In this document: piece after piece, positions 1-64,000 of the stretch
Layout: each line of letters starts with the position of its first letter
How positions within the stretch are numbered: the stretch's first letter is position 1
Assembly: GCA_964291405.2 (NCBI GenBank)
Contig: OZ219926.1
Coordinates: forward strand, 3,712,001-3,776,000
Length of the DNA: 64,000 bases
Direction: 5' to 3'
From: Thermodesulfobacteriota bacterium
Lineage (GTDB): Bacteria > Desulfobacterota > Binatia > Bin18
Made by a program: the position numbers and the translations under genes
Notes under the pieces: model-generated
What the model saw: only the letters and a program-made list of their open reading frames with translations
Database searches by the model: none
Told to the model about the DNA's origin: nothing

Positions 1-859
1 CTTTGAACCCCCCGCCGTGATTGTTGTTGGCGACGTGGTTCGACTCCGCGAGCAGTTGCAATGGTTTGAATCAAAACCCCTTTTTGGGAAACGCATTGTG
101 ATTACCCGCCCTCGGATTCAGGCGAGCGGTTTTGCCGACCTGCTCGAACAGTATGGAGCAGAGGTCTTCCGTTTTCCGCTGATCGAAACGGTGCCGCCGG
201 ACTCCTCTGCCGCCCTGGACACGGCCCTGGATGCCTTGGCAGGTTATGACTGGCTCGTCTTTACGAGTGTGAATGGTGTGCGCTATTTTTTTGAGCGTTT
301 GCAAGCCCGGCAGCGAGACATCCGCAGCCTGGGAGATATCCGTATTGCTGCGATTGGACCGGAAACCGCGCGTTCGATACAGGCTCGCCACCTGCGGGTT
401 GATGCCATGCCACACGAATATCAGGCAGAGGCGCTTATACAGGTGCTCAAGGCAGAAAAGGCGCAACGCATCCTGTTGCCCCGCGCTGCCGAAGCACGAG
501 CCGTTTTACCCCAGGAGCTGCGCGCGTCCGGCGCACAGGTTGACGAGATCGCAATCTATCGCACCATCCGGCCCCAGGGTCGAGACGAAACCCTACGTGC
601 TATGCTGCGCGCCGGGCAGGTTGATCTGCTGACGTTTACCAGCTCCAGCACGGTCCGAAACTTTATGGAGTGCCTGTCCGGAGAAGACAGTGCAGTCTTA
701 CTGGGTCATGCTCAGATCGGCTGTATTGGGCCGATCACCGCCGCGACCGCCCGGGAATACGGGTTGACTGTGGCGGTCCAGCCGTCAGCCTATACGATTT
801 CCGCTTTTGTCGAGGCCATCGTTGCATATTTCCATACAGAGCATAATACAATAGGGTGA
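1..859 (+). CDS. hemD: Uroporphyrinogen-III synthase, C-terminal part of a probable CobA(SUMT)-HemD fusion; 5'-partial
   Basis: Frame is open from the window edge (FEPPAVIVVGDVVRLREQLQWFESKPLFGKRIVITRP is the typical CobA-HemD linker); HemD motifs WLVFTSVNGV, AAIGPETA, FTSSSTV, CIGPITA; directly upstream of hemB. Confidence 0.9.
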   Translation, partial: FEPPAVIVVGDVVRLREQLQWFESKPLFGKRIVITRPRIQASGFADLLEQYGAEVFRFPLIETVPPDSSAALDTALDALAGYDWLVFTSVNGVRYFFERLQARQRDIRSLGDIRIAAIGPETARSIQARHLRVDAMPHEYQAEALIQVLKAEKAQRILLPRAAEARAVLPQELRASGAQVDEIAIYRTIRPQGRDETLRAMLRAGQVDLLTFTSSSTVRNFMECLSGEDSAVLLGHAQIGCIGPITAATAREYGLTVAVQPSAYTISAFVEAIVAYFHTEHNTIG

Positions 860-874
860 TTGGAGTCTCACGTT

Positions 875-1861
875 ATGTCTTTTCCCATCCACCGGCCACG
901 CCGCCTGCGACGCAACGAGAATCTGCGTCGGATGACGAGAGAAACACATCTGCGGGTTGATGACCTGATTATGCCGCTATTCATCGTGCCCGGGACGCGG
1001 GTGGAAAACCCGATTGGATCAATGCCCGGTATTGCCCAACTCTCGGTTGATCGGGCCGTAGAAGAGTGTAAGCAGATTCGAGACCTCGGGATTCCCGGGG
1101 TGATCTTATTCGGCATCCCGGATGAAAAGGATGCGGTCGGCTCTGACGCCTATGACGATAACGGTATTATCCAACGCGCCTTACGCGCGCTCAAGGAAGA
1201 AGTGCCCGGACTCACGCTGATTACCGATGTCTGCTTGTGTGAGTACACCGACCACGGGCATTGTGGCCTGATCAAAGGCCACGACGTCGAGAATGACGCC
1301 ACGCTTGAGCTCCTGGTGAAAGAGTCGCTCTCGCATGTTCGAGCCGGGGCGGACATGGTGGCGCCGTCTGACATGATGGACGGCCGGGTTAGGGCCATTC
1401 GTCAGGCGCTCGACCGGGAGGGCTTTCCTCATATTCCGATTATGGCCTATGCAGCCAAATTTGCCTCCGGCTTTTACGGCCCTTTTCGCGAGGCAGCGGA
1501 ATCGACGCCTCAGTTTGGGGATCGGCGCTCCTACCAGATGGATCCGGCCAATGGAGACGAAGCGCTCCGAGAGGTTGCCCTTGATATTGAAGAAGGGGCG
1601 GATATCGTGATGGTTAAACCCGCCTTGCCGTATTTGGACATTATCCGCCGCGCTAAGGAGAAATTCAGCTACCCGCTCGCCGCCTATAATGTGAGTGGGG
1701 AATACGCCATGCTCAAAGCTGCGGCACTGAACGGCTGGCTGGATGAGGAGCGCGTCATGCTCGAAGCCCTGACGAGTATCAAGCGCGCCGGTGCCGATCT
1801 CATTCTGACGTATTTTGCCAAGGATGCGGCGCGGATACTGGAGAAGAGCCGGGCGACGTAA
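875..1861 (+). CDS. hemB: Porphobilinogen synthase (delta-aminolevulinate dehydratase), Zn-type
   Basis: RPRRLR N-terminus, [14 protein letters not shown] Zn site, [37 protein letters not shown]. Confidence 0.97.
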
Positions 1862-1882
1862 CGGTATTAGAGAGTGTCCGTC

Positions 1883-2056
1883 ATGCCCCACAAGAAAAAG
1901 AAACCGGCGGTCGTGTCTACGCTCGACGCGCTCCGCCGGGTACGGAAAGAACTCCCGCCACCGGCCCGTCTGCAAGAGGATGAAAAAAAATATCATCGTC
2001 CGGTTGCCCGGCGGGAGACCAGAAAAGAGATTGAGCGCTCCAGGCAAGAAGAGTAG
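1883..2056 (+). CDS. Small basic hypothetical protein
   Basis: Short ORF (MPHKKKKP...VRKELPPPARLQEDEKKYHR) filling the gap after hemB on the same strand; no recognised motif. Confidence 0.5.
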   Translation: MPHKKKKPAVVSTLDALRRVRKELPPPARLQEDEKKYHRPVARRETRKEIERSRQEE

Positions 2057-2102
2057 AGTACAGGGAGTGAAGACGGATATGCGCAAGAGGAGGCAGTCTC
2101 TC

Positions 2103-2393
2103 ATGACATGGAAGAAACAAGCGGTCGTGACGGCGGCAGCCGTGCTGTTCTTGGCTCCGGCGGCGGTCGCCGGTGACAATTATGATGATTTTGAGGATAC
2201 CCATCCGCTTCGGATTGTCTCCTACCCGGTCCACGCGGTCGGTTATTTGCTTGAGCGGCTGATCGCGCGGCCCCTGCATGCGATCGTATCGCAGCCGAAG
2301 ATTGAGCCGATAGTCGGTCATGATAAGCACCCGTTTGATTTTGATGAACAGATTCGGGAAGCGCCGGCCCCGACCGAGTATAACCCCGGCTGA
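2103..2393 (+). CDS. Hypothetical exported protein
   Basis: GAGGAGG RBS upstream; signal-peptide-like N-terminus MTWKKQAVVTAAAVLFLAPAAVA; HPLRIVSYPVHAVGYLLE core. Confidence 0.65.
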   Translation: MTWKKQAVVTAAAVLFLAPAAVAGDNYDDFEDTHPLRIVSYPVHAVGYLLERLIARPLHAIVSQPKIEPIVGHDKHPFDFDEQIREAPAPTEYNPG

Positions 2394-2471
2394 TGCCGCC
2401 GTCCTGCGTTGGCCGGATCGAACGCAGCGCACATCAGACAGACGGCTCAAACCCGGAAGGAGGGTCTTGGT

Positions 2472-2918
2472 ATGAAACAGAAAATCGAAGGCGAATACGT
2501 CCATGTTGACTCAGTCGGCTGGCAGCCGTTTCCCGGAGAATTTTCGGCTGGGGGCATTCGGTGGAAGCTGTTGCACGTCTCTCCGGAGATGGGCGCCTGG
2601 ACGGCGATTTTTGATTGTCCGAAGGGGTCCTCGTTCGCCCGGCATATTCATGTCGGGCCGGGTGAGTATTTCCTGACCAAAGGCAAAATGGAAGTCCGCG
2701 GTGGCGCGGGCGATGGCGGGGCGACGGCAGTGGCCGTCGGCTATGGCTACGAAGCCTGTAACGCTCGGCACGACCAGACCAATTTTGTTGAAGACAGTGA
2801 ATTCTATATGACCTTCCTCGGCCCGCTCCAATTTATTGACGAGGATGGCAATACGCTGGCCGTCGTGGGCTGGGAACAGGCCGACGGCCTGTGGGCACAG
2901 CAGACCGGACAAGCGTAG
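2472..2918 (+). CDS. dke1: Acetylacetone-cleaving enzyme Dke1-like cupin dioxygenase
   Basis: WTAIFDCPKGSSFARHIHVGPGEYFLTKGKMEVRGG, RH and FYMTFLGPLQFIDEDG closely recall Acinetobacter Dke1; three-His metal site (HxH...H). Confidence 0.85.
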   Translation: MKQKIEGEYVHVDSVGWQPFPGEFSAGGIRWKLLHVSPEMGAWTAIFDCPKGSSFARHIHVGPGEYFLTKGKMEVRGGAGDGGATAVAVGYGYEACNARHDQTNFVEDSEFYMTFLGPLQFIDEDGNTLAVVGWEQADGLWAQQTGQA

Positions 2919-2925
2919 TCCCGCC

Positions 2926-3393
2926 TTATTCCCTTGTCCCGCCTTGTCTTGGGGCGCGCCACGCCGGGCGCTTGCCAGGGTGACTTATCGTTCCTTCGGG
3001 AAAACGCGATAAGTCATCTTTTGTGTCAAAATACGAGGCCCTGGAACTGTACCAAATGTGGACGGTTGGTCGAACGGCTTCAGAATCGTCAAGAATACAA
3101 GGGTTGAAGGAGACGAAATCCTGTTGGTCCGTTGGAGAAACGCGATAACGACCGAACAGACCGCAACCGCAGGTTGAACAGAAATAGCGCTCCCAGTTCT
3201 CGGACGAACGAAACATCGACGGTGAGCCATGAGTGAGACGAAAGGAGTGGGTGGGGGCGCTCGCCCAAACGATAGCCGGCGCTCCGCTGAGTCGGCGACA
3301 CACCGAGCAATGACAATACCCCGCATCAAAAATATCTGAGACTTCAAACCGGATATCGCCACAGTAACAGCCACCCTGAAATGTATCGTTCAC
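2926..3393 (-). CDS. GFA / CENP-V family Zn-binding protein
   Basis: GGCYCG, CHCSVCRR, RYFCSTCG, PTVHIW motifs. Confidence 0.9.
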   Translation of the reverse strand: MNDTFQGGCYCGDIRFEVSDIFDAGYCHCSVCRRLSGAPAIVWASAPTHSFRLTHGSPSMFRSSENWERYFCSTCGCGLFGRYRVSPTDQQDFVSFNPCILDDSEAVRPTVHIWYSSRASYFDTKDDLSRFPEGTISHPGKRPAWRAPRQGGTRE

Positions 3394-3484
3394 ATTCTCT
3401 CTCCTTTGACATCTATTACGAGCCTCAAGCCTTGTGACTTGCTTTTCAGCAGATTGATATGGATACGGGTGTCAGCCGAGGGCA

Positions 3485-4513
3485 TCAGTCCCACGTGCCA
3501 TACCGCAGTGCTCCCGTACACACGACCTCACCGTGGCCTGGAACGATCTCCCCAATAGGATAGGCATACTCGCCGCAACCCTGGATATGCGCTACGACCT
3601 CGGAGACGTGGGATTGCTGACACACGACGGCGATCCCTACTCCCAGGTTGAACGTCCGAAGCATATGTTCATCAGAGATTGATCCGCGCTGTTTGATTAC
3701 ACCGAATACTGGATTGACTTGATAGGTAGAGAGATCAATTACGGCGTTACAGTTGGACGGCAGGATACGATTAAGATTCTCTTGTATTCCTCCTCCAGTG
3801 ATATGAGCCATGCCGGTAATAAAATCCGTCTGGAAGAGGTTTTTGAGGGATTGGTAGTAACAGCGGTGCGGTTCCAAGACGAGATCCAGAAATGGACGAT
3901 TGTCTATCTGTTGAGTCAGGAGTTCAGGATTTTGGGCTATCAGGTCCCGGATTAGGGTATAGCCATTGGTATGTGGACCGGATGATTGAACGGCAACAAC
4001 GATGTCACCAACAGTCATGTGAGAGCCGTCAATAATCTGATCCCGTTCGACAATACCAACAATATTCGATCCGAGAATATACTTTTCTGCGTCCAGCATT
4101 CCCGGTTGTTCCGAGGTTTCTCCGCCTGTCAGTATGCAACCCTGCGCTTCGCAGGCAGCAGCACAGGCGGCAACAATACGCTTGACCGTAGAACCGTCGA
4201 GTTTGCCACACACGATCAGGTCTTGAACGGCGAGCGGCTCCGCGCCCATAACAATGCAGTCATTGATGAGATGATTAATCATGTCATGGCAGACAGACTC
4301 TACGCGATCATGCGCAAATGCGAGGATCTGTTTGCTACCGGGCTCCTCTGTTTTCAGCACCAGGACAGGATTGGTGTAGGTGCTAATGTCCAGTAAAAAC
4401 AAAGAGGAAAAAGCGCCAACTGTATTGAGCAGACGCGCATCTTTCCCATCAATGAACTTAGAGAACCCCGCTTTTGTCTGGTTCGCCAAGTCAACGTTGA
4501 CACGATATTTCAC
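3485..4513 (-). CDS. purM: PurM-like phosphoribosylformylglycinamidine cyclo-ligase (divergent)
   Basis: NDCIVMGAEPL, GGETSEQPG, SSGPHTNGYTLIR, AHITGGGIQENLNRILP, RTFNLGVG; canonical TDGVGTK replaced by TEEPGSK. Confidence 0.8.
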   Translation of the reverse strand: MKYRVNVDLANQTKAGFSKFIDGKDARLLNTVGAFSSLFLLDISTYTNPVLVLKTEEPGSKQILAFAHDRVESVCHDMINHLINDCIVMGAEPLAVQDLIVCGKLDGSTVKRIVAACAAACEAQGCILTGGETSEQPGMLDAEKYILGSNIVGIVERDQIIDGSHMTVGDIVVAVQSSGPHTNGYTLIRDLIAQNPELLTQQIDNRPFLDLVLEPHRCYYQSLKNLFQTDFITGMAHITGGGIQENLNRILPSNCNAVIDLSTYQVNPVFGVIKQRGSISDEHMLRTFNLGVGIAVVCQQSHVSEVVAHIQGCGEYAYPIGEIVPGHGEVVCTGALRYGTWD

Positions 4514-4594
4514 ATTTCATCCTGTGTAAGAAGTCATTCTTTCCCTGGGCAACTCCTCATATATCATAAGTGCGTTATGATGGAGCCAGATAAG

Positions 4595-5083
4595 TTAATT
4601 CCTGGTAGATCGTAGTGATGAAAAGCTAAGCGACCCATTTCTTTGAAATATCCTGCGTGCATACTCACAGAACTGCTTGACGGCGGCCCGATTGGGCGTC
4701 TCACCTGTCTGAAGCGTTGCTGCCTGGAGATACGGCCCTGGTTTGTCGGAAATATTCTTAAGGTTCTCCCAACTCGGCTGTACAACGAAATGCAAGTGTT
4801 GCGGCTGCCACCCAGCGTGAGACCACAAGTAAACGTATACTTGGCTTGGTTGGAGAAGTTCAGAAACGACCTGCGACACCTCGCGGAGCAGCGGCCCCAT
4901 CTCTGCTGTCTCCTGGCTGGTGAGTTCCCATAAATGCAGGCAGTGCTGCAAGGGTTTGACGATAAGCGTCCCAACGCCGAGTGGTCCAGTACAGTGTTCG
5001 ACAACCCAGTGCTGCGTACGGTGAACGCGTCCGCCTGGAAGGTCTTTTCGGCCCTGAGTCAGTTGACACGCGTAGCAGTCCAT
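4595..5083 (-). CDS. HIT-family protein
   Basis: N-terminal CxxC (CYAC), GTLIVKP..H, HLHFVVQP partial histidine-triad motif. Confidence 0.75.
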   Translation of the reverse strand: MDCYACQLTQGRKDLPGGRVHRTQHWVVEHCTGPLGVGTLIVKPLQHCLHLWELTSQETAEMGPLLREVSQVVSELLQPSQVYVYLWSHAGWQPQHLHFVVQPSWENLKNISDKPGPYLQAATLQTGETPNRAAVKQFCEYARRIFQRNGSLSFSSLRSTRN

Positions 5084-5176
5084 ACAAAGCTCTCCTTCTG
5101 TATCAAGTGTATCTGTAGTTGATCCTACGGCTAACTGACCTTATCTGAATCTGACTGAGGATAAACGGGAGACTGT

Positions 5177-6019
5177 ATGAATCGCGCCGAACGTCGACGG
5201 CAAGCCAAGGCCACAAGGAAGAAACCGACTGAAGAAGAGAAAGCACCCGCTCCACGGTTGGATATTGCCCAGATTAAAGACCAACTCCAACAGGCGGCTT
5301 CGCCTCAGGAAGTACAAGAGTTTATCGGACAGCTCCGTGAACGCGGGCTACCCCAGGCCGGTGGCGAAGAGTTGATTGCCTACGCTGCGCAGTACCATGA
5401 GGCGCTTGCTGCCCTGAACAGCGATGACAAGGCAGCGTCCGTAGCTCTCCTGGTGAACTCCGCGCACGCCTGGGCGGACGACCGGATCGACCAATCGCCC
5501 GATCGTGAGCGGCGTGCGTGCAAAGCGGGCTGTGCCTTTTGTTGTTATTTGCCCGTTGTGTTGGCCAGTGCCGCTGAGGTGGTCTATCTGGCAGACTGGC
5601 TGAGGGCCAACTGTACGCCTGAAGAGTTGTCAGCCGTGCGGAGCAGGCTGGAAGCTCGGTGCGAGCAGAGCGCGACCAACTCGCCAGACCAGAAGCGCCT
5701 CCCCTGTGCTCTACTCCAGGACGATACATGTATGGCCTATGAAGCCCGCCCGTTCAAATGTCGCGGCTGGAACTCCGTTCGCCTTGAGGCGTGCGAACGG
5801 GCCTACGGGCAAAGCCAGACCACAACGAAAGTGCCGGTTGATACCTTCGCTTTTGTCATGGGGAATGCGGTGCTGAACGGTCTGAGTGACGCCACGCAGA
5901 ACGCTGAGCTTGACGGCGGAGCGTATGAACTCAACGCGGCCTTACTCCGCGCGCTCGACCTGCCGGACGCAACCCTCCGTTGGCGAAGCGGTGAGCGGCT
6001 TTTTGATGGGGGACGTTGA
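5177..6019 (+). CDS. YkgJ/UPF0153 family cysteine-cluster (Zn/Fe-chelating) protein
   Basis: CKAGCAFCC and CALL...CMAYEARPFKCR cysteine motifs; NRAERRR N-terminus. Confidence 0.8.
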   Translation: MNRAERRRQAKATRKKPTEEEKAPAPRLDIAQIKDQLQQAASPQEVQEFIGQLRERGLPQAGGEELIAYAAQYHEALAALNSDDKAASVALLVNSAHAWADDRIDQSPDRERRACKAGCAFCCYLPVVLASAAEVVYLADWLRANCTPEELSAVRSRLEARCEQSATNSPDQKRLPCALLQDDTCMAYEARPFKCRGWNSVRLEACERAYGQSQTTTKVPVDTFAFVMGNAVLNGLSDATQNAELDGGAYELNAALLRALDLPDATLRWRSGERLFDGGR

Positions 6020-6022
6020 GGG

Positions 6023-7753
6023 CTACTCCCGAACCGCGAACACCCATAGCACTCCGCCCTGCGGGACGTGCGTCTTGGTGCCGTAGAAGGTATTCAGCAT
6101 CTCCTGTTTCCGCTCTGCATCCACGCCCCAGCCTGACAGCACGGCAACATACTGGACCCCATCGACTTGATACGTTGTAGGAACGCCCGTTACCCCGGAA
6201 TTTGTACGTTGCTGCCATAAGACTTGGCCGGTCTTGGCGTCAAAGGCACGAAAGTAGCGGTCATTGGTCCCACCCATAAAAACAAGACCGCCGCCGGTTG
6301 TGAGCACCGGCCCCCAATTGTGACTCTTAAAGGTAGAGGTCCAGACTTTCTTGCCCGCGTTCAAATCCCAAGCCTGGAGCTCGCCAATATGGTCTTTGGC
6401 GTCCGGATGGGGCAGCAATTCGAAATCGTCGGGAAACGCGACGCCCATATAGAGCTGACCGGGTCGATAGGTTTCTTCTCGACCAGTCAGCGCGCCGCAC
6501 AGGTTCTCGTTGGCCGGGACGTAGAGCAGGCCGGTATTGGGATTATACGCCGCCGGTGGCCAGTCCTTGCCCCCCCACGAGGAAGGGCAGTACTCGGCAC
6601 GTCGTCCGATACCGGGAATTTTCGTGGTATCGTATTCAGGTCGGCCCGTTTCAGGGTCAATACTTTTGAAGACATTCTGGCGAACAAAGGGCTGGGCTTC
6701 CACAAAATTGATCTGGTCCGCGCTCCGCTCCAGCGTCCACAGATAGCCGTTACGCGCGGGATGCACCAAGCCTTTAAAGGCCCGGTCGCCCTTTTTGACA
6801 TCGATCAACAGCGGAGCGGACACCTCATCCCAGTCCCATGAACCGTTCCAGTGGTATTGATGGTGCGCCTTCAGCTCACCGCTGTCCGCGTCCAAGGCGA
6901 TGACCGAAGTCGAATACAGATTATTCCCCGGTCGAGCCTCGCCCATGAACGGGCCGGCATTTCCGGTTCCCCAGAAGGTGAGGTTGAGGTCCGGGTCATA
7001 GCTGCCGGTCACCCAAATCGACACTCCGCCGGTCTTCCAGCTCTCGTCCGCCCAACTCTCGTGGCCGGGCTCTCCCGGTCCGGGAACAGTATGGGTTTTC
7101 CAGATGGATTTTCCGGTCTCAGCATCAAGGGCCTGGATAAAGCCACGGATACCAAACTCTCCACCAGACATACCGACAATGATTTTACCGTTCACCGCCA
7201 AGGGAGCGAGGGTCATGTAATAACCGGACAAATAGTCTTCGAGCTCTTCCTCCCAGACCACTTCGCCCGTTTTGGCGTCCAGGGCGACCACACAGGTATC
7301 GACCGTCCCGAAGTAGACTTTATCGCCATACAGGGCGACACCACGATTGGTCGGATGCAACTGGAACAGGTCTTCGGGTAAATCGCGCTCATAACGCCAC
7401 AAGAGGTCGCCCGTCTTGGCATTAAAGGCAAAGACCTGATTTTCGGGGGACGTGACGAACATGACACCATTGTTCACGATCGGCGGGGCTTGATGACCCT
7501 CCGTCACGCCGGTCGAAAAGGTCCAGACCGGAACGAGCTTGCCCACATTGGCGGGCGTAATCTGATCCAAGGGACTATAGCCCCAGCTATTATACGTCCC
7601 GCGATACATGAGCCAATTTTCAGGCTCGGGCTGCAACAGCCGTTGTGTGGTCACGGGCGTATAGTCCTGCTGCTGGGCGCTTACCAGAACGGGCGCAAAC
7701 CCGAAGAGACTGACGAGGAGACTTGTGAGGAGGCTAAACGTGCTGTATCGCAT
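6023..7753 (-). CDS. PQQ-dependent dehydrogenase, methanol/ethanol family, periplasmic
   Basis: Signal peptide; ENWLMYRG, YSPLDQIT, repeated A.DA.TG...W beta-propeller motifs, SGGEFGIRG, WGTGN, WDWDE, YCPSSWGGKDW, GVQYVAV. Confidence 0.93.
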   Translation of the reverse strand: MRYSTFSLLTSLLVSLFGFAPVLVSAQQQDYTPVTTQRLLQPEPENWLMYRGTYNSWGYSPLDQITPANVGKLVPVWTFSTGVTEGHQAPPIVNNGVMFVTSPENQVFAFNAKTGDLLWRYERDLPEDLFQLHPTNRGVALYGDKVYFGTVDTCVVALDAKTGEVVWEEELEDYLSGYYMTLAPLAVNGKIIVGMSGGEFGIRGFIQALDAETGKSIWKTHTVPGPGEPGHESWADESWKTGGVSIWVTGSYDPDLNLTFWGTGNAGPFMGEARPGNNLYSTSVIALDADSGELKAHHQYHWNGSWDWDEVSAPLLIDVKKGDRAFKGLVHPARNGYLWTLERSADQINFVEAQPFVRQNVFKSIDPETGRPEYDTTKIPGIGRRAEYCPSSWGGKDWPPAAYNPNTGLLYVPANENLCGALTGREETYRPGQLYMGVAFPDDFELLPHPDAKDHIGELQAWDLNAGKKVWTSTFKSHNWGPVLTTGGGLVFMGGTNDRYFRAFDAKTGQVLWQQRTNSGVTGVPTTYQVDGVQYVAVLSGWGVDAERKQEMLNTFYGTKTHVPQGGVLWVFAVRE

Positions 7754-7764
7754 CTGACGTATCC

Positions 7765-8394
7765 TTACTTCTTTTTCTTAAAACCGACTTTACCTATAAA
7801 GGGCCCTTTGACCGTCAGGAGCCCGTCTCTCACCTCTAATGGAAGGGTCGCCAATGGCTTAGGTGCCGGACCACCGACCACGCGGCCATGGTTTTTCGGG
7901 TCAAAGAACGACGCATGACACGGACAGACAAGCTGCTGCGTCGGTCCGATCCATTCGGACACATCACAACCCGTATGAGTGCACACGGCCGAATAGCATA
8001 CGAGTCCGTCCAATGAGCGTACACGCGTCTTTTCGCTCAGCTCTTCTGGATTCAACCGGATCAAGAGAACCTGATTGAGCCGAAACCGGCTGCGCACAGT
8101 GTCGGTCGCCGGGTCCTTGGGATAGGCGAACTCCGGGCGCTCGCCGAATGAGATGTCTTGTGGGGTGATGGCCTGCCCGGCCCGGTCTCCAAAGGCGAAC
8201 ACCAGTTGATCGCCGGGCGTAAGACGCGAACGGCGCGGGTCTTTTTTTCTCGCCGCGTTCGCCACCCGGTCAAAGACCGGCAAGCCCAGACCCAGCCCAA
8301 ACAGGCAGGTCAGCAGGGCGCGACGAGTGAGACACCGGAAGTCCGTTTTGTGTACAGCCAAGTGTAACGAATGTAGACAACCGCCGCGTGTCAT
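7765..8394 (-). CDS. Rieske [2Fe-2S] protein (QcrA/PetA-like), probably Tat-exported
   Basis: CTHTGC and CPCHAS Rieske boxes, GGPAPKPL; TRRALL twin-arginine motif plus hydrophobic stretch; start codon uncertain. Confidence 0.88.
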   Translation of the reverse strand: MTRGGCLHSLHLAVHKTDFRCLTRRALLTCLFGLGLGLPVFDRVANAARKKDPRRSRLTPGDQLVFAFGDRAGQAITPQDISFGERPEFAYPKDPATDTVRSRFRLNQVLLIRLNPEELSEKTRVRSLDGLVCYSAVCTHTGCDVSEWIGPTQQLVCPCHASFFDPKNHGRVVGGPAPKPLATLPLEVRDGLLTVKGPFIGKVGFKKKK

Positions 8395-8510
8395 CACTGT
8401 TCCTCGCCGCAACCTTCTACTGGCGTGGAACAGTGCAGTCAACGGGATGGAAGAGTGGATGGGGTAGAGGGTCTCCTACCCCTCCGCTCTCAAGAGGGGA
8501 AAGACGCTAC

Positions 8511-9713
8511 CTACTGAATCTTATCCGTAAAATTCGGCAACACTTTTTCGGTCAGCAGCTCGAAGCTGTGCATGACGTTCTTGTGCGGCACGAGCTCATT
8601 ATAGGTGTAGAGCCAGAAGTACTCGGCCGGCAACTTTTTGAAGATCGCCTCAAACTTGCGGCTCACAGTATCCGGGCTGCCGCAAATGGTGAGGCCGCGC
8701 TCGACCATGGACTCGAACGTATTCGGAATCGTCCGGTAATCCTCATCAACCCGCATCAGGGCGGCGTTAAAGCCGAACGGCTCAAAGAACTTGGTCCAGA
8801 TAAAACAGCCGCTCTCTCTGCCCAGGGCCATAGCTTCTTCGTCCGTGTCGGCCACGATCACCTCGCGCACCAGGCCGACACCTTGACCGAAGTCCAGGCT
8901 CTTACCGACTTCAGCCGCGCCTTCCTGGCAGGCGCGGAACTGGCCAGAGCAGATATCCGGGTCACAGACAACGGTCAGCGGGACCACATTGTTCTGGGCG
9001 GCCCAGCGGACCGAGGACTCCGAAAAGCTAAACGGCTGGAAGAGGGGCGGGTGAGGCTTCTGATACGGTTCGGGCACCGTGCCTATCTCGGTCAGGATAC
9101 CCTTGTCATCTACGCCCTGGCCAAACTCGCGGGTGACATTATGCGCCGGCCAGAAAACGTCCTTGGGCGGAATCTGCCAGTGCTTGCCCGAATGACTGAA
9201 GGTCGGGCTGGTCCAGGCCTTCATGATAATTTGAAAATGTTCCTGGTAGAGTTCTCTCTTGAGCTCTTCGTACCGTTCCGGGTCGGTGTTGTTGTCGGCC
9301 AGTATATCATAGTGCTGCCCCAGGGTGTTGACCCAGCGCGGCTGATAGCCCCGGGCAAAGCCAACAAAGGCCCGGCCTTTTGTGACTTGATCGAGAATGG
9401 CGGTGTCTTCAGCCACGCGAATGGGATTCTGGCAGGGGAGGACCAGGCCGAGTTGTCCCAGCCGGATATTCTCGGTCTGCATGCCGAGATACAGGTCGAG
9501 CATGAGGGGGTTGGTCGAAACCTCTTCGCCTTCGATATGGAAATGGTGTTCGGTGAAGCCGATACCATAATAGCCGTGCGCGTCGAGATATTGAGCCTGT
9601 TCAGACAGATTGCGCAGCATGCGCTGGTAGAGGTCTGTCCGCCGACCGGCCATACCTGCTTGCAGCTCACTCTTGTTGCCAATCGCGGGAAGATAGAAAA
9701 CACCGAATTCCAT
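8511..9713 (-). CDS. LLM-class (luciferase-like) flavin-dependent oxidoreductase
   Basis: FTEHHF, NPIRVAEDTAILDQVTKGR, GFARGY, PEPYQKPHPP, CGSPDTV. Confidence 0.9.
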   Translation of the reverse strand: MEFGVFYLPAIGNKSELQAGMAGRRTDLYQRMLRNLSEQAQYLDAHGYYGIGFTEHHFHIEGEEVSTNPLMLDLYLGMQTENIRLGQLGLVLPCQNPIRVAEDTAILDQVTKGRAFVGFARGYQPRWVNTLGQHYDILADNNTDPERYEELKRELYQEHFQIIMKAWTSPTFSHSGKHWQIPPKDVFWPAHNVTREFGQGVDDKGILTEIGTVPEPYQKPHPPLFQPFSFSESSVRWAAQNNVVPLTVVCDPDICSGQFRACQEGAAEVGKSLDFGQGVGLVREVIVADTDEEAMALGRESGCFIWTKFFEPFGFNAALMRVDEDYRTIPNTFESMVERGLTICGSPDTVSRKFEAIFKKLPAEYFWLYTYNELVPHKNVMHSFELLTEKVLPNFTDKIQ

Positions 9714-9823
9714 AGGTCACTCCTTGTTGCGAAATGGTTTGCCGTCTCTGTCCGTGGGGAAGTTTGAGAAGCGGAGGTGAAAAAAGCGAGGAGGCCAAAA
9801 GGCCCCCTACCGTGTTCGTTAAT

Positions 9824-10657
9824 CTACGCCTCAGGTGGAAAGAAAACCAGCGTCCGCGTCTCAATGCTCTCCCGAGCCGGTGCGTCCGATGGAGACATCG
9901 GGTCTTCAAACGCCGAATGCGCGGTGAAACGCGCCCGCCCATCAGTGGCCGAGTCATAGCACTTGAGCAGCATGGCCTCATTGCGCTCCATCTGCGGGAA
10001 ATAAAACCAGCGGTGGTTGGGGTTATGGGAGACCGAATAGACCTCACCGGTCCGGTCTTCGTATTTCAGGTCGGTTTCGTTAAAGTCGTCCTGCGTCATG
10101 CTGGCGGCATCGCATACGGCCAGCGGAGCGTCCTGCACCGGGCCGCGGATCGGTCTCCAGACATTGATGACGGCAAAGCGATGTTGCAACCGCTCTTCGG
10201 CTTCTTCGGCCGGTAGCAGGTCGCGTACTCGCTGCGGACCGGACTGAAGAGTATAATCGTTGTGGGCAAACTTGACTGGCTCGCGGGCGCCATTCTCGCC
10301 ACGAGCGCACATCGGAGCGCAGCGCACGTTATGATCGAAGACGTGGACCTTCTCGGCACCGGTCATTTTTTTGATCAGCTCGACAACCTCAGGATAATAG
10401 ACTGCTTTGACTTCTTCGGCGTCATAAAAGTTTTCGACCGCGGTTTCATGCTGCGTAAAGGTGATGCCCTGCTTATCGAGCGAGATTTCGTCGAGGTGCT
10501 CGCGGGCATTCTGAATCGCCATCGTGTGTTTAACCTGGGTGGTATTCCGCTGGGGGACACCGGTGGGCGGGGTACACAGGTAATAGGTCGGTTTCTCTTG
10601 CCGGTCTTCAACCTTGAGATAACTCATTGGAGCGTTGACGTGCGATGCTGCTTTCAT
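9824..10657 (-). CDS. CmcJ/NvfI-family oxidoreductase (2OG/Fe-type)
   Basis: FDHNVR, FAHNDYT, INVWRPI, PLAVCDA, HRWFYFP, LKCYDS, AHSAF, RESIETR. Confidence 0.85.
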   Translation of the reverse strand: MKAASHVNAPMSYLKVEDRQEKPTYYLCTPPTGVPQRNTTQVKHTMAIQNAREHLDEISLDKQGITFTQHETAVENFYDAEEVKAVYYPEVVELIKKMTGAEKVHVFDHNVRCAPMCARGENGAREPVKFAHNDYTLQSGPQRVRDLLPAEEAEERLQHRFAVINVWRPIRGPVQDAPLAVCDAASMTQDDFNETDLKYEDRTGEVYSVSHNPNHRWFYFPQMERNEAMLLKCYDSATDGRARFTAHSAFEDPMSPSDAPARESIETRTLVFFPPEA

Positions 10658-10763
10658 AGAGGCTCCTCCCTCACTTGTGCTCCTCAGTAGCGTAGCGACA
10701 CGATTATAGCGGTCTCGCTGCGCTTGTACAGTCGGCTTTCCCCAGAAAAACGAAGGAGGCCGT

Positions 10764-11336
10764 TTATCGAGGCAGTCCGTACGCCTCGCCACGGGCCAGG
10801 AATTCAGTCACATCATTGGCCATGAGGAGAATATCGTGCGTCTTGCCGGCCCGGTCTTTGACTTCGTCGCGTAAAATCGCTTCCGCCCGAAAGCCAAGCT
10901 CTTCGAACACGGTGCGGGCGCCGGTTTGATCCAGCGTCATACGCGCGGCGACTTTTTGGATCCCTAACGAGAGGGCGACGTTGAACGCCTCGCGGGTCAA
11001 CAAGCGGCCCAGGCCCATCTTGCGTGCGTCTGGGGCAATCAGCACCCGGATTTCAGCCACATGGCGCGACCAGTCAAAGTCATTCCGATACAGGGTGGCG
11101 TAGCCCAGGAGTTGGGTCTCGCTCTCCGCAAGCAGGGTATACATCTTTTCACTGGAGATATCGTGTAGCCAGCGGTCTATAGATGATTGTTTGGTAATAT
11201 CCCGGCGCAAAAACATCAGGTCGTGATAGGGGAGCTGTTGGGCAAAATCCAGCATTAACGGCCCATCGTCCGCACCCATCATCCGCAGGCTCAGGGCTGT
11301 ACCTTTGACTTCAACGGTTTTGGGAAAGCCTTCCAC
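10764..11336 (-). CDS. GNAT-family N-acetyltransferase
   Basis: RHVAEIRVLIAPDARKMGLG acetyl-CoA motif, FEELGFRAE; GTG start with GAGGAG RBS; downstream of phaC. Confidence 0.85.
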   Translation of the reverse strand: MEGFPKTVEVKGTALSLRMMGADDGPLMLDFAQQLPYHDLMFLRRDITKQSSIDRWLHDISSEKMYTLLAESETQLLGYATLYRNDFDWSRHVAEIRVLIAPDARKMGLGRLLTREAFNVALSLGIQKVAARMTLDQTGARTVFEELGFRAEAILRDEVKDRAGKTHDILLMANDVTEFLARGEAYGLPR

Positions 11337-11367
11337 GCTATTCTCCTCTTTCTGTGTGATCGCTCTC

Positions 11368-12450
11368 TCAGACCGAACGCCGTGACAGCCATGTATCCAA
11401 CTTTGGCCACAGGCGATAGATGGCGTTCCCCCCAGCGACCAGGCTGACATGGCCGCCCTTGAGAACAATTTCAGACTTGTCTGGACTGCCTACCAGCTTT
11501 ACCAGGTCCTGCGAGGCGGCCGAAGGAACGATATGGTCGTGCTGGGCCGCAACGTGCAGAAAGGGAACAATGATGTTCCCCAGGTCGACCCTGCGACCGT
11601 CCAACTCAAACGTCTTCCGCACGAGCTTATTCTCGCGCATAAAGTCGTTGACCAACTGGCGGGCGGTTTCCCCCGGAAAGGGAATATGATCCGCGGCCCA
11701 GCGGTCAAAACGCAGGTGGGCGGTGACAAAGGATTCGTTTTGGGCGTTGTCGAGCAGCTTCATCTGGCCGGCGCTTTTCTGAAACGGTCGCAGCATCTGG
11801 ATCGAGGCGTCCATCAGCTCCGAGGGGATATTGCCCAGACTATCGATCAGCCGGTCGAGATCAAAATGCGCCGGGTCGGTCCAGGTGCGGTAGAGCGACA
11901 TGCCGTCCGAGTTCACCGGCGTAGTAAAACACACCAGATTTTTGAGCGGACCGTCGGGATACAGGGCCGCGTACAGCGCCGCCAGAACTCCACCCAGGCA
12001 ATAGCCGATCATAGACACGTCGGGCTCTCCCGAATCTTCGCCCACCATCGCTACGCACTCGGGGATGAAATCGGTCACATAGTCGTCCAGTTTGAGATGT
12101 TTATGTTCACGTCGCGGCACCCCCCAGTCGATCAGATACACGTCAAAACCCTGGAGTAGCAGATATTCGATAAGACTCTGACCTTTGGCCAGGTCGAGAA
12201 TATAGGGCCGGCTGACCAGGGACATGACGAGCAAGACCGGAACCCGATACACCTCGGGGCTGAGGGGACGATAGTGGTAGAGCTTCATCGTGCCGCGTGA
12301 GTGTATGACATCTTTCGGGGTCGGCCCAACCTCAAGGTCTAGTTCGAGTGGGGCCGGCAGGTCCGGGACGTTGCGCTGAATGGCACGGTCAACTGTTTCC
12401 CGCGCCTTTGTTGCAACGTCTTCGTGTGACAGTTGTTGGGTCTGTTGCAT
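11368..12450 (-). CDS. phaC: Polyhydroxyalkanoate synthase subunit PhaC (class III/IV type)
   Basis: GPTPKDVI, LYHY, PYILDL, DVYLIDWG, GYCLGG catalytic Cys box, DHIVP, GGHVSL. Confidence 0.88.
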   Translation of the reverse strand: MQQTQQLSHEDVATKARETVDRAIQRNVPDLPAPLELDLEVGPTPKDVIHSRGTMKLYHYRPLSPEVYRVPVLLVMSLVSRPYILDLAKGQSLIEYLLLQGFDVYLIDWGVPRREHKHLKLDDYVTDFIPECVAMVGEDSGEPDVSMIGYCLGGVLAALYAALYPDGPLKNLVCFTTPVNSDGMSLYRTWTDPAHFDLDRLIDSLGNIPSELMDASIQMLRPFQKSAGQMKLLDNAQNESFVTAHLRFDRWAADHIPFPGETARQLVNDFMRENKLVRKTFELDGRRVDLGNIIVPFLHVAAQHDHIVPSAASQDLVKLVGSPDKSEIVLKGGHVSLVAGGNAIYRLWPKLDTWLSRRSV

Positions 12451-12455
12451 GGGCT

Positions 12456-12860
12456 CTAATCCCTTTCTTCAGCGGACTCCTTGGGCTGTTTAGTGCGTTT
12501 CGGACGGATGGGCGCGTCGTCCGCAGCCCCGCCCTCATATTCCGCCAGCAAGCGGCGCAGATGCCGGACCTCCACCTGGAGTCCGGCCACGTTATCTTCG
12601 AGTTCGCCGACCCGGTCGCTCAGTGCGATAATATCCGTGCGGGACGGGAGGTTGAGGGCGGCCAAGTATTGGGCCATGGATTCGGTAAACATGCGGTGCA
12701 GATGCATCGCTTCTTGGACATACTTGCCCGTGGATTGGGCAAACTGATCATTGCCCAGGATGCCCGACAGCGCGTCGCTCCATTGCTTCTCTGACTTTTG
12801 GTACCATTCGCGCCAAGTCCGGAGCGGATCGAAATTTTGCGTGTCTTCAGTTTTGTCCAT
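12456..12860 (-). CDS. phaE: PHA synthase accessory subunit (short PhaE/PhaR-like coiled-coil protein)
   Basis: DPLRTWREWY, YLAALNLPSRTDIIALSDRVGELE; ends 5 nt before phaC. Confidence 0.7.
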   Translation of the reverse strand: MDKTEDTQNFDPLRTWREWYQKSEKQWSDALSGILGNDQFAQSTGKYVQEAMHLHRMFTESMAQYLAALNLPSRTDIIALSDRVGELEDNVAGLQVEVRHLRRLLAEYEGGAADDAPIRPKRTKQPKESAEERD

Positions 12861-13154
12861 GCGAACGCTCTCCTTTACGGGCTGATTGGAGGGAGGAGGG
12901 AAAGAGAAGTGGAGGTCAATACTGATTTCAGCGGCCACGATAGGAGGCGTGGCAAGGATGCACAAGGCGATGGGTGTCACATAGGTGACGGAAAGCGCCA
13001 TTTCTCCCAATAATTCGATGTTTTTGTTACGTGCGTGACAAACCGTGCTGGACTCGACGCGCGGGAAGTCCAACGGCGGTGACGTGCGGACGACGAGCGC
13101 GGGAACATGTGGTAGAGTCGAAAGCCTGCTTCGAGAGCGAGCCTGGCAGACGCA

Positions 13155-15740
13155 ATGGCCAAAAAGAATACATCTCACTCTTCCCCATCTGCCGTACGAA
13201 CGGCAACCGACATGATGGAGCAGTACTGGCAGGTCAAGGAACAGTACAAAGAGGAACTGCTGTTCTACCGTTTCGGCGATTTCTACGAGATGTTTTTTGA
13301 CGATGCGGCAGTCGCGGCACGTGAATTGGACATCGTGCTGACTGCTCGCGCGCACGGAAAAGGCAGCGAAAAGGTCCCCATGTGCGGGGTGCCGCATTAC
13401 CGCCTGGAGCCGTATCTCACCCGGCTGGTCGAGAAGGGCTATAAGGTGGCGGTGTGTGAACAGCTTGAGGAATCCCACAAGGGAAAAGGGATTATTCCGC
13501 GCGATGTTGTTCGCATAGTCACACCGGGGACGTTGTTTGAATCCGAGAGTCGGGAACGAACGCTGGTTGCCGTGTTGTCCGAGAAAGATGCGGTCGGCGT
13601 CGCCAGTCTGGACCTGGCGACGGCCGAATTTCTGGTTGCCGAAACAAACGTCTCTGATTTGCCCAGCCTGCTGGAGAACCTCCAACCACAAGAATTGGTC
13701 TGTGGGGCGGGCGAGTCTTGCGACGCGGGTTGGGGTCGTCAGATCTGCCGCACCGAACGCCCGGCCGAGGCGTTTCGCTTTGAGCGGGTACGTACAGTCC
13801 TCAGCAAGCAGTTTGGTCGCAAGCGCATTGACGCTCTCGTTTTCTCCCATCGGCGTGCTCTGTGCGCAGCCGGGGCGTTATTCGCCTATGCGCGGGAAAC
13901 GCAGCGTGCGTTTCTACCCCATATCCGTGCGCCTGAGCCGTATCGGCACGATGCCTTTGTCGTGCTCGACCCGCAGACACAGCGCAACCTTGAACTGGTA
14001 GAAAATGTATTTGAGGGCTCGGCCGAGGGAACCGTGCTGGCCGTGCTGGACCACACCACCACCCGGATGGGTAAGCGGCGCTTGCGACACTGGGTGCTGC
14101 ACCCTCTGCGCGCGGTCGATGATATTCACACCCGACAGGAAGCGGTTGGCGAACTGAGCTGCCGACATGATGTGCGGACAGAGTTGCGGCGTGTCCTCTC
14201 CGGCCTGCCGGACCTCGAACGTCTGACTTCACGCATTACGTCCGCGATTGCCAACCCGCGGGACTTGGCCGCTCTGAGATCTGCCTTGGTTCGTCTGCCT
14301 GACCTCCACGCCACCCTGACCAGGGTCGGAAGCCGTCTGCTCACAACGTATTGTGAAGCAATCGATCTGCTCGACGATGTGACCGCCGAGATTGCGCGCA
14401 CCCTTCTCGACGAGCCGAAACCCACGGCCAAAGAGGGTGGGCTGATTCGGGCCGGCGTCTCTGCCGACCTGGACGAACTGCGGGCGATTCAGACCAATGG
14501 AACGGGCTGGCTGGCCGAGTATGAACAGCAAGAGCGGGAACGCGCTCAGATTCCCAACCTCAAGGTCGGTTTCAACAAGGTCTTCGGGTATTACGTGGAA
14601 GTCACCAAGTCTGCACTGAGCCGTGTTCCCAAGAACTACATTCGCCGTCAAACTCTGGTCAACGCCGAACGCTTTGTCACGGATGAACTGCGCGCCTTTG
14701 AATCCACGGTTTTGTCCGCGACAGACCGGGGCAATCAATTAGAGTATGCCCTCTTTACCCGACTCAGACAGCAGGTCGCCGCCCAGGCCGAGCGGCTGCG
14801 ACGCACTGCGACCACCCTCGGTATCCTCGACGCGCTGATTTCACTGGCGGAGTTAGCCGCGAAGAAGGGATGGATTCGTCCCGACGTCACCGACGAGTAC
14901 GAGCTGCTCATAGAAGAGGGCCGGCATCCGGTCCTTGATACGCGTAACGCGCAGTTCGTGCCGAACGACCTGCGCTTGGATGCCAGCCGGCACGTCCTGA
15001 TCATCACTGGTCCCAATGCCGCTGGAAAAAGCACCTATGCGCGTCAGGCGGCTCTACTCGTCCTGCTGGCCCAAATGGGGAGTTTCATTCCTGCCCAGTC
15101 TGCCACCATTGGGGCTGTAGACCGTATTTTTACGCGGGTCGGCGCGGCGGATTTTCTGGCGCAAGGGTTATCGACCTTTATGGTCGAAATGATGGAGACG
15201 GCGAACATCCTGAAGCATGCAACCGAGCGGAGTCTGGTCATTCTCGACGAAGTCGGCCGGGGAACCGGTACGACGGATGGCCGTGCCCTGGCTCAGGCGG
15301 TTGCCGAAAAGCTCGCTACCCAGGTTCGGGCCAAGACCCTGTTTACTACTCATTATCACGAACTGGCGCCGATCGCAGACGCTTTGCCCGGAGTGGCCAA
15401 CGCCCGGCTTGAGGTTCGCGAGAACCGGGACGAAGTAAGTTTTCTCTATAAGGTTGTGCCGGGGGCGGCCCAAAAGAGTTACGGCCTGTATGTCGCCAAA
15501 CTTGCCGGACTGCCCCCCGATGTGGTCGAGCGGGCCGAGACGTTATTAGCCGAATTTGAAGCGGGACAGCCACCCTCCGATAGTCGGCGGCAAAGCGTGG
15601 AACGGCCCCAAGCACCCGGCGAGCAGGCCGTTGTATCCCGTCTCGCCCAGATTGACCCCCTGCGGACCACGCCGATTGAGGCGCTGCTGTTGATTGCCGA
15701 ATTGAAGCAAATGGCTGAGGGGAGAGAGGGTAAGGCGTAG
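13155..15740 (+). CDS. mutS: DNA mismatch repair protein MutS
   Basis: MMEQY, FYRFGDFYEMF, PMCGVP, VTPGT, TGPNAAGKSTY, IFTRVGA, STFMVEM, DEVGRGT, FTTHYHEL, SYGLYVAKLAGLP. Confidence 0.97.
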   Translation: MAKKNTSHSSPSAVRTATDMMEQYWQVKEQYKEELLFYRFGDFYEMFFDDAAVAARELDIVLTARAHGKGSEKVPMCGVPHYRLEPYLTRLVEKGYKVAVCEQLEESHKGKGIIPRDVVRIVTPGTLFESESRERTLVAVLSEKDAVGVASLDLATAEFLVAETNVSDLPSLLENLQPQELVCGAGESCDAGWGRQICRTERPAEAFRFERVRTVLSKQFGRKRIDALVFSHRRALCAAGALFAYARETQRAFLPHIRAPEPYRHDAFVVLDPQTQRNLELVENVFEGSAEGTVLAVLDHTTTRMGKRRLRHWVLHPLRAVDDIHTRQEAVGELSCRHDVRTELRRVLSGLPDLERLTSRITSAIANPRDLAALRSALVRLPDLHATLTRVGSRLLTTYCEAIDLLDDVTAEIARTLLDEPKPTAKEGGLIRAGVSADLDELRAIQTNGTGWLAEYEQQERERAQIPNLKVGFNKVFGYYVEVTKSALSRVPKNYIRRQTLVNAERFVTDELRAFESTVLSATDRGNQLEYALFTRLRQQVAAQAERLRRTATTLGILDALISLAELAAKKGWIRPDVTDEYELLIEEGRHPVLDTRNAQFVPNDLRLDASRHVLIITGPNAAGKSTYARQAALLVLLAQMGSFIPAQSATIGAVDRIFTRVGAADFLAQGLSTFMVEMMETANILKHATERSLVILDEVGRGTGTTDGRALAQAVAEKLATQVRAKTLFTTHYHELAPIADALPGVANARLEVRENRDEVSFLYKVVPGAAQKSYGLYVAKLAGLPPDVVERAETLLAEFEAGQPPSDSRRQSVERPQAPGEQAVVSRLAQIDPLRTTPIEALLLIAELKQMAEGREGKA

Positions 15741-15805
15741 GGGTCGTACACCGAGACTCTCGACAAGTGAAGCCTCGCCTTGCTGCCATACGGACATCCC
15801 TAGCC

Positions 15806-17392
15806 ATGCCCATTCGTATCCTTCCTCCTGACGTCCAGCAAAAGATCGCCGCCGGTGAGGTGGTGGAACGCCCGGCCAGCGTTGTCAAAGAACTCATGGA
15901 GAACGCCCTGGATGCTGGAGCGCAGACTATCAGGGTGGAGGTCGAGGAGGCTGGACGACGGCTGATTCGTGTCACCGACGATGGTGCAGGCTTGGCCGCG
16001 GACGAAGTCGCGCTCGCGTGTGAACGCTTTGCTACCAGCAAGATTCAGCACGACCATGACCTGACCCGCGTCCAGACCTTTGGCTTTCGCGGAGAGGCCT
16101 TACCCAGCATTGCCGCGATCTCACGGCTGCGGATTCTGAGTCGTCCCACAAGCACGTCATTGGGAGTGGAAGTCAAAAGTGAGGGCGGCAAACTGAGTCC
16201 CGTTCAGGAGGCCGGAGCGCCGGCTGGAACCTGTGTTGAGGTCTCTGACCTGTTTTACAATACGCCGGCTCGCTTGCAGTTTATGCGTAGTTTGCGGACT
16301 GAGTACGGCCACATCATGGGCGTGTTCACACGCTTTGCCCTAGCCTTCCCGGAGAAAACCCTCTCACTGTCGTTTGATGGACGCGAGGTCTACAACTTTC
16401 CGTCCGTTCCGTTCCAGGAGCGGGTTGCTGCCTGCTTTGGCGTTGAGACCGCCTCCCGCCTGGAGGAGTTTGAGAATACGGGTCTGAACGGCCGTGTCTG
16501 GGGATTTCTGGTGACACAGGAGGAAGCCTGGCGCCGCCGCTACTACTTTTTTGTGAATAGGCGGGCCGTGCGTAACGCCACCCTGTATCGGGTCGTGCGT
16601 GACACCCTCGGCAACGACGGCGGCATGGTGTGCCTGTTCGTCGAACTGCACCCCTCCCAACTGAACGTAAATATCCATCCCGCCAAGACCGAGGTGCGCT
16701 TTCGAGATGACCCAAGTGTGTATGATCTGGTTCGAGGTGGTCTCCAACGCCGTTCCGCACCAAGCTGGCTTTCGGCTTCGCAGGTTGCTGAAGACGGGGC
16801 GCCGTATGGGGAAGAACAGAGCACTGGCTTCTCTCCGGTCGGCCAGGTAGAAACCACCTTCCTGCTGACTTTATCCGAAGGACATTTGTATCTGCTGGAT
16901 CAACACGCTGCCGAAGAACGCGTGCTGTACGAACGGCTTCAAAATGGTGAGGTTCAGAGCCGGCCCCTCATCTCGCCTCAAGTCGTCCAACTTTCAGCCG
17001 AAGAACATGCTTTCTTTGATGAGCAGGCTGAAGCATTTGCCGCGTGTGGTTTCAGCGCCGAACTCTTTGGCCCGCATGTGCTGGCTCTCCGTGCGATTCC
17101 TGAATTTCTTGACCCGAGAACGTCGGGGCTGACCTTCTCCCGTCTGGTCACGCGTGTGCGCACTCAAAAAGAAGAGCTGCATCAAGCCCTCTCCTGTCTC
17201 GGCGCGATCAAAGCCGGCCAGGTACTCGACCGTGAAGCGCAAGGCCGACTCCTCGACGCTTGGACCCAAACGGCCAACCCCCACGCCTGCGCCCATAACC
17301 GCCCGGTGTATTTCCGTCTATCACTCGACGAAGTAAGGCGAAAAGTTGGCCGAACAGGCTTGGGTTGTGGGTTTGAGAAGGAAAGCGACTAA
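15806..17392 (+). CDS. mutL: DNA mismatch repair endonuclease MutL (compact, about 528 aa)
   Basis: IAAGEVVERPASVVKELMENALDAGA, TSKI, FGFRGEALPSI, LFYNTPAR, NIHPAKTEVRF, DQHAAEERVLYE endonuclease motif, CAHNRP. Confidence 0.95.
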   Translation: MPIRILPPDVQQKIAAGEVVERPASVVKELMENALDAGAQTIRVEVEEAGRRLIRVTDDGAGLAADEVALACERFATSKIQHDHDLTRVQTFGFRGEALPSIAAISRLRILSRPTSTSLGVEVKSEGGKLSPVQEAGAPAGTCVEVSDLFYNTPARLQFMRSLRTEYGHIMGVFTRFALAFPEKTLSLSFDGREVYNFPSVPFQERVAACFGVETASRLEEFENTGLNGRVWGFLVTQEEAWRRRYYFFVNRRAVRNATLYRVVRDTLGNDGGMVCLFVELHPSQLNVNIHPAKTEVRFRDDPSVYDLVRGGLQRRSAPSWLSASQVAEDGAPYGEEQSTGFSPVGQVETTFLLTLSEGHLYLLDQHAAEERVLYERLQNGEVQSRPLISPQVVQLSAEEHAFFDEQAEAFAACGFSAELFGPHVLALRAIPEFLDPRTSGLTFSRLVTRVRTQKEELHQALSCLGAIKAGQVLDREAQGRLLDAWTQTANPHACAHNRPVYFRLSLDEVRRKVGRTGLGCGFEKESD

Positions 17393-17459
17393 TTTTAAGG
17401 CTGTCGTAGCAGGGCTGAGCGAGTGGGCGTTTAAGGAAGTGGGACAAATGAGACCCGCC

Positions 17460-17897
17460 TCAAGGGAGATGTTCAAGGTCGTCTAGGTCCTTAAACTCTC
17501 CAATTGCTCGCTTATTCTTTTTCAAGTGTTGCAGGCTAATGAGAGCGACTTCTACCCCATCTAATGTGTCGATAATGCGCTCTGAGTAACACTCTTCAAA
17601 ATCCATCCCTGATATGGAAGTCAGGATCTCGATACGCATCGAGGGTTTCACGATCTTTTTTTCCTGTAAAAGAAATTCTTCTGAAAGACGTGGAGGCGCA
17701 AATCCGAACTCTTGTAAGGCCGTCACAATTTTGGTGGCGTTTTCTGGAGTACGCGCAATCCAGATATCGAGGTCATCGGTCGGTCGTGAATATCCATGAT
17801 ATACGACTGCATAACCGCCAATGAGCAGATACTCACAATTGTGAGAGTTGAACAATTTCAAGAACTCTTTGAACTCGGGCGGTAGTGCAATCTCCAT
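17460..17897 (-). CDS. Nucleotidyltransferase-family protein (TA-associated type)
   Basis: YLLIGGYAVVYHGYSRPTDDLDIWI, LKKNKRAIG..KDLDDLEHL. Confidence 0.8.
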   Translation of the reverse strand: MEIALPPEFKEFLKLFNSHNCEYLLIGGYAVVYHGYSRPTDDLDIWIARTPENATKIVTALQEFGFAPPRLSEEFLLQEKKIVKPSMRIEILTSISGMDFEECYSERIIDTLDGVEVALISLQHLKKNKRAIGEFKDLDDLEHLP

Positions 17898-17950
17898 AAT
17901 TAATCTGGCGGAACGCTTCTGACATGCTGTAGTCGCTCATGAGGAGAGTG
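17839..17950 (-). pseudogene. Frameshifted remnant of the small partner gene that usually overlaps this nucleotidyltransferase
   Basis: Minus strand reads SPHERLQHV, then after removing one extra A, EAFRQINYGDCTTARVQRVLEIVQLSQL*; no intact 5' end; boundaries approximate. Confidence 0.5.
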
Positions 17951-18074
17951 GGAGTTCTCCTCTAACGAGAAAGCTACCTCTAGCTCTTTGACTGATCGGC
18001 ACCGGCTGAAGGCAATGCGGCTCGCTTTACGCCAGCTCAGCAATTCGGCATATGCCGAACCTGAATCAACACCC

Positions 18075-19082
18075 TCACCCCATCCGCTTGGGATCGGGCT
18101 GCATATGGCCCAGAATCGGGTGCGGCCGGTAGGGCTCTTCCAGGGTGGCCACTTCTTCCGGACTGAGCTTGATATCGACCGTCTCAAAGATTTCCTTGAG
18201 ATGATGCGTCTTGGTCGCACCAATGATGGGGGAGACCACTCCGGGTGCCTGGAGAACCCAGGCGCAGGCAATCTGAGTCGGTGACACGCCGCGTTCTTGG
18301 GCGACTTTCCCTACGGCGGTGGCCACTTCCTCGTCGCTGTCGTTGAAATACATCCGGCGTGTCATCGGATCGGTTTGCGCCCGCTTGGTCGGACCTTCTC
18401 CCTCTACTTTCGTGCGGTTGCCGGCAAAATAGCCGCGCGCGAGCGGACTCCACGGAATCAGCGCGACACCCTGGTCTATGCACAACGGGTTCATTTCGCG
18501 CTCTTCTTCGCGGTAGATCAGGTTATAGTGGTTCTGCATGGCGACAAACCGATGCCAGCCGTGCTCTTTGGCCGCGTAGAGCGCCTTGGAGAACTGCCAG
18601 GCGGCCATGCTGCTGGCTCCGAGGTAGCGCACCTTGCCGGCGCGGACGAGGCTATCAAGCGCTTCGAGCGTTTCTTCAATCGGCGTGGAAAAGTCCCAGC
18701 GGTGAATCTGGTACAGGTCGATATAGTCCATTTTAAGGCGGCGTAGAGAATGTTCACAGGCTTCGATGATGTGTTTACGGCTCAACCCCCGTCGGTTCGG
18801 GCCATCGCCCATGGGCCCGTTGACCTTGGTCGCCAGGACGATATCGTCGCGTGAAGCCATCTCACCCAGCCATTTGCCGGTGATCTCCTCGCTCACGCCA
18901 ATCGAGTAGACATCTGCGGTATCAAAAAAGGTAATGCCCGATTCAAGGGCGAGCGCGAAGTGTTCTCGCGCCGCGTCTTCCCCGATGGTCCACTTGCGCC
19001 ATTTGCCGTCCCCGTAGCTCATACACCCCATGCAGATGCGCGAAACCGTCATGCCCGTATTCCCAAGCTTTGCATACTCCAT
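18075..19082 (-). CDS. Aldo/keto reductase
   Basis: LGNTGMTVSRICMGCM, FFDTADVYS, ATKV, DYIDLYQIHRWD, GKVRYLGASS, MQNHYNL, PWSPLARG, PIIGATK. Confidence 0.95.
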   Translation of the reverse strand: MEYAKLGNTGMTVSRICMGCMSYGDGKWRKWTIGEDAAREHFALALESGITFFDTADVYSIGVSEEITGKWLGEMASRDDIVLATKVNGPMGDGPNRRGLSRKHIIEACEHSLRRLKMDYIDLYQIHRWDFSTPIEETLEALDSLVRAGKVRYLGASSMAAWQFSKALYAAKEHGWHRFVAMQNHYNLIYREEEREMNPLCIDQGVALIPWSPLARGYFAGNRTKVEGEGPTKRAQTDPMTRRMYFNDSDEEVATAVGKVAQERGVSPTQIACAWVLQAPGVVSPIIGATKTHHLKEIFETVDIKLSPEEVATLEEPYRPHPILGHMQPDPKRMG

Positions 19083-19210
19083 GCTTTCTCCAATCTGGTT
19101 TTGACTCCTGTTACACTTGTCCACGGTGCGTCTTCTGTCAAGCGGACGAAAGAGCCAGGGGGTAGTCAGGATTTGCAGGAAGCCAATATCCTGTTAGGAA
19201 AATTATCGAG

Positions 19211-19534
19211 ATGGCCGTTGAGATGAAAAGTATAGAGGAGCTGGCTGCTCGAATTGTGCGAGAATTCCGGCCAGAGCGAGTGATCTTATTTGGATCGCAC
19301 GCGTACGGAACACCTACGGCTCAGTCAGATGTGGACCTGCTCGTCGTCCTCCGCCATGAGGGGAAAGGAACTCGCAAGGCCGTGGAGATACTCAATGCGA
19401 TCAATCCTACGATTCCCGTCGACTTACTCGTCCACACTCCGGAGCGGCTTACTCGACGTCTGGCTCAGCATGACTTTTTTCTCCAGGAGGTGATGGAGAA
19501 AGGGCGCGTTCTGTATGAAGCCTCTCACCCGTGA
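19211..19534 (+). CDS. MNT (minimal nucleotidyltransferase) antitoxin
   Basis: PERVILFGSHAYG...SDVDLLVV, VDLLVHTP, EKGRVLYE; overlaps the HEPN gene. Confidence 0.9.
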   Translation: MAVEMKSIEELAARIVREFRPERVILFGSHAYGTPTAQSDVDLLVVLRHEGKGTRKAVEILNAINPTIPVDLLVHTPERLTRRLAQHDFFLQEVMEKGRVLYEASHP

Positions 19535-19784
19535 ATGGGTGGAGAAAGCAGAAGGAGATTTTGCGACAGCTTCCCGTGAGCTGCGCGCGCGGAAGTCTCC
19601 AAACTACGATGCCGCGTGCTTCCATGCTCAACAATGTATAGAGAAATATCTCAAGGCCCGTCTTCAAGAGGCAGATATCGCCTTTGGGAGAACCCACAAT
19701 CTCAAAGAAGATGCCCGCGAGGCGTTGACTCTGTGCCGGACGGTACGCCGTCGGATTCGGTATGATTTGGGGATTGATCCATAG
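19515..19784 (+). pseudogene. HEPN-domain toxin with an in-frame internal deletion
   Basis: EWVEKAEGD, ACFHAQQCIEKYLKA, RTHNL joined directly to KEDAREAL; only 89 aa and the usual RYP segment is missing. Confidence 0.7.
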
Positions 19785-19866
19785 GCGTCGTGATTGTATT
19801 CCGATCAATCCATGTTCCACTATCTTTTCAACCGTGGGATTCATCGACACATGAAGGAGAGCAGAC

Positions 19867-20892
19867 ATGACCATCACCGAACATACCGTCAAAACCGACA
19901 GGCATACGACTTTTTATCTGGCTGCTGGTCCTGAGGACGGGCCGCTTGTCATCTTCGCCCACGGCTGGCCCGAGCTCTCGATAAGCTGGCGGCACCAACT
20001 GCCCGCTTTAGCTGCGCTGGGGTTTCGGACCGTAGCGCCGGACATGCGCGGCTATGGCCGGTCGTCTGTGTATGGGCAACACAGCGATTACGCCCAAGAG
20101 CAGATCGTCCGCGACATGCTGGAGTTGATAGACGCACTGGGGCAGGAAAAAGCCGTCTGGGTCGGCCATGATTGGGGCAGTCCGGTGGTGTGGAATATGG
20201 CAAGTCACCATCCGGACCGGTGTCATGCGGTCGCCAATCTGTGTGTCCCCTACTACACCCTTGAGCGCGGGCTTGAGCACACGCTGACCCTGGTGGACCG
20301 AGACCTCTATCCTGAAGATGAGTATCCTGCCGGGCAGTGGGATTATATGCGCTACTACGAGGAGAGTTTTACCGAGTCCATCGCCCCGATGGATGCTCAG
20401 GCCTACCGATTCGTCAAACTGCTGTTTCGGAAAGGGAACCCCGAAGGCGAGGGTAAGCCGGCCATCACCTCAACCGCACGACGCGATCGTAGTATGCTCG
20501 GTATGGCTGAGATCCCTGATTTGCCACGTGATGTCGATGTGGTCACCGAAGAGGACTTGCGCATCTATGCCTCTGCGCTCGAACGTAACGGGTTCTTCGG
20601 CCCCTCTTCGTGGTATATGAATCATCCGGTCAACACGGCCTACGCCGAGACTGCACACAACGACGGCTATCTCGATATGCCGGTGTTGTTTCTGACCGCC
20701 CAATACGACTTTGTGTGTGAATGCGTTCACTCACGCCTGGCCGAGCCGATGCGTACCTACTGCCGAGACCTGTCCGAAGAGACGATCCGCTCCGGCCATT
20801 GGATGGCCCAGGAAAAGCCGGCGGAAGTTAATGCCGCTTTAGTGAAATGGCTTGCGACCACGGTCCCGACAATCTGGCCGCGACCGCGGTGA
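19867..20892 (+). CDS. Epoxide hydrolase-like alpha/beta hydrolase
   Basis: HGWPE, APDMRGYG, VGHDWG nucleophile Asp, WDYMRYY, SWY, GHWMAQEKP. Confidence 0.9.
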   Translation: MTITEHTVKTDRHTTFYLAAGPEDGPLVIFAHGWPELSISWRHQLPALAALGFRTVAPDMRGYGRSSVYGQHSDYAQEQIVRDMLELIDALGQEKAVWVGHDWGSPVVWNMASHHPDRCHAVANLCVPYYTLERGLEHTLTLVDRDLYPEDEYPAGQWDYMRYYEESFTESIAPMDAQAYRFVKLLFRKGNPEGEGKPAITSTARRDRSMLGMAEIPDLPRDVDVVTEEDLRIYASALERNGFFGPSSWYMNHPVNTAYAETAHNDGYLDMPVLFLTAQYDFVCECVHSRLAEPMRTYCRDLSEETIRSGHWMAQEKPAEVNAALVKWLATTVPTIWPRPR

Positions 20893-20899
20893 GGCCGGA

Positions 20900-21226
20900 C
20901 TATTCCTGCTGTTCAAAAACCTCGTTGGCGATGCCGGCGGCCGTCATGGCTGCCGGCCAGCCGGAGTAAAACGCCAGGTGTGTAATCAGCTCTCCGATCT
21001 CTTCCTGGGTGACGCCGTTATCTAAGGCGCGCTGGAGATGCGGACGGAGCTGTTGGGGGCGGTAGGTGGACATGAGGGTCGCCACGGTGATGAGGCTGCG
21101 GTCACGCTTGGATAAACCTGGACGCTCCCAAACATCACCAAATAGAACTTTCTCGGTCAGGTCAATCAGCTTGGGCGCCACTTTCCGGGCTTTTTCCCGC
21201 ATGGTTGCGGCAGGTGCATTTGCCAT
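20900..21226 (-). CDS. Carboxymuconolactone decarboxylase-family protein
   Basis: LFGDVWERPGLSKRDRSLITVA, HLAFYSGWP. Confidence 0.9.
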   Translation of the reverse strand: MANAPAATMREKARKVAPKLIDLTEKVLFGDVWERPGLSKRDRSLITVATLMSTYRPQQLRPHLQRALDNGVTQEEIGELITHLAFYSGWPAAMTAAGIANEVFEQQE

Positions 21227-21431
21227 AACGTCCTCCTCGGCTGAGTAGAGTGTTGGTCAGGAGTAGCATCTCACCACTCTGCCGGCCAGACTGGGCCGTC
21301 AGCACTGCTGAGCTTTTCCGTACTTTGAGTAAAGGAGTGCCAGATCGGCAGGACTGGAAAACGTCCCAGAACGCTGGAGTGCAAGAGAAACCGGCTGGAG
21401 TCAATTCCGCTCTGTCTTACGTGACGACCCG

Positions 21432-22001
21432 TTACCTGCTCCTCGCGACCCGAGTCATAAAATCCCGGTCTAATTCCAACCTTTCATCCGCTACGAGCCA
21501 AAGTTCGTGCGCGGGTGTTCGGCCGTGAAAAAGCCATACTGAGATTCCCTCTTGTTTCGCTACCTCGACAGCGGGCAGGAAATCACTATCCCCTGCGACT
21601 AAGACTGCATGTGTTATCGTACGCTTACTGCTGAGAAGGGCAAAATCAAGACCGAGTAACAAATCGGTACGCTTTTGTTGGAAGATAGGCTTATCGTTAT
21701 TATCAAACCCTCGATGTGCCAATCTGCCTTCTCTCACTTGGAAGCGCTCAATACGGCCTAAGCGGTCGAAGAATTTACGTTTGTTTGCAAATCGCTCCCT
21801 TTCATAGTCAGTGGGAGGATTACTCTGGTAGGGAAGGCAGTCATAGTAGTAAGTCCGCAATAAGTCTATGGCGTTTGGGGTCTTACTCGAAACGGTAGAG
21901 ACTATTTCCTTCACAAACTTAACGTAGTCGACCCAAGTGCTAAATTCTCTTGCTATTTTGTCGATATACCCACCGTCTATGAAAGTCGCTAGTCGGGACA
22001 T
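21432..22001 (-). CDS. NYN-domain (LabA/DUF88, PIN-like) protein
   Basis: FIDGGY, RTYYYD, QQKRTD, LVAGDSDFLPAVEVAKQEG, ELWLVAD; visibly more AT-rich than its neighbours. Confidence 0.9.
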   Translation of the reverse strand: MSRLATFIDGGYIDKIAREFSTWVDYVKFVKEIVSTVSSKTPNAIDLLRTYYYDCLPYQSNPPTDYERERFANKRKFFDRLGRIERFQVREGRLAHRGFDNNDKPIFQQKRTDLLLGLDFALLSSKRTITHAVLVAGDSDFLPAVEVAKQEGISVWLFHGRTPAHELWLVADERLELDRDFMTRVARSR

Positions 22002-22033
22002 AAGCTGTTAGTGAGAAAAGGACGTATAAAAGC

Positions 22034-22067
22034 AATAAGCCGAAGAGACAAGTTTCTTCGGCTTATT
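22034..22067 (-). terminator. Intrinsic terminator-like hairpin between the thiolase and NYN genes
   Basis: AATAAGCCGAAGA...TCTTCGGCTTATT perfect 13-bp inverted repeat, followed on the minus strand by GCTTTT. Confidence 0.65.
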
Positions 22068-22264
22068 AACTCAGAGTTTTGATAGGCTGACCTGACATGC
22101 CGTCTGAGGACAGTGCCCATTGCCTTCCTTACCCATATCGGGTCAATGGTGGATAATGGTTCTGCTGCCAGAAGGGACGCCAGGGGGTATTCTTGAAAAT
22201 ATAAGTAACTCGGTTTGATCCGCCCGTCAACAGGGATCTGTCTCCTGAAGAATACGCACGGGGT

Positions 22265-23449
22265 TTACGCGACCTCAAACAGTCCGGCTGCGCCCATGCC
22301 GCCACCCACACACATGGTGATGACGACGTTCTTCGCGCCGCGCCGTTTGCCTTCGATCAGCGCGTGGCCGACCATGCGTGAGCCACTCATCCCGTAGGGA
22401 TGACCGATCGAGATGGACCCGCCGTTCACGTTCAGCCGTTCGTCCGGAATGCCGAGCCTGTCCCGGCAGTAGATGACTTGACAGGCGAAGGCTTCGTTCA
22501 GTTCCCACAGGTCGATATCGTCCATAGTCAGGCCGTTGCGTTCGAGCAGCTTGGGAACGGCAAAGACCGGACCAATCCCCATTTCGTCCGGCTCGCAGCC
22601 GGCAACAGCCATGCCACGATACACCCCCAAGGGCTGGAGCCCTCGTTGTTCGGCCTGCTTACGCTCCATCAGCACGCAGACCGAGACCCCGTCCGACAAC
22701 TGGCTGGCATTCCCGGCGGTAATAAAGCCACCCTCTCCCATGACCGGCCGCAGTGCGGCTAAACCGGCCGCGTTCGTACTCGGACGGTTACATTCGTCCC
22801 GCTCAAGGGTCATTTCCTGGCGCGTGGTCTCGCCCGTCTCTTTGTCGGTGAACAGCTTGGTGACGGTGCACGGAATGATCTCGTCATCGAATCGTCCGGC
22901 CTGTTGACCGGCAGCGGTACGCTGCTGGCTCTGGAGGGCATATTCATCCTGTGCTTCCCGCGAGATATTGTAGCGTTTCGAGACGACCTCCGCGGTGTCG
23001 ATCATGGCCATATACAGGTCCGGGGCTTTCTCTAGGGCCACGGCGTCTTCATTGCGATATTCGTTCTGATGGTCGTTCTGGACGAGGCTGATCGACTCCA
23101 AACCACCGGCCACCACGGTCTGCATGCCATCGGCCACAATCTGTTTGGCCGCCATGGAAACGCTCATCAGCCCCGAGGAACACTGACGATCAATGGTCTG
23201 GCCGGAGACAGAGACCGGCAACCCTGCGGCGATGCCGCACTGCCGAGCCACATTATAGCCCTGGGTGCCTTCCTGGAGCGCGGCGCCCATGATCAGATCG
23301 TCGATTTCGCCAGTCTCCACTTTGGCCCGACGGATGGCTTCCTGAATAATCGGTGCAGCCATGGTCGGGGTCGTGGTGTCATTAAACGCGCCACGATATG
23401 CCTTGCCAATCGGCGTTCGGGCAGTCGATACGATGACAGCTTCTCGCAT
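22265..23449 (-). CDS. Acetyl-CoA C-acyltransferase (thiolase)
   Basis: [56 protein letters not shown]. Confidence 0.96.
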
Positions 23450-23567
23450 AGCAATCTCCTCCTCAGTATTTTACGCTATCGGCAAGTCTTAGCAGTTCCC
23501 ACCCCTTCCTCCAACTGGCGCACGATCTTTTCTCCTGCGGGTGGGGTACTCAGGAAGGAGACCCACG

Positions 23568-23999
23568 ATGTCTGATGTCGGGCTGACGCATATCGCGCTT
23601 CCGGTCACCAACATGGAGGTGAGCCTTGCCTTCTATGCGGCCTATGCCCGTATGCGGGTTGTCCATCGCCGGACCGATCCAGATGGGACACAGGTCGCTT
23701 GGCTGAGTGACCGGACACGCCCCTTTGTGATTGTCCTCATCCAGTCGCCTCGGGTGGACGCTCCCTTGCTGCCCCTTGCCCATCTCGGCGTCGGCTGTGC
23801 AACCCGCCAGGAAGTCGATGCTCTGTGTGAACAAGCGCGGCAGGCCGGCTGTTTGCGTCTGGGACCGACCGATTCAGGCTATCCGATCGGCTACTGGGCC
23901 TTCCTGTCCGACCCGGACGGACACACCCTTGAAATTGCCCATGGACAAGAGGTTGCCCTCACCGTCGCCAGAGCCCCAGAGAAAGACAATTCGTCCTGA
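23568..23999 (+). CDS. VOC/glyoxalase-family protein
   Basis: GLTHIAL, AHLGVGC, DPDGHTLE; AAGGAG RBS. Confidence 0.88.
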   Translation: MSDVGLTHIALPVTNMEVSLAFYAAYARMRVVHRRTDPDGTQVAWLSDRTRPFVIVLIQSPRVDAPLLPLAHLGVGCATRQEVDALCEQARQAGCLRLGPTDSGYPIGYWAFLSDPDGHTLEIAHGQEVALTVARAPEKDNSS

Positions 24000-24052
24000 C
24001 ACGCCGTACCGGATCTTTTCCGCGTATGCCAACCGCGCTGGCCTTGGAAGCG

Positions 24053-27000
24053 CTACCCGGTTCCATCCAGCGGCCCAAAGCCGCCCCCGCCCGGCGTTTG
24101 CATGACAAAGACGTCGCCCGGCTGCATCAGGGTTTCATCGCTGCCGGCGAGTTCTTCAATGCTCCCATCTACGCGCTCGACCGTATCACGACCTCGCTCT
24201 CCGGCCTGACCGCCGGCCAGTCCATACGGTTCGGTCAGGCGGTGGCTGCATAAGGTGGTGACGATCATGGATTCCAAAAACCGCAACCGCCGGGTAATCC
24301 CCGCGCCGCCCGGCTGCTGTCCCCCGCCGCCAGAACCGTGGCGGATGGCAAAACTTTCAACGCGCACCGGAAAACGCCACTCCAACACCTCGGGGTCGGT
24401 CATGCGCGTATTGGTCATATGACTATGCACCGCGTCGCAGCCCGGATGGTCAGGACCGGCACCGGTGCCGCCGCATATGGTTTCGTAGTTTTGGTACTGC
24501 TCGTTGCCATACACAAAATTGTTGACCGTGCCCTGCGACGAGGCGAGCACCCCGAGCGCGCCGTACAGGGCGTCTGTGACGCATTGAGAGACTTCCGTAT
24601 TGCCGGCGATAACCGCAGCGGGGTATTTCGGACTGATGATGGAGTGCGGCGGGATAATGATATCGAGCGGTTTCAGACAGCCCTCGTTCAGCGGAATCGC
24701 GTCAGCCACCAGGGTCCGAAAAACGTACAGGACCGCAGCCTTACACACCGCCGCGGGCGCGTTGTAGTTGCCGCTGTGCTGAGAAGAAGTACCACTGAAA
24801 TCGATGCTGGCTCGGCGGGCCGATTTGTCCACTCGAATGCTGACCCGAATCTGACAACCGTTGTCCATGGGATAGGTGAACGTGCCATCTGTGAGGACAT
24901 CGAGCACGCGGCGCACGGACTCTGCGGCATTATCCTGGACATGCTGCATATAGGCGTGCACGACCTCGATACCAAAGTGCTCGACCATTTTCCTGAGTTC
25001 CTGTACGCCGGTTTCGTTGGCCGCGAGCTGGGCGCGCAGGTCTGCCATGTTCTGGTCAGGATTCCGGCAGGGATACGCGCCCGAACCCAGCAGTTGTCGC
25101 ATCTCCTGTTCGCGCAGCCGGCCCTGGCGAACAAAGAGAAAATTGTCGATCAGTACGCCCTCCTGGTGAATAGTGGTGCTGTCCGGTGGGGCCGAGCCTG
25201 GGGTGCGTCCGCCGATATCGGCATGATGCCCGCGTGAGCCCACATAAAACAGAATGCGGTCAGCACGGGTGGTATCAAACACGGGCGTAATGACCGTCAC
25301 ATCCGGGAGATGCGTGCCGCCGTTATAGGGGGCATTCAGGACATAGGCATCACCGGGCCGCATTGTCCCCTGATTGGCCTTGATGACGGTTTTAATCGAC
25401 TCGCCCATGGAACCCAGATGGACCGGAACGTGCGGGGCATTGGCGACCAGACTCCCGTCCGGGGCGAAGATGGCGCACGAGAAATCCAGCCGTTCTTTGA
25501 TATTCACCGAGTAGGCCGTATTGGCCAGCGTCGCGCCCATTTGCTCGGCGACCGACATAAAGAGGTTGTTAAACACCTCCAACATCACCGGGTCGGCCGC
25601 GGTGCCAATCGCCGCTTGGTGTGATTTCGGTTTCGTGCGGGTCAGGAGCAGATGGCCATAGCGGTTCAGCTCGGCCTGCCACTCCGGCTCAACCACCGTG
25701 GTTGCCGTGGGCTCACAAATAATGGCGGGGCCGGGAATGCGTTGGCTCGGTTGAAGATGTTCACGCTGGAATACCGGTGTGTTCTGCCAAGCGCCGTCCA
25801 TATATGCCCGGACCTGCTGAAGCGGTTGTGCCGTGTTGTCCTTATCCGCTGGCAGCTCGGTGTCATCAACCTGCTCCGTTGTGCCGACCGCTTCGACCGA
25901 GACCGCCTCGGCGACCAGTTGTCGTCCCTCGACGATAAAGCCGAAGCGCTGCTTATGGGTGGTCTCAAACACGGTTCGCATATCGTCGAGGTCGGACAAG
26001 TCCACTTGTAAAGCAGTGTCAGTTCCCTGGTAGCGCAGATGAACCCGTTTATGCAGGGTGAGGCGATCGGCAGACACGCCTTGCGCAAGAATTTCGTTGC
26101 TGGCCTCGTCGCCGAGTTCCGCACAAGCCGTTTCCAATACGGGTATGGCTGAGGCTGCAAGCAGCAGCTCGATCTGTCGCTCGCGCAGCGCCCGCACGTC
26201 TGCCAGACCCATCCCGTAGGCCGATAACACTCCGGCAAATGGATGGAGAAAGACCGTTTTCATGCCTAGCGCATCCGCGACCAGACAAGCGTGCTGGCCG
26301 GCGGCTCCACCAAAACAGTTCAGGGTATACTCCGTCACATCGTAGCCGCGCTGAACAGAGATTTTTTTGATGGCGTTCGCCATGTTTTCCACGGCAATGC
26401 GCAGAAAGCCGGCAGCTACGGCCTCAGGCGACTGGACGGCATTGCCCGTGGCGCCGGTGATCTCTTGGGCGAAGGCTCCGAACTTTTCTCGAACGATTTG
26501 CACGTCCAAGGCTTGATCCGCGTTTGGGCCAAATACTGCGGGGAAAAAGGCCGCTTGCAGCTTGCCCAGCATGACGTTGCAGTCGGTCACGGTAAGTGGG
26601 CCGCCGCGCTGATAGCACGCCGGCCCGGGGTCTGCGCCGGCCGAGTCCGGGCCAACCCGAAAACGGGCACCATCAAAGTGCAGGATAGAACCCCCGCCCG
26701 CCGCGACGGTGTGGATATGCATCATTGGGGCGCGCATGCGGACGCCAGCAACCAGAGTCTCAAGCGTCCGCTCATATTCGCCGTCATAATGCGATACATC
26801 GGTCGAGGTGCCGCCCATATCGAAGCCGATAACTTTGCGAAAACCCGCCATCGACGCGGTCCGGACCATGCCGATCACCCCACCGGCCGGTCCGGATAAA
26901 ATACTGTCCTTGCCCTGAAACAGGTGGGCATCGGTCAGGCCGCCGTTCGACTGCATGAACATCAGCTTGGGACCAGACTGGCGCTCCGCCTCGAGTTCTC

Positions 27001-27706
27001 CCGCGACCTGATCGACGTAACGCCGCAGCAGCGGTGAGAGATAGGCATCAACCACCGTGGTATCGCCGCGTGAGACCAGCTTCATCAACGGGCTGACCGC
27101 ATGGGAGACCGAAACCTGCTGAAAGCCGATCTCGGCGGCAATGGCGGCGACCCGAGCCTCATGCGCCGCGTACCGATAGCCATGGACAAAGGCAATCGCC
27201 ACCGCGCGAATACCCGCATCATAAGCAGCCTGAAGGCTCCGTCGCGCGCCGTCTTCATCCAGGGGCGTGACGAGTGTGCCGTGGGCGTCAATCCGCTCAC
27301 TGACCTCGATCACCCGCTCAAACAGCATTTCCGGCAGGACGATATGTCGGGCAAACAGGTCGGGGCGGTTCTGATAACCGATCCGCAGGGTGTCCCCAAA
27401 CCCTTGAGTAGTCACGAACACGGTCCGGTCGCCCTTGCGTTCCAGCAGGGCATTGGTCGCGACCGTGGTCCCCATCTTCACCAGAGCAATCGTATCGGGT
27501 GGGATGGCCGCGTCGCCATCGATCCTGAGCAGATCGCGAATACCCTGGACGGCCGCGTCCTGATAGCGTTCAGGATTGGCCGACAGCAGTTTATGCGTGA
27601 CCAGGGTGCCGTCAGGACGACGCGCCACCAGATCGGTGAAGGTCCCGCCGCGGTCAATCCAAATCTGCCACCCCCGCTCCTGGTGCGCGGTGCTCTGCGC
27701 ATTCAT
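24053..27706 (-). CDS. ATP-dependent 5-oxoprolinase, fused hydantoinase A+B type (about 1217 aa)
   Basis: [87 protein letters not shown]. Confidence 0.95.
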
Positions 27707-27730
27707 GATCCGGTTGCCTCCACGCGTCTG

Positions 27731-28675
27731 CTACCCCTTACGTTTGCGGACGCTATAACCAAAGCGGGGAAAATGTACCGTGACAAGCCCGGCGCGCTCG
27801 TTCCGATGCTGAAGCGCCAGGCGCTGGGCGTCGATGGAAATCAGCCTGCCGACACTGGGGTTGGCCCGACCATAGTCGGTTGGCGTAATGGAGACCGTAT
27901 CGCCGAGGGCAGGGTCTCCGTCCAGCGTCTGAGTCGGCAGGGACGGTAAGGGATCGCTGGAAGCCGCAACGTCGAGCGCCTCGTGCGCAGTCATCGCGCT
28001 TGGGCGACCATGTCCGTGCGCGGCTATGCGCTCCATCCATTGGCGGATAACGTCTGGAATAACAGTCGTGCGCTCGCCGGCGAGCTGGTCCATGACCCAC
28101 AGCGGATGGTAGATCACGCAATCGGCCAGAGATGGTGCTTCGCCATAGATATAGGTCCGTCCGTCGTGCAGGATATCGCTGATCCAATGCAACTGTGGAC
28201 GCAACTGGGCGAGGTTCTTGGCTGCTGCGGCCTTCCGGTGGGCGAGCCCCGGTTCAGGCTTACCGAGTAAGGCAGCACGGTCGGCCAGGAATTCCGGCGT
28301 GAACCGATCGGCGTCGGCATGTTCGCAGGAAATATAATTGATGGTATTGCGCGTCAGAGTCGCGTCCGTCCAGCGCTCCAGGCCGGCAATAAACGCCCGT
28401 TGAGCGACCGAATCCGGTCCCGGATAGAGCGTGGGTTCCGGGAAACGGCGCTCAAGCTCCTCGATAATCCGCGCGGTATCACAAAAAACATCGGCGCCGA
28501 TCTGGAGGGCCGGCGCACGGCGGTAGCCGCCGGTGAGGGGGATATAGTCCGGCTTGGGCAGGGTGGGGGGAATATCGACCGAGCGCCAGGCCAGGCCTTT
28601 GAGACCCAGGACGAGACGGACTTTTTCAGAGTAGTTGGAGAAATCGTAGTGATGCAGAATGAGTTCCGAGGGCAT
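27731..28675 (-). CDS. Glutathione S-transferase-family protein
   Basis: LHHYDFSNYSEKVRLVLG, TGGYRRAPALQIGADVFCDT, PSLAD, VHFPRFGY. Confidence 0.88.
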   Translation of the reverse strand: MPSELILHHYDFSNYSEKVRLVLGLKGLAWRSVDIPPTLPKPDYIPLTGGYRRAPALQIGADVFCDTARIIEELERRFPEPTLYPGPDSVAQRAFIAGLERWTDATLTRNTINYISCEHADADRFTPEFLADRAALLGKPEPGLAHRKAAAAKNLAQLRPQLHWISDILHDGRTYIYGEAPSLADCVIYHPLWVMDQLAGERTTVIPDVIRQWMERIAAHGHGRPSAMTAHEALDVAASSDPLPSLPTQTLDGDPALGDTVSITPTDYGRANPSVGRLISIDAQRLALQHRNERAGLVTVHFPRFGYSVRKRKG

Positions 28676-28777
28676 GGGTTTCCTTATTTGCCTTGATCTG
28701 AAACCCATAAAGTGGCAAGGAGGAGGAGGAAATTCAAGGGAGGAAGCCGGAAATCGAGAATCAGGAGGGGAAGTCAT

Positions 28778-29980
28778 ATGCCAGCCGCACATTTTTTTGC
28801 CCAGAATCTTGAAGAGGTCGGTCTCGACCCGGAAAAAGTCCAGGCTCTGTTTGAACGGGCCGAGCGAGAGGTCAAATCCGGCCTGCTGCCGGCCACCCAG
28901 GTTGCGATTGCACGCAATGGAAAGATCGGTGCCATGCAGACCTTTGGCAAGGCGGTCCAAGGCGGGACGGAAAAACCGGCGACGGATGACACCCGATTTG
29001 TCATTATGTCTTCGACCAAGGCGTTCACCTCAGCCTCGGCCTGGATTCTCATACAAGAGGGTCAACTCCGCCCCGAAGACCGTGTGGTCGAGTATATCCC
29101 CGAGTTTGGGACGAACGGCAAAGACGTGGTGACGGTTGAGCAGTTGCTCATTCACACGTCGGCTATCCCCTATGCTCCGCACTGGCAAAAAGAATGGGCC
29201 GATCACGACAAGCGCTTAAATCGCTTTGCCCAGTGGAAGCTGGATCATACGCCGGGCGAGAAGTTCGTCTATCATGTGTCGGCGAATTTCTGGCCGGTCG
29301 CTGCTATTATCGAACACCTCAGCGGTCAGCGCCTGAGCGAGTTTGTGCGGACGCGGATTACCGAGCCGCTGGGGCTGCCTGATTTGCGCTTCGGGCTGCC
29401 TCCCTCCGGGAACGCCGATGTCGCCGATGTGGAGTGGGTGGGCGCCGCCCCGACCGCCGAAGAGTATGAAAAAATGGGAGTCAAAGGCTTTAACGCCACG
29501 ACCAACGCCATCAATGAAGACGGGGTGTTGGAGTTGAACGAAACGGTCACCCGAGAAGCCGGGTCGCCTTCGGCCGGCTGCATTACCACGGCTGGTGATA
29601 TCGCCTTATTCTATCAGGCATTGCTGAACGACGGCCGCGCCCACGAGGGGACGCCGGTCTGGCAGCCCGACATGCTGAAAGAGGCGCGGCGCGTTCGCAC
29701 CGGAGAGCTACGCGATCCCTTTCTCGGCCACCGGGCCAATCGGGCCTTGGGGATTGCTGTTGCCGGCGGAGATGGGAAGGCCAATATGCGCGGCTTCGGG
29801 CGCACCAATTCCGCAGAGTCGTTCGGGCATCCGGGCTTTGGCGGTCAGAGCGGTTGGGCCGACCCGGCAACGGGTATCTCGTTCGGCTTTCTGACCAACG
29901 GGTTCGACCGGCACGACATTCGTGAAGCTCGCCGCCGGGTGGCCCTGTCGAGTCTGGCCGCCTCGTGTGCGGCCGCGTGA
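28778..29980 (+). CDS. Serine hydrolase, beta-lactamase/esterase family
   Basis: SSTK (SxxK) motif, PEFGTNGKDVVTVEQLLIHT, FVYH, FGHPGFGG, WADPATG. Confidence 0.9.
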   Translation: MPAAHFFAQNLEEVGLDPEKVQALFERAEREVKSGLLPATQVAIARNGKIGAMQTFGKAVQGGTEKPATDDTRFVIMSSTKAFTSASAWILIQEGQLRPEDRVVEYIPEFGTNGKDVVTVEQLLIHTSAIPYAPHWQKEWADHDKRLNRFAQWKLDHTPGEKFVYHVSANFWPVAAIIEHLSGQRLSEFVRTRITEPLGLPDLRFGLPPSGNADVADVEWVGAAPTAEEYEKMGVKGFNATTNAINEDGVLELNETVTREAGSPSAGCITTAGDIALFYQALLNDGRAHEGTPVWQPDMLKEARRVRTGELRDPFLGHRANRALGIAVAGGDGKANMRGFGRTNSAESFGHPGFGGQSGWADPATGISFGFLTNGFDRHDIREARRRVALSSLAASCAAA

Positions 29981-30016
29981 AGATGCAGACCCGATAACGC
30001 TCCGCTATGCTACTCC

Positions 30017-30063
30017 AGCGTCACAGTGTCTTGATGCCGTGACGCTGTGACGCTACCGTCACA
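30017..30063 (+). promoter_or_regulatory. Probable autoregulatory operator of the RHH antitoxin gene
   Basis: AGCGTCAC, two tandem GTGACGCT (its reverse complement) and CGTCAC, immediately before the GAGGAGG RBS. Confidence 0.5.
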
Positions 30064-30080
30064 CGAGGAGGATATGTGTC

Positions 30081-30314
30081 ATGGGCGAAGCATCCAAACG
30101 TTCTACGATCTACTTTGATCCTCAGCTTCATGCGGCGTTACGGCTCAAGGCGGCCTACTCGCAACGTTCGGTATCCGCCATTGTCAATGAGGCGGTTCGC
30201 GCAGTACTTGCCGAAGATCAAGAAGATCTGGCCGCATTCCGGCAACGCGCAACCGAGTCCACCCTGAGCTATGAAGAACTCCTGAACGACCTGCGGGCGC
30301 ATGGCAAACTATAG
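30081..30314 (+). CDS. CopG/ribbon-helix-helix antitoxin
   Basis: KRSTIYFDPQLHAALRLKAA, SVSAIVNEAVR, EDQEDLAAF, SYEELLNDLRAHGKL. Confidence 0.85.
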   Translation: MGEASKRSTIYFDPQLHAALRLKAAYSQRSVSAIVNEAVRAVLAEDQEDLAAFRQRATESTLSYEELLNDLRAHGKL

Positions 30315-30321
30315 GCTGATC
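30301..30321 (+). pseudogene. Stub of an overlapping RelE/ParE toxin gene
   Basis: ATG overlapping the antitoxin 3' end reads MANYRLI, like a RelE start, then any resemblance is lost. Confidence 0.4.
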
Positions 30322-30345
30322 GGAGAGGGTCTACTAATGATTCGC

Positions 30346-31482
30346 CTAGCCCTCCGCATCCTGTCGCTGGCTGGCGAAGTATTCGTTTATCGACCGAAGC
30401 AATTCGGGGCGGTCGCTTTGGAAGGGACAGCGGCCTAAACGCTCGGCGACATGGGCCGCTACATAGCTGGCAAAGAGATGGTAGATCAGAGGCGAAAACT
30501 CCTCGCGGACCTCGCCCTGGACAGGCAACACCATGTGAGCATGGCGGGTGACCTGGGTATCGTCTCTGTGCGCCGCGACAATGACCCGTCGGCCTAAGCC
30601 GCGCGCCGTTGCTGCCACGCTCTGCGCCCGCCAATGTGAGCGACCTGGCGGGGCGATGACAAAAACCGGCATGTCCACCGGATAGGCAAAGCGTTCAACA
30701 TGCCACCACTCTTCCAAGTCCTGCCCCATGGAAAAAACACCCGCGGCTTCGATCAGCTTTGCCGCGCCGTAGAGGGCCGTACCATAACTCGGCCCACTGC
30801 CCAGCATGAGCACAACGGGGCTTGCGGCAATCATATCCGCTACCTCCCGACAGCCCGCCTGAATCGCGTTCGTGGTGGCGTCCACAGCATCGGCGAGATC
30901 GACCAATTCCCGGCGCAGACGCTCCGCTTCTTCTTGGGCATACCTGCCTTGCAACTCACCTAACTGAATCGCCGCCAACAGCATTCCCACTAGGCTGGCC
31001 TGGTAGGTTCGAATTCCTGGGGAGCGTTCCTTGTGGGGCAGTTCAACCACGACGCTCCGATCCGTCGCCTGCGTAACCGGGCTGTTGGGCGTGCCGGTGA
31101 GGGCCACGGTGAGCGCGCCGTTCTCTTTGGCGCGTTCAATCGCCTGCACGACGCGCTCGGTACCGCCTGAGGCCGAGGTTGCAATCACGAGGGTCTGCGG
31201 CGGCGCAGCGGGGCGCATCCAGGCTGCCCCATAATCCAGAAAACGTTGGGCACTCAGCGGTTCGCAGGCTACGTCGGCAATGACCTGAAAGGCCATCTCA
31301 GAGGCACATGAGGCATGGTAGGAATCTCCGTCTCCGGTGAGATAGACTTTTTTCACCGCCTTCCATTCCGATGGCGTGAGGACCGCCCGCACCTGCTGCT
31401 CAAACGGGCGGGTCAACTGTCGTAAATCCTCTGCTAAGCCTGTGACCTGCCCGAACATCACCTCCGGTTTGAGTGGCTCCAT
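30346..31482 (-). CDS. Double SIS-domain sugar-phosphate isomerase/deaminase-like protein (GlmS C-terminal/FrlB-like)
   Basis: YLTGDGDSYHA, TSASGGT, ALTG, LGSGPSYGTA, EEWWHVE. Confidence 0.85.
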   Translation of the reverse strand: MEPLKPEVMFGQVTGLAEDLRQLTRPFEQQVRAVLTPSEWKAVKKVYLTGDGDSYHASCASEMAFQVIADVACEPLSAQRFLDYGAAWMRPAAPPQTLVIATSASGGTERVVQAIERAKENGALTVALTGTPNSPVTQATDRSVVVELPHKERSPGIRTYQASLVGMLLAAIQLGELQGRYAQEEAERLRRELVDLADAVDATTNAIQAGCREVADMIAASPVVLMLGSGPSYGTALYGAAKLIEAAGVFSMGQDLEEWWHVERFAYPVDMPVFVIAPPGRSHWRAQSVAATARGLGRRVIVAAHRDDTQVTRHAHMVLPVQGEVREEFSPLIYHLFASYVAAHVAERLGRCPFQSDRPELLRSINEYFASQRQDAEG

Positions 31483-31486
31483 CGTT

Positions 31487-32299
31487 CTATCTCTCTCCTT
31501 CCAGTCCTCGCACGATGTCTACATAGGTCCTCACTCGCTCGATATCAATCTGCCCACCCCAGCCGCCGCGTTCAAGACAGGTGCCAACAAACGCTCCGTC
31601 CGCCGCAGCCAGCAACCGTGCCGCGTTATCGTGGTTGGTGTAGCCCGCTAAAATGATGGGCAGGCCCGGCACGGCTTTTCGCACCGAGGCGATCATCTCC
31701 AGCGTTCTGTTTTCGTCGGGAGCGCCCAACGACACCGCGTCCGCCCCCACATATTTCGCGCTTCGGGCGATCTCCGCGGTCGGCTTTGGCTCGCCAAACC
31801 ATTTGAATTGCATGGAGTCGACTTCGGCAATGACCTTGACATCCCAGGCGTTGATCTTTTTGCGATACTCCATTACGTCGAGCGGATTCGCTTCGACTAT
31901 ACCGTGCGCGGTCAGCGTCGTGCCTACCAGCGCACCGGCCCGAATAAAACTGCCCCCCGCCACCTTTGCCACTGCCACCGACGCTTTGAGCGCATTCCGC
32001 ATCAACTGCACCCCGACCTGGAAGTCTGCGCCTGTAGCCTGGACAATGGCATGCACAATCAATCCCATGGCGGTCGTACGTGCCGGGTCGGATTCGTCTT
32101 TTACGCTGTAAATACGATCGACAGTCTGTACCAGACATCCGTCCGCCCCGCCGTGGTAGAGTGCCTGGGCCGATTTGACCGCCGTCTCAAGGGTTTGGTT
32201 GAAACTGTCGTCCGCGTAAAACACGGCGCCGGGCAGCGGTTGCAGGTGAATCATGCCCAACACGGCTTTACGTTTGCCCAGGGTTGCGAAATCTCGCAT
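31487..32299 (-). CDS. BtpA/SgcQ-family TIM-barrel protein
   Basis: LGMIHLQPLPG, GGADGCLV, VGVQLMRN, ADGAFVGT, IDIERV. Confidence 0.85.
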   Translation of the reverse strand: MRDFATLGKRKAVLGMIHLQPLPGAVFYADDSFNQTLETAVKSAQALYHGGADGCLVQTVDRIYSVKDESDPARTTAMGLIVHAIVQATGADFQVGVQLMRNALKASVAVAKVAGGSFIRAGALVGTTLTAHGIVEANPLDVMEYRKKINAWDVKVIAEVDSMQFKWFGEPKPTAEIARSAKYVGADAVSLGAPDENRTLEMIASVRKAVPGLPIILAGYTNHDNAARLLAAADGAFVGTCLERGGWGGQIDIERVRTYVDIVRGLEGER

Positions 32300-32471
32300 G
32301 GTCAGCCCTCCCCACTCTCTGTTCCGAATACACGCCCCGCGGTGCGTAGCCCCAACTGTGGAATGCTTCTCATGCCGATGTCAAGCTACACAGGTGAACA
32401 GGCAGTGCCGCCTCTAGACAAGCCTGCGTTGGGCGCTATGTATGGTCTTCAACTGTACAAAGGAGGTTTAT

Positions 32472-32873
32472 ATGGGTTTCGAGGCGCTCAACGTCTGGCT
32501 CGATGCCTACGGCAAGGCCTGGGAAAACCAGAACCCGGATGCCGCGTCCGCACTCTTCACCGAGGACGGGACCTATGCCTGGGGTCCGTTCGCCGAGCCG
32601 ATTAAGGGTCGGCCGGCGATCCGACGCGCCTGGGAGACGGCTACCCAGGGGAACCAGGCCGGGATTACGTTCGGTTACGAACCCCTTACGATGACCGAAG
32701 ACGGGCGCTACATCGCGCGCTGGTGGTCATCGATGGAATCCGTGCAGACGGGCCAATCCGTCAGAATGGAAGGGATCTTTCTGATCACGTTGACCGAGAG
32801 TGGCCAGTGTCGTGTGTTTCGGGAGTGGTGGAACGAAGATCCGCCCGCAACTGGAGCCTCGGAGTTCGAGTAA
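32472..32873 (+). CDS. NTF2/SnoaL-like protein
   Basis: WLDAYGKAWE, LFTEDGTY, GRPAIRRAW, FREWW; AGGAGG RBS. Confidence 0.85.
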   Translation: MGFEALNVWLDAYGKAWENQNPDAASALFTEDGTYAWGPFAEPIKGRPAIRRAWETATQGNQAGITFGYEPLTMTEDGRYIARWWSSMESVQTGQSVRMEGIFLITLTESGQCRVFREWWNEDPPATGASEFE

Positions 32874-32959
32874 CTGCTGGCCGAGCGGCATAGAGAGTGC
32901 GGGTAGGCGTGATAGAATGGAACATCCGATTTTTCTAAGACAGGCGAGGAGGTTTGCGC

Positions 32960-33742
32960 ATGAGCACCACGAGAACTTGGATTGATCTTAACAGCGATGT
33001 GGGTGAATCCTTTGGTAACTATGTGCTGGGACGGCCCGAGGAGGTTATGCAGGGGATTAGTCACGCCAACATCGCGTGTGGCTTTCACGCTGGTGATCCA
33101 AGCTGGGTCCGTCGCTCTGTCGAGAGTGCCAAGAAGTACGGTGTGACGGTCGGAGGCCATCCGGGCTTTCCCGACATGCTGGGTTTCGGCCGGAGACTCA
33201 TGCACATCACTCCCCAAGAGGGCAAGGATTATGTTGTGTATCAACTCGGAGCGCTGAAAGCCTTTGCCGAAGCAGCGGGATTGCGGCTTGAGGCGGCCAA
33301 GCCGCATAGTGCGTTTTACGTGTGGGCGCAGCTCAGCGAGGAGAATACCCGAGCTATGCTTGAGGGATTTCAAGCGGTGAACCCGGACATCGTGGCCTAT
33401 CTACCGGTGCTGCCGCACTACCCCGTACTGGAAGTCGCCGAGCAACTGGAGATGCGGGTCGTCAAAGAGTTCTACCCAGGGTTAGGATACAAGGATGACG
33501 GAGACCTGACGTATGGGCACGGCGAGGACAGTGTGGAAGAAGCGGTCCGACTCGTTATGAGAGTTGTCACCGAGGGGAAGGTCACGACCACGGGTGGCAA
33601 AGAGCTTGCGCTTGATGCAGAAAGCATTGCCATATCGGGCGAGTTGATGCAGGCTCCGAAGATACTGCAGGCACTTCGAGAGGCCCTGACCCGTGAGGGG
33701 GTAACAATCCGCAGTGCGCTTCATGCTGCGAACGGCCGGTAA
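32960..33742 (+). CDS. pxpA: LamB/YcsF-family protein (5-oxoprolinase subunit PxpA-like), divergent
   Basis: IDLNSDVGESFG, ANIACGFHAGDP, GGHPGFPDMLGFGRR, YQLGAL, KPH; no pxpB or pxpC nearby. Confidence 0.85.
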   Translation: MSTTRTWIDLNSDVGESFGNYVLGRPEEVMQGISHANIACGFHAGDPSWVRRSVESAKKYGVTVGGHPGFPDMLGFGRRLMHITPQEGKDYVVYQLGALKAFAEAAGLRLEAAKPHSAFYVWAQLSEENTRAMLEGFQAVNPDIVAYLPVLPHYPVLEVAEQLEMRVVKEFYPGLGYKDDGDLTYGHGEDSVEEAVRLVMRVVTEGKVTTTGGKELALDAESIAISGELMQAPKILQALREALTREGVTIRSALHAANGR

Positions 33743-34010
33743 TAGGGCTGAGCTATTACGTCCTCCCCCGCTGGGTGGGGCGATGACTGGAAGGCCTTGT
33801 TTATCACTACATTTGGTGAGATGGGCAGGATGTGGGTGAAAATTCCGGGTATCCCGGTACCACGAGGAGAGGTGTAAGCGGGGAGTAAACAAAGTGGAGA
33901 GGCGGGATGGGGGAGAAACTCGCAAAGGAAAGCCCTTTCCCGTTCCATGCTAGATACAGAATCATTCAGAAAACTTTTCTGGACAGAATGGAAGATAGTA
34001 TGGAAGTAGG

Positions 34011-35045
34011 TTGCTGGAAATGCACGAACTAGACAAGCTCCAGAAGCAACGAGTCGACGTGATCGAAAAAGACTGGCACGACGGTCATGCGATTGAGATC
34101 AATGATATATTCGTAAGCAATCGGGTCCTCGAAAGCTTGGATGAGAGTAAGACCATTGTAGAAGGATTCCGTCTTCCAGAAGTGCTTCCTCTAATTCCAT
34201 TCACACCGACTGTCTACGTAATGGTCTGCCCATATTGCATTGACCATAACAACATCGAGCCGTTTCGTAAGTTGGTACAAACTGGACTAGTCATACCCAT
34301 TCTTCTTGCTCCTTACTATTCGTATCCTGAATCCGTGGTTGACGTACTTTCTGGGCATGACCATATATCCTTTTATGAGTTTTCCTTTTATAGACTTCTT
34401 GCCTTGATGAGTACAAGGGACGGTGTCCTTTGTCCTCATTGCGTCGATAATCGGGAGAATAAATTATGTTTCATCATTAAAGGGAGACGGGGTGCACCGA
34501 GACAACGAAGGGAACTCCACAGAATTGTAGGAAATATCCATCCTTATGTCTTTCCCGACTATGAATTACTTGACGAGGTCGAACGAGCGTTTCGGGACAG
34601 TGACTCGGAGTTAGCGCGGCAGTTATTGGATCTAAGTTTTATCATTCGTGCCACGCGTACCGCGCAAGTTTTTAGTGCCGCGTTATACATGCGGGAGAGT
34701 GATTTTACTCGTATCCCCGAGGGAATCGTGGAAGAGACTGACAAGATGCGCAGAACAGGTTTGGCTCTGCGGAAGATTGTTACTGATGGGCTTGGATTAA
34801 AAGTCCCCCTCGATTTACCAATCGAACAATATGCTGAACTCGTAAGTGACTATCGTCCGAAGATAAAAATCGGGCCTTTACTGTTTCAGCGCTCGTCGCA
34901 GGAGCGCTTGGGCTCGGCGGGAGCTTGGCAGGATGTGCTGGCTCCGTAGCTGCGGGGATAGGTACAGATATCGCTCGGAAAACTGGTAAACTCCGCGGAA
35001 GCAAAGCTGTGAATCGCTTGGGGAGGAAGATTTCGCGATCTGGAT
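34011..35045 (+). pseudogene. AT-rich hypothetical protein with two CxxC motifs, frameshifted before a glycine-rich hydrophobic C-terminal segment
   Basis: ORF 34011-34949 contains CPYC and CPHC; from about 34868 another frame reads NRAFTVSALVAGALGLGGSLAGCAGSVAAGIGTDIARK, which looks like the real C-terminus; 3' boundary approximate. Confidence 0.55.
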
Positions 35046-35186
35046 CCTTCGATGAACGCTCTGATAGCCAAGTACGTTGGTTCAAACGAATTAGCAGTTC
35101 ATGTATTGTCAGTTCGCCAACAGATAGGAAAGACGGACGAACCATAAGATGCCGATCGGATGAGGGGTGCGTAATCCGACACCGTG

Positions 35187-35352
35187 CCTTCGCTGGCGTA
35201 CTCCCGGTGTTTCTACCGGCAAGCCACGGCCGCACCAAGCTAGGTAGAGCTCCAGATGCACGTGGTCGTCAGCCCCGTAGGCCAGGGGTTGGGCGCGAAT
35301 CGCGATATTACACCAGGCGAACATGCGGTGTGTCGATCCCAGAGTTTGCCAG
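35187..35352 (-). repeat. Diverged direct-repeat copy of the soxA 3' end (matches 36095-36260)
   Basis: Gap-free 166-bp alignment; encodes WQTLGSTHRMFAWCNIAIRAQPLAYGADDHVHLELYLAWCGRGLPVETPGVRQ versus WQTLGSTHRMFAWCNTATRAQPLAHGADDYVNLELYLAWRGRGLPVEIPGVRR; CGA where the gene has its TGA stop. Confidence 0.92.
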
Positions 35353-35407
35353 TTCGGATAGTAACTATTTCCTTAGTATAGCATAGACACCGTGCTACTA
35401 TGCTACT

Positions 35408-35701
35408 ATGCTTCAGTCGTTCAAAAACGCTGGAACGGAAGATGTCTTCAACGGCAGACGAACGAAAAACGCAATGAAGTGTTGCCCCCTCTCACTTTGG
35501 AAGGTCGCAGGTCGTAAGCTTGATCAACTGGACTCAGCCGAAGCGCTCGAAGAAATGAAGGTCCCTCCAGGCAATCATTTAGAGGCGCTCTTGGGAGACC
35601 GGAGGGGACAGCATAGTATACGTATAAATGCGCAATACCGGATTTGTTTTACTTGGACACAGACAGGACCAGTACAGGTCGAGATAACTGACTACCATTA
35701 A
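35408..35701 (+). CDS. higB: HigB-type (RelE/ParE superfamily) toxin
   Basis: SFKNAGTEDVF, RKLDQLDSA, PPGNHLEAL.GDRRGQHSIRINAQYRICF, VEITDYH. Confidence 0.93.
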   Translation: MLQSFKNAGTEDVFNGRRTKNAMKCCPLSLWKVAGRKLDQLDSAEALEEMKVPPGNHLEALLGDRRGQHSIRINAQYRICFTWTQTGPVQVEITDYH

Positions 35702-35722
35702 GACTATACAAGAGGAGAAAAC

Positions 35723-36064
35723 ATGGTTCGTATTCCAACCCATCGCTCGCCAACCCATCCGGGAGAAATGCTTCTGGAGGAATTCTTACGCCCTATGAGC
35801 TTAACCCAGCGTGAGCTTGCAGCAAAGCTTCATGTGCCATACCAGCGGATTAACGAGTTGGTGCGAGGGCGGCGCGGCGTAAGTCCGGGAACGGCCTTAC
35901 GCTTAGCGAAGTTCTTTGGTACTTCTGCCGCTTTCTGGCTTAACCTTCAGCTCCGCTGGGACCTGTACCATGCCCAGCGCTCAGAGGCCAAGGAACTGAA
36001 GAGAATTCGGCAATACCCGCTCACCCGGCGCCCTGCCGACTCCATGGAAGAGAGCGTTGCGTAG
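35723..36064 (+). CDS. higA: HigA antitoxin (HTH)
   Basis: PTHPGEMLLEEFL, RINELVRGRRGVS, ALRLAKFFGTSAAFWLNLQ; toxin-first gene order. Confidence 0.93.
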   Translation: MVRIPTHRSPTHPGEMLLEEFLRPMSLTQRELAAKLHVPYQRINELVRGRRGVSPGTALRLAKFFGTSAAFWLNLQLRWDLYHAQRSEAKELKRIRQYPLTRRPADSMEESVA

Positions 36065-36097
36065 CAGGAAGGAGAAAACGCTTTCAATTCCTCCCCT

Positions 36098-37336
36098 TCA
36101 CCGGCGTACCCCCGGTATCTCTACAGGCAGGCCGCGGCCGCGCCAGGCTAGATACAATTCGAGATTCACGTAGTCGTCGGCCCCGTGGGCCAGGGGTTGG
36201 GCGCGGGTCGCGGTGTTGCACCAGGCAAACATGCGATGCGTTGACCCCAGCGTTTGCCAGCTTAGCCGATAGACGGGGAAGCCGTTGGTCTGTCCCTGGC
36301 TGATGACCTCACCCCGCAGGCGTTGCCCGGCATGCTCGTCGTGGCAATGGCTGCACGCCATGTCGAGTTGGCCGCGACGGCGCATGAAGAACGCTTTGCC
36401 CACCTCGAAAAACGGTGCGACCGGTCCCTCGATGTCCACACTCAGCGGCATCCCGCGTGACTGAAAACTCACAAACGCACTGAGTGCCAGCAAAGCTTCG
36501 GATTCATACGGGTAGGCTTCGACCTGAAGCTGTTCTGTCCGACAGCGATTAATCCGTTGCTCCAGATTGATGAGTTTCTCCGTGCGTGGATCGAATTGTG
36601 GGTAGCGGGTACGTACCCCGCGCATACTAGTTGCCGCGTCTCCATGACAACTGACACACGCCTGTTGGCTGTCGCCCTGGGTCTGGTCCCATAACTCACG
36701 GCCACGCTCGACCCATAACATCCCCGGATTGCCAAACGCGTCATTCTGTAGCTGTCGGTGTTCCTCCGACAGATAGGTATAACCGGAGCGACGACCTTCG
36801 ATACCGTACGGGGAAGTCTCGCGCTGCGGACTGCTCGGGATTTGGCCAGCCTCCGTCGCCTGTGGAGCTTCAGAGCGAAGCGTCAGGAGATACGCCACGA
36901 CATCTTCGATTTCCTGTGCGGTGAGGATCGGCTTGCCCCGGTAGGCTTCGAGTACGGAATGCAGACCCGCCACCGTATGATACGCCGGCATGATGGAGTG
37001 CGGGTTCAGCGCTTTGGGGTCTAGCAGTCGCAGGCGCAACTCAGCGGCGGTATAGCGATTCCCGACGTTATCCAAAGGTAACCCTACCGTGCCGTGGAAG
37101 CGGCGTTCGGGCAGCGGCAAGGCATGGCACACCACGCAATCGCCGCGCTCCCGATCGAGCACGATACGCTGTCCTCGCTCCGCGTCGCCGGGCTGTTCGG
37201 TCAAGGGGGTGGAAATCTCTTCATACCGGGTCTGCGGGCCGTCGAACTGCTGATTCTCCTGGGCGTAGAGAGTGCTCAGCACGAGAAGTCCGATCCACAT
37301 CTGGATAACAAAAGCTTTCCAATAGCTTCCGTACAT
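36098..37336 (-). CDS. soxA: Fused SoxX-SoxA triheme c-type cytochrome
   Basis: Signal peptide; SoxX part GDAERG..GDCVVCH..NPHSIMPAY..TAQEIEDVVAYL; SoxA part NPGMLWV, CVSCH, EQRINRCR, GQLDMACSHCH, FPVYRL, WCN, LELYLAWR. Confidence 0.9.
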   Translation of the reverse strand: MYGSYWKAFVIQMWIGLLVLSTLYAQENQQFDGPQTRYEEISTPLTEQPGDAERGQRIVLDRERGDCVVCHALPLPERRFHGTVGLPLDNVGNRYTAAELRLRLLDPKALNPHSIMPAYHTVAGLHSVLEAYRGKPILTAQEIEDVVAYLLTLRSEAPQATEAGQIPSSPQRETSPYGIEGRRSGYTYLSEEHRQLQNDAFGNPGMLWVERGRELWDQTQGDSQQACVSCHGDAATSMRGVRTRYPQFDPRTEKLINLEQRINRCRTEQLQVEAYPYESEALLALSAFVSFQSRGMPLSVDIEGPVAPFFEVGKAFFMRRRGQLDMACSHCHDEHAGQRLRGEVISQGQTNGFPVYRLSWQTLGSTHRMFAWCNTATRAQPLAHGADDYVNLELYLAWRGRGLPVEIPGVRR

Positions 37337-37349
37337 CGTAGCGTCGCCT

Positions 37350-38624
37350 TTACCCAAACGTATCGGCTGTAATATTGGCGTACCATGAGCGGGCGTAGGC
37401 CGCTTCGAGGGCGCGGGTTGTCTCCGGCGCGTTAAGCGGACTCGTGCCGCTCGACCCTGGGACGACCTGAATCGTATCGTTTTCAACGGAATACACGGCA
37501 CTGATAGAGATACCGTAGTCAGGCGCAACCAGGCTGTAACAGGTATTCATCAATGCCGGCTGTGCAACCGGCTCACCCCGGAGCCGGGCGACAATGGCCG
37601 CGGCGCAGCCCTTGGCCTGATTATTGGCGCTAAAGGCGGATTTGGGCATGGGGCTGGCGATGGCTGCGTCGCCAATAATATGGATGTTGGCATGTACGCG
37701 GGATTCGAATGTGCTGCCGTGTACGGGGCACCAGCCCGTACCAGCGTCGAGCCCGTCCACTCGCGTAATCGCTGCCGCGCGCTGCGGAGCAACAATGTTA
37801 GCTACCGCGGGCTTATACTCGTCAAACTCCGTGCGGACGATGCCGGTGCGGGTATCGACCTGGGTGACCCGTCCGCCCTGGGCGCCCGGTACCCATTCGA
37901 GCAGGTTCGGATATAGCTGCTTCCACGCGTCGAGAAACAGCTTGTCCTTGGTGAAACTGTCCTTGGCATCCAACAATAAGACTTTTGATTTTGGCTTATG
38001 GGTTTTGAGATAGTGAGCAATCAAACTGGCTCGTTCATACGGTCCTGGCGGACAACGGTAGGGCGTCTCCGGTACGCTGATCACCACTAGCCCGCCGTCT
38101 TCCATGGCTTCCAGTTGGCGGCGCAGCAGCAGCGTTTGCGAACCGGCCTGCCAGGCGTGCGGGAACACCGTACTGGCTTCGGCATCATAACCTTCTATTA
38201 CGTCCCAGCGCAGTTCAACCCCAGGGGATAAAACAAGCCTGTCATAGGCTAAGGTGCTACCATCACTGAGGGTGAGAATCCGTACGGTGGGATCAATCCC
38301 CTGGGCTTGGGCTTGGACAATCTGCACGCCATAGCCTTCCCGGAGCCGTCGGTAGGTATGAGTCAATGAGGCGAGCGAGCGAAGACCAGCCAGGGCCGCG
38401 TTGCTGAACGGACAAGTGATAAACTGACGCTGTGGGGTCACCAGCGTAACTTCAAGGCTTGGGTCGGCCAAGCGTAGATACTTTGCGCAGGCCGCCCCGC
38501 CAAAACCACCACCAACAACGACGACCCTGGCCTGGGTGTTTGCCCGCGCTCTGCCGGTCAGCAGACGAGCGAAAGGGAGGCTTCCGGCCAGGCTGAAGAA
38601 TTGACGGCGGGTGAAAAAGGACAT
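37350..38624 (-). CDS. fccB: Flavocytochrome c sulfide dehydrogenase flavoprotein (FccB/SoxF)
   Basis: Tat TRRQF; VVVGGGFGG, TCPFSN, PHAWQAG, YRCPPGPYERAS, MPKSAFSAN, NTCYS, C-terminal ADTFG. Confidence 0.93.
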   Translation of the reverse strand: MSFFTRRQFFSLAGSLPFARLLTGRARANTQARVVVVGGGFGGAACAKYLRLADPSLEVTLVTPQRQFITCPFSNAALAGLRSLASLTHTYRRLREGYGVQIVQAQAQGIDPTVRILTLSDGSTLAYDRLVLSPGVELRWDVIEGYDAEASTVFPHAWQAGSQTLLLRRQLEAMEDGGLVVISVPETPYRCPPGPYERASLIAHYLKTHKPKSKVLLLDAKDSFTKDKLFLDAWKQLYPNLLEWVPGAQGGRVTQVDTRTGIVRTEFDEYKPAVANIVAPQRAAAITRVDGLDAGTGWCPVHGSTFESRVHANIHIIGDAAIASPMPKSAFSANNQAKGCAAAIVARLRGEPVAQPALMNTCYSLVAPDYGISISAVYSVENDTIQVVPGSSGTSPLNAPETTRALEAAYARSWYANITADTFG

Positions 38625-38960
38625 CTAGTGCTGTCTGCGTGACCGTATAGCTGCGAAATAGGTTGTTACTGCCTCAATGTCCGCCTCACTCAGCCCTTTG
38701 GCAATCTGATTCATCACCGTCCCCTGACGCTCTTCGGTCCGAAACGCTTGTATGGCCGCTCTGAAATCCTCGGGTGACAGCCCGTCAAGCGCGGGAATGG
38801 CGCCCTGACTCTGCCCGTCAGGGCCGTGACAGGCCGCACAGGCCTGAGCCCAGGCCGCGCCGCGTGCCGGGATGGGGGCTGCGCTCACCAGGGTAGGGGA
38901 TGCCAGCAGGCCTGCCAGCAGGACAAAGAGCTGTTGTGTCAGGACAAGCGACCGTCTCAT
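38625..38960 (-). CDS. Monoheme cytochrome c (FccA-like partner)
   Basis: Signal peptide, CAACHG, GTVMNQIAKG Met ligand; abuts fccB. Confidence 0.88.
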   Translation of the reverse strand: MRRSLVLTQQLFVLLAGLLASPTLVSAAPIPARGAAWAQACAACHGPDGQSQGAIPALDGLSPEDFRAAIQAFRTEERQGTVMNQIAKGLSEADIEAVTTYFAAIRSRRQH

Positions 38961-39280
38961 TCGCTGACCGTGAGCGCTACGCGCTCGGATGTCGTGACTC
39001 CGGTATCGTCTGTCCACACGCACTCCAACTCGCCCGACCCTTCGGCTGTGGTAAAAAACGAGAAATACGGATTGGCGGCAATGCCGGGAAAGAGCTCCGC
39101 GTGGAAAACCTCTGCCCCGTTGTACATGCACCGAACGGTATGCACGATGTTTTTGGGAATCTTCTGGCCCACGTTGTTATATCGGAAGCCCGTTTCCATG
39201 GGGTGGCGGATGAGCAAACGCACCTCAAAGACCGCTCCGCGTTTGACACCCTCAGGGACTTTGATTCTCGCCTTGGTCAT
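38957..39280 (-). CDS. soxZ: SoxZ-family sulfur carrier subunit
   Basis: EVRLLIRHPMETG, IAANPYFSF, WTDDTG. Confidence 0.9.
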   Translation of the reverse strand: MTKARIKVPEGVKRGAVFEVRLLIRHPMETGFRYNNVGQKIPKNIVHTVRCMYNGAEVFHAELFPGIAANPYFSFFTTAEGSGELECVWTDDTGVTTSERVALTVSE

Positions 39281-39296
39281 GCCGTATGTCGCCCGC

Positions 39297-39779
39297 TCAG
39301 CTTCCCTCAACACAGGCCGCGGCCGTGACAACGACTTCCGCGCTTGCCATCCAGGCTGTTCCGTCATTCATGACCGCAACCGCAACAACCTGCTGGGTGC
39401 CGGCCAGTCGAATCCGGGTGTGGACCTCGGCCCGTCCGGCTCGTGGTCCAAGTGAGAAGCGGGCAATAACCGGTCTGGGGTTTTTTTCAGAAAAAATATG
39501 AATCCGCTGCACATGGGCCTGCGATGTCATCGGACTCTCAACCTGAACCCGCAGCCGGACGGAGTGGCCACTTTCGGCCAGGGTTGGCAGGGTCAGTGAG
39601 ACGCGACCGACCTGGGGCATCACCCCTCCGGCTGCCTCACGAATGAGCGGCACGAGCTTCTCGGGAAGAGCGTCTGCCGAACGCGCCTTCCCGAGCGGCA
39701 CGAGCAGGTAGCCCAGGGAACCAAGCAGACCAACGAGCACATGTCGCCGTGACAGACGATTAGGCCGGGCGTAAATCAT
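39297..39779 (-). CDS. soxY: SoxY paralogue with an AAC-type C-terminal arm
   Basis: Tat SRRHVL; LPTLAESG, EKNPRP, TRIRLAGTQQVVAVA; ends VVVTAAACVEGS instead of GGCGG. Confidence 0.85.
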   Translation of the reverse strand: MIYARPNRLSRRHVLVGLLGSLGYLLVPLGKARSADALPEKLVPLIREAAGGVMPQVGRVSLTLPTLAESGHSVRLRVQVESPMTSQAHVQRIHIFSEKNPRPVIARFSLGPRAGRAEVHTRIRLAGTQQVVAVAVMNDGTAWMASAEVVVTAAACVEGS

Positions 39780-41940
39780 GATTCTTTAACGGCAACGAAC
39801 GAATGCGCCTGCCAGTTGCCGCAAAGATGGCATTACACAGCGCCGGTGCAAGCGGGGCCATGCCCGGCTCGCCCACGCCACCCCAAAAACCGCCGGTCGG
39901 CTTGAGGATCACCTCAACCGTGGGCATCTCGGCTATCCGCATCATCCGGTAGTCATGAAAATTTGACTGTTCAACCCGGCCCTCCTTAATGGTGATCTCT
40001 CCGTACAGCGCGGCTGTCAGGCCGTAGACCACGCTACCTTCGAGTTGAGCCCGGACCGAGTCGGGATTGGCCACATAGCCGCAGTCAATACCGACAACCA
40101 CGCGATGGATGGTCAACTCACCTGAGACATTGACCGAGGCCTCAATGACCGCCGCAGTATAGCTTTCGTAGGAGTCCTGCACGGCAATCCCGCGGTGTAC
40201 GCCTTCCGGCAGAGGGCTATCCCATCCGGCGGCCTCAGCGACCGCGTCCAGAATGGCCAAGTCCTTCGACGCCTGAGGGGTCTGGAGGAGTACGCGTCGA
40301 AATTGGTACGGGTCCTGTCCGGCCGCATGGGCTAACTCATCAATAAAACTCTCCCGAAAGAACGGATTATGGGTGTGCGCCACCGCCCGCCACGGCCCTG
40401 GCGGCACGTGGGTGTTACGCATGGCGTATTCCATATGCATGTTCGGAAAGGCATACGGCGTGTCGGCAAAGGTCCGAACACCGACGATATCAACCCCGTC
40501 CCGAATCAGATGAGGGCGGACTGCACTGAAAATCGACTGCTCGGCCTGGCGCACGGTCCAGGCGGTTGGTTCTCCGGCCGCGTTGAGCGCGGCTCTCATG
40601 CGAACCAGGGCTACCGGCCGATAGCGACCGTGCTGGATATCCTCTTCTCTGGACCAGATCAATTGCACCGGGGTGCCGGACATGGTTTTGGCAATCCTGA
40701 CAGCCTGGCGAACAAACTCGATATACAGCCCGCGCCGCCCGAACCCTCCCCCGAGATGAACCTTGTGGACCTCGACCCGACTCACCGGAACGTCCGCGGT
40801 TTCAGCGGTCACGGCCGCGGTGGCCTCACTGTTCTGGGCCGGTGCCCAGACGTCAACCCGCTTGTCCGTATACAGCGCCGTGCAGTTCTGCGGTTCCATG
40901 GTGGCGTGCTCAAGATAGGGGGCATAATAGTCGGCTTCGATCGTTGTGGCCGCGTCGGAAAACGCGCTGTCGATATCGCCTTCCTGACGTGAGACCGGTG
41001 CCTTTTCGAGTTGTATGCCCTCGCGCAGAAACTCCAGGATGCTGTCGCTGCTAACCTGAGCGTGCTCCCCAAAATCCCACTCAATCGGCAGCGCACGGAG
41101 CGCCTGCTGCGCGTTCCACCAGCTCTCTTTGGCAACAACGACGACCGCGTCTTCCAGAGGAACGACCTTGACCACCCCGCGCATGTCGGCAATTTTTTTT
41201 GCGTCTACGCCTTTCAGGCTGCCGCCGAACACCGGACACTGGGCAATCGCGGCATAGACCATGCCGGGCAGCCGGGTATCAATCGCAAACGCGGTCTTGC
41301 CAGTGACCTTATCCGGGATGTCGAACCGGGCGGCCGGTTGGCCCAAAAGGGTCCAGTCTGCGGGGTCTTTGAGCAGTGGATTTTCCGGAATGTCGAGCGT
41401 GGCTGCCTCGGCCGCCACCGCCCCGAAGCTGAGTTGTTGCTGGGTTGGGATATGGGTGATGAGGCTGTTCTCGGCGACACATTCCGCGACCGGCACACCC
41501 CAGCGCTGCGCGGCCGCGGCGGTCAACATCAGCCGGGCCGCGGCTCCGGCGGTACGCAGATAGTCCTGGCTGTCCCGGATCGACCGGCTGCCGCCGGTGA
41601 GCATGGTGCGAAAAATCCGATTACGCCGCAGATGTTCGCTGGTTGACGCATATTCGGCCTGTACCTTACTCCAGTCACAGGCCAACTCTTCGGCAACCAG
41701 CATGGGCAGGCCGGTAAAATTACCCTGGCCCATTTCCACCCGTGCCACGCGAATGATGATGGTATCATCCGGTCGAATCAGGACCCAGGCGGTCACTTCG
41801 GGACTGGTCTCAACCTGAGCACTCGCCTGCTCCGCCTCTGCCGCAGAAGACTTGGGAAGTGTCACTTCCAGGAGCAGTCCACCCCCGACCGCGGCCGAGC
41901 GTAACAAAAACGAACGACGGGACATATGTTTCATCGGCAC
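39760..41940 (-). CDS. Xanthine oxidase-family molybdopterin subunit (IorB / aldehyde oxidoreductase large subunit type), Tat-exported
   Basis: SRRSFL Tat motif, EMGQG, TGGSRS, HATMEPQNC, GGGFGRR, WSREEDIQ, WRAV, AQLEG, SNFHDY, GGVGEP. Confidence 0.92.
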   Translation of the reverse strand: MPMKHMSRRSFLLRSAAVGGGLLLEVTLPKSSAAEAEQASAQVETSPEVTAWVLIRPDDTIIIRVARVEMGQGNFTGLPMLVAEELACDWSKVQAEYASTSEHLRRNRIFRTMLTGGSRSIRDSQDYLRTAGAAARLMLTAAAAQRWGVPVAECVAENSLITHIPTQQQLSFGAVAAEAATLDIPENPLLKDPADWTLLGQPAARFDIPDKVTGKTAFAIDTRLPGMVYAAIAQCPVFGGSLKGVDAKKIADMRGVVKVVPLEDAVVVVAKESWWNAQQALRALPIEWDFGEHAQVSSDSILEFLREGIQLEKAPVSRQEGDIDSAFSDAATTIEADYYAPYLEHATMEPQNCTALYTDKRVDVWAPAQNSEATAAVTAETADVPVSRVEVHKVHLGGGFGRRGLYIEFVRQAVRIAKTMSGTPVQLIWSREEDIQHGRYRPVALVRMRAALNAAGEPTAWTVRQAEQSIFSAVRPHLIRDGVDIVGVRTFADTPYAFPNMHMEYAMRNTHVPPGPWRAVAHTHNPFFRESFIDELAHAAGQDPYQFRRVLLQTPQASKDLAILDAVAEAAGWDSPLPEGVHRGIAVQDSYESYTAAVIEASVNVSGELTIHRVVVGIDCGYVANPDSVRAQLEGSVVYGLTAALYGEITIKEGRVEQSNFHDYRMMRIAEMPTVEVILKPTGGFWGGVGEPGMAPLAPALCNAIFAATGRRIRSLPLKNHDLRPA

Positions 41941-41944
41941 GTCT

Positions 41945-42418
41945 TTATCCTTTCATTTCGTCGTTCGAGCCAGATTTTTTGGCGGCCGTATGAATGGCGG
42001 CCCGAATACGCGTATACGTTCCGCACCGACAGATATTCGTTACGGCTTCGTTGATATCAGCGTCGGTTGGCTGAGGCTTTTTCTTCAGCAGCGCCGCGGC
42101 TGACATGATCATACCGGTCTGACAATACCCGCACTGCGGCACTTGATGCGTAATCCATGCCTGTTGTAAGGGGTGGCTGCCATCTGTAGAGAGCCCTTCT
42201 ATGGTCGTAATCTTCTTGCCCGCGGCAATAGAGACTGGTATGACGCACGAGCGCACCGGTTCACCGTCCAGATGGACGGTACAGGCTCCACACAGGGACA
42301 TGCCACAGCCGAATTTCGCCCCGGTCAGTCCCAGGATATCGCGCAAAACCCACAGCAGCCGCATGTTCGAGCTGACATCAACGCTGTGTTCCGTTCCGTT
42401 CACGGTCAGTGAAATCAT
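41945..42418 (-). CDS. [2Fe-2S]-binding small subunit (IorA/CoxS type)
   Basis: [38 protein letters not shown]. Confidence 0.95.
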
Positions 42419-42447
42419 GCTGACTCCTTATCACCTCAACGCTTGCC

Positions 42448-44397
42448 TCACTTACACACGTGTGGACTCGGCGGCACGTCTAAAGCAGGGCTGCGTTCAA
42501 AAAAGCCCACCGGCATCAGACTGAAGCCGGCATACTCGACCGGCATCACCGGCCAATCTTCGGGTCGCGGAATATGAGTGAGGCCAAAGGTATGCCAGAC
42601 AACGATATCGGTGTTCTCGATATTGCGTCCACGTGAATAGCGAAGCAGGCCCTCACCGCCGGGGCTCTGAAGCGTGATGTCGCCGGCCGCGCTGAGTTCG
42701 TCCGGCGTAAACGCGGTGACCCACAGATTATGCTGGGCAAACCCGGCCCGCTGCCCCACATAGGAGTCCGCCTGGGCAAACAGCGTCGGCGTCGCGCCAG
42801 CAAGCAGCTTATAGCCGACCGGCACCCCCAGCCGGTTTGTCCGTTGCGGGTTGACGATCTTCCAACTCCGGCTGGCCCGCGGGTCAATATCCCGCCGCGC
42901 CTCATCCTCGGATGCCAGGAGCGTCGTCTTGGCGCGGAACTGCGTCCCGTGCGGATTGTCCGGTCCGTGCGGCACGGGTTCGACATCGACCTCGTAGACC
43001 GAGTTGTGCTCACCGTCCACATCAAAATCGAGCCGAAAACAGAACAGATGCTGGTGAATTGGGGAGGCCAGGTTAGGCGCAATCAGCGGAGCGAACTCGG
43101 GCTGCTCGGCCCCGGTTTCAACCGCGCTGACACCGACGATACCGGTCAGTTTGACCTCCATCTGAATCGTACCGTCCAGATACAAATACCAGAAGAAGCC
43201 ATACTCATAATTCCCGACCGTAAAGAACGAGCTGACCACCAAACGTCGCGAGCGCCGAACTTCCGTGGTCGCGGACAGCAGGTCCCGGTGCTTCCACAGT
43301 ACGCCGTAATCTTCTTCGTGCATGCAGATGGCGTTTTCGATCGTATAGACAGAACCGTCGGCCAGCAGCGTGGGCATATCAAAGTAATAGATTTCGCCCA
43401 GACAATCGCAGCCCAGGGTGAGTGAATTGGCCAGATTGCCCACACTCGCTTCGCTGGCATCCAGCACGTGTTTCCAGGTGTGCATGGGGTCGCGGTCGCC
43501 ATAGGGCACCACCATGTCCGCCAGCGATGCCCGATACAGGATGGACCGCCGCTCCCCGGCATCGTCATAACTCAGGGTATGCAGGACCAGGCCGTGCTGG
43601 GGGTGCATACCGACCCGGAACGACCATTTCTGCCATTCCACCGCGTATCCATCGACGCGGAAACTCGGCCCCTCGGGTTGGGTAATGGAAAGAGGTTTCA
43701 GGTCGGCCCGCAGTGAAGGCTGATGGCCGGCCTCGTACCGCCCGCTCTCCGGCGGCAGGGCGACCGCGCCGTGGTCTTCCAGATGGACCACCCGGCCCGC
43801 GGTCAGGTCCACGTGGGCAATCAGACCCTGGAGCGGACGGGCATAGCCGTTGTCGGTTTTGTCCTCACGCACAAAGGCAATCGTCCGGGCCAGGCGATGG
43901 GTAGGGTCCACGCCGTTGGGGAGCGGGCCACTGCCCGGCCACATATCGATTTGCACCCGGCGCATATCCTCGATGCCGCGCCGTCTCACCGCGGCCTGCC
44001 AGGCGGGGTCGGCTTTGGTGAGCTTGATCGATAGCATGAGGTCCATTCCCCCAAACGGCACTTGGCCGCTGCTGAGACGCTGCACCTCAAGCAGTTCTCC
44101 CGTCGTGATATTAACCCGCGCCGCAAAACTGCCGGCCTGCCTGCCGTTGGCGTACTCGTCCACCCCCAGGAAGCGTAGCACCCGGGCAAAAGGCACGCCT
44201 GGGGTAAAGGCCTTGACCTCATCCTTGGGCGGCTCCACCAGACTGACGCTGGAGAAGGCGACCTGACCGCTCAGTTCGCCCGAGCCTTTGAGGATGGCCA
44301 CGCCGCGCTCAATCTCGCTCTGGCTCAGCGGCTCCAGGGGATGCGTGGGGGCGGTCTGCACGTGGTCTTCCTGTATATTCTGTATGGCGCTGGTCAT
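42448..44397 (-). CDS. Copper/topaquinone primary amine oxidase (Arthrobacter AGAO type, no signal peptide)
   Basis: HPLEPL, NGYARP, LGCDCLG, CMHEED, TVGNYEYG (TPQ tyrosine consensus), HQH and HIPRPEDWPVMP copper ligands. Confidence 0.95.
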   Translation of the reverse strand: MTSAIQNIQEDHVQTAPTHPLEPLSQSEIERGVAILKGSGELSGQVAFSSVSLVEPPKDEVKAFTPGVPFARVLRFLGVDEYANGRQAGSFAARVNITTGELLEVQRLSSGQVPFGGMDLMLSIKLTKADPAWQAAVRRRGIEDMRRVQIDMWPGSGPLPNGVDPTHRLARTIAFVREDKTDNGYARPLQGLIAHVDLTAGRVVHLEDHGAVALPPESGRYEAGHQPSLRADLKPLSITQPEGPSFRVDGYAVEWQKWSFRVGMHPQHGLVLHTLSYDDAGERRSILYRASLADMVVPYGDRDPMHTWKHVLDASEASVGNLANSLTLGCDCLGEIYYFDMPTLLADGSVYTIENAICMHEEDYGVLWKHRDLLSATTEVRRSRRLVVSSFFTVGNYEYGFFWYLYLDGTIQMEVKLTGIVGVSAVETGAEQPEFAPLIAPNLASPIHQHLFCFRLDFDVDGEHNSVYEVDVEPVPHGPDNPHGTQFRAKTTLLASEDEARRDIDPRASRSWKIVNPQRTNRLGVPVGYKLLAGATPTLFAQADSYVGQRAGFAQHNLWVTAFTPDELSAAGDITLQSPGGEGLLRYSRGRNIENTDIVVWHTFGLTHIPRPEDWPVMPVEYAGFSLMPVGFFERSPALDVPPSPHVCK

Positions 44398-44438
44398 ACT
44401 GGTTTCTCCTTTAGTAACGTGCCATCAGGGCGACCCGT

Positions 44439-45185
44439 TCAGCGTCCGCCCGAAATATCGTAGATCGTGGTGGTGACGTACGAGGCCTCATCCGTGCAGA
44501 TCCACACCACCAGATTGGCCACCTCTTCGGGCTCGCAGATACGCCCCAGGACCGTCTGCGCTTTGGCAATGGCTTCGGCCCGCTCAATGCCGATACTCGC
44601 TTCAAAAATTTCCGTCCGGGTAATTCCGGGCCGCACGCAACAGACCCGGATCCCCTCGGGTCCGACTTCCCTGGACAGGCCCATGGTAAAGGAATCAAGC
44701 GCACCCTTGCTGGAGGCGTAGACCACATCACCCGGCAGCCCACCGTACCGCGAGGAAATGGAGCCGACGTTGACGATCACGCCTCCGGCGCCACCACGTT
44801 TGGTGGACATACGTTTAATGGCCTCGCGAGCGCTTACGAACACGCCAAAGATATTGAGATTATAAACTCCCCGGATACGCTCCAACTTGGCGTCGACGAC
44901 CGCCGTCTCATAGTCGATCGCGGCATTATTCACCAGGGCGGTGACCGGGCCGAGTTCGGCATCGGTCCGGCGAAACAACTCAACAACGCCCTCTTCCGTT
45001 CCCACATCAGCTTGCACGGCAATCGCCCGTTGCCCGGCCTGGGTCACGTCGTGGACCACCTCTTCGGCCCGGTCCTTGGCACGCGCATAATTGACGCATA
45101 CGTCAAACCCGGCCCGCGCCGCTCGCCGTGAAATAGCGGCTCCAATGCCGCGACTTCCTCCCGTCACGATCATGACACCCGACAT
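44439..45185 (-). CDS. Short-chain dehydrogenase/reductase
   Basis: TGGSRGIG, LVNNA, YASSKG, VRPG. Confidence 0.92.
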   Translation of the reverse strand: MSGVMIVTGGSRGIGAAISRRAARAGFDVCVNYARAKDRAEEVVHDVTQAGQRAIAVQADVGTEEGVVELFRRTDAELGPVTALVNNAAIDYETAVVDAKLERIRGVYNLNIFGVFVSAREAIKRMSTKRGGAGGVIVNVGSISSRYGGLPGDVVYASSKGALDSFTMGLSREVGPEGIRVCCVRPGITRTEIFEASIGIERAEAIAKAQTVLGRICEPEEVANLVVWICTDEASYVTTTIYDISGGR

Positions 45186-45198
45186 CCTGTCTCCTTTT

Positions 45199-47265
45199 TT
45201 AGAGGGCAATCGTCAGCAGAGAACTGCCGTCGGCCTGGACGGTCAGCCGGTCAGCCGGGTTGACGACCACCGTGGTCGTGGCGAACTCAACGATAGCCGG
45301 GCCGGTGAGCTGGTCACCCGCCGCCAGCGCGTCGCCCTGATAAATGTCGGTTTCCACCTCGGCATTGACCCCGGCCATATAGGCCATGCGTCGGCTGGTC
45401 GGTTGTGGCCGGCCCGCGGCCTGTTTGGCCAGCCGCCCCTCGGGGGCGGGGCGGTTACCCGTGGCGGCGATCCGCCAGTGCAGGCACTCAATGGGCTGGT
45501 CGCGCATCGAATAGGTAAATCGCCGCTCGTGCTCGTCATGAAAGTCGGCTTCGAGTCGCCGCAAGAGGTCGGCGTCAATCGGTCCTTCTGGCAGCGGTAC
45601 CGTCAGGTTGTGAACCTGGCCCGGATAGCGTCCCTCCAGGTGCCGGGCGAACCGAACCTCTTCGGGCTGAAAGCCCTCCTCCTCAAGATGGGCGCCGCCC
45701 TCGGCGATCAAGTCGTCAAACACCCGGGCGATGTCCGTGGCAGCGCCTGACTGATTCGTATAGCAGTGGTGGAGGCGCACATAGTCATGCCGCACCGGCG
45801 TAACCGCCATACCGAACGCGCACAGCCCACCCGCGGAGCGCGGAATCAGCACCTCTCCGATCTCAAGCATGCGGGCCAACTCGGCCGCGTGCAGGCCACC
45901 CGCACCGCCGCCCGCAACCATGACATAGTCGCGAGGATCGATGCCGCGCTCAATCGAGACCGCTCGGATGGCCGAGGCCATATTCGAGTTCACGATGGTC
46001 AGGATGCCGGCCGCTGCCTCGCGGACGGACAGTCCCAACGGCGTGGCAATATGTTCGGCGATGGCCCGTTGTGCGAGGCTCTCGTCGAGGGAACGCCGTC
46101 CGCCCAGAAACGCACCGGGCGACATCCGCCCGACGGCCAGGTTGGCGTCGGTGACTGCGGGCGCACGGCCACCCCGGCCATAACAGGCCGGACCCGGCTG
46201 GGAACCTGCGCTCTGTGGTCCAACCCGCATCGCCTTGCCGCTGTCGAGCCAGGCAATGGAGCCGCCACCGGCGCCGATCGATAGCACTTCGACCCCATTC
46301 ACCCCGATAGGCTGGTGGGCAACCTTAATATCGGTTGACATGACCGGTTCGCTGTCGCGCAGCATGCAGACGTCGAAGCTGGTCCCGCCCATGTCGATAA
46401 TGATCAGCCGGTCGGGGGCTTTGGTATCCGAGGCGTAGTGCGCACCCGCGGCCGGTCCGGCCGCGGGACCCGAGGCCACCGCGTTGACAGGTCGGGCCAA
46501 AAGGTCCGGCACAGACGCACAGCCGCCGTTGACCTGCATGATCTGGGGCGGGTGGGGCAGGCCGCCGGCCACCATCTCTTTCTCAAAGGCGCGTAGATAG
46601 TCACCGATAATAGGCGCGATATAGGCCGACAGCACGGTTGCCGAGGTGCGTTCCCACTCGCGAATCTCCGGCAGGACATCGGAAGAGCACAGCACATCGA
46701 CGCCGGGCAGCTCCTCGCGCACGATCTCTGCGGTTCGTCTTTCGTGGCTCGGATCGACGATGGACCACAGATAGGCAACCGCCACCGCTTTGACGCCGTG
46801 GGCGCCGAGCCGCTGGGCCGCGACGCGAACCGCCTCTTCGTCGAGCGGCAGGACCTCGGAGCCGTCTGCGCCGGTACGCTCGGGAATGCCCAGACGCAAA
46901 TAGCGTGGAATAAAGTCCTCGGGCTTCTGGAGGTGGATGTTGAATCGCTCGGGCTTCCCGCCCCGGCCCAGATACATGATATCCCGGAGCCCCTGGGTAC
47001 ACAGCAGGCCAATGACCGGACCGTTGCGCTGTATCAGGGCGTTGGTCGCCATGGTCTGGCCGTGAACCAGAAATTCCGTCTCACGCAAAAGCTCTGCGAC
47101 CGTGGTCCCTGCTTCCCCGGCCATCCCGCTGAGCCCCCGCGTAATCGCGAGCAGCGGTTGGTCAGGAGTCGAGTCTTCTTTGTAGACGTGGAACCTGCCG
47201 TCGTCGCGCAGCAGGACCACATCGGTGAAGGTGCCGCCGATATCGATACCGACTCGATGCCCCAT
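45199..47265 (-). CDS. Hydantoinase A/oxoprolinase-family ATP-binding subunit (HyuA/CapA-like)
   Basis: IDIGGTFTD, TMATNAL, EIREWERT, SGPAAG, DMGGTSFD, GAGGGSIA, PGPACYG, GGAGGLH. Confidence 0.93.
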   Translation of the reverse strand: MGHRVGIDIGGTFTDVVLLRDDGRFHVYKEDSTPDQPLLAITRGLSGMAGEAGTTVAELLRETEFLVHGQTMATNALIQRNGPVIGLLCTQGLRDIMYLGRGGKPERFNIHLQKPEDFIPRYLRLGIPERTGADGSEVLPLDEEAVRVAAQRLGAHGVKAVAVAYLWSIVDPSHERRTAEIVREELPGVDVLCSSDVLPEIREWERTSATVLSAYIAPIIGDYLRAFEKEMVAGGLPHPPQIMQVNGGCASVPDLLARPVNAVASGPAAGPAAGAHYASDTKAPDRLIIIDMGGTSFDVCMLRDSEPVMSTDIKVAHQPIGVNGVEVLSIGAGGGSIAWLDSGKAMRVGPQSAGSQPGPACYGRGGRAPAVTDANLAVGRMSPGAFLGGRRSLDESLAQRAIAEHIATPLGLSVREAAAGILTIVNSNMASAIRAVSIERGIDPRDYVMVAGGGAGGLHAAELARMLEIGEVLIPRSAGGLCAFGMAVTPVRHDYVRLHHCYTNQSGAATDIARVFDDLIAEGGAHLEEEGFQPEEVRFARHLEGRYPGQVHNLTVPLPEGPIDADLLRRLEADFHDEHERRFTYSMRDQPIECLHWRIAATGNRPAPEGRLAKQAAGRPQPTSRRMAYMAGVNAEVETDIYQGDALAAGDQLTGPAIVEFATTTVVVNPADRLTVQADGSSLLTIAL

Positions 47266-47267
47266 GT

Positions 47268-49193
47268 TTAGGTCTCCTGCGGCGGAGCGCTGAAGTTCCG
47301 GGCGATGGTCGGGGCTTCGAGATAGCGGTCGCCGGGGCGCATGTTCTGCTGCGTCCACGTGCCGGCAGCCGGGGTGGTGGGCTCGATCATCGGGCGTTCG
47401 TTCTTACGCATTTCGGCCCGGAGCTTTTCGGTCGCGGCAACGTCGAGGCTGCGCTCAAGATCGTCCTTGACCACCACGCCAAACACGTTGTAGGCCGTGT
47501 CTTCGCTGATCCACTCGTCCCGCAGATCGCGGCGCACCTGTTCCGGGTCGCGGTCAAGCGGGTTGCCCCAGCCGCCGCCGCCTGCGGACACCCCGTTCCA
47601 GGTTTCGCCTTCGCGAATCAGTAATTGCCCCGCGGAGGAGGTAAACGTCCGGCTGCCATCAGCGTGCTCAATATAGATGCCGCCGCCTGGGCTCATGGTA
47701 CCGCCGTTCACCCCGTGCGGCGGGTTCTTCAGGCCCTCACCAAAGCCGACACACTCCATGTCACCGGCAATCGGCCGATAGCGCGTGCGCAGCCCTGGCC
47801 CACCGATCCACTTTCCCATGCCTATGGCATCGGTCTCAATCTCGTTCTGCTCGACGCGGATCGGATAGAGCAACTCCAACTGCTCGATCGAGGCCGAGGT
47901 GAGCCCGCCCATGCCGGCGATGGTGCACAGGACTGGCCACCCATCGGCGTCCTTTGCCGCGCCCTGGCCCCCACCGCTGTTGAACAGCATACAGCCCCAC
48001 TCCTTGCCGGTTCGGGAATCAACCCCGTTAAAATTCGGAACATGAGCGGTGTGCGCCCCGCCCGCGGGCACACGCTCGGGGATGGCCTCAGCCATGGCGA
48101 TATTGATCACCTCGTGCATAGGGTCGGCCGGATTCTGGGTTGCCCCTGCCACCGCGGCCGGCCACTTGGCCAGGCAGATGGTGTTGTCGTCGGCGTTGGC
48201 GCTGATGTGTTGCAGCACACCGTGGTTATGAGGAATGTCGGAGTCAATATAGTACAGGAAGGGGATCGTCGAGGTTGCCATCATGACCGCATAGGTCGCG
48301 TTGAACGAGCCGGTGGACGGCGGCCCCCCGCTGTAGTGCACGTGGATATCCGCGCCCTTCTTGGTGATGGTGGCCCGGATCGGGATATCGGTGGCCCCAT
48401 TGCCGTCGGTATCGGTCCAGGTCTCGCCGTGGTAGATGCCGTCGGGAATCGCGCGGAACTCCTCCGACGCGCGCTGGTCGGCGTAATCCATGAGCCCGTC
48501 GCTATAGCGCACGACCTCGTCGCGGCCGTACTGCTCGCACAGCTCGATCAGTCCCTTGCGGGCCACGCCACAGGCCCCGAGCTGGGCGCGCAGGTCGCCG
48601 TGCAGGGCGTCCCGATAGCGCACGTTGGCGAGATACAGCTCGACAATATCGTGGCGTTCGATCCCGCGGTCGACCAGCTTGGTCGGCGGAATGACGATGC
48701 CCTCCTGGAAGATCGTCTTTGCCGCAGGCACGATGCTCGACGCTTCGATAGCACCGGTATCGAGCTGATGGCCACGCGCCACGGTCCAGAACACCTGCTT
48801 GCCGTCCACAAAGACCGGCTGGGCCGTCACCAGGTCCGGGATATGGGTGTTGCCCCGATAGGGGTCGTTCGACATATACACGTCGCCGTCGTGGATATCG
48901 TCCCCAAACACGGAGACAATTTCCATCAGCAGGGTCCGAATGCTGTTGCAGTGGATAGGCAGGCAATCGGCCATGGTGACCTGACGCGGCCCGCTAGAGT
49001 GGGCGTCGTAGATCATGCACGAGTAGTCGCGGGCCAGGGCGATAACCGAGGTCCAGGCCGTCTGCTCCATGGCCAGGGTCATCTCCTGACCGATGGCTTC
49101 AAAGCGGTTGCGGATCACACTAAAAGTGATGGGGTCGAACGCTGCCTCCGTGGGCGGCAGAGGGATGGCATCAATCTTACTGGCCGTTGCCAT
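47268..49193 (-). CDS. Hydantoinase B/oxoprolinase-family metal-binding subunit (HyuB/CapB-like)
   Basis: DPITFSV, RDYSC, PIH, NDPYRGNTHIPD, RGHQLDTG, FQEG, SIEQLE, GGGGWGNP. Confidence 0.93.
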   Translation of the reverse strand: MATASKIDAIPLPPTEAAFDPITFSVIRNRFEAIGQEMTLAMEQTAWTSVIALARDYSCMIYDAHSSGPRQVTMADCLPIHCNSIRTLLMEIVSVFGDDIHDGDVYMSNDPYRGNTHIPDLVTAQPVFVDGKQVFWTVARGHQLDTGAIEASSIVPAAKTIFQEGIVIPPTKLVDRGIERHDIVELYLANVRYRDALHGDLRAQLGACGVARKGLIELCEQYGRDEVVRYSDGLMDYADQRASEEFRAIPDGIYHGETWTDTDGNGATDIPIRATITKKGADIHVHYSGGPPSTGSFNATYAVMMATSTIPFLYYIDSDIPHNHGVLQHISANADDNTICLAKWPAAVAGATQNPADPMHEVINIAMAEAIPERVPAGGAHTAHVPNFNGVDSRTGKEWGCMLFNSGGGQGAAKDADGWPVLCTIAGMGGLTSASIEQLELLYPIRVEQNEIETDAIGMGKWIGGPGLRTRYRPIAGDMECVGFGEGLKNPPHGVNGGTMSPGGGIYIEHADGSRTFTSSAGQLLIREGETWNGVSAGGGGWGNPLDRDPEQVRRDLRDEWISEDTAYNVFGVVVKDDLERSLDVAATEKLRAEMRKNERPMIEPTTPAAGTWTQQNMRPGDRYLEAPTIARNFSAPPQET

Positions 49194-49535
49194 GGGTGCA
49201 CTCCTTTACAAAACGGTTCTACTCACAGACCGGGCTACCACAGGAAAACGTCTCCGAATCGTAAACGCTGAGGCGTGAAGAATCAATGCGTTCCGCTGGG
49301 TAAGCGTGGGCTGACTGGCAGCGCCTGGGAGTGAGGACCATATTGGCGTGGTAACAGAATAGTCAGAATTTTGTCATTGCGGATCTAGAGTGAGAGAGGT
49401 ACGGCGGCAGAGTGGGGACGGGTGGTGGGACCGCTTCCCAAATCGATCTCAGGCGGGCATACTCGACTTGGTCGGGCAAAAGGCGGTCCCGAACTCAACC
49501 TGGAAGGGCCATGCGTGCCTCAGGAGGGAAACCCC

Positions 49536-50399
49536 ATGCATACCCTCACCTTGTCTCCATTGCATCCCGTGTTTGTTGCCGAAGTCCAGGGGCTGGACCT
49601 GCGGCAGCCAATTGATGCAGATTTAGCAGCCGAGATTGAGGCGGCTCTGGATGAGTTCGCCATATTGGTCTTCCGCGACCAGGTTCTGGACGAATCCCAG
49701 CAGATGGCGTTTACCCGCGCACTCGGTCCCGTTGATATGGGGCTGCTCAAGGTGTTGCAGCGGCGGAGTCGATTCAAAGAGGCCGGGATGATCGACATCT
49801 CCAACGTTGATCTCGAAAGCCAGATTCTAGAGCGGGACGACCCGCGCCTGATTACCATGCTGGCCAACCAGCTCTGGCACAGCGACAGCTCGTTCAAGCA
49901 CCCGGCGGCCAAGTATTCCTTGCTGCTGGCCTGTATTGTGCCCGAGCAGGGAGGGGAAACCGAGTTCGCTGATATGCGTGCGGCCTATGACGCTCTGCCG
50001 GACGATGTCAGGGGGGAGATCGAAGGGCTGGTGGTCGAACACTCTGCCTTTCATTCGCGTATTCAGCTCGGCGATCAGCAATACACGCCGGAAGATTTGG
50101 CCAAGTATCCAACCGTGGAATGGCCTATCGTCCGTACTCATCCGGGCTCCCGGCGGAAGACACTCTTTATCGGGGCGCATGCCACGCGCATTGTGGAACG
50201 GCCCGTCCCGGAAGGACGGCTCTTGCTCGCCGAGCTCTTAGAGCATGCGACGCAACGTCGGTTTGTGTACCGCCATACCTGGCGTCCGGGTGATCTGGTG
50301 ATCTGGGACAATCGCGCTGTCCTGCATCGCGGCCGCCGCTACGATCTTTCCCAGCGGCGTGAGTTGCGCCGGAGTACGGTCGAAGACGTCCGGGTGTGA
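49536..50399 (+). CDS. TauD/TfdA-family Fe(II)/2-oxoglutarate dioxygenase (TfdA/SdpA-like)
   Basis: DISNVD, NQLWHSDSSF (HxD), GGETEFADMRAAYD, HPGSRRKTL, WDNRAVLHR. Confidence 0.92.
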   Translation: MHTLTLSPLHPVFVAEVQGLDLRQPIDADLAAEIEAALDEFAILVFRDQVLDESQQMAFTRALGPVDMGLLKVLQRRSRFKEAGMIDISNVDLESQILERDDPRLITMLANQLWHSDSSFKHPAAKYSLLLACIVPEQGGETEFADMRAAYDALPDDVRGEIEGLVVEHSAFHSRIQLGDQQYTPEDLAKYPTVEWPIVRTHPGSRRKTLFIGAHATRIVERPVPEGRLLLAELLEHATQRRFVYRHTWRPGDLVIWDNRAVLHRGRRYDLSQRRELRRSTVEDVRV

Positions 50400-50473
50400 G
50401 ACGTCTCTCCCCAGCCTCCCTTTGTCTCTTCGGCGTGTGAACGCTATAGTCCGAACCCACAGGAGGTAGTGCG

Positions 50474-51505
50474 ATGCGACTCGGATTAGTCACCGGATAC
50501 TCAGGCCCGAACATGCCGCACACCATGGAGGTGATTCTTGAAGCCGAGCGCCTCGGGTTTGACTCAGTCTGGACCGGTGAGGCCTGGGGGTCGGATGTTG
50601 TTTCTTTTCTGGCCTTTGTTGGGGCGCGTACGTCAAAAATCAAGCTGGGAGCGGGAATCTTGCAGATGCAGGCACGCACTCCGGCCATGACGGCCATGAC
50701 CGCTATGACACTTGATGGTTTGACCGACGGGCGTTTTCTGATCGGGCTCGGGCCGTCGAATCCACAGGTCATTGAGGGGTGGCACGGTGTGCCCTATGGC
50801 AAGCCGCTCCAACGCTATCGGGAGTATGTCGAAATTCTACGCAAAATTCTGGCCCGTGAGGAACGGCTTGAGTTTGCCGGTCAGGAATATCAGATTCCGT
50901 ACGCCGGGCCGGATGCCAGCGGGCTGGGCAAGCCGCTGAAGAGTATTCTTCATGGCCGGCCCGATATGAAAATCTACACCGCCTCAATTGGCCCCAAGGG
51001 CATTGCGCTGGCGGCTGAAATTGCCGATGGTCTGCTCCCGGTGTGGATGAGCCCGGATTGGGGCGAATCGTATTATCTCCCGCATCTCGAAGCCGGCTTT
51101 GCCACAGCTGGGAACGGCAAAAGCCGGCGGGATTTTGATCTCGCCCCGTATGTGACGTGTGTGCTGGGCGATGACCTGGACCAATGCCGTGCCCCGGTCA
51201 AAGCCAGCCTGGCCCTGTATATCGGTGGCATGGGGGCTCGCACCAAGAATTTCTATAACAGCTATGTCCGCAACTTCGGCTATGAGGGTCTGGCCACAAC
51301 ATTGCAGGATTTATATCTCTCGGGCCAGAAAGTGGCCGCCCAGGCGGCCGTGCCTGACGAGCTTGTCGATGCCGTCGCCCTGGTCGGTCCCAGGGAACAT
51401 ATCGCCGAACAGCTCACGCGCTGGAAAGCGTCATCCGTCACGACCATGATTATTGGCACGAATCAGGTCGAAGCCCTACGCGTCCTGGCTGAGCTGTGCC
51501 TGTAG
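50474..51505 (+). CDS. LLM-class F420-dependent oxidoreductase (Rv3520c-like)
   Basis: [58 protein letters not shown]. Confidence 0.9.
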
Positions 51506-51557
51506 TACACGACATTGTGAAATTGGACGCAAGTCGCATTTATAGAAAGCCGACAGA

Positions 51558-52190
51558 ATGAAACTCTACATGGTTCCCGCTGCACCGAACCCTACGAAAG
51601 TGATGCTGTATATTGCCGAGAAAACGGCCGCCGGGACTGAGATGGGTATCGAACAGATCCTCGTCAATACGCTCAAAAATGAGCAAAAGAGTGAGGATCA
51701 TCTGGCGCGTAATCCGTTTGGGAGTCTACCCGTGCTGGAGGTTGCGGACAATGATTACATTGTCGAATCTCTGGCGATTATTGAGTATTTGGAAGAGAGC
51801 TTTCCCCAACCGGCGATGTGGGGGAATGGAACGCGCGGACGGATACGCGCACGTGAGCTGGAACGTATCGCCGATCTCCGTGTGCTGCTTCAAGTCGGGC
51901 GTTATGTCCATGCCACGAAATCGCCCATCGGACTTCCCCCTAATCCTGTGTCTGCGGCGCAGGCCAAGCAAGCACTGCCGGTTGCCTTCCAGTACTTTGA
52001 GAATATTTTAGCCGACGATCGCGCACTGCTATTAGGTGATCGCGTATCGGTTGCCGACTGCACCCTTCAGGCCGCCTTGCAGTTCATGCGCTTTGCCAAG
52101 TTTGATCTCATCGCAGACTATCCACATCTCACACGCTGGGACGCCGCGTACCGCCAACGCGCGGCGGCGGAAGCCGTATTGAAATTCTAA
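51558..52190 (+). CDS. Glutathione S-transferase-family protein
   Basis: APNPTKV, RNPFGSLPVLE, ESLAIIEYLEE, SVADCT. Confidence 0.9.
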   Translation: MKLYMVPAAPNPTKVMLYIAEKTAAGTEMGIEQILVNTLKNEQKSEDHLARNPFGSLPVLEVADNDYIVESLAIIEYLEESFPQPAMWGNGTRGRIRARELERIADLRVLLQVGRYVHATKSPIGLPPNPVSAAQAKQALPVAFQYFENILADDRALLLGDRVSVADCTLQAALQFMRFAKFDLIADYPHLTRWDAAYRQRAAAEAVLKF

Positions 52191-52256
52191 GTACGACACG
52201 GCTTTCGCCGTCCTCTTCCACCTACGAAAAGGGATTGAATGAGTAGGAGAAAATTC

Positions 52257-53090
52257 ATGAGAATTGGGGTTTCACTGCCAGTGAGAGAGCTTCAGGGCGA
52301 TTTGGGAGCGATCCGGGCATTCGCCCAGACGGCCGACGAGTTGGGCTATACGCATTTGCGCGTCCCGGATCAGGTCCTCCGGCCCGATAGCGGCTATGTG
52401 CACGAGCCGCTGACGCTGCTGGCCTATGTGGCGGCACTCACGCAGAAGATAGAACTGGTGCCTTCGGTCATTGTCCTGCCCTCACGCCAGACTGTGCTGG
52501 TTGCCAAGCAGACCGCGGAGTTGGATGTACTGTCCGGCGGCCGCTTGCGTCTCGGCATCGGCGTTGGTCCCAGTGCTGAGGAATACCGCGCCCTGGGTGT
52601 GGACTTTCAGACGCGAGGGGATCGCTGCGAAGAACAGATGAGCCTCCTCAAACAGCTCTGGACACAGCCTACGGTTGAATTTGACGGACGTTGGGACAAG
52701 GTGTCAGGCGCCGGTCTGAATCCGCTGCCGGTCCAAAGGTCGATCCCGCTCTGGATTGGCGCCCAGAGTGTTCCCATCCCGCGCATTCGGCGCCGGATCG
52801 GACGCCTGGCCGACGGCTGGTTTGTGCTGTGTACGCCGGAAGAGTTCCCGGCCATACAGGCTGATATTCTACGTGCAGCCGAAACGGCCGGCCGGAGCCC
52901 ACAGGATATCGGTACCGAAGCCGGTGTAGCCGTGGTTGGTCCTCGCGAGGCGGAATGGCGCGACCGGGTGGCCGGCTGGCGGCGGGCCGGCCTCAGCCAC
53001 ATATGTTTACGCACGCTCGGGGGCGGGCTGGATGCGCAGGGTCATCTGGACACTATGCAGCGCGTGTATGCCGAGGTGCCCAGAGACTGA
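52257..53090 (+). CDS. LLM-class F420-dependent oxidoreductase (Rv2161c-like)
   Basis: HEPLTLLAY, LPSRQTVLVAKQTAELDVLSGGRLRLGIGVG, NPLPVQRSIPLWIG, ADGW; alternative start at 52239. Confidence 0.88.
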   Translation: MRIGVSLPVRELQGDLGAIRAFAQTADELGYTHLRVPDQVLRPDSGYVHEPLTLLAYVAALTQKIELVPSVIVLPSRQTVLVAKQTAELDVLSGGRLRLGIGVGPSAEEYRALGVDFQTRGDRCEEQMSLLKQLWTQPTVEFDGRWDKVSGAGLNPLPVQRSIPLWIGAQSVPIPRIRRRIGRLADGWFVLCTPEEFPAIQADILRAAETAGRSPQDIGTEAGVAVVGPREAEWRDRVAGWRRAGLSHICLRTLGGGLDAQGHLDTMQRVYAEVPRD

Positions 53091-53103
53091 GCTGCCGATT
53101 TCG

Positions 53104-53541
53104 TTAGGCTTCGTCCTTGGGGCCAAAGGAATCGGTCGTGATTCGGCGCGATTTGAACTTCCACTCGCCGCCAACTTTGACGTACTCGTCATTATACCAG
53201 CCCTTCATCTCCCATTTTCTGCCCTCACGGTTCATATGGACTTCCACATAGCACGTCCCTGTGGCTTGGTCCGACTCGCTCAGCTCAATGACGTGATTAT
53301 GAATGAAGGGCCGGGGCTGCATCGCCAGGCCACCCTTGATCATGGTACGCAAGCCGTCGTGTCCCTGTGCACCCGGCAGGCTGGGGTCGTCGGTCGAGAA
53401 TGAGCCGTCTTCGGTAAAGAGGTTGACGTATCCGTCCAGGTCCTGTTGCCACACACAGTGACAATACTGCAAAGGCAGGTTGCGAATGGCTTCTCGGTCA
53501 ACCATTTCCTGCATCTGTGCTTCAAGACTCTTGTCTGCCAT
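53104..53541 (-). CDS. NTF2/SnoaL-like protein
   Basis: DREAIRNL, LFTEDG, NHVIEL, GWYNDEYVKVGGEWKFKSR. Confidence 0.88.
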   Translation of the reverse strand: MADKSLEAQMQEMVDREAIRNLPLQYCHCVWQQDLDGYVNLFTEDGSFSTDDPSLPGAQGHDGLRTMIKGGLAMQPRPFIHNHVIELSESDQATGTCYVEVHMNREGRKWEMKGWYNDEYVKVGGEWKFKSRRITTDSFGPKDEA

Positions 53542-53603
53542 GTTGTCCTCCTTTTTTGTTCCCCTGTTTCTTCCCTCTGAGAAATGGACAAGGTGTTGTT
53601 GTT

Positions 53604-54404
53604 TTACTCCGGCAGAAACGACGGGCTGCCCGTTTTGGCGGTTTGGCCACCGTCGGCAACAAACGCCGCGCCCGTCACAAACGAGGCCAGATCGGAGGCC
53701 AGAAACAGGATGACATTGGCCATCTCTTCCGGCCTACCCAGCCGTCCCATGGGGATGACCTCGTCGAACTTCTCGGCAAACCCCGGCTGCTCCAGGGCGG
53801 GTGCGATCAGCGGCGTATCGATGGCACCCGGACAGATGCAGTTGGCCCGGATGCCGGCGCGGGCATACTCAACGGCCACCACCCTGGTGAGATTGATCAC
53901 ACCGGCCTTGGCGGCGTTATACGCGGCAATGCCATAATCGGCCCGCAGCCCCGAAATGGAGGCGGTGTTGACGATAGTCCCACCGCCGTTCTGGCGCATG
54001 ACCGGAATGGCTTTTTTCATGGCGTGAAAGACCGATGACAAACCCAGGTCGATGGTATTGTCCCAGACTCTGTCCTCCAGATCGGCTGTACGGGCCATGA
54101 CCGTACTGTCAGGCCGAGCTGCGGGCAGCCCAAAGGCATTATTATGCAGAAAATCGAGCCGGCCAAAGGCATCCGTCGTGGTCGCAATCATGCGGTCGAG
54201 GGCGGACAGCTGGGTCACATCGGCAATCACCGCAATGGCCTTCCCGCCCGCTACCGTGATCTCGGCGACCACCGCGTTCGCGTTCTCTGCGTTAATATCC
54301 GCAACCGCAACCGCCCCGCCGCGCTGGGCAAATCCCAGTGCGGTGGCACGGCCAATGCCCGAGGCCGCACCCGTCACCAAGCCGACTTTACCGCTAAAAT
54401 CCAT
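53604..54404 (-). CDS. Short-chain dehydrogenase/reductase
   Basis: TGAASGIG, HNNA, YNAAKAG, CPGAIDT, DGG. Confidence 0.93.
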   Translation of the reverse strand: MDFSGKVGLVTGAASGIGRATALGFAQRGGAVAVADINAENANAVVAEITVAGGKAIAVIADVTQLSALDRMIATTTDAFGRLDFLHNNAFGLPAARPDSTVMARTADLEDRVWDNTIDLGLSSVFHAMKKAIPVMRQNGGGTIVNTASISGLRADYGIAAYNAAKAGVINLTRVVAVEYARAGIRANCICPGAIDTPLIAPALEQPGFAEKFDEVIPMGRLGRPEEMANVILFLASDLASFVTGAAFVADGGQTAKTGSPSFLPE

Positions 54405-54429
54405 AGGTGTGTCTCCTCAGCAACCGCGG

Positions 54430-55548
54430 CTACTCTAGACTGAAAATGCGGGCTCCATTATCCCAGAACAGCTTGCGTTTCGACTCTTCCGGAATGGGCT
54501 GGTCGAGCATGGCCTGCACACCCCACGGGTAGGTGCCGTCGGGGTGCGGATAGTCGGAGTCCCAGGTAAAATTCTCGTCGCCGACCAGTTCGACCGCCGC
54601 TTTCATGGTGGGCTCGTCGCCCCGGAAGCCCACGCACACATTGCTGCGAAAATACTCCGTCGGCGGCCGGGTGAGATATTCATGCTCGGCATTACCGCTG
54701 AACTTCCAGTGCTGTTCCATGCGTTGCAGCCAGTACGGGGTCCAGCCGCCGTCGCCCTCGACGTGGATGACCTTGAGTTGGGGGAATTTTTCAAAGATAC
54801 CGAACCAGATCAGGCCAGCCATGGCCGCCATGGCCTCAAACGGATGGGATAAAATATGACCGCTGGTATGCGTGTCCATGCGGTCGCCAAACGAGGGCAC
54901 CGAAGCCGAGGCCGAGTCATGGGTGGAGATGGGCTTCCCCAGCCTCTCAATGGTCGCCCACAGCGGATGATAGTCCTCATGCCACAGCGTCCGGCCGCCG
55001 ACCGGATTGGGCCGCATATAATAACTGACACAGCCGTTTGCCGCGGCGCGTTCGGCCTCTTTGATCGCCTCTTCCGGTTCCTGCATGGGCAGGGCTGCGG
55101 CCCAGCGGAGACGTTCGGGCGCTTCGGAGGTGTAGTCGGTGGCCCAGTTGTTATAGGCTCGGCAGCAGGCTGCCAGCAGTTTGGTGTCGCGGAACTCGCG
55201 GCCGAGCATCTGGCCGGTATAGGTCGGGTAGAGAATCTGGACATCCACGCCTTGCTCGTCCATGTCCATGAGTCGGCTTGTGGCACTAAAGCCGGTTTCT
55301 TTGGCCCGCTCAAAGCGGTCCATGGCCTTATACGCCGCCTTCAGAAACGCCTTGGCCGCCATCGGGTATTTACCCTTTTCTCGGGTAAACGACTCGCCTT
55401 CGACCAGAAAGGTGCGACGACCCGACCCCGGTGCCTCGCCCATCCGGGGCGCTTCGGCCTTATACGCGTCTTCCATATGCCGTTCCCACAGCCAGTCCGG
55501 CTCCATCATATGAGAATCGGTATCAACAATTTTGAATCCGTCACGCAT
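54430..55548 (-). CDS. Amidohydrolase_2-family metal-dependent hydrolase/decarboxylase
   Basis: DTDSHMMEP, MDEQGVD, RAYNNW, FEKFPQL, DSDYPHPDG, WDNGARIF. Confidence 0.9.
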   Translation of the reverse strand: MRDGFKIVDTDSHMMEPDWLWERHMEDAYKAEAPRMGEAPGSGRRTFLVEGESFTREKGKYPMAAKAFLKAAYKAMDRFERAKETGFSATSRLMDMDEQGVDVQILYPTYTGQMLGREFRDTKLLAACCRAYNNWATDYTSEAPERLRWAAALPMQEPEEAIKEAERAAANGCVSYYMRPNPVGGRTLWHEDYHPLWATIERLGKPISTHDSASASVPSFGDRMDTHTSGHILSHPFEAMAAMAGLIWFGIFEKFPQLKVIHVEGDGGWTPYWLQRMEQHWKFSGNAEHEYLTRPPTEYFRSNVCVGFRGDEPTMKAAVELVGDENFTWDSDYPHPDGTYPWGVQAMLDQPIPEESKRKLFWDNGARIFSLE

Positions 55549-55656
55549 GGTCAGCTCCCTCCAGTATGTGCTGCTTTTTCATAGCCGTTCAGGCTGTTGT
55601 GTGGTATCCACCTCTGTCGTCACGGGACCTCTGTTATCACAAGAATAGAGGGCCGG

Positions 55657-56841
55657 TCAGCCCTTGGGCAGCCCGAGCACCCGCTCGCCGATGATGTTGT
55701 GCTGAATCTCGTTGGTCCCGGCCGCGATGGTACTGCGCCGTGCCGCCAGCATGCGATGTGACCATTTGCCGCGGTCAATTGCCCTGCTGGCTTGATACTC
55801 GAACTGGCTGTAGGGGCCCAACAACTCCATGGCAAAGTCCTGCATGCGCAGGTTCAGGCCGCTCGTGCCGAGCTTCATAATCGAGCCTTCCGGCCCAGGC
55901 GGGAGCCCTTTGAGTTGGCTGGTGAGCTGCCGGAAACTGGTGTATTTGAGCGCCGCGGCCTCGCAGGCGAAGCCGGCCAGGCTTTGCCGTACATAGCTGT
56001 CCTCCCAGGCCGGACGACCGCCCCGGTCCACTTTTTTTGCCAATTCGGTGAGCTGTCTGACCTCGACCATCATGTCGGTGCGCCCACCGTGAATCGTACG
56101 CTCGAACATCATATTGGTCATGGCGACCATCCAGCCCTGGTTCTTCTCCCCGACAAGGTTGGCCAGGGGGACCTGGACATCATCGAAAAACACTTGGTTG
56201 AACCCGCTCTCCCCGGTCATCTGGACTAGCGGCCGCACGGTGATGCCGGGGCTTTTCATATCGACCAGCAGATAGCTGAGGCCTTTATGCTTGGGCGCAT
56301 CGGGATCGGTCCGACACAGCAGGGTGGTGAAGTTGGCGCGGTGGGCGTTGGAGGTCCAGACCTTGGAGCCGTTGACCAGGAAGTGGTCGCCCCGGTCAAC
56401 CGCCCGCGTCTCAACAGCGGCGAGGTCGGAGCCGTGGTCGGGTTCTGACAGGCCCTGGCACCAGATCTCCTCGGCCGGTGGAATCTTGGGGATATAGCGC
56501 TGCTTCTGTTCCGGCGTGCCCCATTGCATCAGCGTCGGTCCCACCCGCGCGATGCCCTGAAAATTGACCGTGGGTGGGGCCTTGGCGCGGTCGAGTTCCT
56601 GCTGGTAGATGACCTGCTGGATCAGGCTTGCGCCGCGACCGCCATACTCCTGGGGCCAGTGGATGCACATCCAGCCTCCGTCGTACAACTGGCGATGCCA
56701 GGCGCGGCGCCGCTCGAACTCTTCCAGGGTGTCCGGGTCGCGCAGCTCGTCATCCCGCCAGTCGCGGGGAATGTTGTGTTCGAGCCAGCTTCTGAATTCC
56801 TGCCGAAAGGTTTCGTCTTCCGGGCTGAATTTGAAATCCAT
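55657..56841 (-). CDS. Acyl-CoA dehydrogenase
   Basis: WPQEYGGRG, WCQGLSEPDHGSDL, NGSKVWTS, FNQVFFDDV, TIAAGTNEIQHNIIGERVLGLP. Confidence 0.95.
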   Translation of the reverse strand: MDFKFSPEDETFRQEFRSWLEHNIPRDWRDDELRDPDTLEEFERRRAWHRQLYDGGWMCIHWPQEYGGRGASLIQQVIYQQELDRAKAPPTVNFQGIARVGPTLMQWGTPEQKQRYIPKIPPAEEIWCQGLSEPDHGSDLAAVETRAVDRGDHFLVNGSKVWTSNAHRANFTTLLCRTDPDAPKHKGLSYLLVDMKSPGITVRPLVQMTGESGFNQVFFDDVQVPLANLVGEKNQGWMVAMTNMMFERTIHGGRTDMMVEVRQLTELAKKVDRGGRPAWEDSYVRQSLAGFACEAAALKYTSFRQLTSQLKGLPPGPEGSIMKLGTSGLNLRMQDFAMELLGPYSQFEYQASRAIDRGKWSHRMLAARRSTIAAGTNEIQHNIIGERVLGLPKG

Positions 56842-56843
56842 AC

Positions 56844-57359
56844 TTAGGCTCTTTCTTCCAACTCGGCCAGTAACTCGTCCAGGTCCACCTTCCCGCGGCC
56901 GGCCTGAATATTACCCTGCGCGTCGCGGGACCATGTCTCGGGCGGCCGGTCCACCGAAAGTTCCACCCCGTTGCCGTCCGGGTCAGCTAGGTAGACGGAT
57001 TCGGACACGCCGTGGTCGGAGGTGCCCTGCAAAGGATAGTCCGCCTGCCGTAGCGCCTTTACCGCCCGGGCCAGTTCCCGACGGCTAGGGTAGAGAATGG
57101 CAAAGTGATATAGCCCTGTATGTCCGGGCGGGGGCGGACTCGCCTCTGGGCCTGCCCAGGTATTCAGCGCCAGGTGGTGATGGTAGCCGCCGGCGGACAG
57201 AAACACAGCCGAATCCTTGTAGCGCATGGTCTCCTCAAAGCCCAACAGGTCGCGGTAAAAGGCTAATGAGCGCTCCAGGTCGGTTACCGTCAGATGAATA
57301 TGGCCGATTTGGGTTTGAGGATGAATCGGCTCGGACGACGCTGTCGCTGCTTGTGCCAT
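56844..57359 (-). CDS. VOC-family protein (CatE/glyoxalase-like)
   Basis: IGHIHL, GGYHHHLALNTW, GLYHFAI, DHGVSESVYLADPDGNGVEL. Confidence 0.9.
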   Translation of the reverse strand: MAQAATASSEPIHPQTQIGHIHLTVTDLERSLAFYRDLLGFEETMRYKDSAVFLSAGGYHHHLALNTWAGPEASPPPPGHTGLYHFAILYPSRRELARAVKALRQADYPLQGTSDHGVSESVYLADPDGNGVELSVDRPPETWSRDAQGNIQAGRGKVDLDELLAELEERA

Positions 57360-57376
57360 AAGAACTCTCTCCTTAG

Positions 57377-57769
57377 CTAGCCGTTGATAAAAGCGTCTTC
57401 GCTATCGAGTTGAGTGAGGATTTGCATCCATAAGCCCAAGGTGACCCCGCCGCCGGGAATAGCCGCGGATTGGCCGGCCTCGAACAGCTCGCGCTTTGTG
57501 GCTCCATGTTCGATTGCCCGTTTGAGATGGGCCACGGCTCCTTCCTTCCGGCCCGTAAACACCAGAATGGCGGTCATGACCATTTCACGGTATTTGACCG
57601 GAAGGGCCTGACCCTCCCCGGTGCCCTTCTCGCCGTAGGCTCGGAACGCCTCAGCGTAGTCGGGGTCTTGCTGCTCCATCCAATCAAGAAAGGCGTACAG
57701 TTGCGGATCGGCTTCGGCGTATGAACTCGTTGCTACCCGTGCCGGTGCTGCCGCGTCGGATGCGCTCAT
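57377..57769 (-). CDS. Carboxymuconolactone decarboxylase/AhpD-like protein
   Basis: LPVKYREMV, HLKRAIEHGATKREL, PGG; GGAGG RBS. Confidence 0.75.
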   Translation of the reverse strand: MSASDAAAPARVATSSYAEADPQLYAFLDWMEQQDPDYAEAFRAYGEKGTGEGQALPVKYREMVMTAILVFTGRKEGAVAHLKRAIEHGATKRELFEAGQSAAIPGGGVTLGLWMQILTQLDSEDAFING

Positions 57770-57828
57770 AAGTGTCCTCCTTTTTCTTGGGCCATAGCAT
57801 CTTGGACCGTTGGGGCCAAGAGAGAAGC

Positions 57829-58908
57829 TTATTCTCGCCACTCCAGCCAACGCCCGTGGGCATGGGCAGCGGCTACGTGGCGTTTCGTATAGGCGCCGTT
57901 TTTGAAATCCCTGATGAGAAGCTGGGCCCAGCCTTCTGGGACGCCATCCAGGATGATGACGGAGACGGGTCGGGTTGCTGAGAATGCGGCTAACATCCCC
58001 CACAAGTCTTTGCGGGCTTCAGGCGAAAGTTGGTAGAGGACCATGGAGGCGTAGAGACACAGGTGTGAGTCCTGTGGGGCCTGGGCTAACAGGTCGGGCA
58101 AATGGGTAAGCGCGTCGCCTGTTACAATCGGAACCGTATGATCGCGGGCGATACGGGCGGCGGCTTCAGTTTCCTGGTGACGCTCCAGGTGTTCGGGAAA
58201 GATGAGCGCACGCAGCCAGCGCATGGCATCCGCGTCCGTCACGTCGATCGGGTTGATGTCGACCCCCGCGCGCCAGGCGATACGGAATTCTTCAGGCAGG
58301 GACGGGAGGGGGACGGTCCCTCTGACCTGGGTTGAAAGTTGAACGGCCGAGTTCTTGTCGCCCCACGTTCTGTTTGTCCCGGACGGATACTCATAGCGGT
58401 GGTAATAACGATCCCAATGGAGGTTCAGTCCGGCGCTGCTTCCGACCTCGATCATCGAGAGGGGCTGATTCCCGGACTCTCGTGCAAGCTGAGCAAAGAC
58501 TGGCAGAAGACAGGTCGTGCGGCGGACGACGTTGGTTTGGACCAAACGGGTTGTGATGAGCTGCCTGATTGTCTCGATGTGATGCCACACAAAGTCTTGA
58601 AACAGCGGATAAGTTTCCTTAGAGGGCGGACTCGGTGTTTTTTCTGAGGCAACCACGTCCGGGTAGAAGTCGCGCAAGGGATGGCGAACTCCGCCGAGAA
58701 GGAGATAATGCACCGCGCCGAACAGCAGGTTTGCCGACGGTTGCGAGGGCGGACAGCTGGCGGCGAAGCGCAGCATGTCGGGGTCGTCCAGTACGCCTAC
58801 CGATAAGGCATGGTACAGGGGCGAGCCGTTTTCTGGCGCCTGTTTCAGACCGAAGTTACGGAAGTAGGCGCGGACCTGATCGGGATTACTGCTTGGCTGG
58901 GAAGACAT
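57829..58908 (-). CDS. DUF2332-family protein
   Basis: SPLY, LLFGAVHYL, VQTNVVRR, EVGSSAGLNLHWDRY, GVDINP, WLRALIFPE, HAHGRWLEW. Confidence 0.85.
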   Translation of the reverse strand: MSSQPSSNPDQVRAYFRNFGLKQAPENGSPLYHALSVGVLDDPDMLRFAASCPPSQPSANLLFGAVHYLLLGGVRHPLRDFYPDVVASEKTPSPPSKETYPLFQDFVWHHIETIRQLITTRLVQTNVVRRTTCLLPVFAQLARESGNQPLSMIEVGSSAGLNLHWDRYYHRYEYPSGTNRTWGDKNSAVQLSTQVRGTVPLPSLPEEFRIAWRAGVDINPIDVTDADAMRWLRALIFPEHLERHQETEAAARIARDHTVPIVTGDALTHLPDLLAQAPQDSHLCLYASMVLYQLSPEARKDLWGMLAAFSATRPVSVIILDGVPEGWAQLLIRDFKNGAYTKRHVAAAHAHGRWLEWRE

Positions 58909-58972
58909 GGGTGAGCGCGTCTCCTGTCACAATAGGAACCGGGTTATCGCGAGTGATGCGGGCGGCGGCTTC

Positions 58973-59022
58973 TACTCATAGCGGGGATAATAACGATCCC
59001 AATGGAGGTTTAGTCCAGCACT
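58973..59022 (-). repeat. 50-bp imperfect duplicate of an internal DUF2332 segment (58388-58437)
   Basis: 45/50 identical by manual alignment; encodes SAGLNLHWDRYYPRYE versus SAGLNLHWDRYYHRYE. Confidence 0.9.
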
Positions 59023-59298
59023 TTCATACCTGGCCTCAGGCCAATGGCTTCGCCCGGAAAATATTGATGGCCGGCAATGGATTCCTCGAAGGATGCGCCG
59101 TCCTTCGTCGGTGCGAAGTGAAATGACCGACCCCATCCGAACTCCTATAAAGTCGGTAATCAGATCGTAAAACGCCTTTACCATGAGGGTGTACTTTTCA
59201 TTACCCTTCTCCTGGCTGTTACGGTACTTTGACAGGGTTTTGGCCGTGTCTTCCGGTCGAACCGCCTTGGAAATAGGATTATAAAAGTCAGTCGCCAT
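59013..59298 (-). pseudogene. Sterol C-24 methyltransferase (ERG6/SMT-like), frameshifted and truncated
   Basis: YTLMVKAFYDLITDF, a 1-nt frameshift at about 59146, then EFGWGRSFHFAPTKDGASFEESIAGHQYFPGEAIGLRPGMKVLD; matches SMT region I (YEYGWGxSFHF); broken just before the GCG SAM-binding loop. Confidence 0.82.
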
Positions 59299-60343
59299 TA
59301 TTGTTGTTTTCAGACAAGTTAGTGACTAGGCCGTCAGGGTAGAATTGCCGGTACCACCGATGCATTTTGCCTCTAGGACCAGCGTCCCTAGTCCATAAGG
59401 GGCGTTGCCGGTAGATTTTTCTTTTCCATATCTCCACGTCCTGCCGCCATTGCGAGACCCAGTTCCCAACCACATAGGACACAAGTATTCGTGGCACCCG
59501 TCGGGGGGCGAACCACCGGAAGGTCACTCGTTGTTTCAACGCTTCTACGGGGGTGTGCGTCTGGAATATCGTGATGGTGCCAATGCGTGGAACCTCAAGA
59601 TCGAATTGCACGATGCTGCCAGGACCGAGAAAGGTAGCGCGCCCCCGAGCCCTGGTGCTTTCGTACACCCGGCCCGCTATCTCCAGCGTTGTCTCGTCTC
59701 CAAAATAGGAAACGTGCTCAAGTTTGTCGTCGAGCGACCACGAAGGCTCGTGCCGAATTCTTATCCAAGGCAGTTTTATGCTGGTCCAGGGGATGCGCAT
59801 GGTACCGTGGAGTTTTGAAAAGTGCTGAAAGTCAACGCTATTTTCAGCAAATTCGATAATGTGCATTGCGACCTCGCCCGCGTCGTACTGGCCGCGATAG
59901 ACAAGCTGCCGGTTGTCAATGTTCGGTTGCGGCGGAAGTCGATAGGGTGCCTGCGCGTCCCGGCGCGCCGACCAGTAGACCATGGCCATACCGTAGTAGT
60001 CGATTGCTTTCCAGTGCCGATGGACGGCAGGTCGATCTTTGGCGCAGGGGTGGTCGCGAATCCTGCCGTTTCCGTCTAGTTGCCAGCCGTGAAAAGGGCA
60101 TTCCAGCCGGTCCCCCTTGACCCGGCCGTGAGCTAGGTTCGCACCCTGGTGCGGGCAGAATGTATCTACGGCCGCAATCCCGCCATCTGTCTTGCTGCGA
60201 AATAGGGCGATCTGCTCCCCCGCGCACTGAACGTGCTTTACTTCTCCCGGCCTGATTCCCCCGGACGCCGCTACCCTGTACCAGCCGTCCGGAAAGGGTG
60301 GCGGGTAAGTGAGTTCTCTATAGCGTGTCAGGTTGACGGACAT
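59288..60343 (-). CDS. Rieske oxygenase of the Neverland/DAF-36 (cholesterol 7-desaturase) / KshA family
   Basis: PPPFPDGWY, CPHQGANL and CPFHGW Rieske boxes, HIIEFAENSVDFQHFSKLHG mononuclear Fe motif, QDVEIWKRK, RWYRQFY. Confidence 0.82.
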   Translation of the reverse strand: MSVNLTRYRELTYPPPFPDGWYRVAASGGIRPGEVKHVQCAGEQIALFRSKTDGGIAAVDTFCPHQGANLAHGRVKGDRLECPFHGWQLDGNGRIRDHPCAKDRPAVHRHWKAIDYYGMAMVYWSARRDAQAPYRLPPQPNIDNRQLVYRGQYDAGEVAMHIIEFAENSVDFQHFSKLHGTMRIPWTSIKLPWIRIRHEPSWSLDDKLEHVSYFGDETTLEIAGRVYESTRARGRATFLGPGSIVQFDLEVPRIGTITIFQTHTPVEALKQRVTFRWFAPRRVPRILVSYVVGNWVSQWRQDVEIWKRKIYRQRPLWTRDAGPRGKMHRWYRQFYPDGLVTNLSENNNNGD

Positions 60344-60436
60344 GAAACAGCAGCCTCTCCTGACACGGAATAAAGTGCGGGCTATTCAAGGCCGTTTCCC
60401 TAGTTCAAGGTCTTGACAATCCGCCCAGAGTAGGAC

Positions 60437-61408
60437 TTATCCGCCAAAATAGCTCTTGGGATTTTCGACCATCAAGGTGTGAATGGTTCCCTCGCCTACA
60501 CCGGCTTTAGCCAGGGTTGGAATGATGTTTTTCAGAATATGGGAGTAATTACTGTTCGGACAGGCTTCGACAAACTGCTCCCAGGCTTTGCTGGGCCGGC
60601 CCAGCAGACAATGGACGGCATCGTGCGAGAGCATAATCCGGTCATAGCCGACGGCCAGCAGGCCAATCAGCGAGGCCAGGCGCATTTTATCCGGAGCAAT
60701 GATGTCAATGCCGAAACGGTCAAACCCGATCCACGCACCTCGGTCTAAAACGTCAAAATAATAACGCATATCTCCCACACCACAGGCGTGGCCGATGAGC
60801 ACCCGATTGAAATCCACGCCTTCATCTTCAAACACGTCCAGGGTCTCGCGGCCAAACGGGCCCAACTCGTCATTGTGACACAGGATGGGAACACCTGTGG
60901 CCTTATGGGCGCGGGCCGCTGCGCGCAAACAGGTTTCTTCGTGCGTCCCGATCGTTTTGGCGGTCTCGGTCATGCCCGGAATCCCGCCGGTCGCGGTTTT
61001 GATGAGGCCGGCTTTGATGCCCGTTTTATCAATGCCGTCCGTAATCTCCCGCACATAGATTTCGGCGATATCGTCCGCGGGCAGACTCCGGAAGTGGGGC
61101 GGAATACCGAGCGCTTCGTTGTACAGACCCGTGGCGACCACGACGTTCAGGTCGGATTTGTCCGCGCATTCCGCGGCAAATTCCGGGTCGCGACCCAATT
61201 CCATCGGACAGGGGTCAACAAACGAGGTCACGCCGAGCTCTTTGATCTCTTTGAGCTTTTCAACGGCGCCGGCGATTTCCTTTTTGCGGTCAAAACTGGT
61301 GTTGTCCCATTCATAGCCAGGGAAACCGACGGTTAAATGCTCGTGGATCAGGGTGAATCCCAAATCGTCGGTGGAACGGTCGCCGAGTACTGTCTGGACA
61401 TTTGCCAT
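60437..61408 (-). CDS. Phosphotriesterase-related (PTE/PLL) metallohydrolase
   Basis: VQTVLG, TLIHEHL, GRDP, ATGLY, GIKAGLIKTA, GHA, FDRFG, LSHD, VENP. Confidence 0.92.
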   Translation of the reverse strand: MANVQTVLGDRSTDDLGFTLIHEHLTVGFPGYEWDNTSFDRKKEIAGAVEKLKEIKELGVTSFVDPCPMELGRDPEFAAECADKSDLNVVVATGLYNEALGIPPHFRSLPADDIAEIYVREITDGIDKTGIKAGLIKTATGGIPGMTETAKTIGTHEETCLRAAARAHKATGVPILCHNDELGPFGRETLDVFEDEGVDFNRVLIGHACGVGDMRYYFDVLDRGAWIGFDRFGIDIIAPDKMRLASLIGLLAVGYDRIMLSHDAVHCLLGRPSKAWEQFVEACPNSNYSHILKNIIPTLAKAGVGEGTIHTLMVENPKSYFGG

Positions 61409-61444
61409 GGGGGACTCTCCTTTCCTCTCTCCTTGCTTCCTGTC

Positions 61445-62338
61445 TTAATGAGGTGCCACGCCAGCCTGCTCGATACCGTACTCGACATCCAGCGAGGTCA
61501 CCCGTCGCAGTTCACGCCGGTATGTCGTGTCTGCGTATGACCGGGCTCGGTGCATGGTCGCCCGATTGTCGTAGATCACGAGGTCTCCGACTTGCCAGGG
61601 GTGACGATAGACACACTCCGGTCGGGTAGCATGCTCAATCAGTTCGAGCAGCAGCAGGCGTCCCTCGGGGGTCGGCCAGTCGATGATTTTGGAGGCGTGC
61701 GCCGCGATGTAGAGCGACTTGCGACCCGTGCGTGGCAGGGTGCGGATCAGGGGATGAATCGCGCCCTTGAGAATCTCCTGCTCCGTTTGGGAAAACTCGA
61801 AACCCAGGACGTGGCGCGAGTGAGCGATTGAGTGATGCACGCGCAGCCCTTCAAGCCGGGCTTTCATCTCGTCCGATAAGCGGTCATAGGCCGCTCGCAT
61901 ATCGGCATACTCCGTGTCCGCGCTGACGGGCGGGACGACCCTGGCAAAGAGCATGGAGTAGCGTCCGGGCGGGTCCTGGAAGGACGCATCCGTGTGCCAC
62001 AGCCGATTACCCAGGCCGTACATGCGCTTGCGGTCATCGGCCTGATAGACTTCACCGTCCGCGTTGAGGTTAGAGACATCGGCCAATGCCTCGTTGCCCA
62101 GCCGGCTCTTCTGGAGGGCGCTGATGCCGGTCTTGGTGTGTAACTGGCCGTCCAGGCGTTGGGCGAAGGCCAGGTGCTCCTCGTCCGTGAAACGCTGGTT
62201 ACGGAAGACGAGCAGGGCGTACTCGTCCATGCCGGCGCGAATCTCCAGCAGCGTTTCAGGGTCAGTCACCTGGCGGAGATCAATGGGGCTGACCTCGGCT
62301 GCGAAATGGGAATGGAGTTTGCGAAATGTCAGGGACAT
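61445..62338 (-). CDS. TauD/TfdA-family Fe(II)/2-oxoglutarate dioxygenase (TfdA/SdpA-like)
   Basis: DVSNL, NRLWHTDASF, TEYADMRAAYD, GRKSLY, YDNRATMHR. Confidence 0.92.
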   Translation of the reverse strand: MSLTFRKLHSHFAAEVSPIDLRQVTDPETLLEIRAGMDEYALLVFRNQRFTDEEHLAFAQRLDGQLHTKTGISALQKSRLGNEALADVSNLNADGEVYQADDRKRMYGLGNRLWHTDASFQDPPGRYSMLFARVVPPVSADTEYADMRAAYDRLSDEMKARLEGLRVHHSIAHSRHVLGFEFSQTEQEILKGAIHPLIRTLPRTGRKSLYIAAHASKIIDWPTPEGRLLLLELIEHATRPECVYRHPWQVGDLVIYDNRATMHRARSYADTTYRRELRRVTSLDVEYGIEQAGVAPH

Positions 62339-62499
62339 GGGAATCGGTCCTTTCTCGAAAGCTGCTATACCACATCCCCGCCTGTCTTGGCGAGGGAGCG
62401 CGGCCCTCAACCCTGGCCCAAGATTGACAGCCCAATAATGCGCGGCATATGGTGCGGGTTCGTCGCCAACGACGAGACTGCTGAATGAGGAGGTTTTCT

Positions 62500-63378
62500 A
62501 TGGATATCGGTAAAGTGGGTGTCTGGTTTTTTCTGGATGGAATGACGGCTCCTGAAAGTGCCCAGTTCGCCCGGACCGTTGAGAAATCTGGCTATAAAAC
62601 CTTGTGGATACCCGAGGCGGTCGGGCGTGAGCCGTTTGCCCATGCCGCTTATCTGCTGAGTAATACCGAGCAGTTGTCCATTGCAACCGGAATTGCCAAT
62701 ATCTGGGCGCGGGACGCCTATACCATGGCCACGGCAACCAACACGGTGGCCGAGCTGTCGGGCGGTCGCTTTGTGCTCGGCATTGGCGTCAGTCACAAGC
62801 CGATCGTGTCCAATCTGCGCGGGCACGACTACAACAAGCCGTACAGCTATATGAAGGAATATCTGCCGAAGCTGAAAGATGTCTTTTATCAAGCGCCCAA
62901 ACCCCAAGAGCCGGCTCCCATTGTGATCGCAGCCCTGCATCCCAAGATGCTGGCCCTCTCCGCCGAACAGGCCCAGGGCACGCATACCTATTTCGTGCCG
63001 CCGGAACATACGGCCAAGGTACGTGAGCAGATTGGTCCTGACGCCTGGATCTGCGCCGCCCAGGCAGTGATCCTTGAGAAGGATGCGACCAAGGCCCGTG
63101 CCGCCGCGCGGCAGTATATGAAGACCTATGTCCCCCGCCTGCCCAATTACACCAACAACCTGAAAAACCTGGGCTGGCAGGACGCGGACTTTGAAGACGG
63201 GTGCAGCGATGCCCTGGTGGATGCCATTGTTGCCTGGGGTAGCGAGGAGCAGATTCAGGATCGTATCGACGCTCATCTCAAAGCTGGGGCCACGCATGTC
63301 TGCTTTTTGCCGGTCAAGGTAGACGACGAATCCCTGCCCGATATGCGTGCAGTTGAGGCTTTCGCGCCTGGTGCGTAG
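62500..63378 (+). CDS. LLM-class F420-dependent oxidoreductase (MSMEG_4141-like)
   Basis: WIPEAVGREPF, ATGIANIWARD, GRFVLGIGVSH, PKML, GTHTYFVPPEHT, AGATHVC. Confidence 0.9.
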   Translation: MDIGKVGVWFFLDGMTAPESAQFARTVEKSGYKTLWIPEAVGREPFAHAAYLLSNTEQLSIATGIANIWARDAYTMATATNTVAELSGGRFVLGIGVSHKPIVSNLRGHDYNKPYSYMKEYLPKLKDVFYQAPKPQEPAPIVIAALHPKMLALSAEQAQGTHTYFVPPEHTAKVREQIGPDAWICAAQAVILEKDATKARAAARQYMKTYVPRLPNYTNNLKNLGWQDADFEDGCSDALVDAIVAWGSEEQIQDRIDAHLKAGATHVCFLPVKVDDESLPDMRAVEAFAPGA

Positions 63379-63439
63379 AGGACGATGAATTCACCCACGG
63401 CAGCGGCCACATCCCTGGCCGCTGCGTCATAAACTTGCG

Positions 63440-64000
63440 ATGCCCCGTTCAGTCAGCATTGCCTTTCAGACGGATAAGCCCGTTTCGGCTTATGGGCCGC
63501 TGGCGCAAATCGTTGAAGACTACGGCTTTGCCGGTGTGAGCGTCTACAATGACATGCTCTATCAGCCCGCCTGGCTGCCGTTGCTGGAAATCGCGCGACA
63601 CACGACCCACGTCCGTATCGGTCCCGCGGCGGTCAATCCGTTTACCTGTCACCCCATCAATATCGCCGGCGATATTGTGCTTCTTGATGAAGCCTCGCAC
63701 GGGCGGGCGTACTTGGGCTTGGTGCGCGGAGGCTGGCTGGATTTTGTCGGCCTGCACCCGCAGCGGCCCATCACCGCGCTCCGTGAGGCGTTTGGCTGCA
63801 TTCGACATCTGCTCAGCCAATCGACCGAACCCTATCGGGGAGAGGTGTTTTCCTTAGCGGGCGGTGCGGCCCTACGCTGGAAGATACACCGGCCAGCGCT
63901 ACCTTTCTTGTTGGGGACGTGGGGGCGACAGACGCTGGCGGCGTGTATTGAAGAGATCGCAGAGGTCAAACTCGGCGGGACAACGAACCCGACCGCAGTG
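63440..64000 (+). CDS. LLM-class (Mer-like) oxidoreductase, 3'-partial
   Basis: Absent from the ORF track because it runs off the window; translates MPRSVSIAFQTDKP...SVYNDMLYQP...RIGPAAVNPFTCHP...LDEASHGRAYLGL. Confidence 0.85.
   Translation, partial: MPRSVSIAFQTDKPVSAYGPLAQIVEDYGFAGVSVYNDMLYQPAWLPLLEIARHTTHVRIGPAAVNPFTCHPINIAGDIVLLDEASHGRAYLGLVRGGWLDFVGLHPQRPITALREAFGCIRHLLSQSTEPYRGEVFSLAGGAALRWKIHRPALPFLLGTWGRQTLAACIEEIAEVKLGGTTNPTAV

Follow-up and report, generated by a model that had tools for sequence, protein, structure and literature searches.

Eleven co-oriented genes lie on the minus strand of the window, the 64,000-nucleotide stretch of DNA from a sponge-associated bacterium that was analyzed here (Table 1). 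ORF calls, Pfam, and NCBIfam bore out the positions, order, strand, and identities given in a preliminary description, and the successive spacings of 2, 13, 41, 29, 4, −20, 16, −4, 0, and 13 nucleotides (nt) were recovered when recomputed from start codons, the negative value of −20 being a 20-nt overlap of soxY and iorB in this genome. A consensus scan of 35500 to 50000 placed no terminator-like site between genes on the minus strand, as had been described. The sole minus-strand terminator-like site in that interval is within fccB, and there are 7 such sites in all versus 11.7 expected from shuffles. No sigma-70-like promoter was found by the same scan. In its short spacings and its lack of an intergenic terminator, the run has the form of a single operon.

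Table 1. Features of the eleven-gene run, with positions numbered from the first letter of the window
Feature	Position	Strand	Unit	Matches and sequence features
hyuB-like	47268..49193	-	A	PF02538 Hydantoinase_B 449 bits; ATP-dependent hydantoinase/oxoprolinase family
hyuA-like	45199..47265	-	A	PF01968 Hydantoinase_A, with PF05378 and PF19278 (N-/C-terminal domains)
SDR	44439..45185	-	A	adh_short 160.7 bits; best NCBIfam model PRK06123, 256 bits (below cutoff of 383)
Copper (TPQ) primary-amine oxidase	42448..44397	-	A	NF008559 829 bits (cutoff 651); PF01179 518 bits
Amine oxidase stop/iorA start junction	42419..42447	-		29 nt; AAGGAG ahead of ATG
iorA, [2Fe-2S] small subunit of molybdenum hydroxylase	41945..42418	-	B	Fer2_2 104 bits, with Fer2
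iorB, molybdopterin-binding large subunit	39760..41940	-	B	MoCoBD_1 and MoCoBD_2; twin-arginine signal SRRSFLL
soxY, noncanonical arm	39297..39779	-	B	TIGR04487 "AACIE arm" 161.6 bits; C terminus ...VTAAACVEGS
soxZ	38957..39280	-	B	PF08770 95.5 bits; TIGR04490 85 bits (cutoff 76)
Small mono-heme cytochrome c	38625..38960	-	B	PF00034 33 bits; one CxxCH; signal peptide; FccA/SoxE-like position
fccB (FccB/SoxF-type flavoprotein)	37350..38624	-	B	PF21706 FCSD_central 157 bits; PF09242 FCSD-flav_bind 95 bits; twin-arginine signal
Fused soxXA, tri-heme cytochrome	36098..37336	-	B	TIGR04485 SoxX 73.8 bits (cutoff 61); TIGR04484 SoxA 224.8 bits (cutoff 110); three CxxCH

We refer to the first four genes, hyuB-hyuA-SDR-copper amine oxidase, as unit A. 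HyuA and HyuB both contain full-length family domains, like CapAB and the ATP-dependent hydantoinase-oxoprolinase enzymes, and caprolactamase is the top-scoring named model for each. However, unlike CapAB, they fall far under the 1,000-bit equivalog cutoffs, HyuA scoring 672 bits against the NCBIfam caprolactamase alpha model and HyuB 396 bits against the beta model. Genome-wide there are about 22 paralogous hyuA/hyuB pairs, that of unit A included. With scores of this kind and so many paralogues, the HyuAB substrate cannot be named, and the presence of one such pair beside a sox block is unremarkable. The copper amine oxidase is a single copy genome-wide, and its sequence contains GNYEY, matching the N-Y-[DE] motif that is the TPQ precursor of copper amine oxidases. 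By inspection of the sequences, no signal peptide is visible on any unit A protein, including HyuB and the amine oxidase. Unit A is probably a cytoplasmic lactam or amine catabolic set organized around one hyuAB pair.

The other seven genes, iorA-iorB-soxY-soxZ-cytochrome c-fccB-soxXA, constitute unit B, which is exported; IorB, SoxY, FccB, the cytochrome, and SoxXA each have a visible twin-arginine or signal sequence. The preliminary description had cautioned that the first four genes look more GC-rich and cytoplasmic while the last seven are mostly exported, and both observations hold. GC3 is 0.69 to 0.81 in the first four genes, with the value of 0.81 belonging to hyuB, versus 0.63 to 0.71 in the last seven. 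The codon-usage comparison suggested there also separates the two blocks, unit A genes ranking between the 81st and 98th percentiles of codon fit and unit B genes between the 8th and 72nd. All eleven genes are under purifying selection, with dN/dS of 0.04 to 0.26 in comparison with five congeners.

The Sox components of unit B resemble the canonical system (SoxXA, SoxYZ, SoxB, and SoxCD, with SoxEF in Paracoccus) in that SoxX, SoxA, and SoxZ score above the NCBIfam equivalog cutoffs, a flavoprotein and a small cytochrome occupy the SoxF and SoxE positions, and the proteins are exported. The carrier arm differs, reading AACVEGS and not GGCGG, and SoxY reaches only 104 bits against the GGCGG-type model TIGR04488 (cutoff 125). 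The best-scoring model is TIGR04487, "SoxY-related AACIE arm protein," a family that to our knowledge has a name but no function. The score of 161.6 bits is just under the TIGR04487 cutoff of 172, which the orthologue in genome G025 exceeds with 177.9, and the arm fits the family name, AAACVEGS containing the pattern A-A-C-[IV]-E that is conserved as x-A-C-[VILT]-[ED] in 45 loci. A second departure is that no SoxB match was obtained with TIGR04486 at E ≤ 0.001 anywhere in this 97.5%-complete genome. SoxB was not found in three of five other genomes containing the cassette, and the two that have it carry a second SoxY beside SoxB. SoxCD is also lacking at the locus, although the genome encodes three sulfite-oxidase-family molybdenum domains at other sites, none nearer than about 230 kb. 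The earlier characterization of the locus as a noncanonical Sox relay without soxB or soxCD is correct. Genome-wide, SoxY, SoxA, and FccB occur at this locus only.

Further differences from canonical Sox lie in the IorAB molybdenum hydroxylase fixed upstream of soxY and in the cytochromes. SoxX and SoxA are closer to others linked to this arm type (36 to 75% identical, the proteobacterial ones 36 to 53%) than to the canonical SoxX and SoxA found (25 to 34%). FccB is like that of FccAB in having the FccB-specific central and flavin-binding domains and in abutting a small cytochrome c gene with a 0-nt gap, but unlike FccAB it is embedded in an IorAB-Sox cassette. Most proteobacterial cassettes lack FccB.

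IorA and IorB have the domain composition of a two-subunit IorAB-type enzyme, Fer2 and Fer2_2 in the small subunit and MoCoBD_1 and MoCoBD_2 in the large one, and no FAD-binding subunit was matched among the eleven genes with Pfam and NCBIfam. The IorB-type gene is a single copy in this genome. Among solved chains, IorB is closest to 8gy3_C, "large subunit of aldehyde dehydrogenase" (236 bits, residues 5 to 724), from a structure that we take to be AldFGH, the membrane-bound aldehyde dehydrogenase of acetic acid bacteria. The shared features are a large molybdopterin subunit with a small subunit bearing two [2Fe-2S] clusters, the lack of an FAD subunit, twin-arginine export, and presumably electron delivery to c-type cytochromes. 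However, AldFGH has a three-heme cytochrome subunit, whereas here IorAB is partnered by genes for SoxYZ and SoxXA. Residues G688, G690, E691, and P692, in the G-x-G-E-P segment whose glutamate is catalytic in IorAB-type hydroxylases, are invariant across 14 cassette IorB sequences.

This genome was compared with 75 loci found with SoxY. Among the 45 loci with an x-A-C-[VILT]-[ED] arm, which span Binatia, Alphaproteobacteria, and Betaproteobacteria, iorB is directly upstream of soxY in 44, and at the sole exception, L084, the contig ends 910 nt ahead of soxY. Of 26 loci with other types of SoxY arm, none has iorB (0 of 16 GGCGG arms and 0 of 10 SGC(G)D arms). In the same vein, among 40 relatives, exactly the 19 that bear this SoxY also have an IorB of at least 75% identity; more distant IorB types are present in three genomes without such a SoxY (G026, G027, and G034). 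Five loci (L069, L070, L078, L082, and L088) consist of iorA-iorB-soxY-soxZ alone, with neither SoxXA nor a nearby ORF containing CxxCH. The core of IorAB and the SoxYZ of this arm type has been kept together as one block across the Binatia, Alphaproteobacteria, and Betaproteobacteria, and our search of the literature found no paper on a strict coupling of IorB to an AACIE-arm SoxY.

Linkage of this cassette to unit A is far narrower in scope. The hyu and amine oxidase genes stand beside it in 20 of the 75 loci, all from one Candidatus Binatia genus, and in this genome. These 21 genomes divide into 10 with tight junctions of 12 to 32 nt and 11 with inserts of 0.78 to 5.9 kb of unrelated DNA. 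In five loci the genes within the insert were identified; they include an ABC_tran/FtsX/LolA_like operon on the opposite strand, a cyclophilin-FKBP gene, and toxin genes of the PIN and PemK types. There are also loci that have the cassette, or its core, but not unit A. No hyu or amine oxidase gene was found up to 10 kb to each side of another 25 loci that share the arm, comprising 7 more distant Binatia-type loci (L058 to L061 and L063 to L065) and 18 proteobacterial ones, or of two loci with a VSSCT arm. Conversely, unit A is present in two congeners, G019 (a single contig, 97% complete) and G014, and a genome-wide search of either found neither SoxY-AAC nor a close IorB. In G025 the two units are on separate contigs. 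Units A and B are separable, and each occurs alone.

The junction itself records how the two came to abut. In relatives, a conserved palindrome, GCTTGACAGAC-N8-GTCTTTCAAGC, which contains TTGACA, lies some 66 nt ahead of the iorA ATG. Every one of the 11 genomes with an insert has it (9 exact, 2 with one mismatch), as do four distant Binatia loci, once per locus. No tight-junction locus has it, and a pattern search gave 0 matches in this genome. The 29-nt spacer here corresponds by homology to the final ~35 nt of the leader in relatives and is, on this evidence, the scar of a deletion that took the cassette's own upstream palindrome. The loss makes cotranscription of the amine oxidase gene and iorA, and so of units A and B as a derived fusion, plausible in this lineage. 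Contigs from RNA libraries (sponge metatranscriptomes) match both blocks, and among those listed the amine oxidase/iorA junction (42418 to 42448) is neither bridged nor broken. The junction is not conserved among relatives; 11 of the 21 genomes have an insert there, and in those the cassette has a palindrome of its own.

These comparisons bear directly on the pathway that the preliminary description had put forward, in which HyuAB opens an N,S-heterocycle, the amine oxidase and IorAB oxidize the resulting aminothiol, and the Sox-like proteins capture the sulfur. The tight spacing without a terminator-like site in this genome would suit such a scheme, as would the adjacency of the blocks in 21 of 21 genomes of the genus with both, the retention of dN/dS near 0.1 in the 10 genomes that lost the cassette's upstream element, and the RNA-library contigs matching both blocks. 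However, the proposal failed the synteny test, since the linkage is limited to one genus and interrupted in 11 of its 21 genomes, in G005 and G021 by a 5.9-kb opposite-strand operon, and since each block is found without the other. Moreover, the proteins of unit A are cytoplasmic and those of unit B exported, codon usage is unlike between them, and adjacency is cheap when a genome has some 22 hyuAB pairs. We regard a single pathway as highly improbable; the caveat offered alongside it, of two modules that merely happen to be neighbors, was right.

A weaker connection could have arisen after the deletion, with the aldehyde made by the amine oxidase becoming an IorAB substrate in the tight-junction lineage as a secondary pathway. 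The adjacency of the units in every congener that has both, together with the loss of the element in ten genomes whose genes all remain under purifying selection, makes a benefit of coexpression possible, and amine oxidases do make aldehydes, the nearest solved relative of IorB being an aldehyde dehydrogenase subunit. Yet the amine oxidase has no signal peptide and IorB has a twin-arginine signal, which puts product and enzyme in different compartments, and 11 congeners hold the units apart. An adaptive fusion of this kind seems very unlikely to us. The explanation that we favor, and consider likely, is that the run comprises two ancestrally independent units set back to back by a deletion, with unit B a carrier-based system and any read-through accidental. 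The cassette would then probably be read through from the amine oxidase gene in this genome, and coexpression of the two units would be an accident of the deletion, not the sign of a shared pathway.

What unit B does is a separate matter. In the carrier mechanism that we propose, SoxXA would oxidatively load the SoxY arm cysteine with a thiol or a reduced sulfur species, assisted by FccB and its cytochrome where these are present. IorAB would then oxidize the carrier-bound group with water, taking the place of SoxB and SoxCD, and electrons would pass through its own Fe-S clusters to c-type cytochromes. That SoxYZ of this arm type and IorAB form an unrecognized system, in which a xanthine-oxidase-family enzyme acts on a group tethered to a carrier cysteine, is a tentative suggestion that we hold to be possible but somewhat doubtful. 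No member of the xanthine oxidase family is known to us to use sulfane sulfur or a protein-tethered group as its substrate, which weighs against it, and the five core-only loci indicate that loading by SoxXA cannot be universal.

A carbon substrate fits as well as sulfur, given the nearest relative of IorB and the five PQQ alcohol dehydrogenases above the family cutoff in this genome, one of them within the window. The SoxY cysteine could trap aldehydes from the PQQ dehydrogenases as thiohemiacetals for oxidation by IorAB, with the cytochromes only carrying electrons. The similarity of IorB to the 8gy3_C chain at 236 bits is in keeping with this, the minimal iorAB-soxYZ loci would need no SoxXA, and NCBIfam includes a "quinoprotein dehydrogenase-associated" SoxYZ-like carrier, TIGR04557, to which there is a weak match here. 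According to PMC11237559, other divergent SoxYZ fusions are linked to alcohol, methanol, and formate dehydrogenase loci. However, of the 25 unit-A-free loci that share this arm, 16 have both SoxX and SoxA linked (L084 too, whose contig ends before iorB), and an FccB-type sulfide dehydrogenase flavoprotein is found in 11 of the unit-A-free loci with SoxX and SoxA. The only chemistry known to us for SoxXA is sulfur-sulfur bond formation, and aldehyde oxidation by the enzyme family of IorB is not known to need a thiol. We therefore judge aldehyde handling to be unlikely.

Unit B might instead service the enzyme. Members of the xanthine oxidase family need a terminal sulfido ligand that can be lost, and cytoplasmic chaperones could no longer reach the molybdenum center of an exported IorB; SoxXA and FccB might load sulfane sulfur onto SoxY, which would restore the labile ligand. 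The one-to-one co-occurrence of this SoxY arm type with IorB agrees with such a role, and so does the presence of carrier-loading proteins with none to take the sulfur on to sulfate, there being no SoxB. However, a five-protein apparatus would be costly for repair, many exported IorAB, PaoABC, and aldehyde dehydrogenase enzymes work without one, and the distant IorB types in G026, G027, and G034 occur without such a SoxY. We think it quite improbable that unit B exists for repair.

Under the reading that we favor, unit B is a widespread and unstudied sulfur-carrier system that always accompanies a molybdenum enzyme. If the carrier mechanism is correct, unit B with its own SoxXA would be a periplasmic branch of sulfur or organosulfur oxidation independent of both SoxB and SoxCD, and its range would take in, at a minimum, Binatia, Alphaproteobacteria, and Betaproteobacteria, sponge symbionts among them.

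The eleven genes lie on the minus strand at the positions assigned to them in the preliminary description, and searches with Pfam and NCBIfam models bore out every identity (see the table). The spacings of 2, 13, 41, 29, 4, -20, 16, -4, 0, and 13 nucleotides (nt) were reproduced from the start codons, and a consensus scan gave no same-strand terminator between the genes, as had been claimed, and no sigma-70-like promoter in the run. The four proteins of unit A, the hyu-SDR-amine oxidase block, show no visible export signal. Those of unit B, the iorAB-sox cassette, are exported, with twin-arginine motifs on IorB, SoxY, and FccB and signal peptides on the cytochromes. SoxY, SoxA, and FccB occur at a single location in the genome, the cassette locus, and no second IorB-type gene was found in that genome.

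Coordinates and model support of the features discussed
Feature	Location	Strand	Support or remark
Unit A	window 42448-49193	minus	
HyuB-type and HyuA-type subunits		minus	Pfam/NCBIfam
SDR		minus	Pfam/NCBIfam
Copper amine oxidase		minus	NF008559, 829 bits (cut-off, 651)
Amine oxidase-iorA spacer	window 42419-42447		29 nt
Unit B (cassette)	window 36098-42418	minus	
IorA (2x[2Fe-2S]) and molybdopterin IorB		minus	Pfam/NCBIfam
SoxY		minus	best model TIGR04487, "SoxY-related AACIE arm protein," 161.6 bits (cut-off, 172)
SoxZ, small cytochrome c, FccB, fused SoxX-SoxA		minus	Pfam/NCBIfam
PQQ-dependent alcohol dehydrogenase	window 6125-7654 (G000:C3:3718125-3719654)	minus	above TIGR03075 cut-off
1217-aa ORF	window 24053-27706	minus	one hyuA/hyuB match pair
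soxXA 3' copy	window 35190-35360 (context 33900-36070)	minus	
TauD/luciferase-like gene set	window 49422-53090	plus	divergent from hyuB
Amine oxidase orthologue in G025	L143 (contig C27) 9343-10949		residues 112-403 and 432-648
Third-class soxY locus in G027	L039 3400-9950		

These genes had been proposed to form a single pathway for degradation of an N,S-heterocycle, and the gene order in relatives does not bear this out. Window proteins were mapped onto 18 relatives' loci of 14 to 20 kb each, and a second set of 75 loci, one genome per species, came from a SoxY alignment search. The closest loci belong to Candidatus Binatia metagenome-assembled genomes. Near-identical DNA is present in sponge-metagenome runs from 13 studies, and passages of published work (PMC9999580) describe sponge-associated Binatota as methylotrophs. 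Among the 75 loci, the synteny check placed unit A beside unit B only in 20 close relatives. With the window's genome included, 10 of the 21 junctions are tight (12 to 32 nt), and the other 11 hold 0.78 to 5.9 kb of unrelated DNA. The inserts include a 5.9-kb opposite-strand ABC transporter/FtsX/LolA-like operon (two genomes), two PIN-toxin pairs (one genome), a cyclophilin-FKBP gene (one genome), and a PemK-like toxin gene on the opposite strand, accompanied by a small antitoxin-like ORF (L038); the latter ORF recurs in L031 and L035. At seven Binatia-type loci that are more distant, the full seven-gene cassette is present (on a cut contig in one case), and no hyu or amine oxidase genes were found in the 0.4 to 7.4 kb of DNA upstream of them. 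Conversely, the hyu-SDR-amine oxidase block occurs in genomes G019 (97% complete, in a single contig) and G014, and neither a SoxY of the cassette type nor a close IorB was found in them. In another relative, G025, the amine oxidase and the cassette are on different contigs. The caveat that two separate modules may simply be adjacent thus agrees with the relatives' gene order, and adjacency, together with a deletion specific to this lineage, most likely accounts for the proposed eleven-gene pathway.

The suspected GC step between the two halves is real, and the codon-usage comparison also separated them: against long ORFs, the first four genes fall at the 81st to 98th percentile, whereas the last seven fall at the 8th to 72nd. 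Horizontal acquisition of unit A or unit B was considered and rejected because both blocks lie inside the genome's codon-usage range. Beyond a higB-higA pair is a copy of the last ~55 soxXA codons (WQTLGSTHRMFAWCN...), adjoining a 312-amino-acid ORF (orf312) that has no family match. The GC content of this stretch is 47 to 52%, and orf312 and higB, at the 0th percentile of codon fit, look foreign, alone among the genes compared. The stretch looks like an inserted toxin-antitoxin island with a duplicated or displaced soxXA 3' end. The remnant is also present in the closest congener (L062); elsewhere in the congeners, pxpA is directly 3' of soxXA.

About 75 nt 5' of iorA are conserved in all 11 insert-bearing genomes. 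This leader contains a palindrome, GCTTGACAGAC-N8-GTCTTTCAAGC, with TTGACA inside, ~66 nt before the iorA ATG. In 13 distinct genomes, the pattern TTGACAGAN{8,14}TCTTTCAA gave one match at each locus (L023, L025, L027 to L029, L031, L035, L037, L058, L059, L063, L064, and L066, among others). Distant Binatia without the hyu block account for four of these genomes, and one-mismatch versions occur in G007 and G020. No match was found in any tight-junction locus or anywhere in the window's genome. The palindrome is probably an operator that overlaps a -35-like TTGACA. The window's spacer shows homology to the final ~35 nt of the relatives' leader. The most economical reading is an ancestral arrangement with two transcription units, followed in this lineage by one deletion that took out the intergenic region. 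All eleven genes are under purifying selection (dN/dS of 0.04 to 0.26 against five congeners), and therefore the cassette must still be expressed, most simply via read-through from the amine oxidase gene. We regard co-transcription of the two units in the window's genome as likely. The RNA data were short contigs from four metatranscriptome runs, libraries in which DNA may be present, and these contigs match both units. Among the pieces listed, the hyuB-hyuA, hyuA-SDR, SDR-amine oxidase, iorA-iorB, and soxY-soxZ boundaries are bridged; none of those pieces, some of which may derive from DNA, bridges the amine oxidase-iorA junction. As the eleven-gene "operon" illustrates, unrelated units can be joined by a single deletion, and tight spacing in one genome is therefore weak evidence for a shared pathway.

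Unit A is a cytoplasmic set comprising an ATP-dependent hydantoinase/oxoprolinase-family enzyme, an SDR, and a TPQ amine oxidase. Its hydantoinase/oxoprolinase-type subunits score far under the cut-offs of the caprolactamase models, and a substrate therefore cannot be named. The hydantoinase/oxoprolinase family is greatly expanded in the window's genome, where tblastn gave ~22 hyuA and 21 hyuB paralogue matches, so that a hyuAB pair beside any given locus is unremarkable. One match pair lies in a single 1217-amino-acid ORF that looks like a fused form. The amine oxidase orthologue of G025 (76 to 84% identical, in two pieces) also comes after an SDR and a hyuB-hyuA pair, here from a different paralogue group, so that a real link between HyuAB and the amine oxidase gains some support. 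That orthologue may be frameshifted or broken, as its two-piece alignment suggests. Upstream of hyuB, a divergent set encodes a TauD-family dioxygenase, an F420-type luciferase-like oxidoreductase, a glutathione S-transferase, and a second luciferase-like oxidoreductase. Of the 16 genus loci mapped, 11 carry all or some of these genes.

In unit B, IorAB is strictly coupled genetically to one type of SoxY carrier. In 45 of the 75 loci, the SoxY arm fits x-A-C-[VILT]-[ED], and iorB is immediately 5' in 44 of them, the remaining contig stopping 910 nt before soxY. Two more loci, with SoxY ending in VSSCT, likewise follow iorB, and no iorB was found at the 16 GGCGG loci or the 10 SGC(G)D loci. An IorB of at least 75% identity occurs in exactly the 19 of 40 relatives that have a cassette-type SoxY. 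The cassette core is conserved far outside the Binatia, with a proteobacterial order of iorA-iorB-soxX-soxY-soxZ-soxA, sometimes followed by fccB. The linked SoxX and SoxA proteins are clearly nearer to the window's (36 to 53% identity for the proteobacterial ones) than are the canonical ones found (25 to 34%). The cassette is also independent of SoxB. Among five other cassette genomes, two have a SoxB above the cut-off, in both cases next to a second SoxY; none was found in the remaining three or in the window's 97.5%-complete genome. Prediction of an IorB-SoxY-SoxZ complex gave 0.75 (three runs), against 0.00 and 0.00 for IorB-replaced controls; with SoxY replaced the value was 0.56, too near that of the real complex, and the prediction was given no weight in either direction. 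A G-x-G-E-P segment is invariant across 14 cassette IorB sequences. A SoxY homologue search returned generic names alone ("sulfur-oxidizing protein SoxY"), without context. The coupling of IorAB to SoxYZ is both consistent and widespread.

A third SoxY arm class, ending in SGC(G)D(L/V)PPQ, was seen in L039, L086, L087, L090, L093, L094, L096, L097, L099, L101, and L105, paired with SoxZ and a divergent fccB; a cytochrome gene adjoins fccB in L039, L087, and L094. By eye, L039 also encodes a putative YeeE-like membrane protein and, directly after the cytochrome gene, a 793-amino-acid ORF resembling a xanthine-dehydrogenase-family large subunit.

Within a two-module frame, we tentatively suggest that SoxXA, with FccB where present, would load a reduced sulfur species or a thiol onto the SoxY arm cysteine, that IorAB would then oxidize the tethered group, and that electrons would exit via the c-type cytochromes. 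Alternatively, unit B may act on an aldehyde as a thiohemiacetal. Three observations favor this aldehyde role: the closest solved relative of IorB is an aldehyde dehydrogenase large subunit (8gy3_C, 236 bits), the genome encodes five PQQ alcohol dehydrogenases, and five minimal loci consist of iorA-iorB-soxY-soxZ alone, with no SoxXA and no haem-motif ORF nearby. As a further alternative, the Sox proteins of unit B may restore the sulfido ligand of the IorAB enzyme. All five PQQ-dependent alcohol dehydrogenase genes exceed the TIGR03075 cut-off, one of them within the window, and a tandem run of five genes partially matching this model lies near C3:1.10 Mb.

Four or six proteins of unit B resemble those of the Sox system, but its SoxY does not end in the defining GGCGG arm, and no SoxB was found. 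The window's SoxY fits TIGR04487, a curated family without a function. No link of SoxY or SoxYZ to IorAB or a molybdenum hydroxylase was found in the papers searched, although supplementary gene lists could hold one; in passages of papers that name SoxY as well as isoquinoline 1-oxidoreductase, the two are treated separately. According to passages of a broad SoxY survey (PMC11237559), sequences without "GGC" were discarded, and the x-A-C-[VILT]-[ED] arm type therefore fell outside it.

Scoring of genomes as "thiosulfate oxidiser" routinely relies on Sox genes, and the cassette would count there as a partial Sox system. Its carrier arm, SoxXA, and fixed molybdenum partner show that it is something else. 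The system lends itself to direct testing: it comprises six or seven genes, its exported proteins are soluble, and some of its hosts, such as Rhodomicrobium (L080), are in culture. We know of no xanthine-oxidase-family enzyme with a protein-tethered substrate; if IorAB acts on a carrier-bound group, it would be the first, and a SoxB-independent route in the sulfur cycle would also open.
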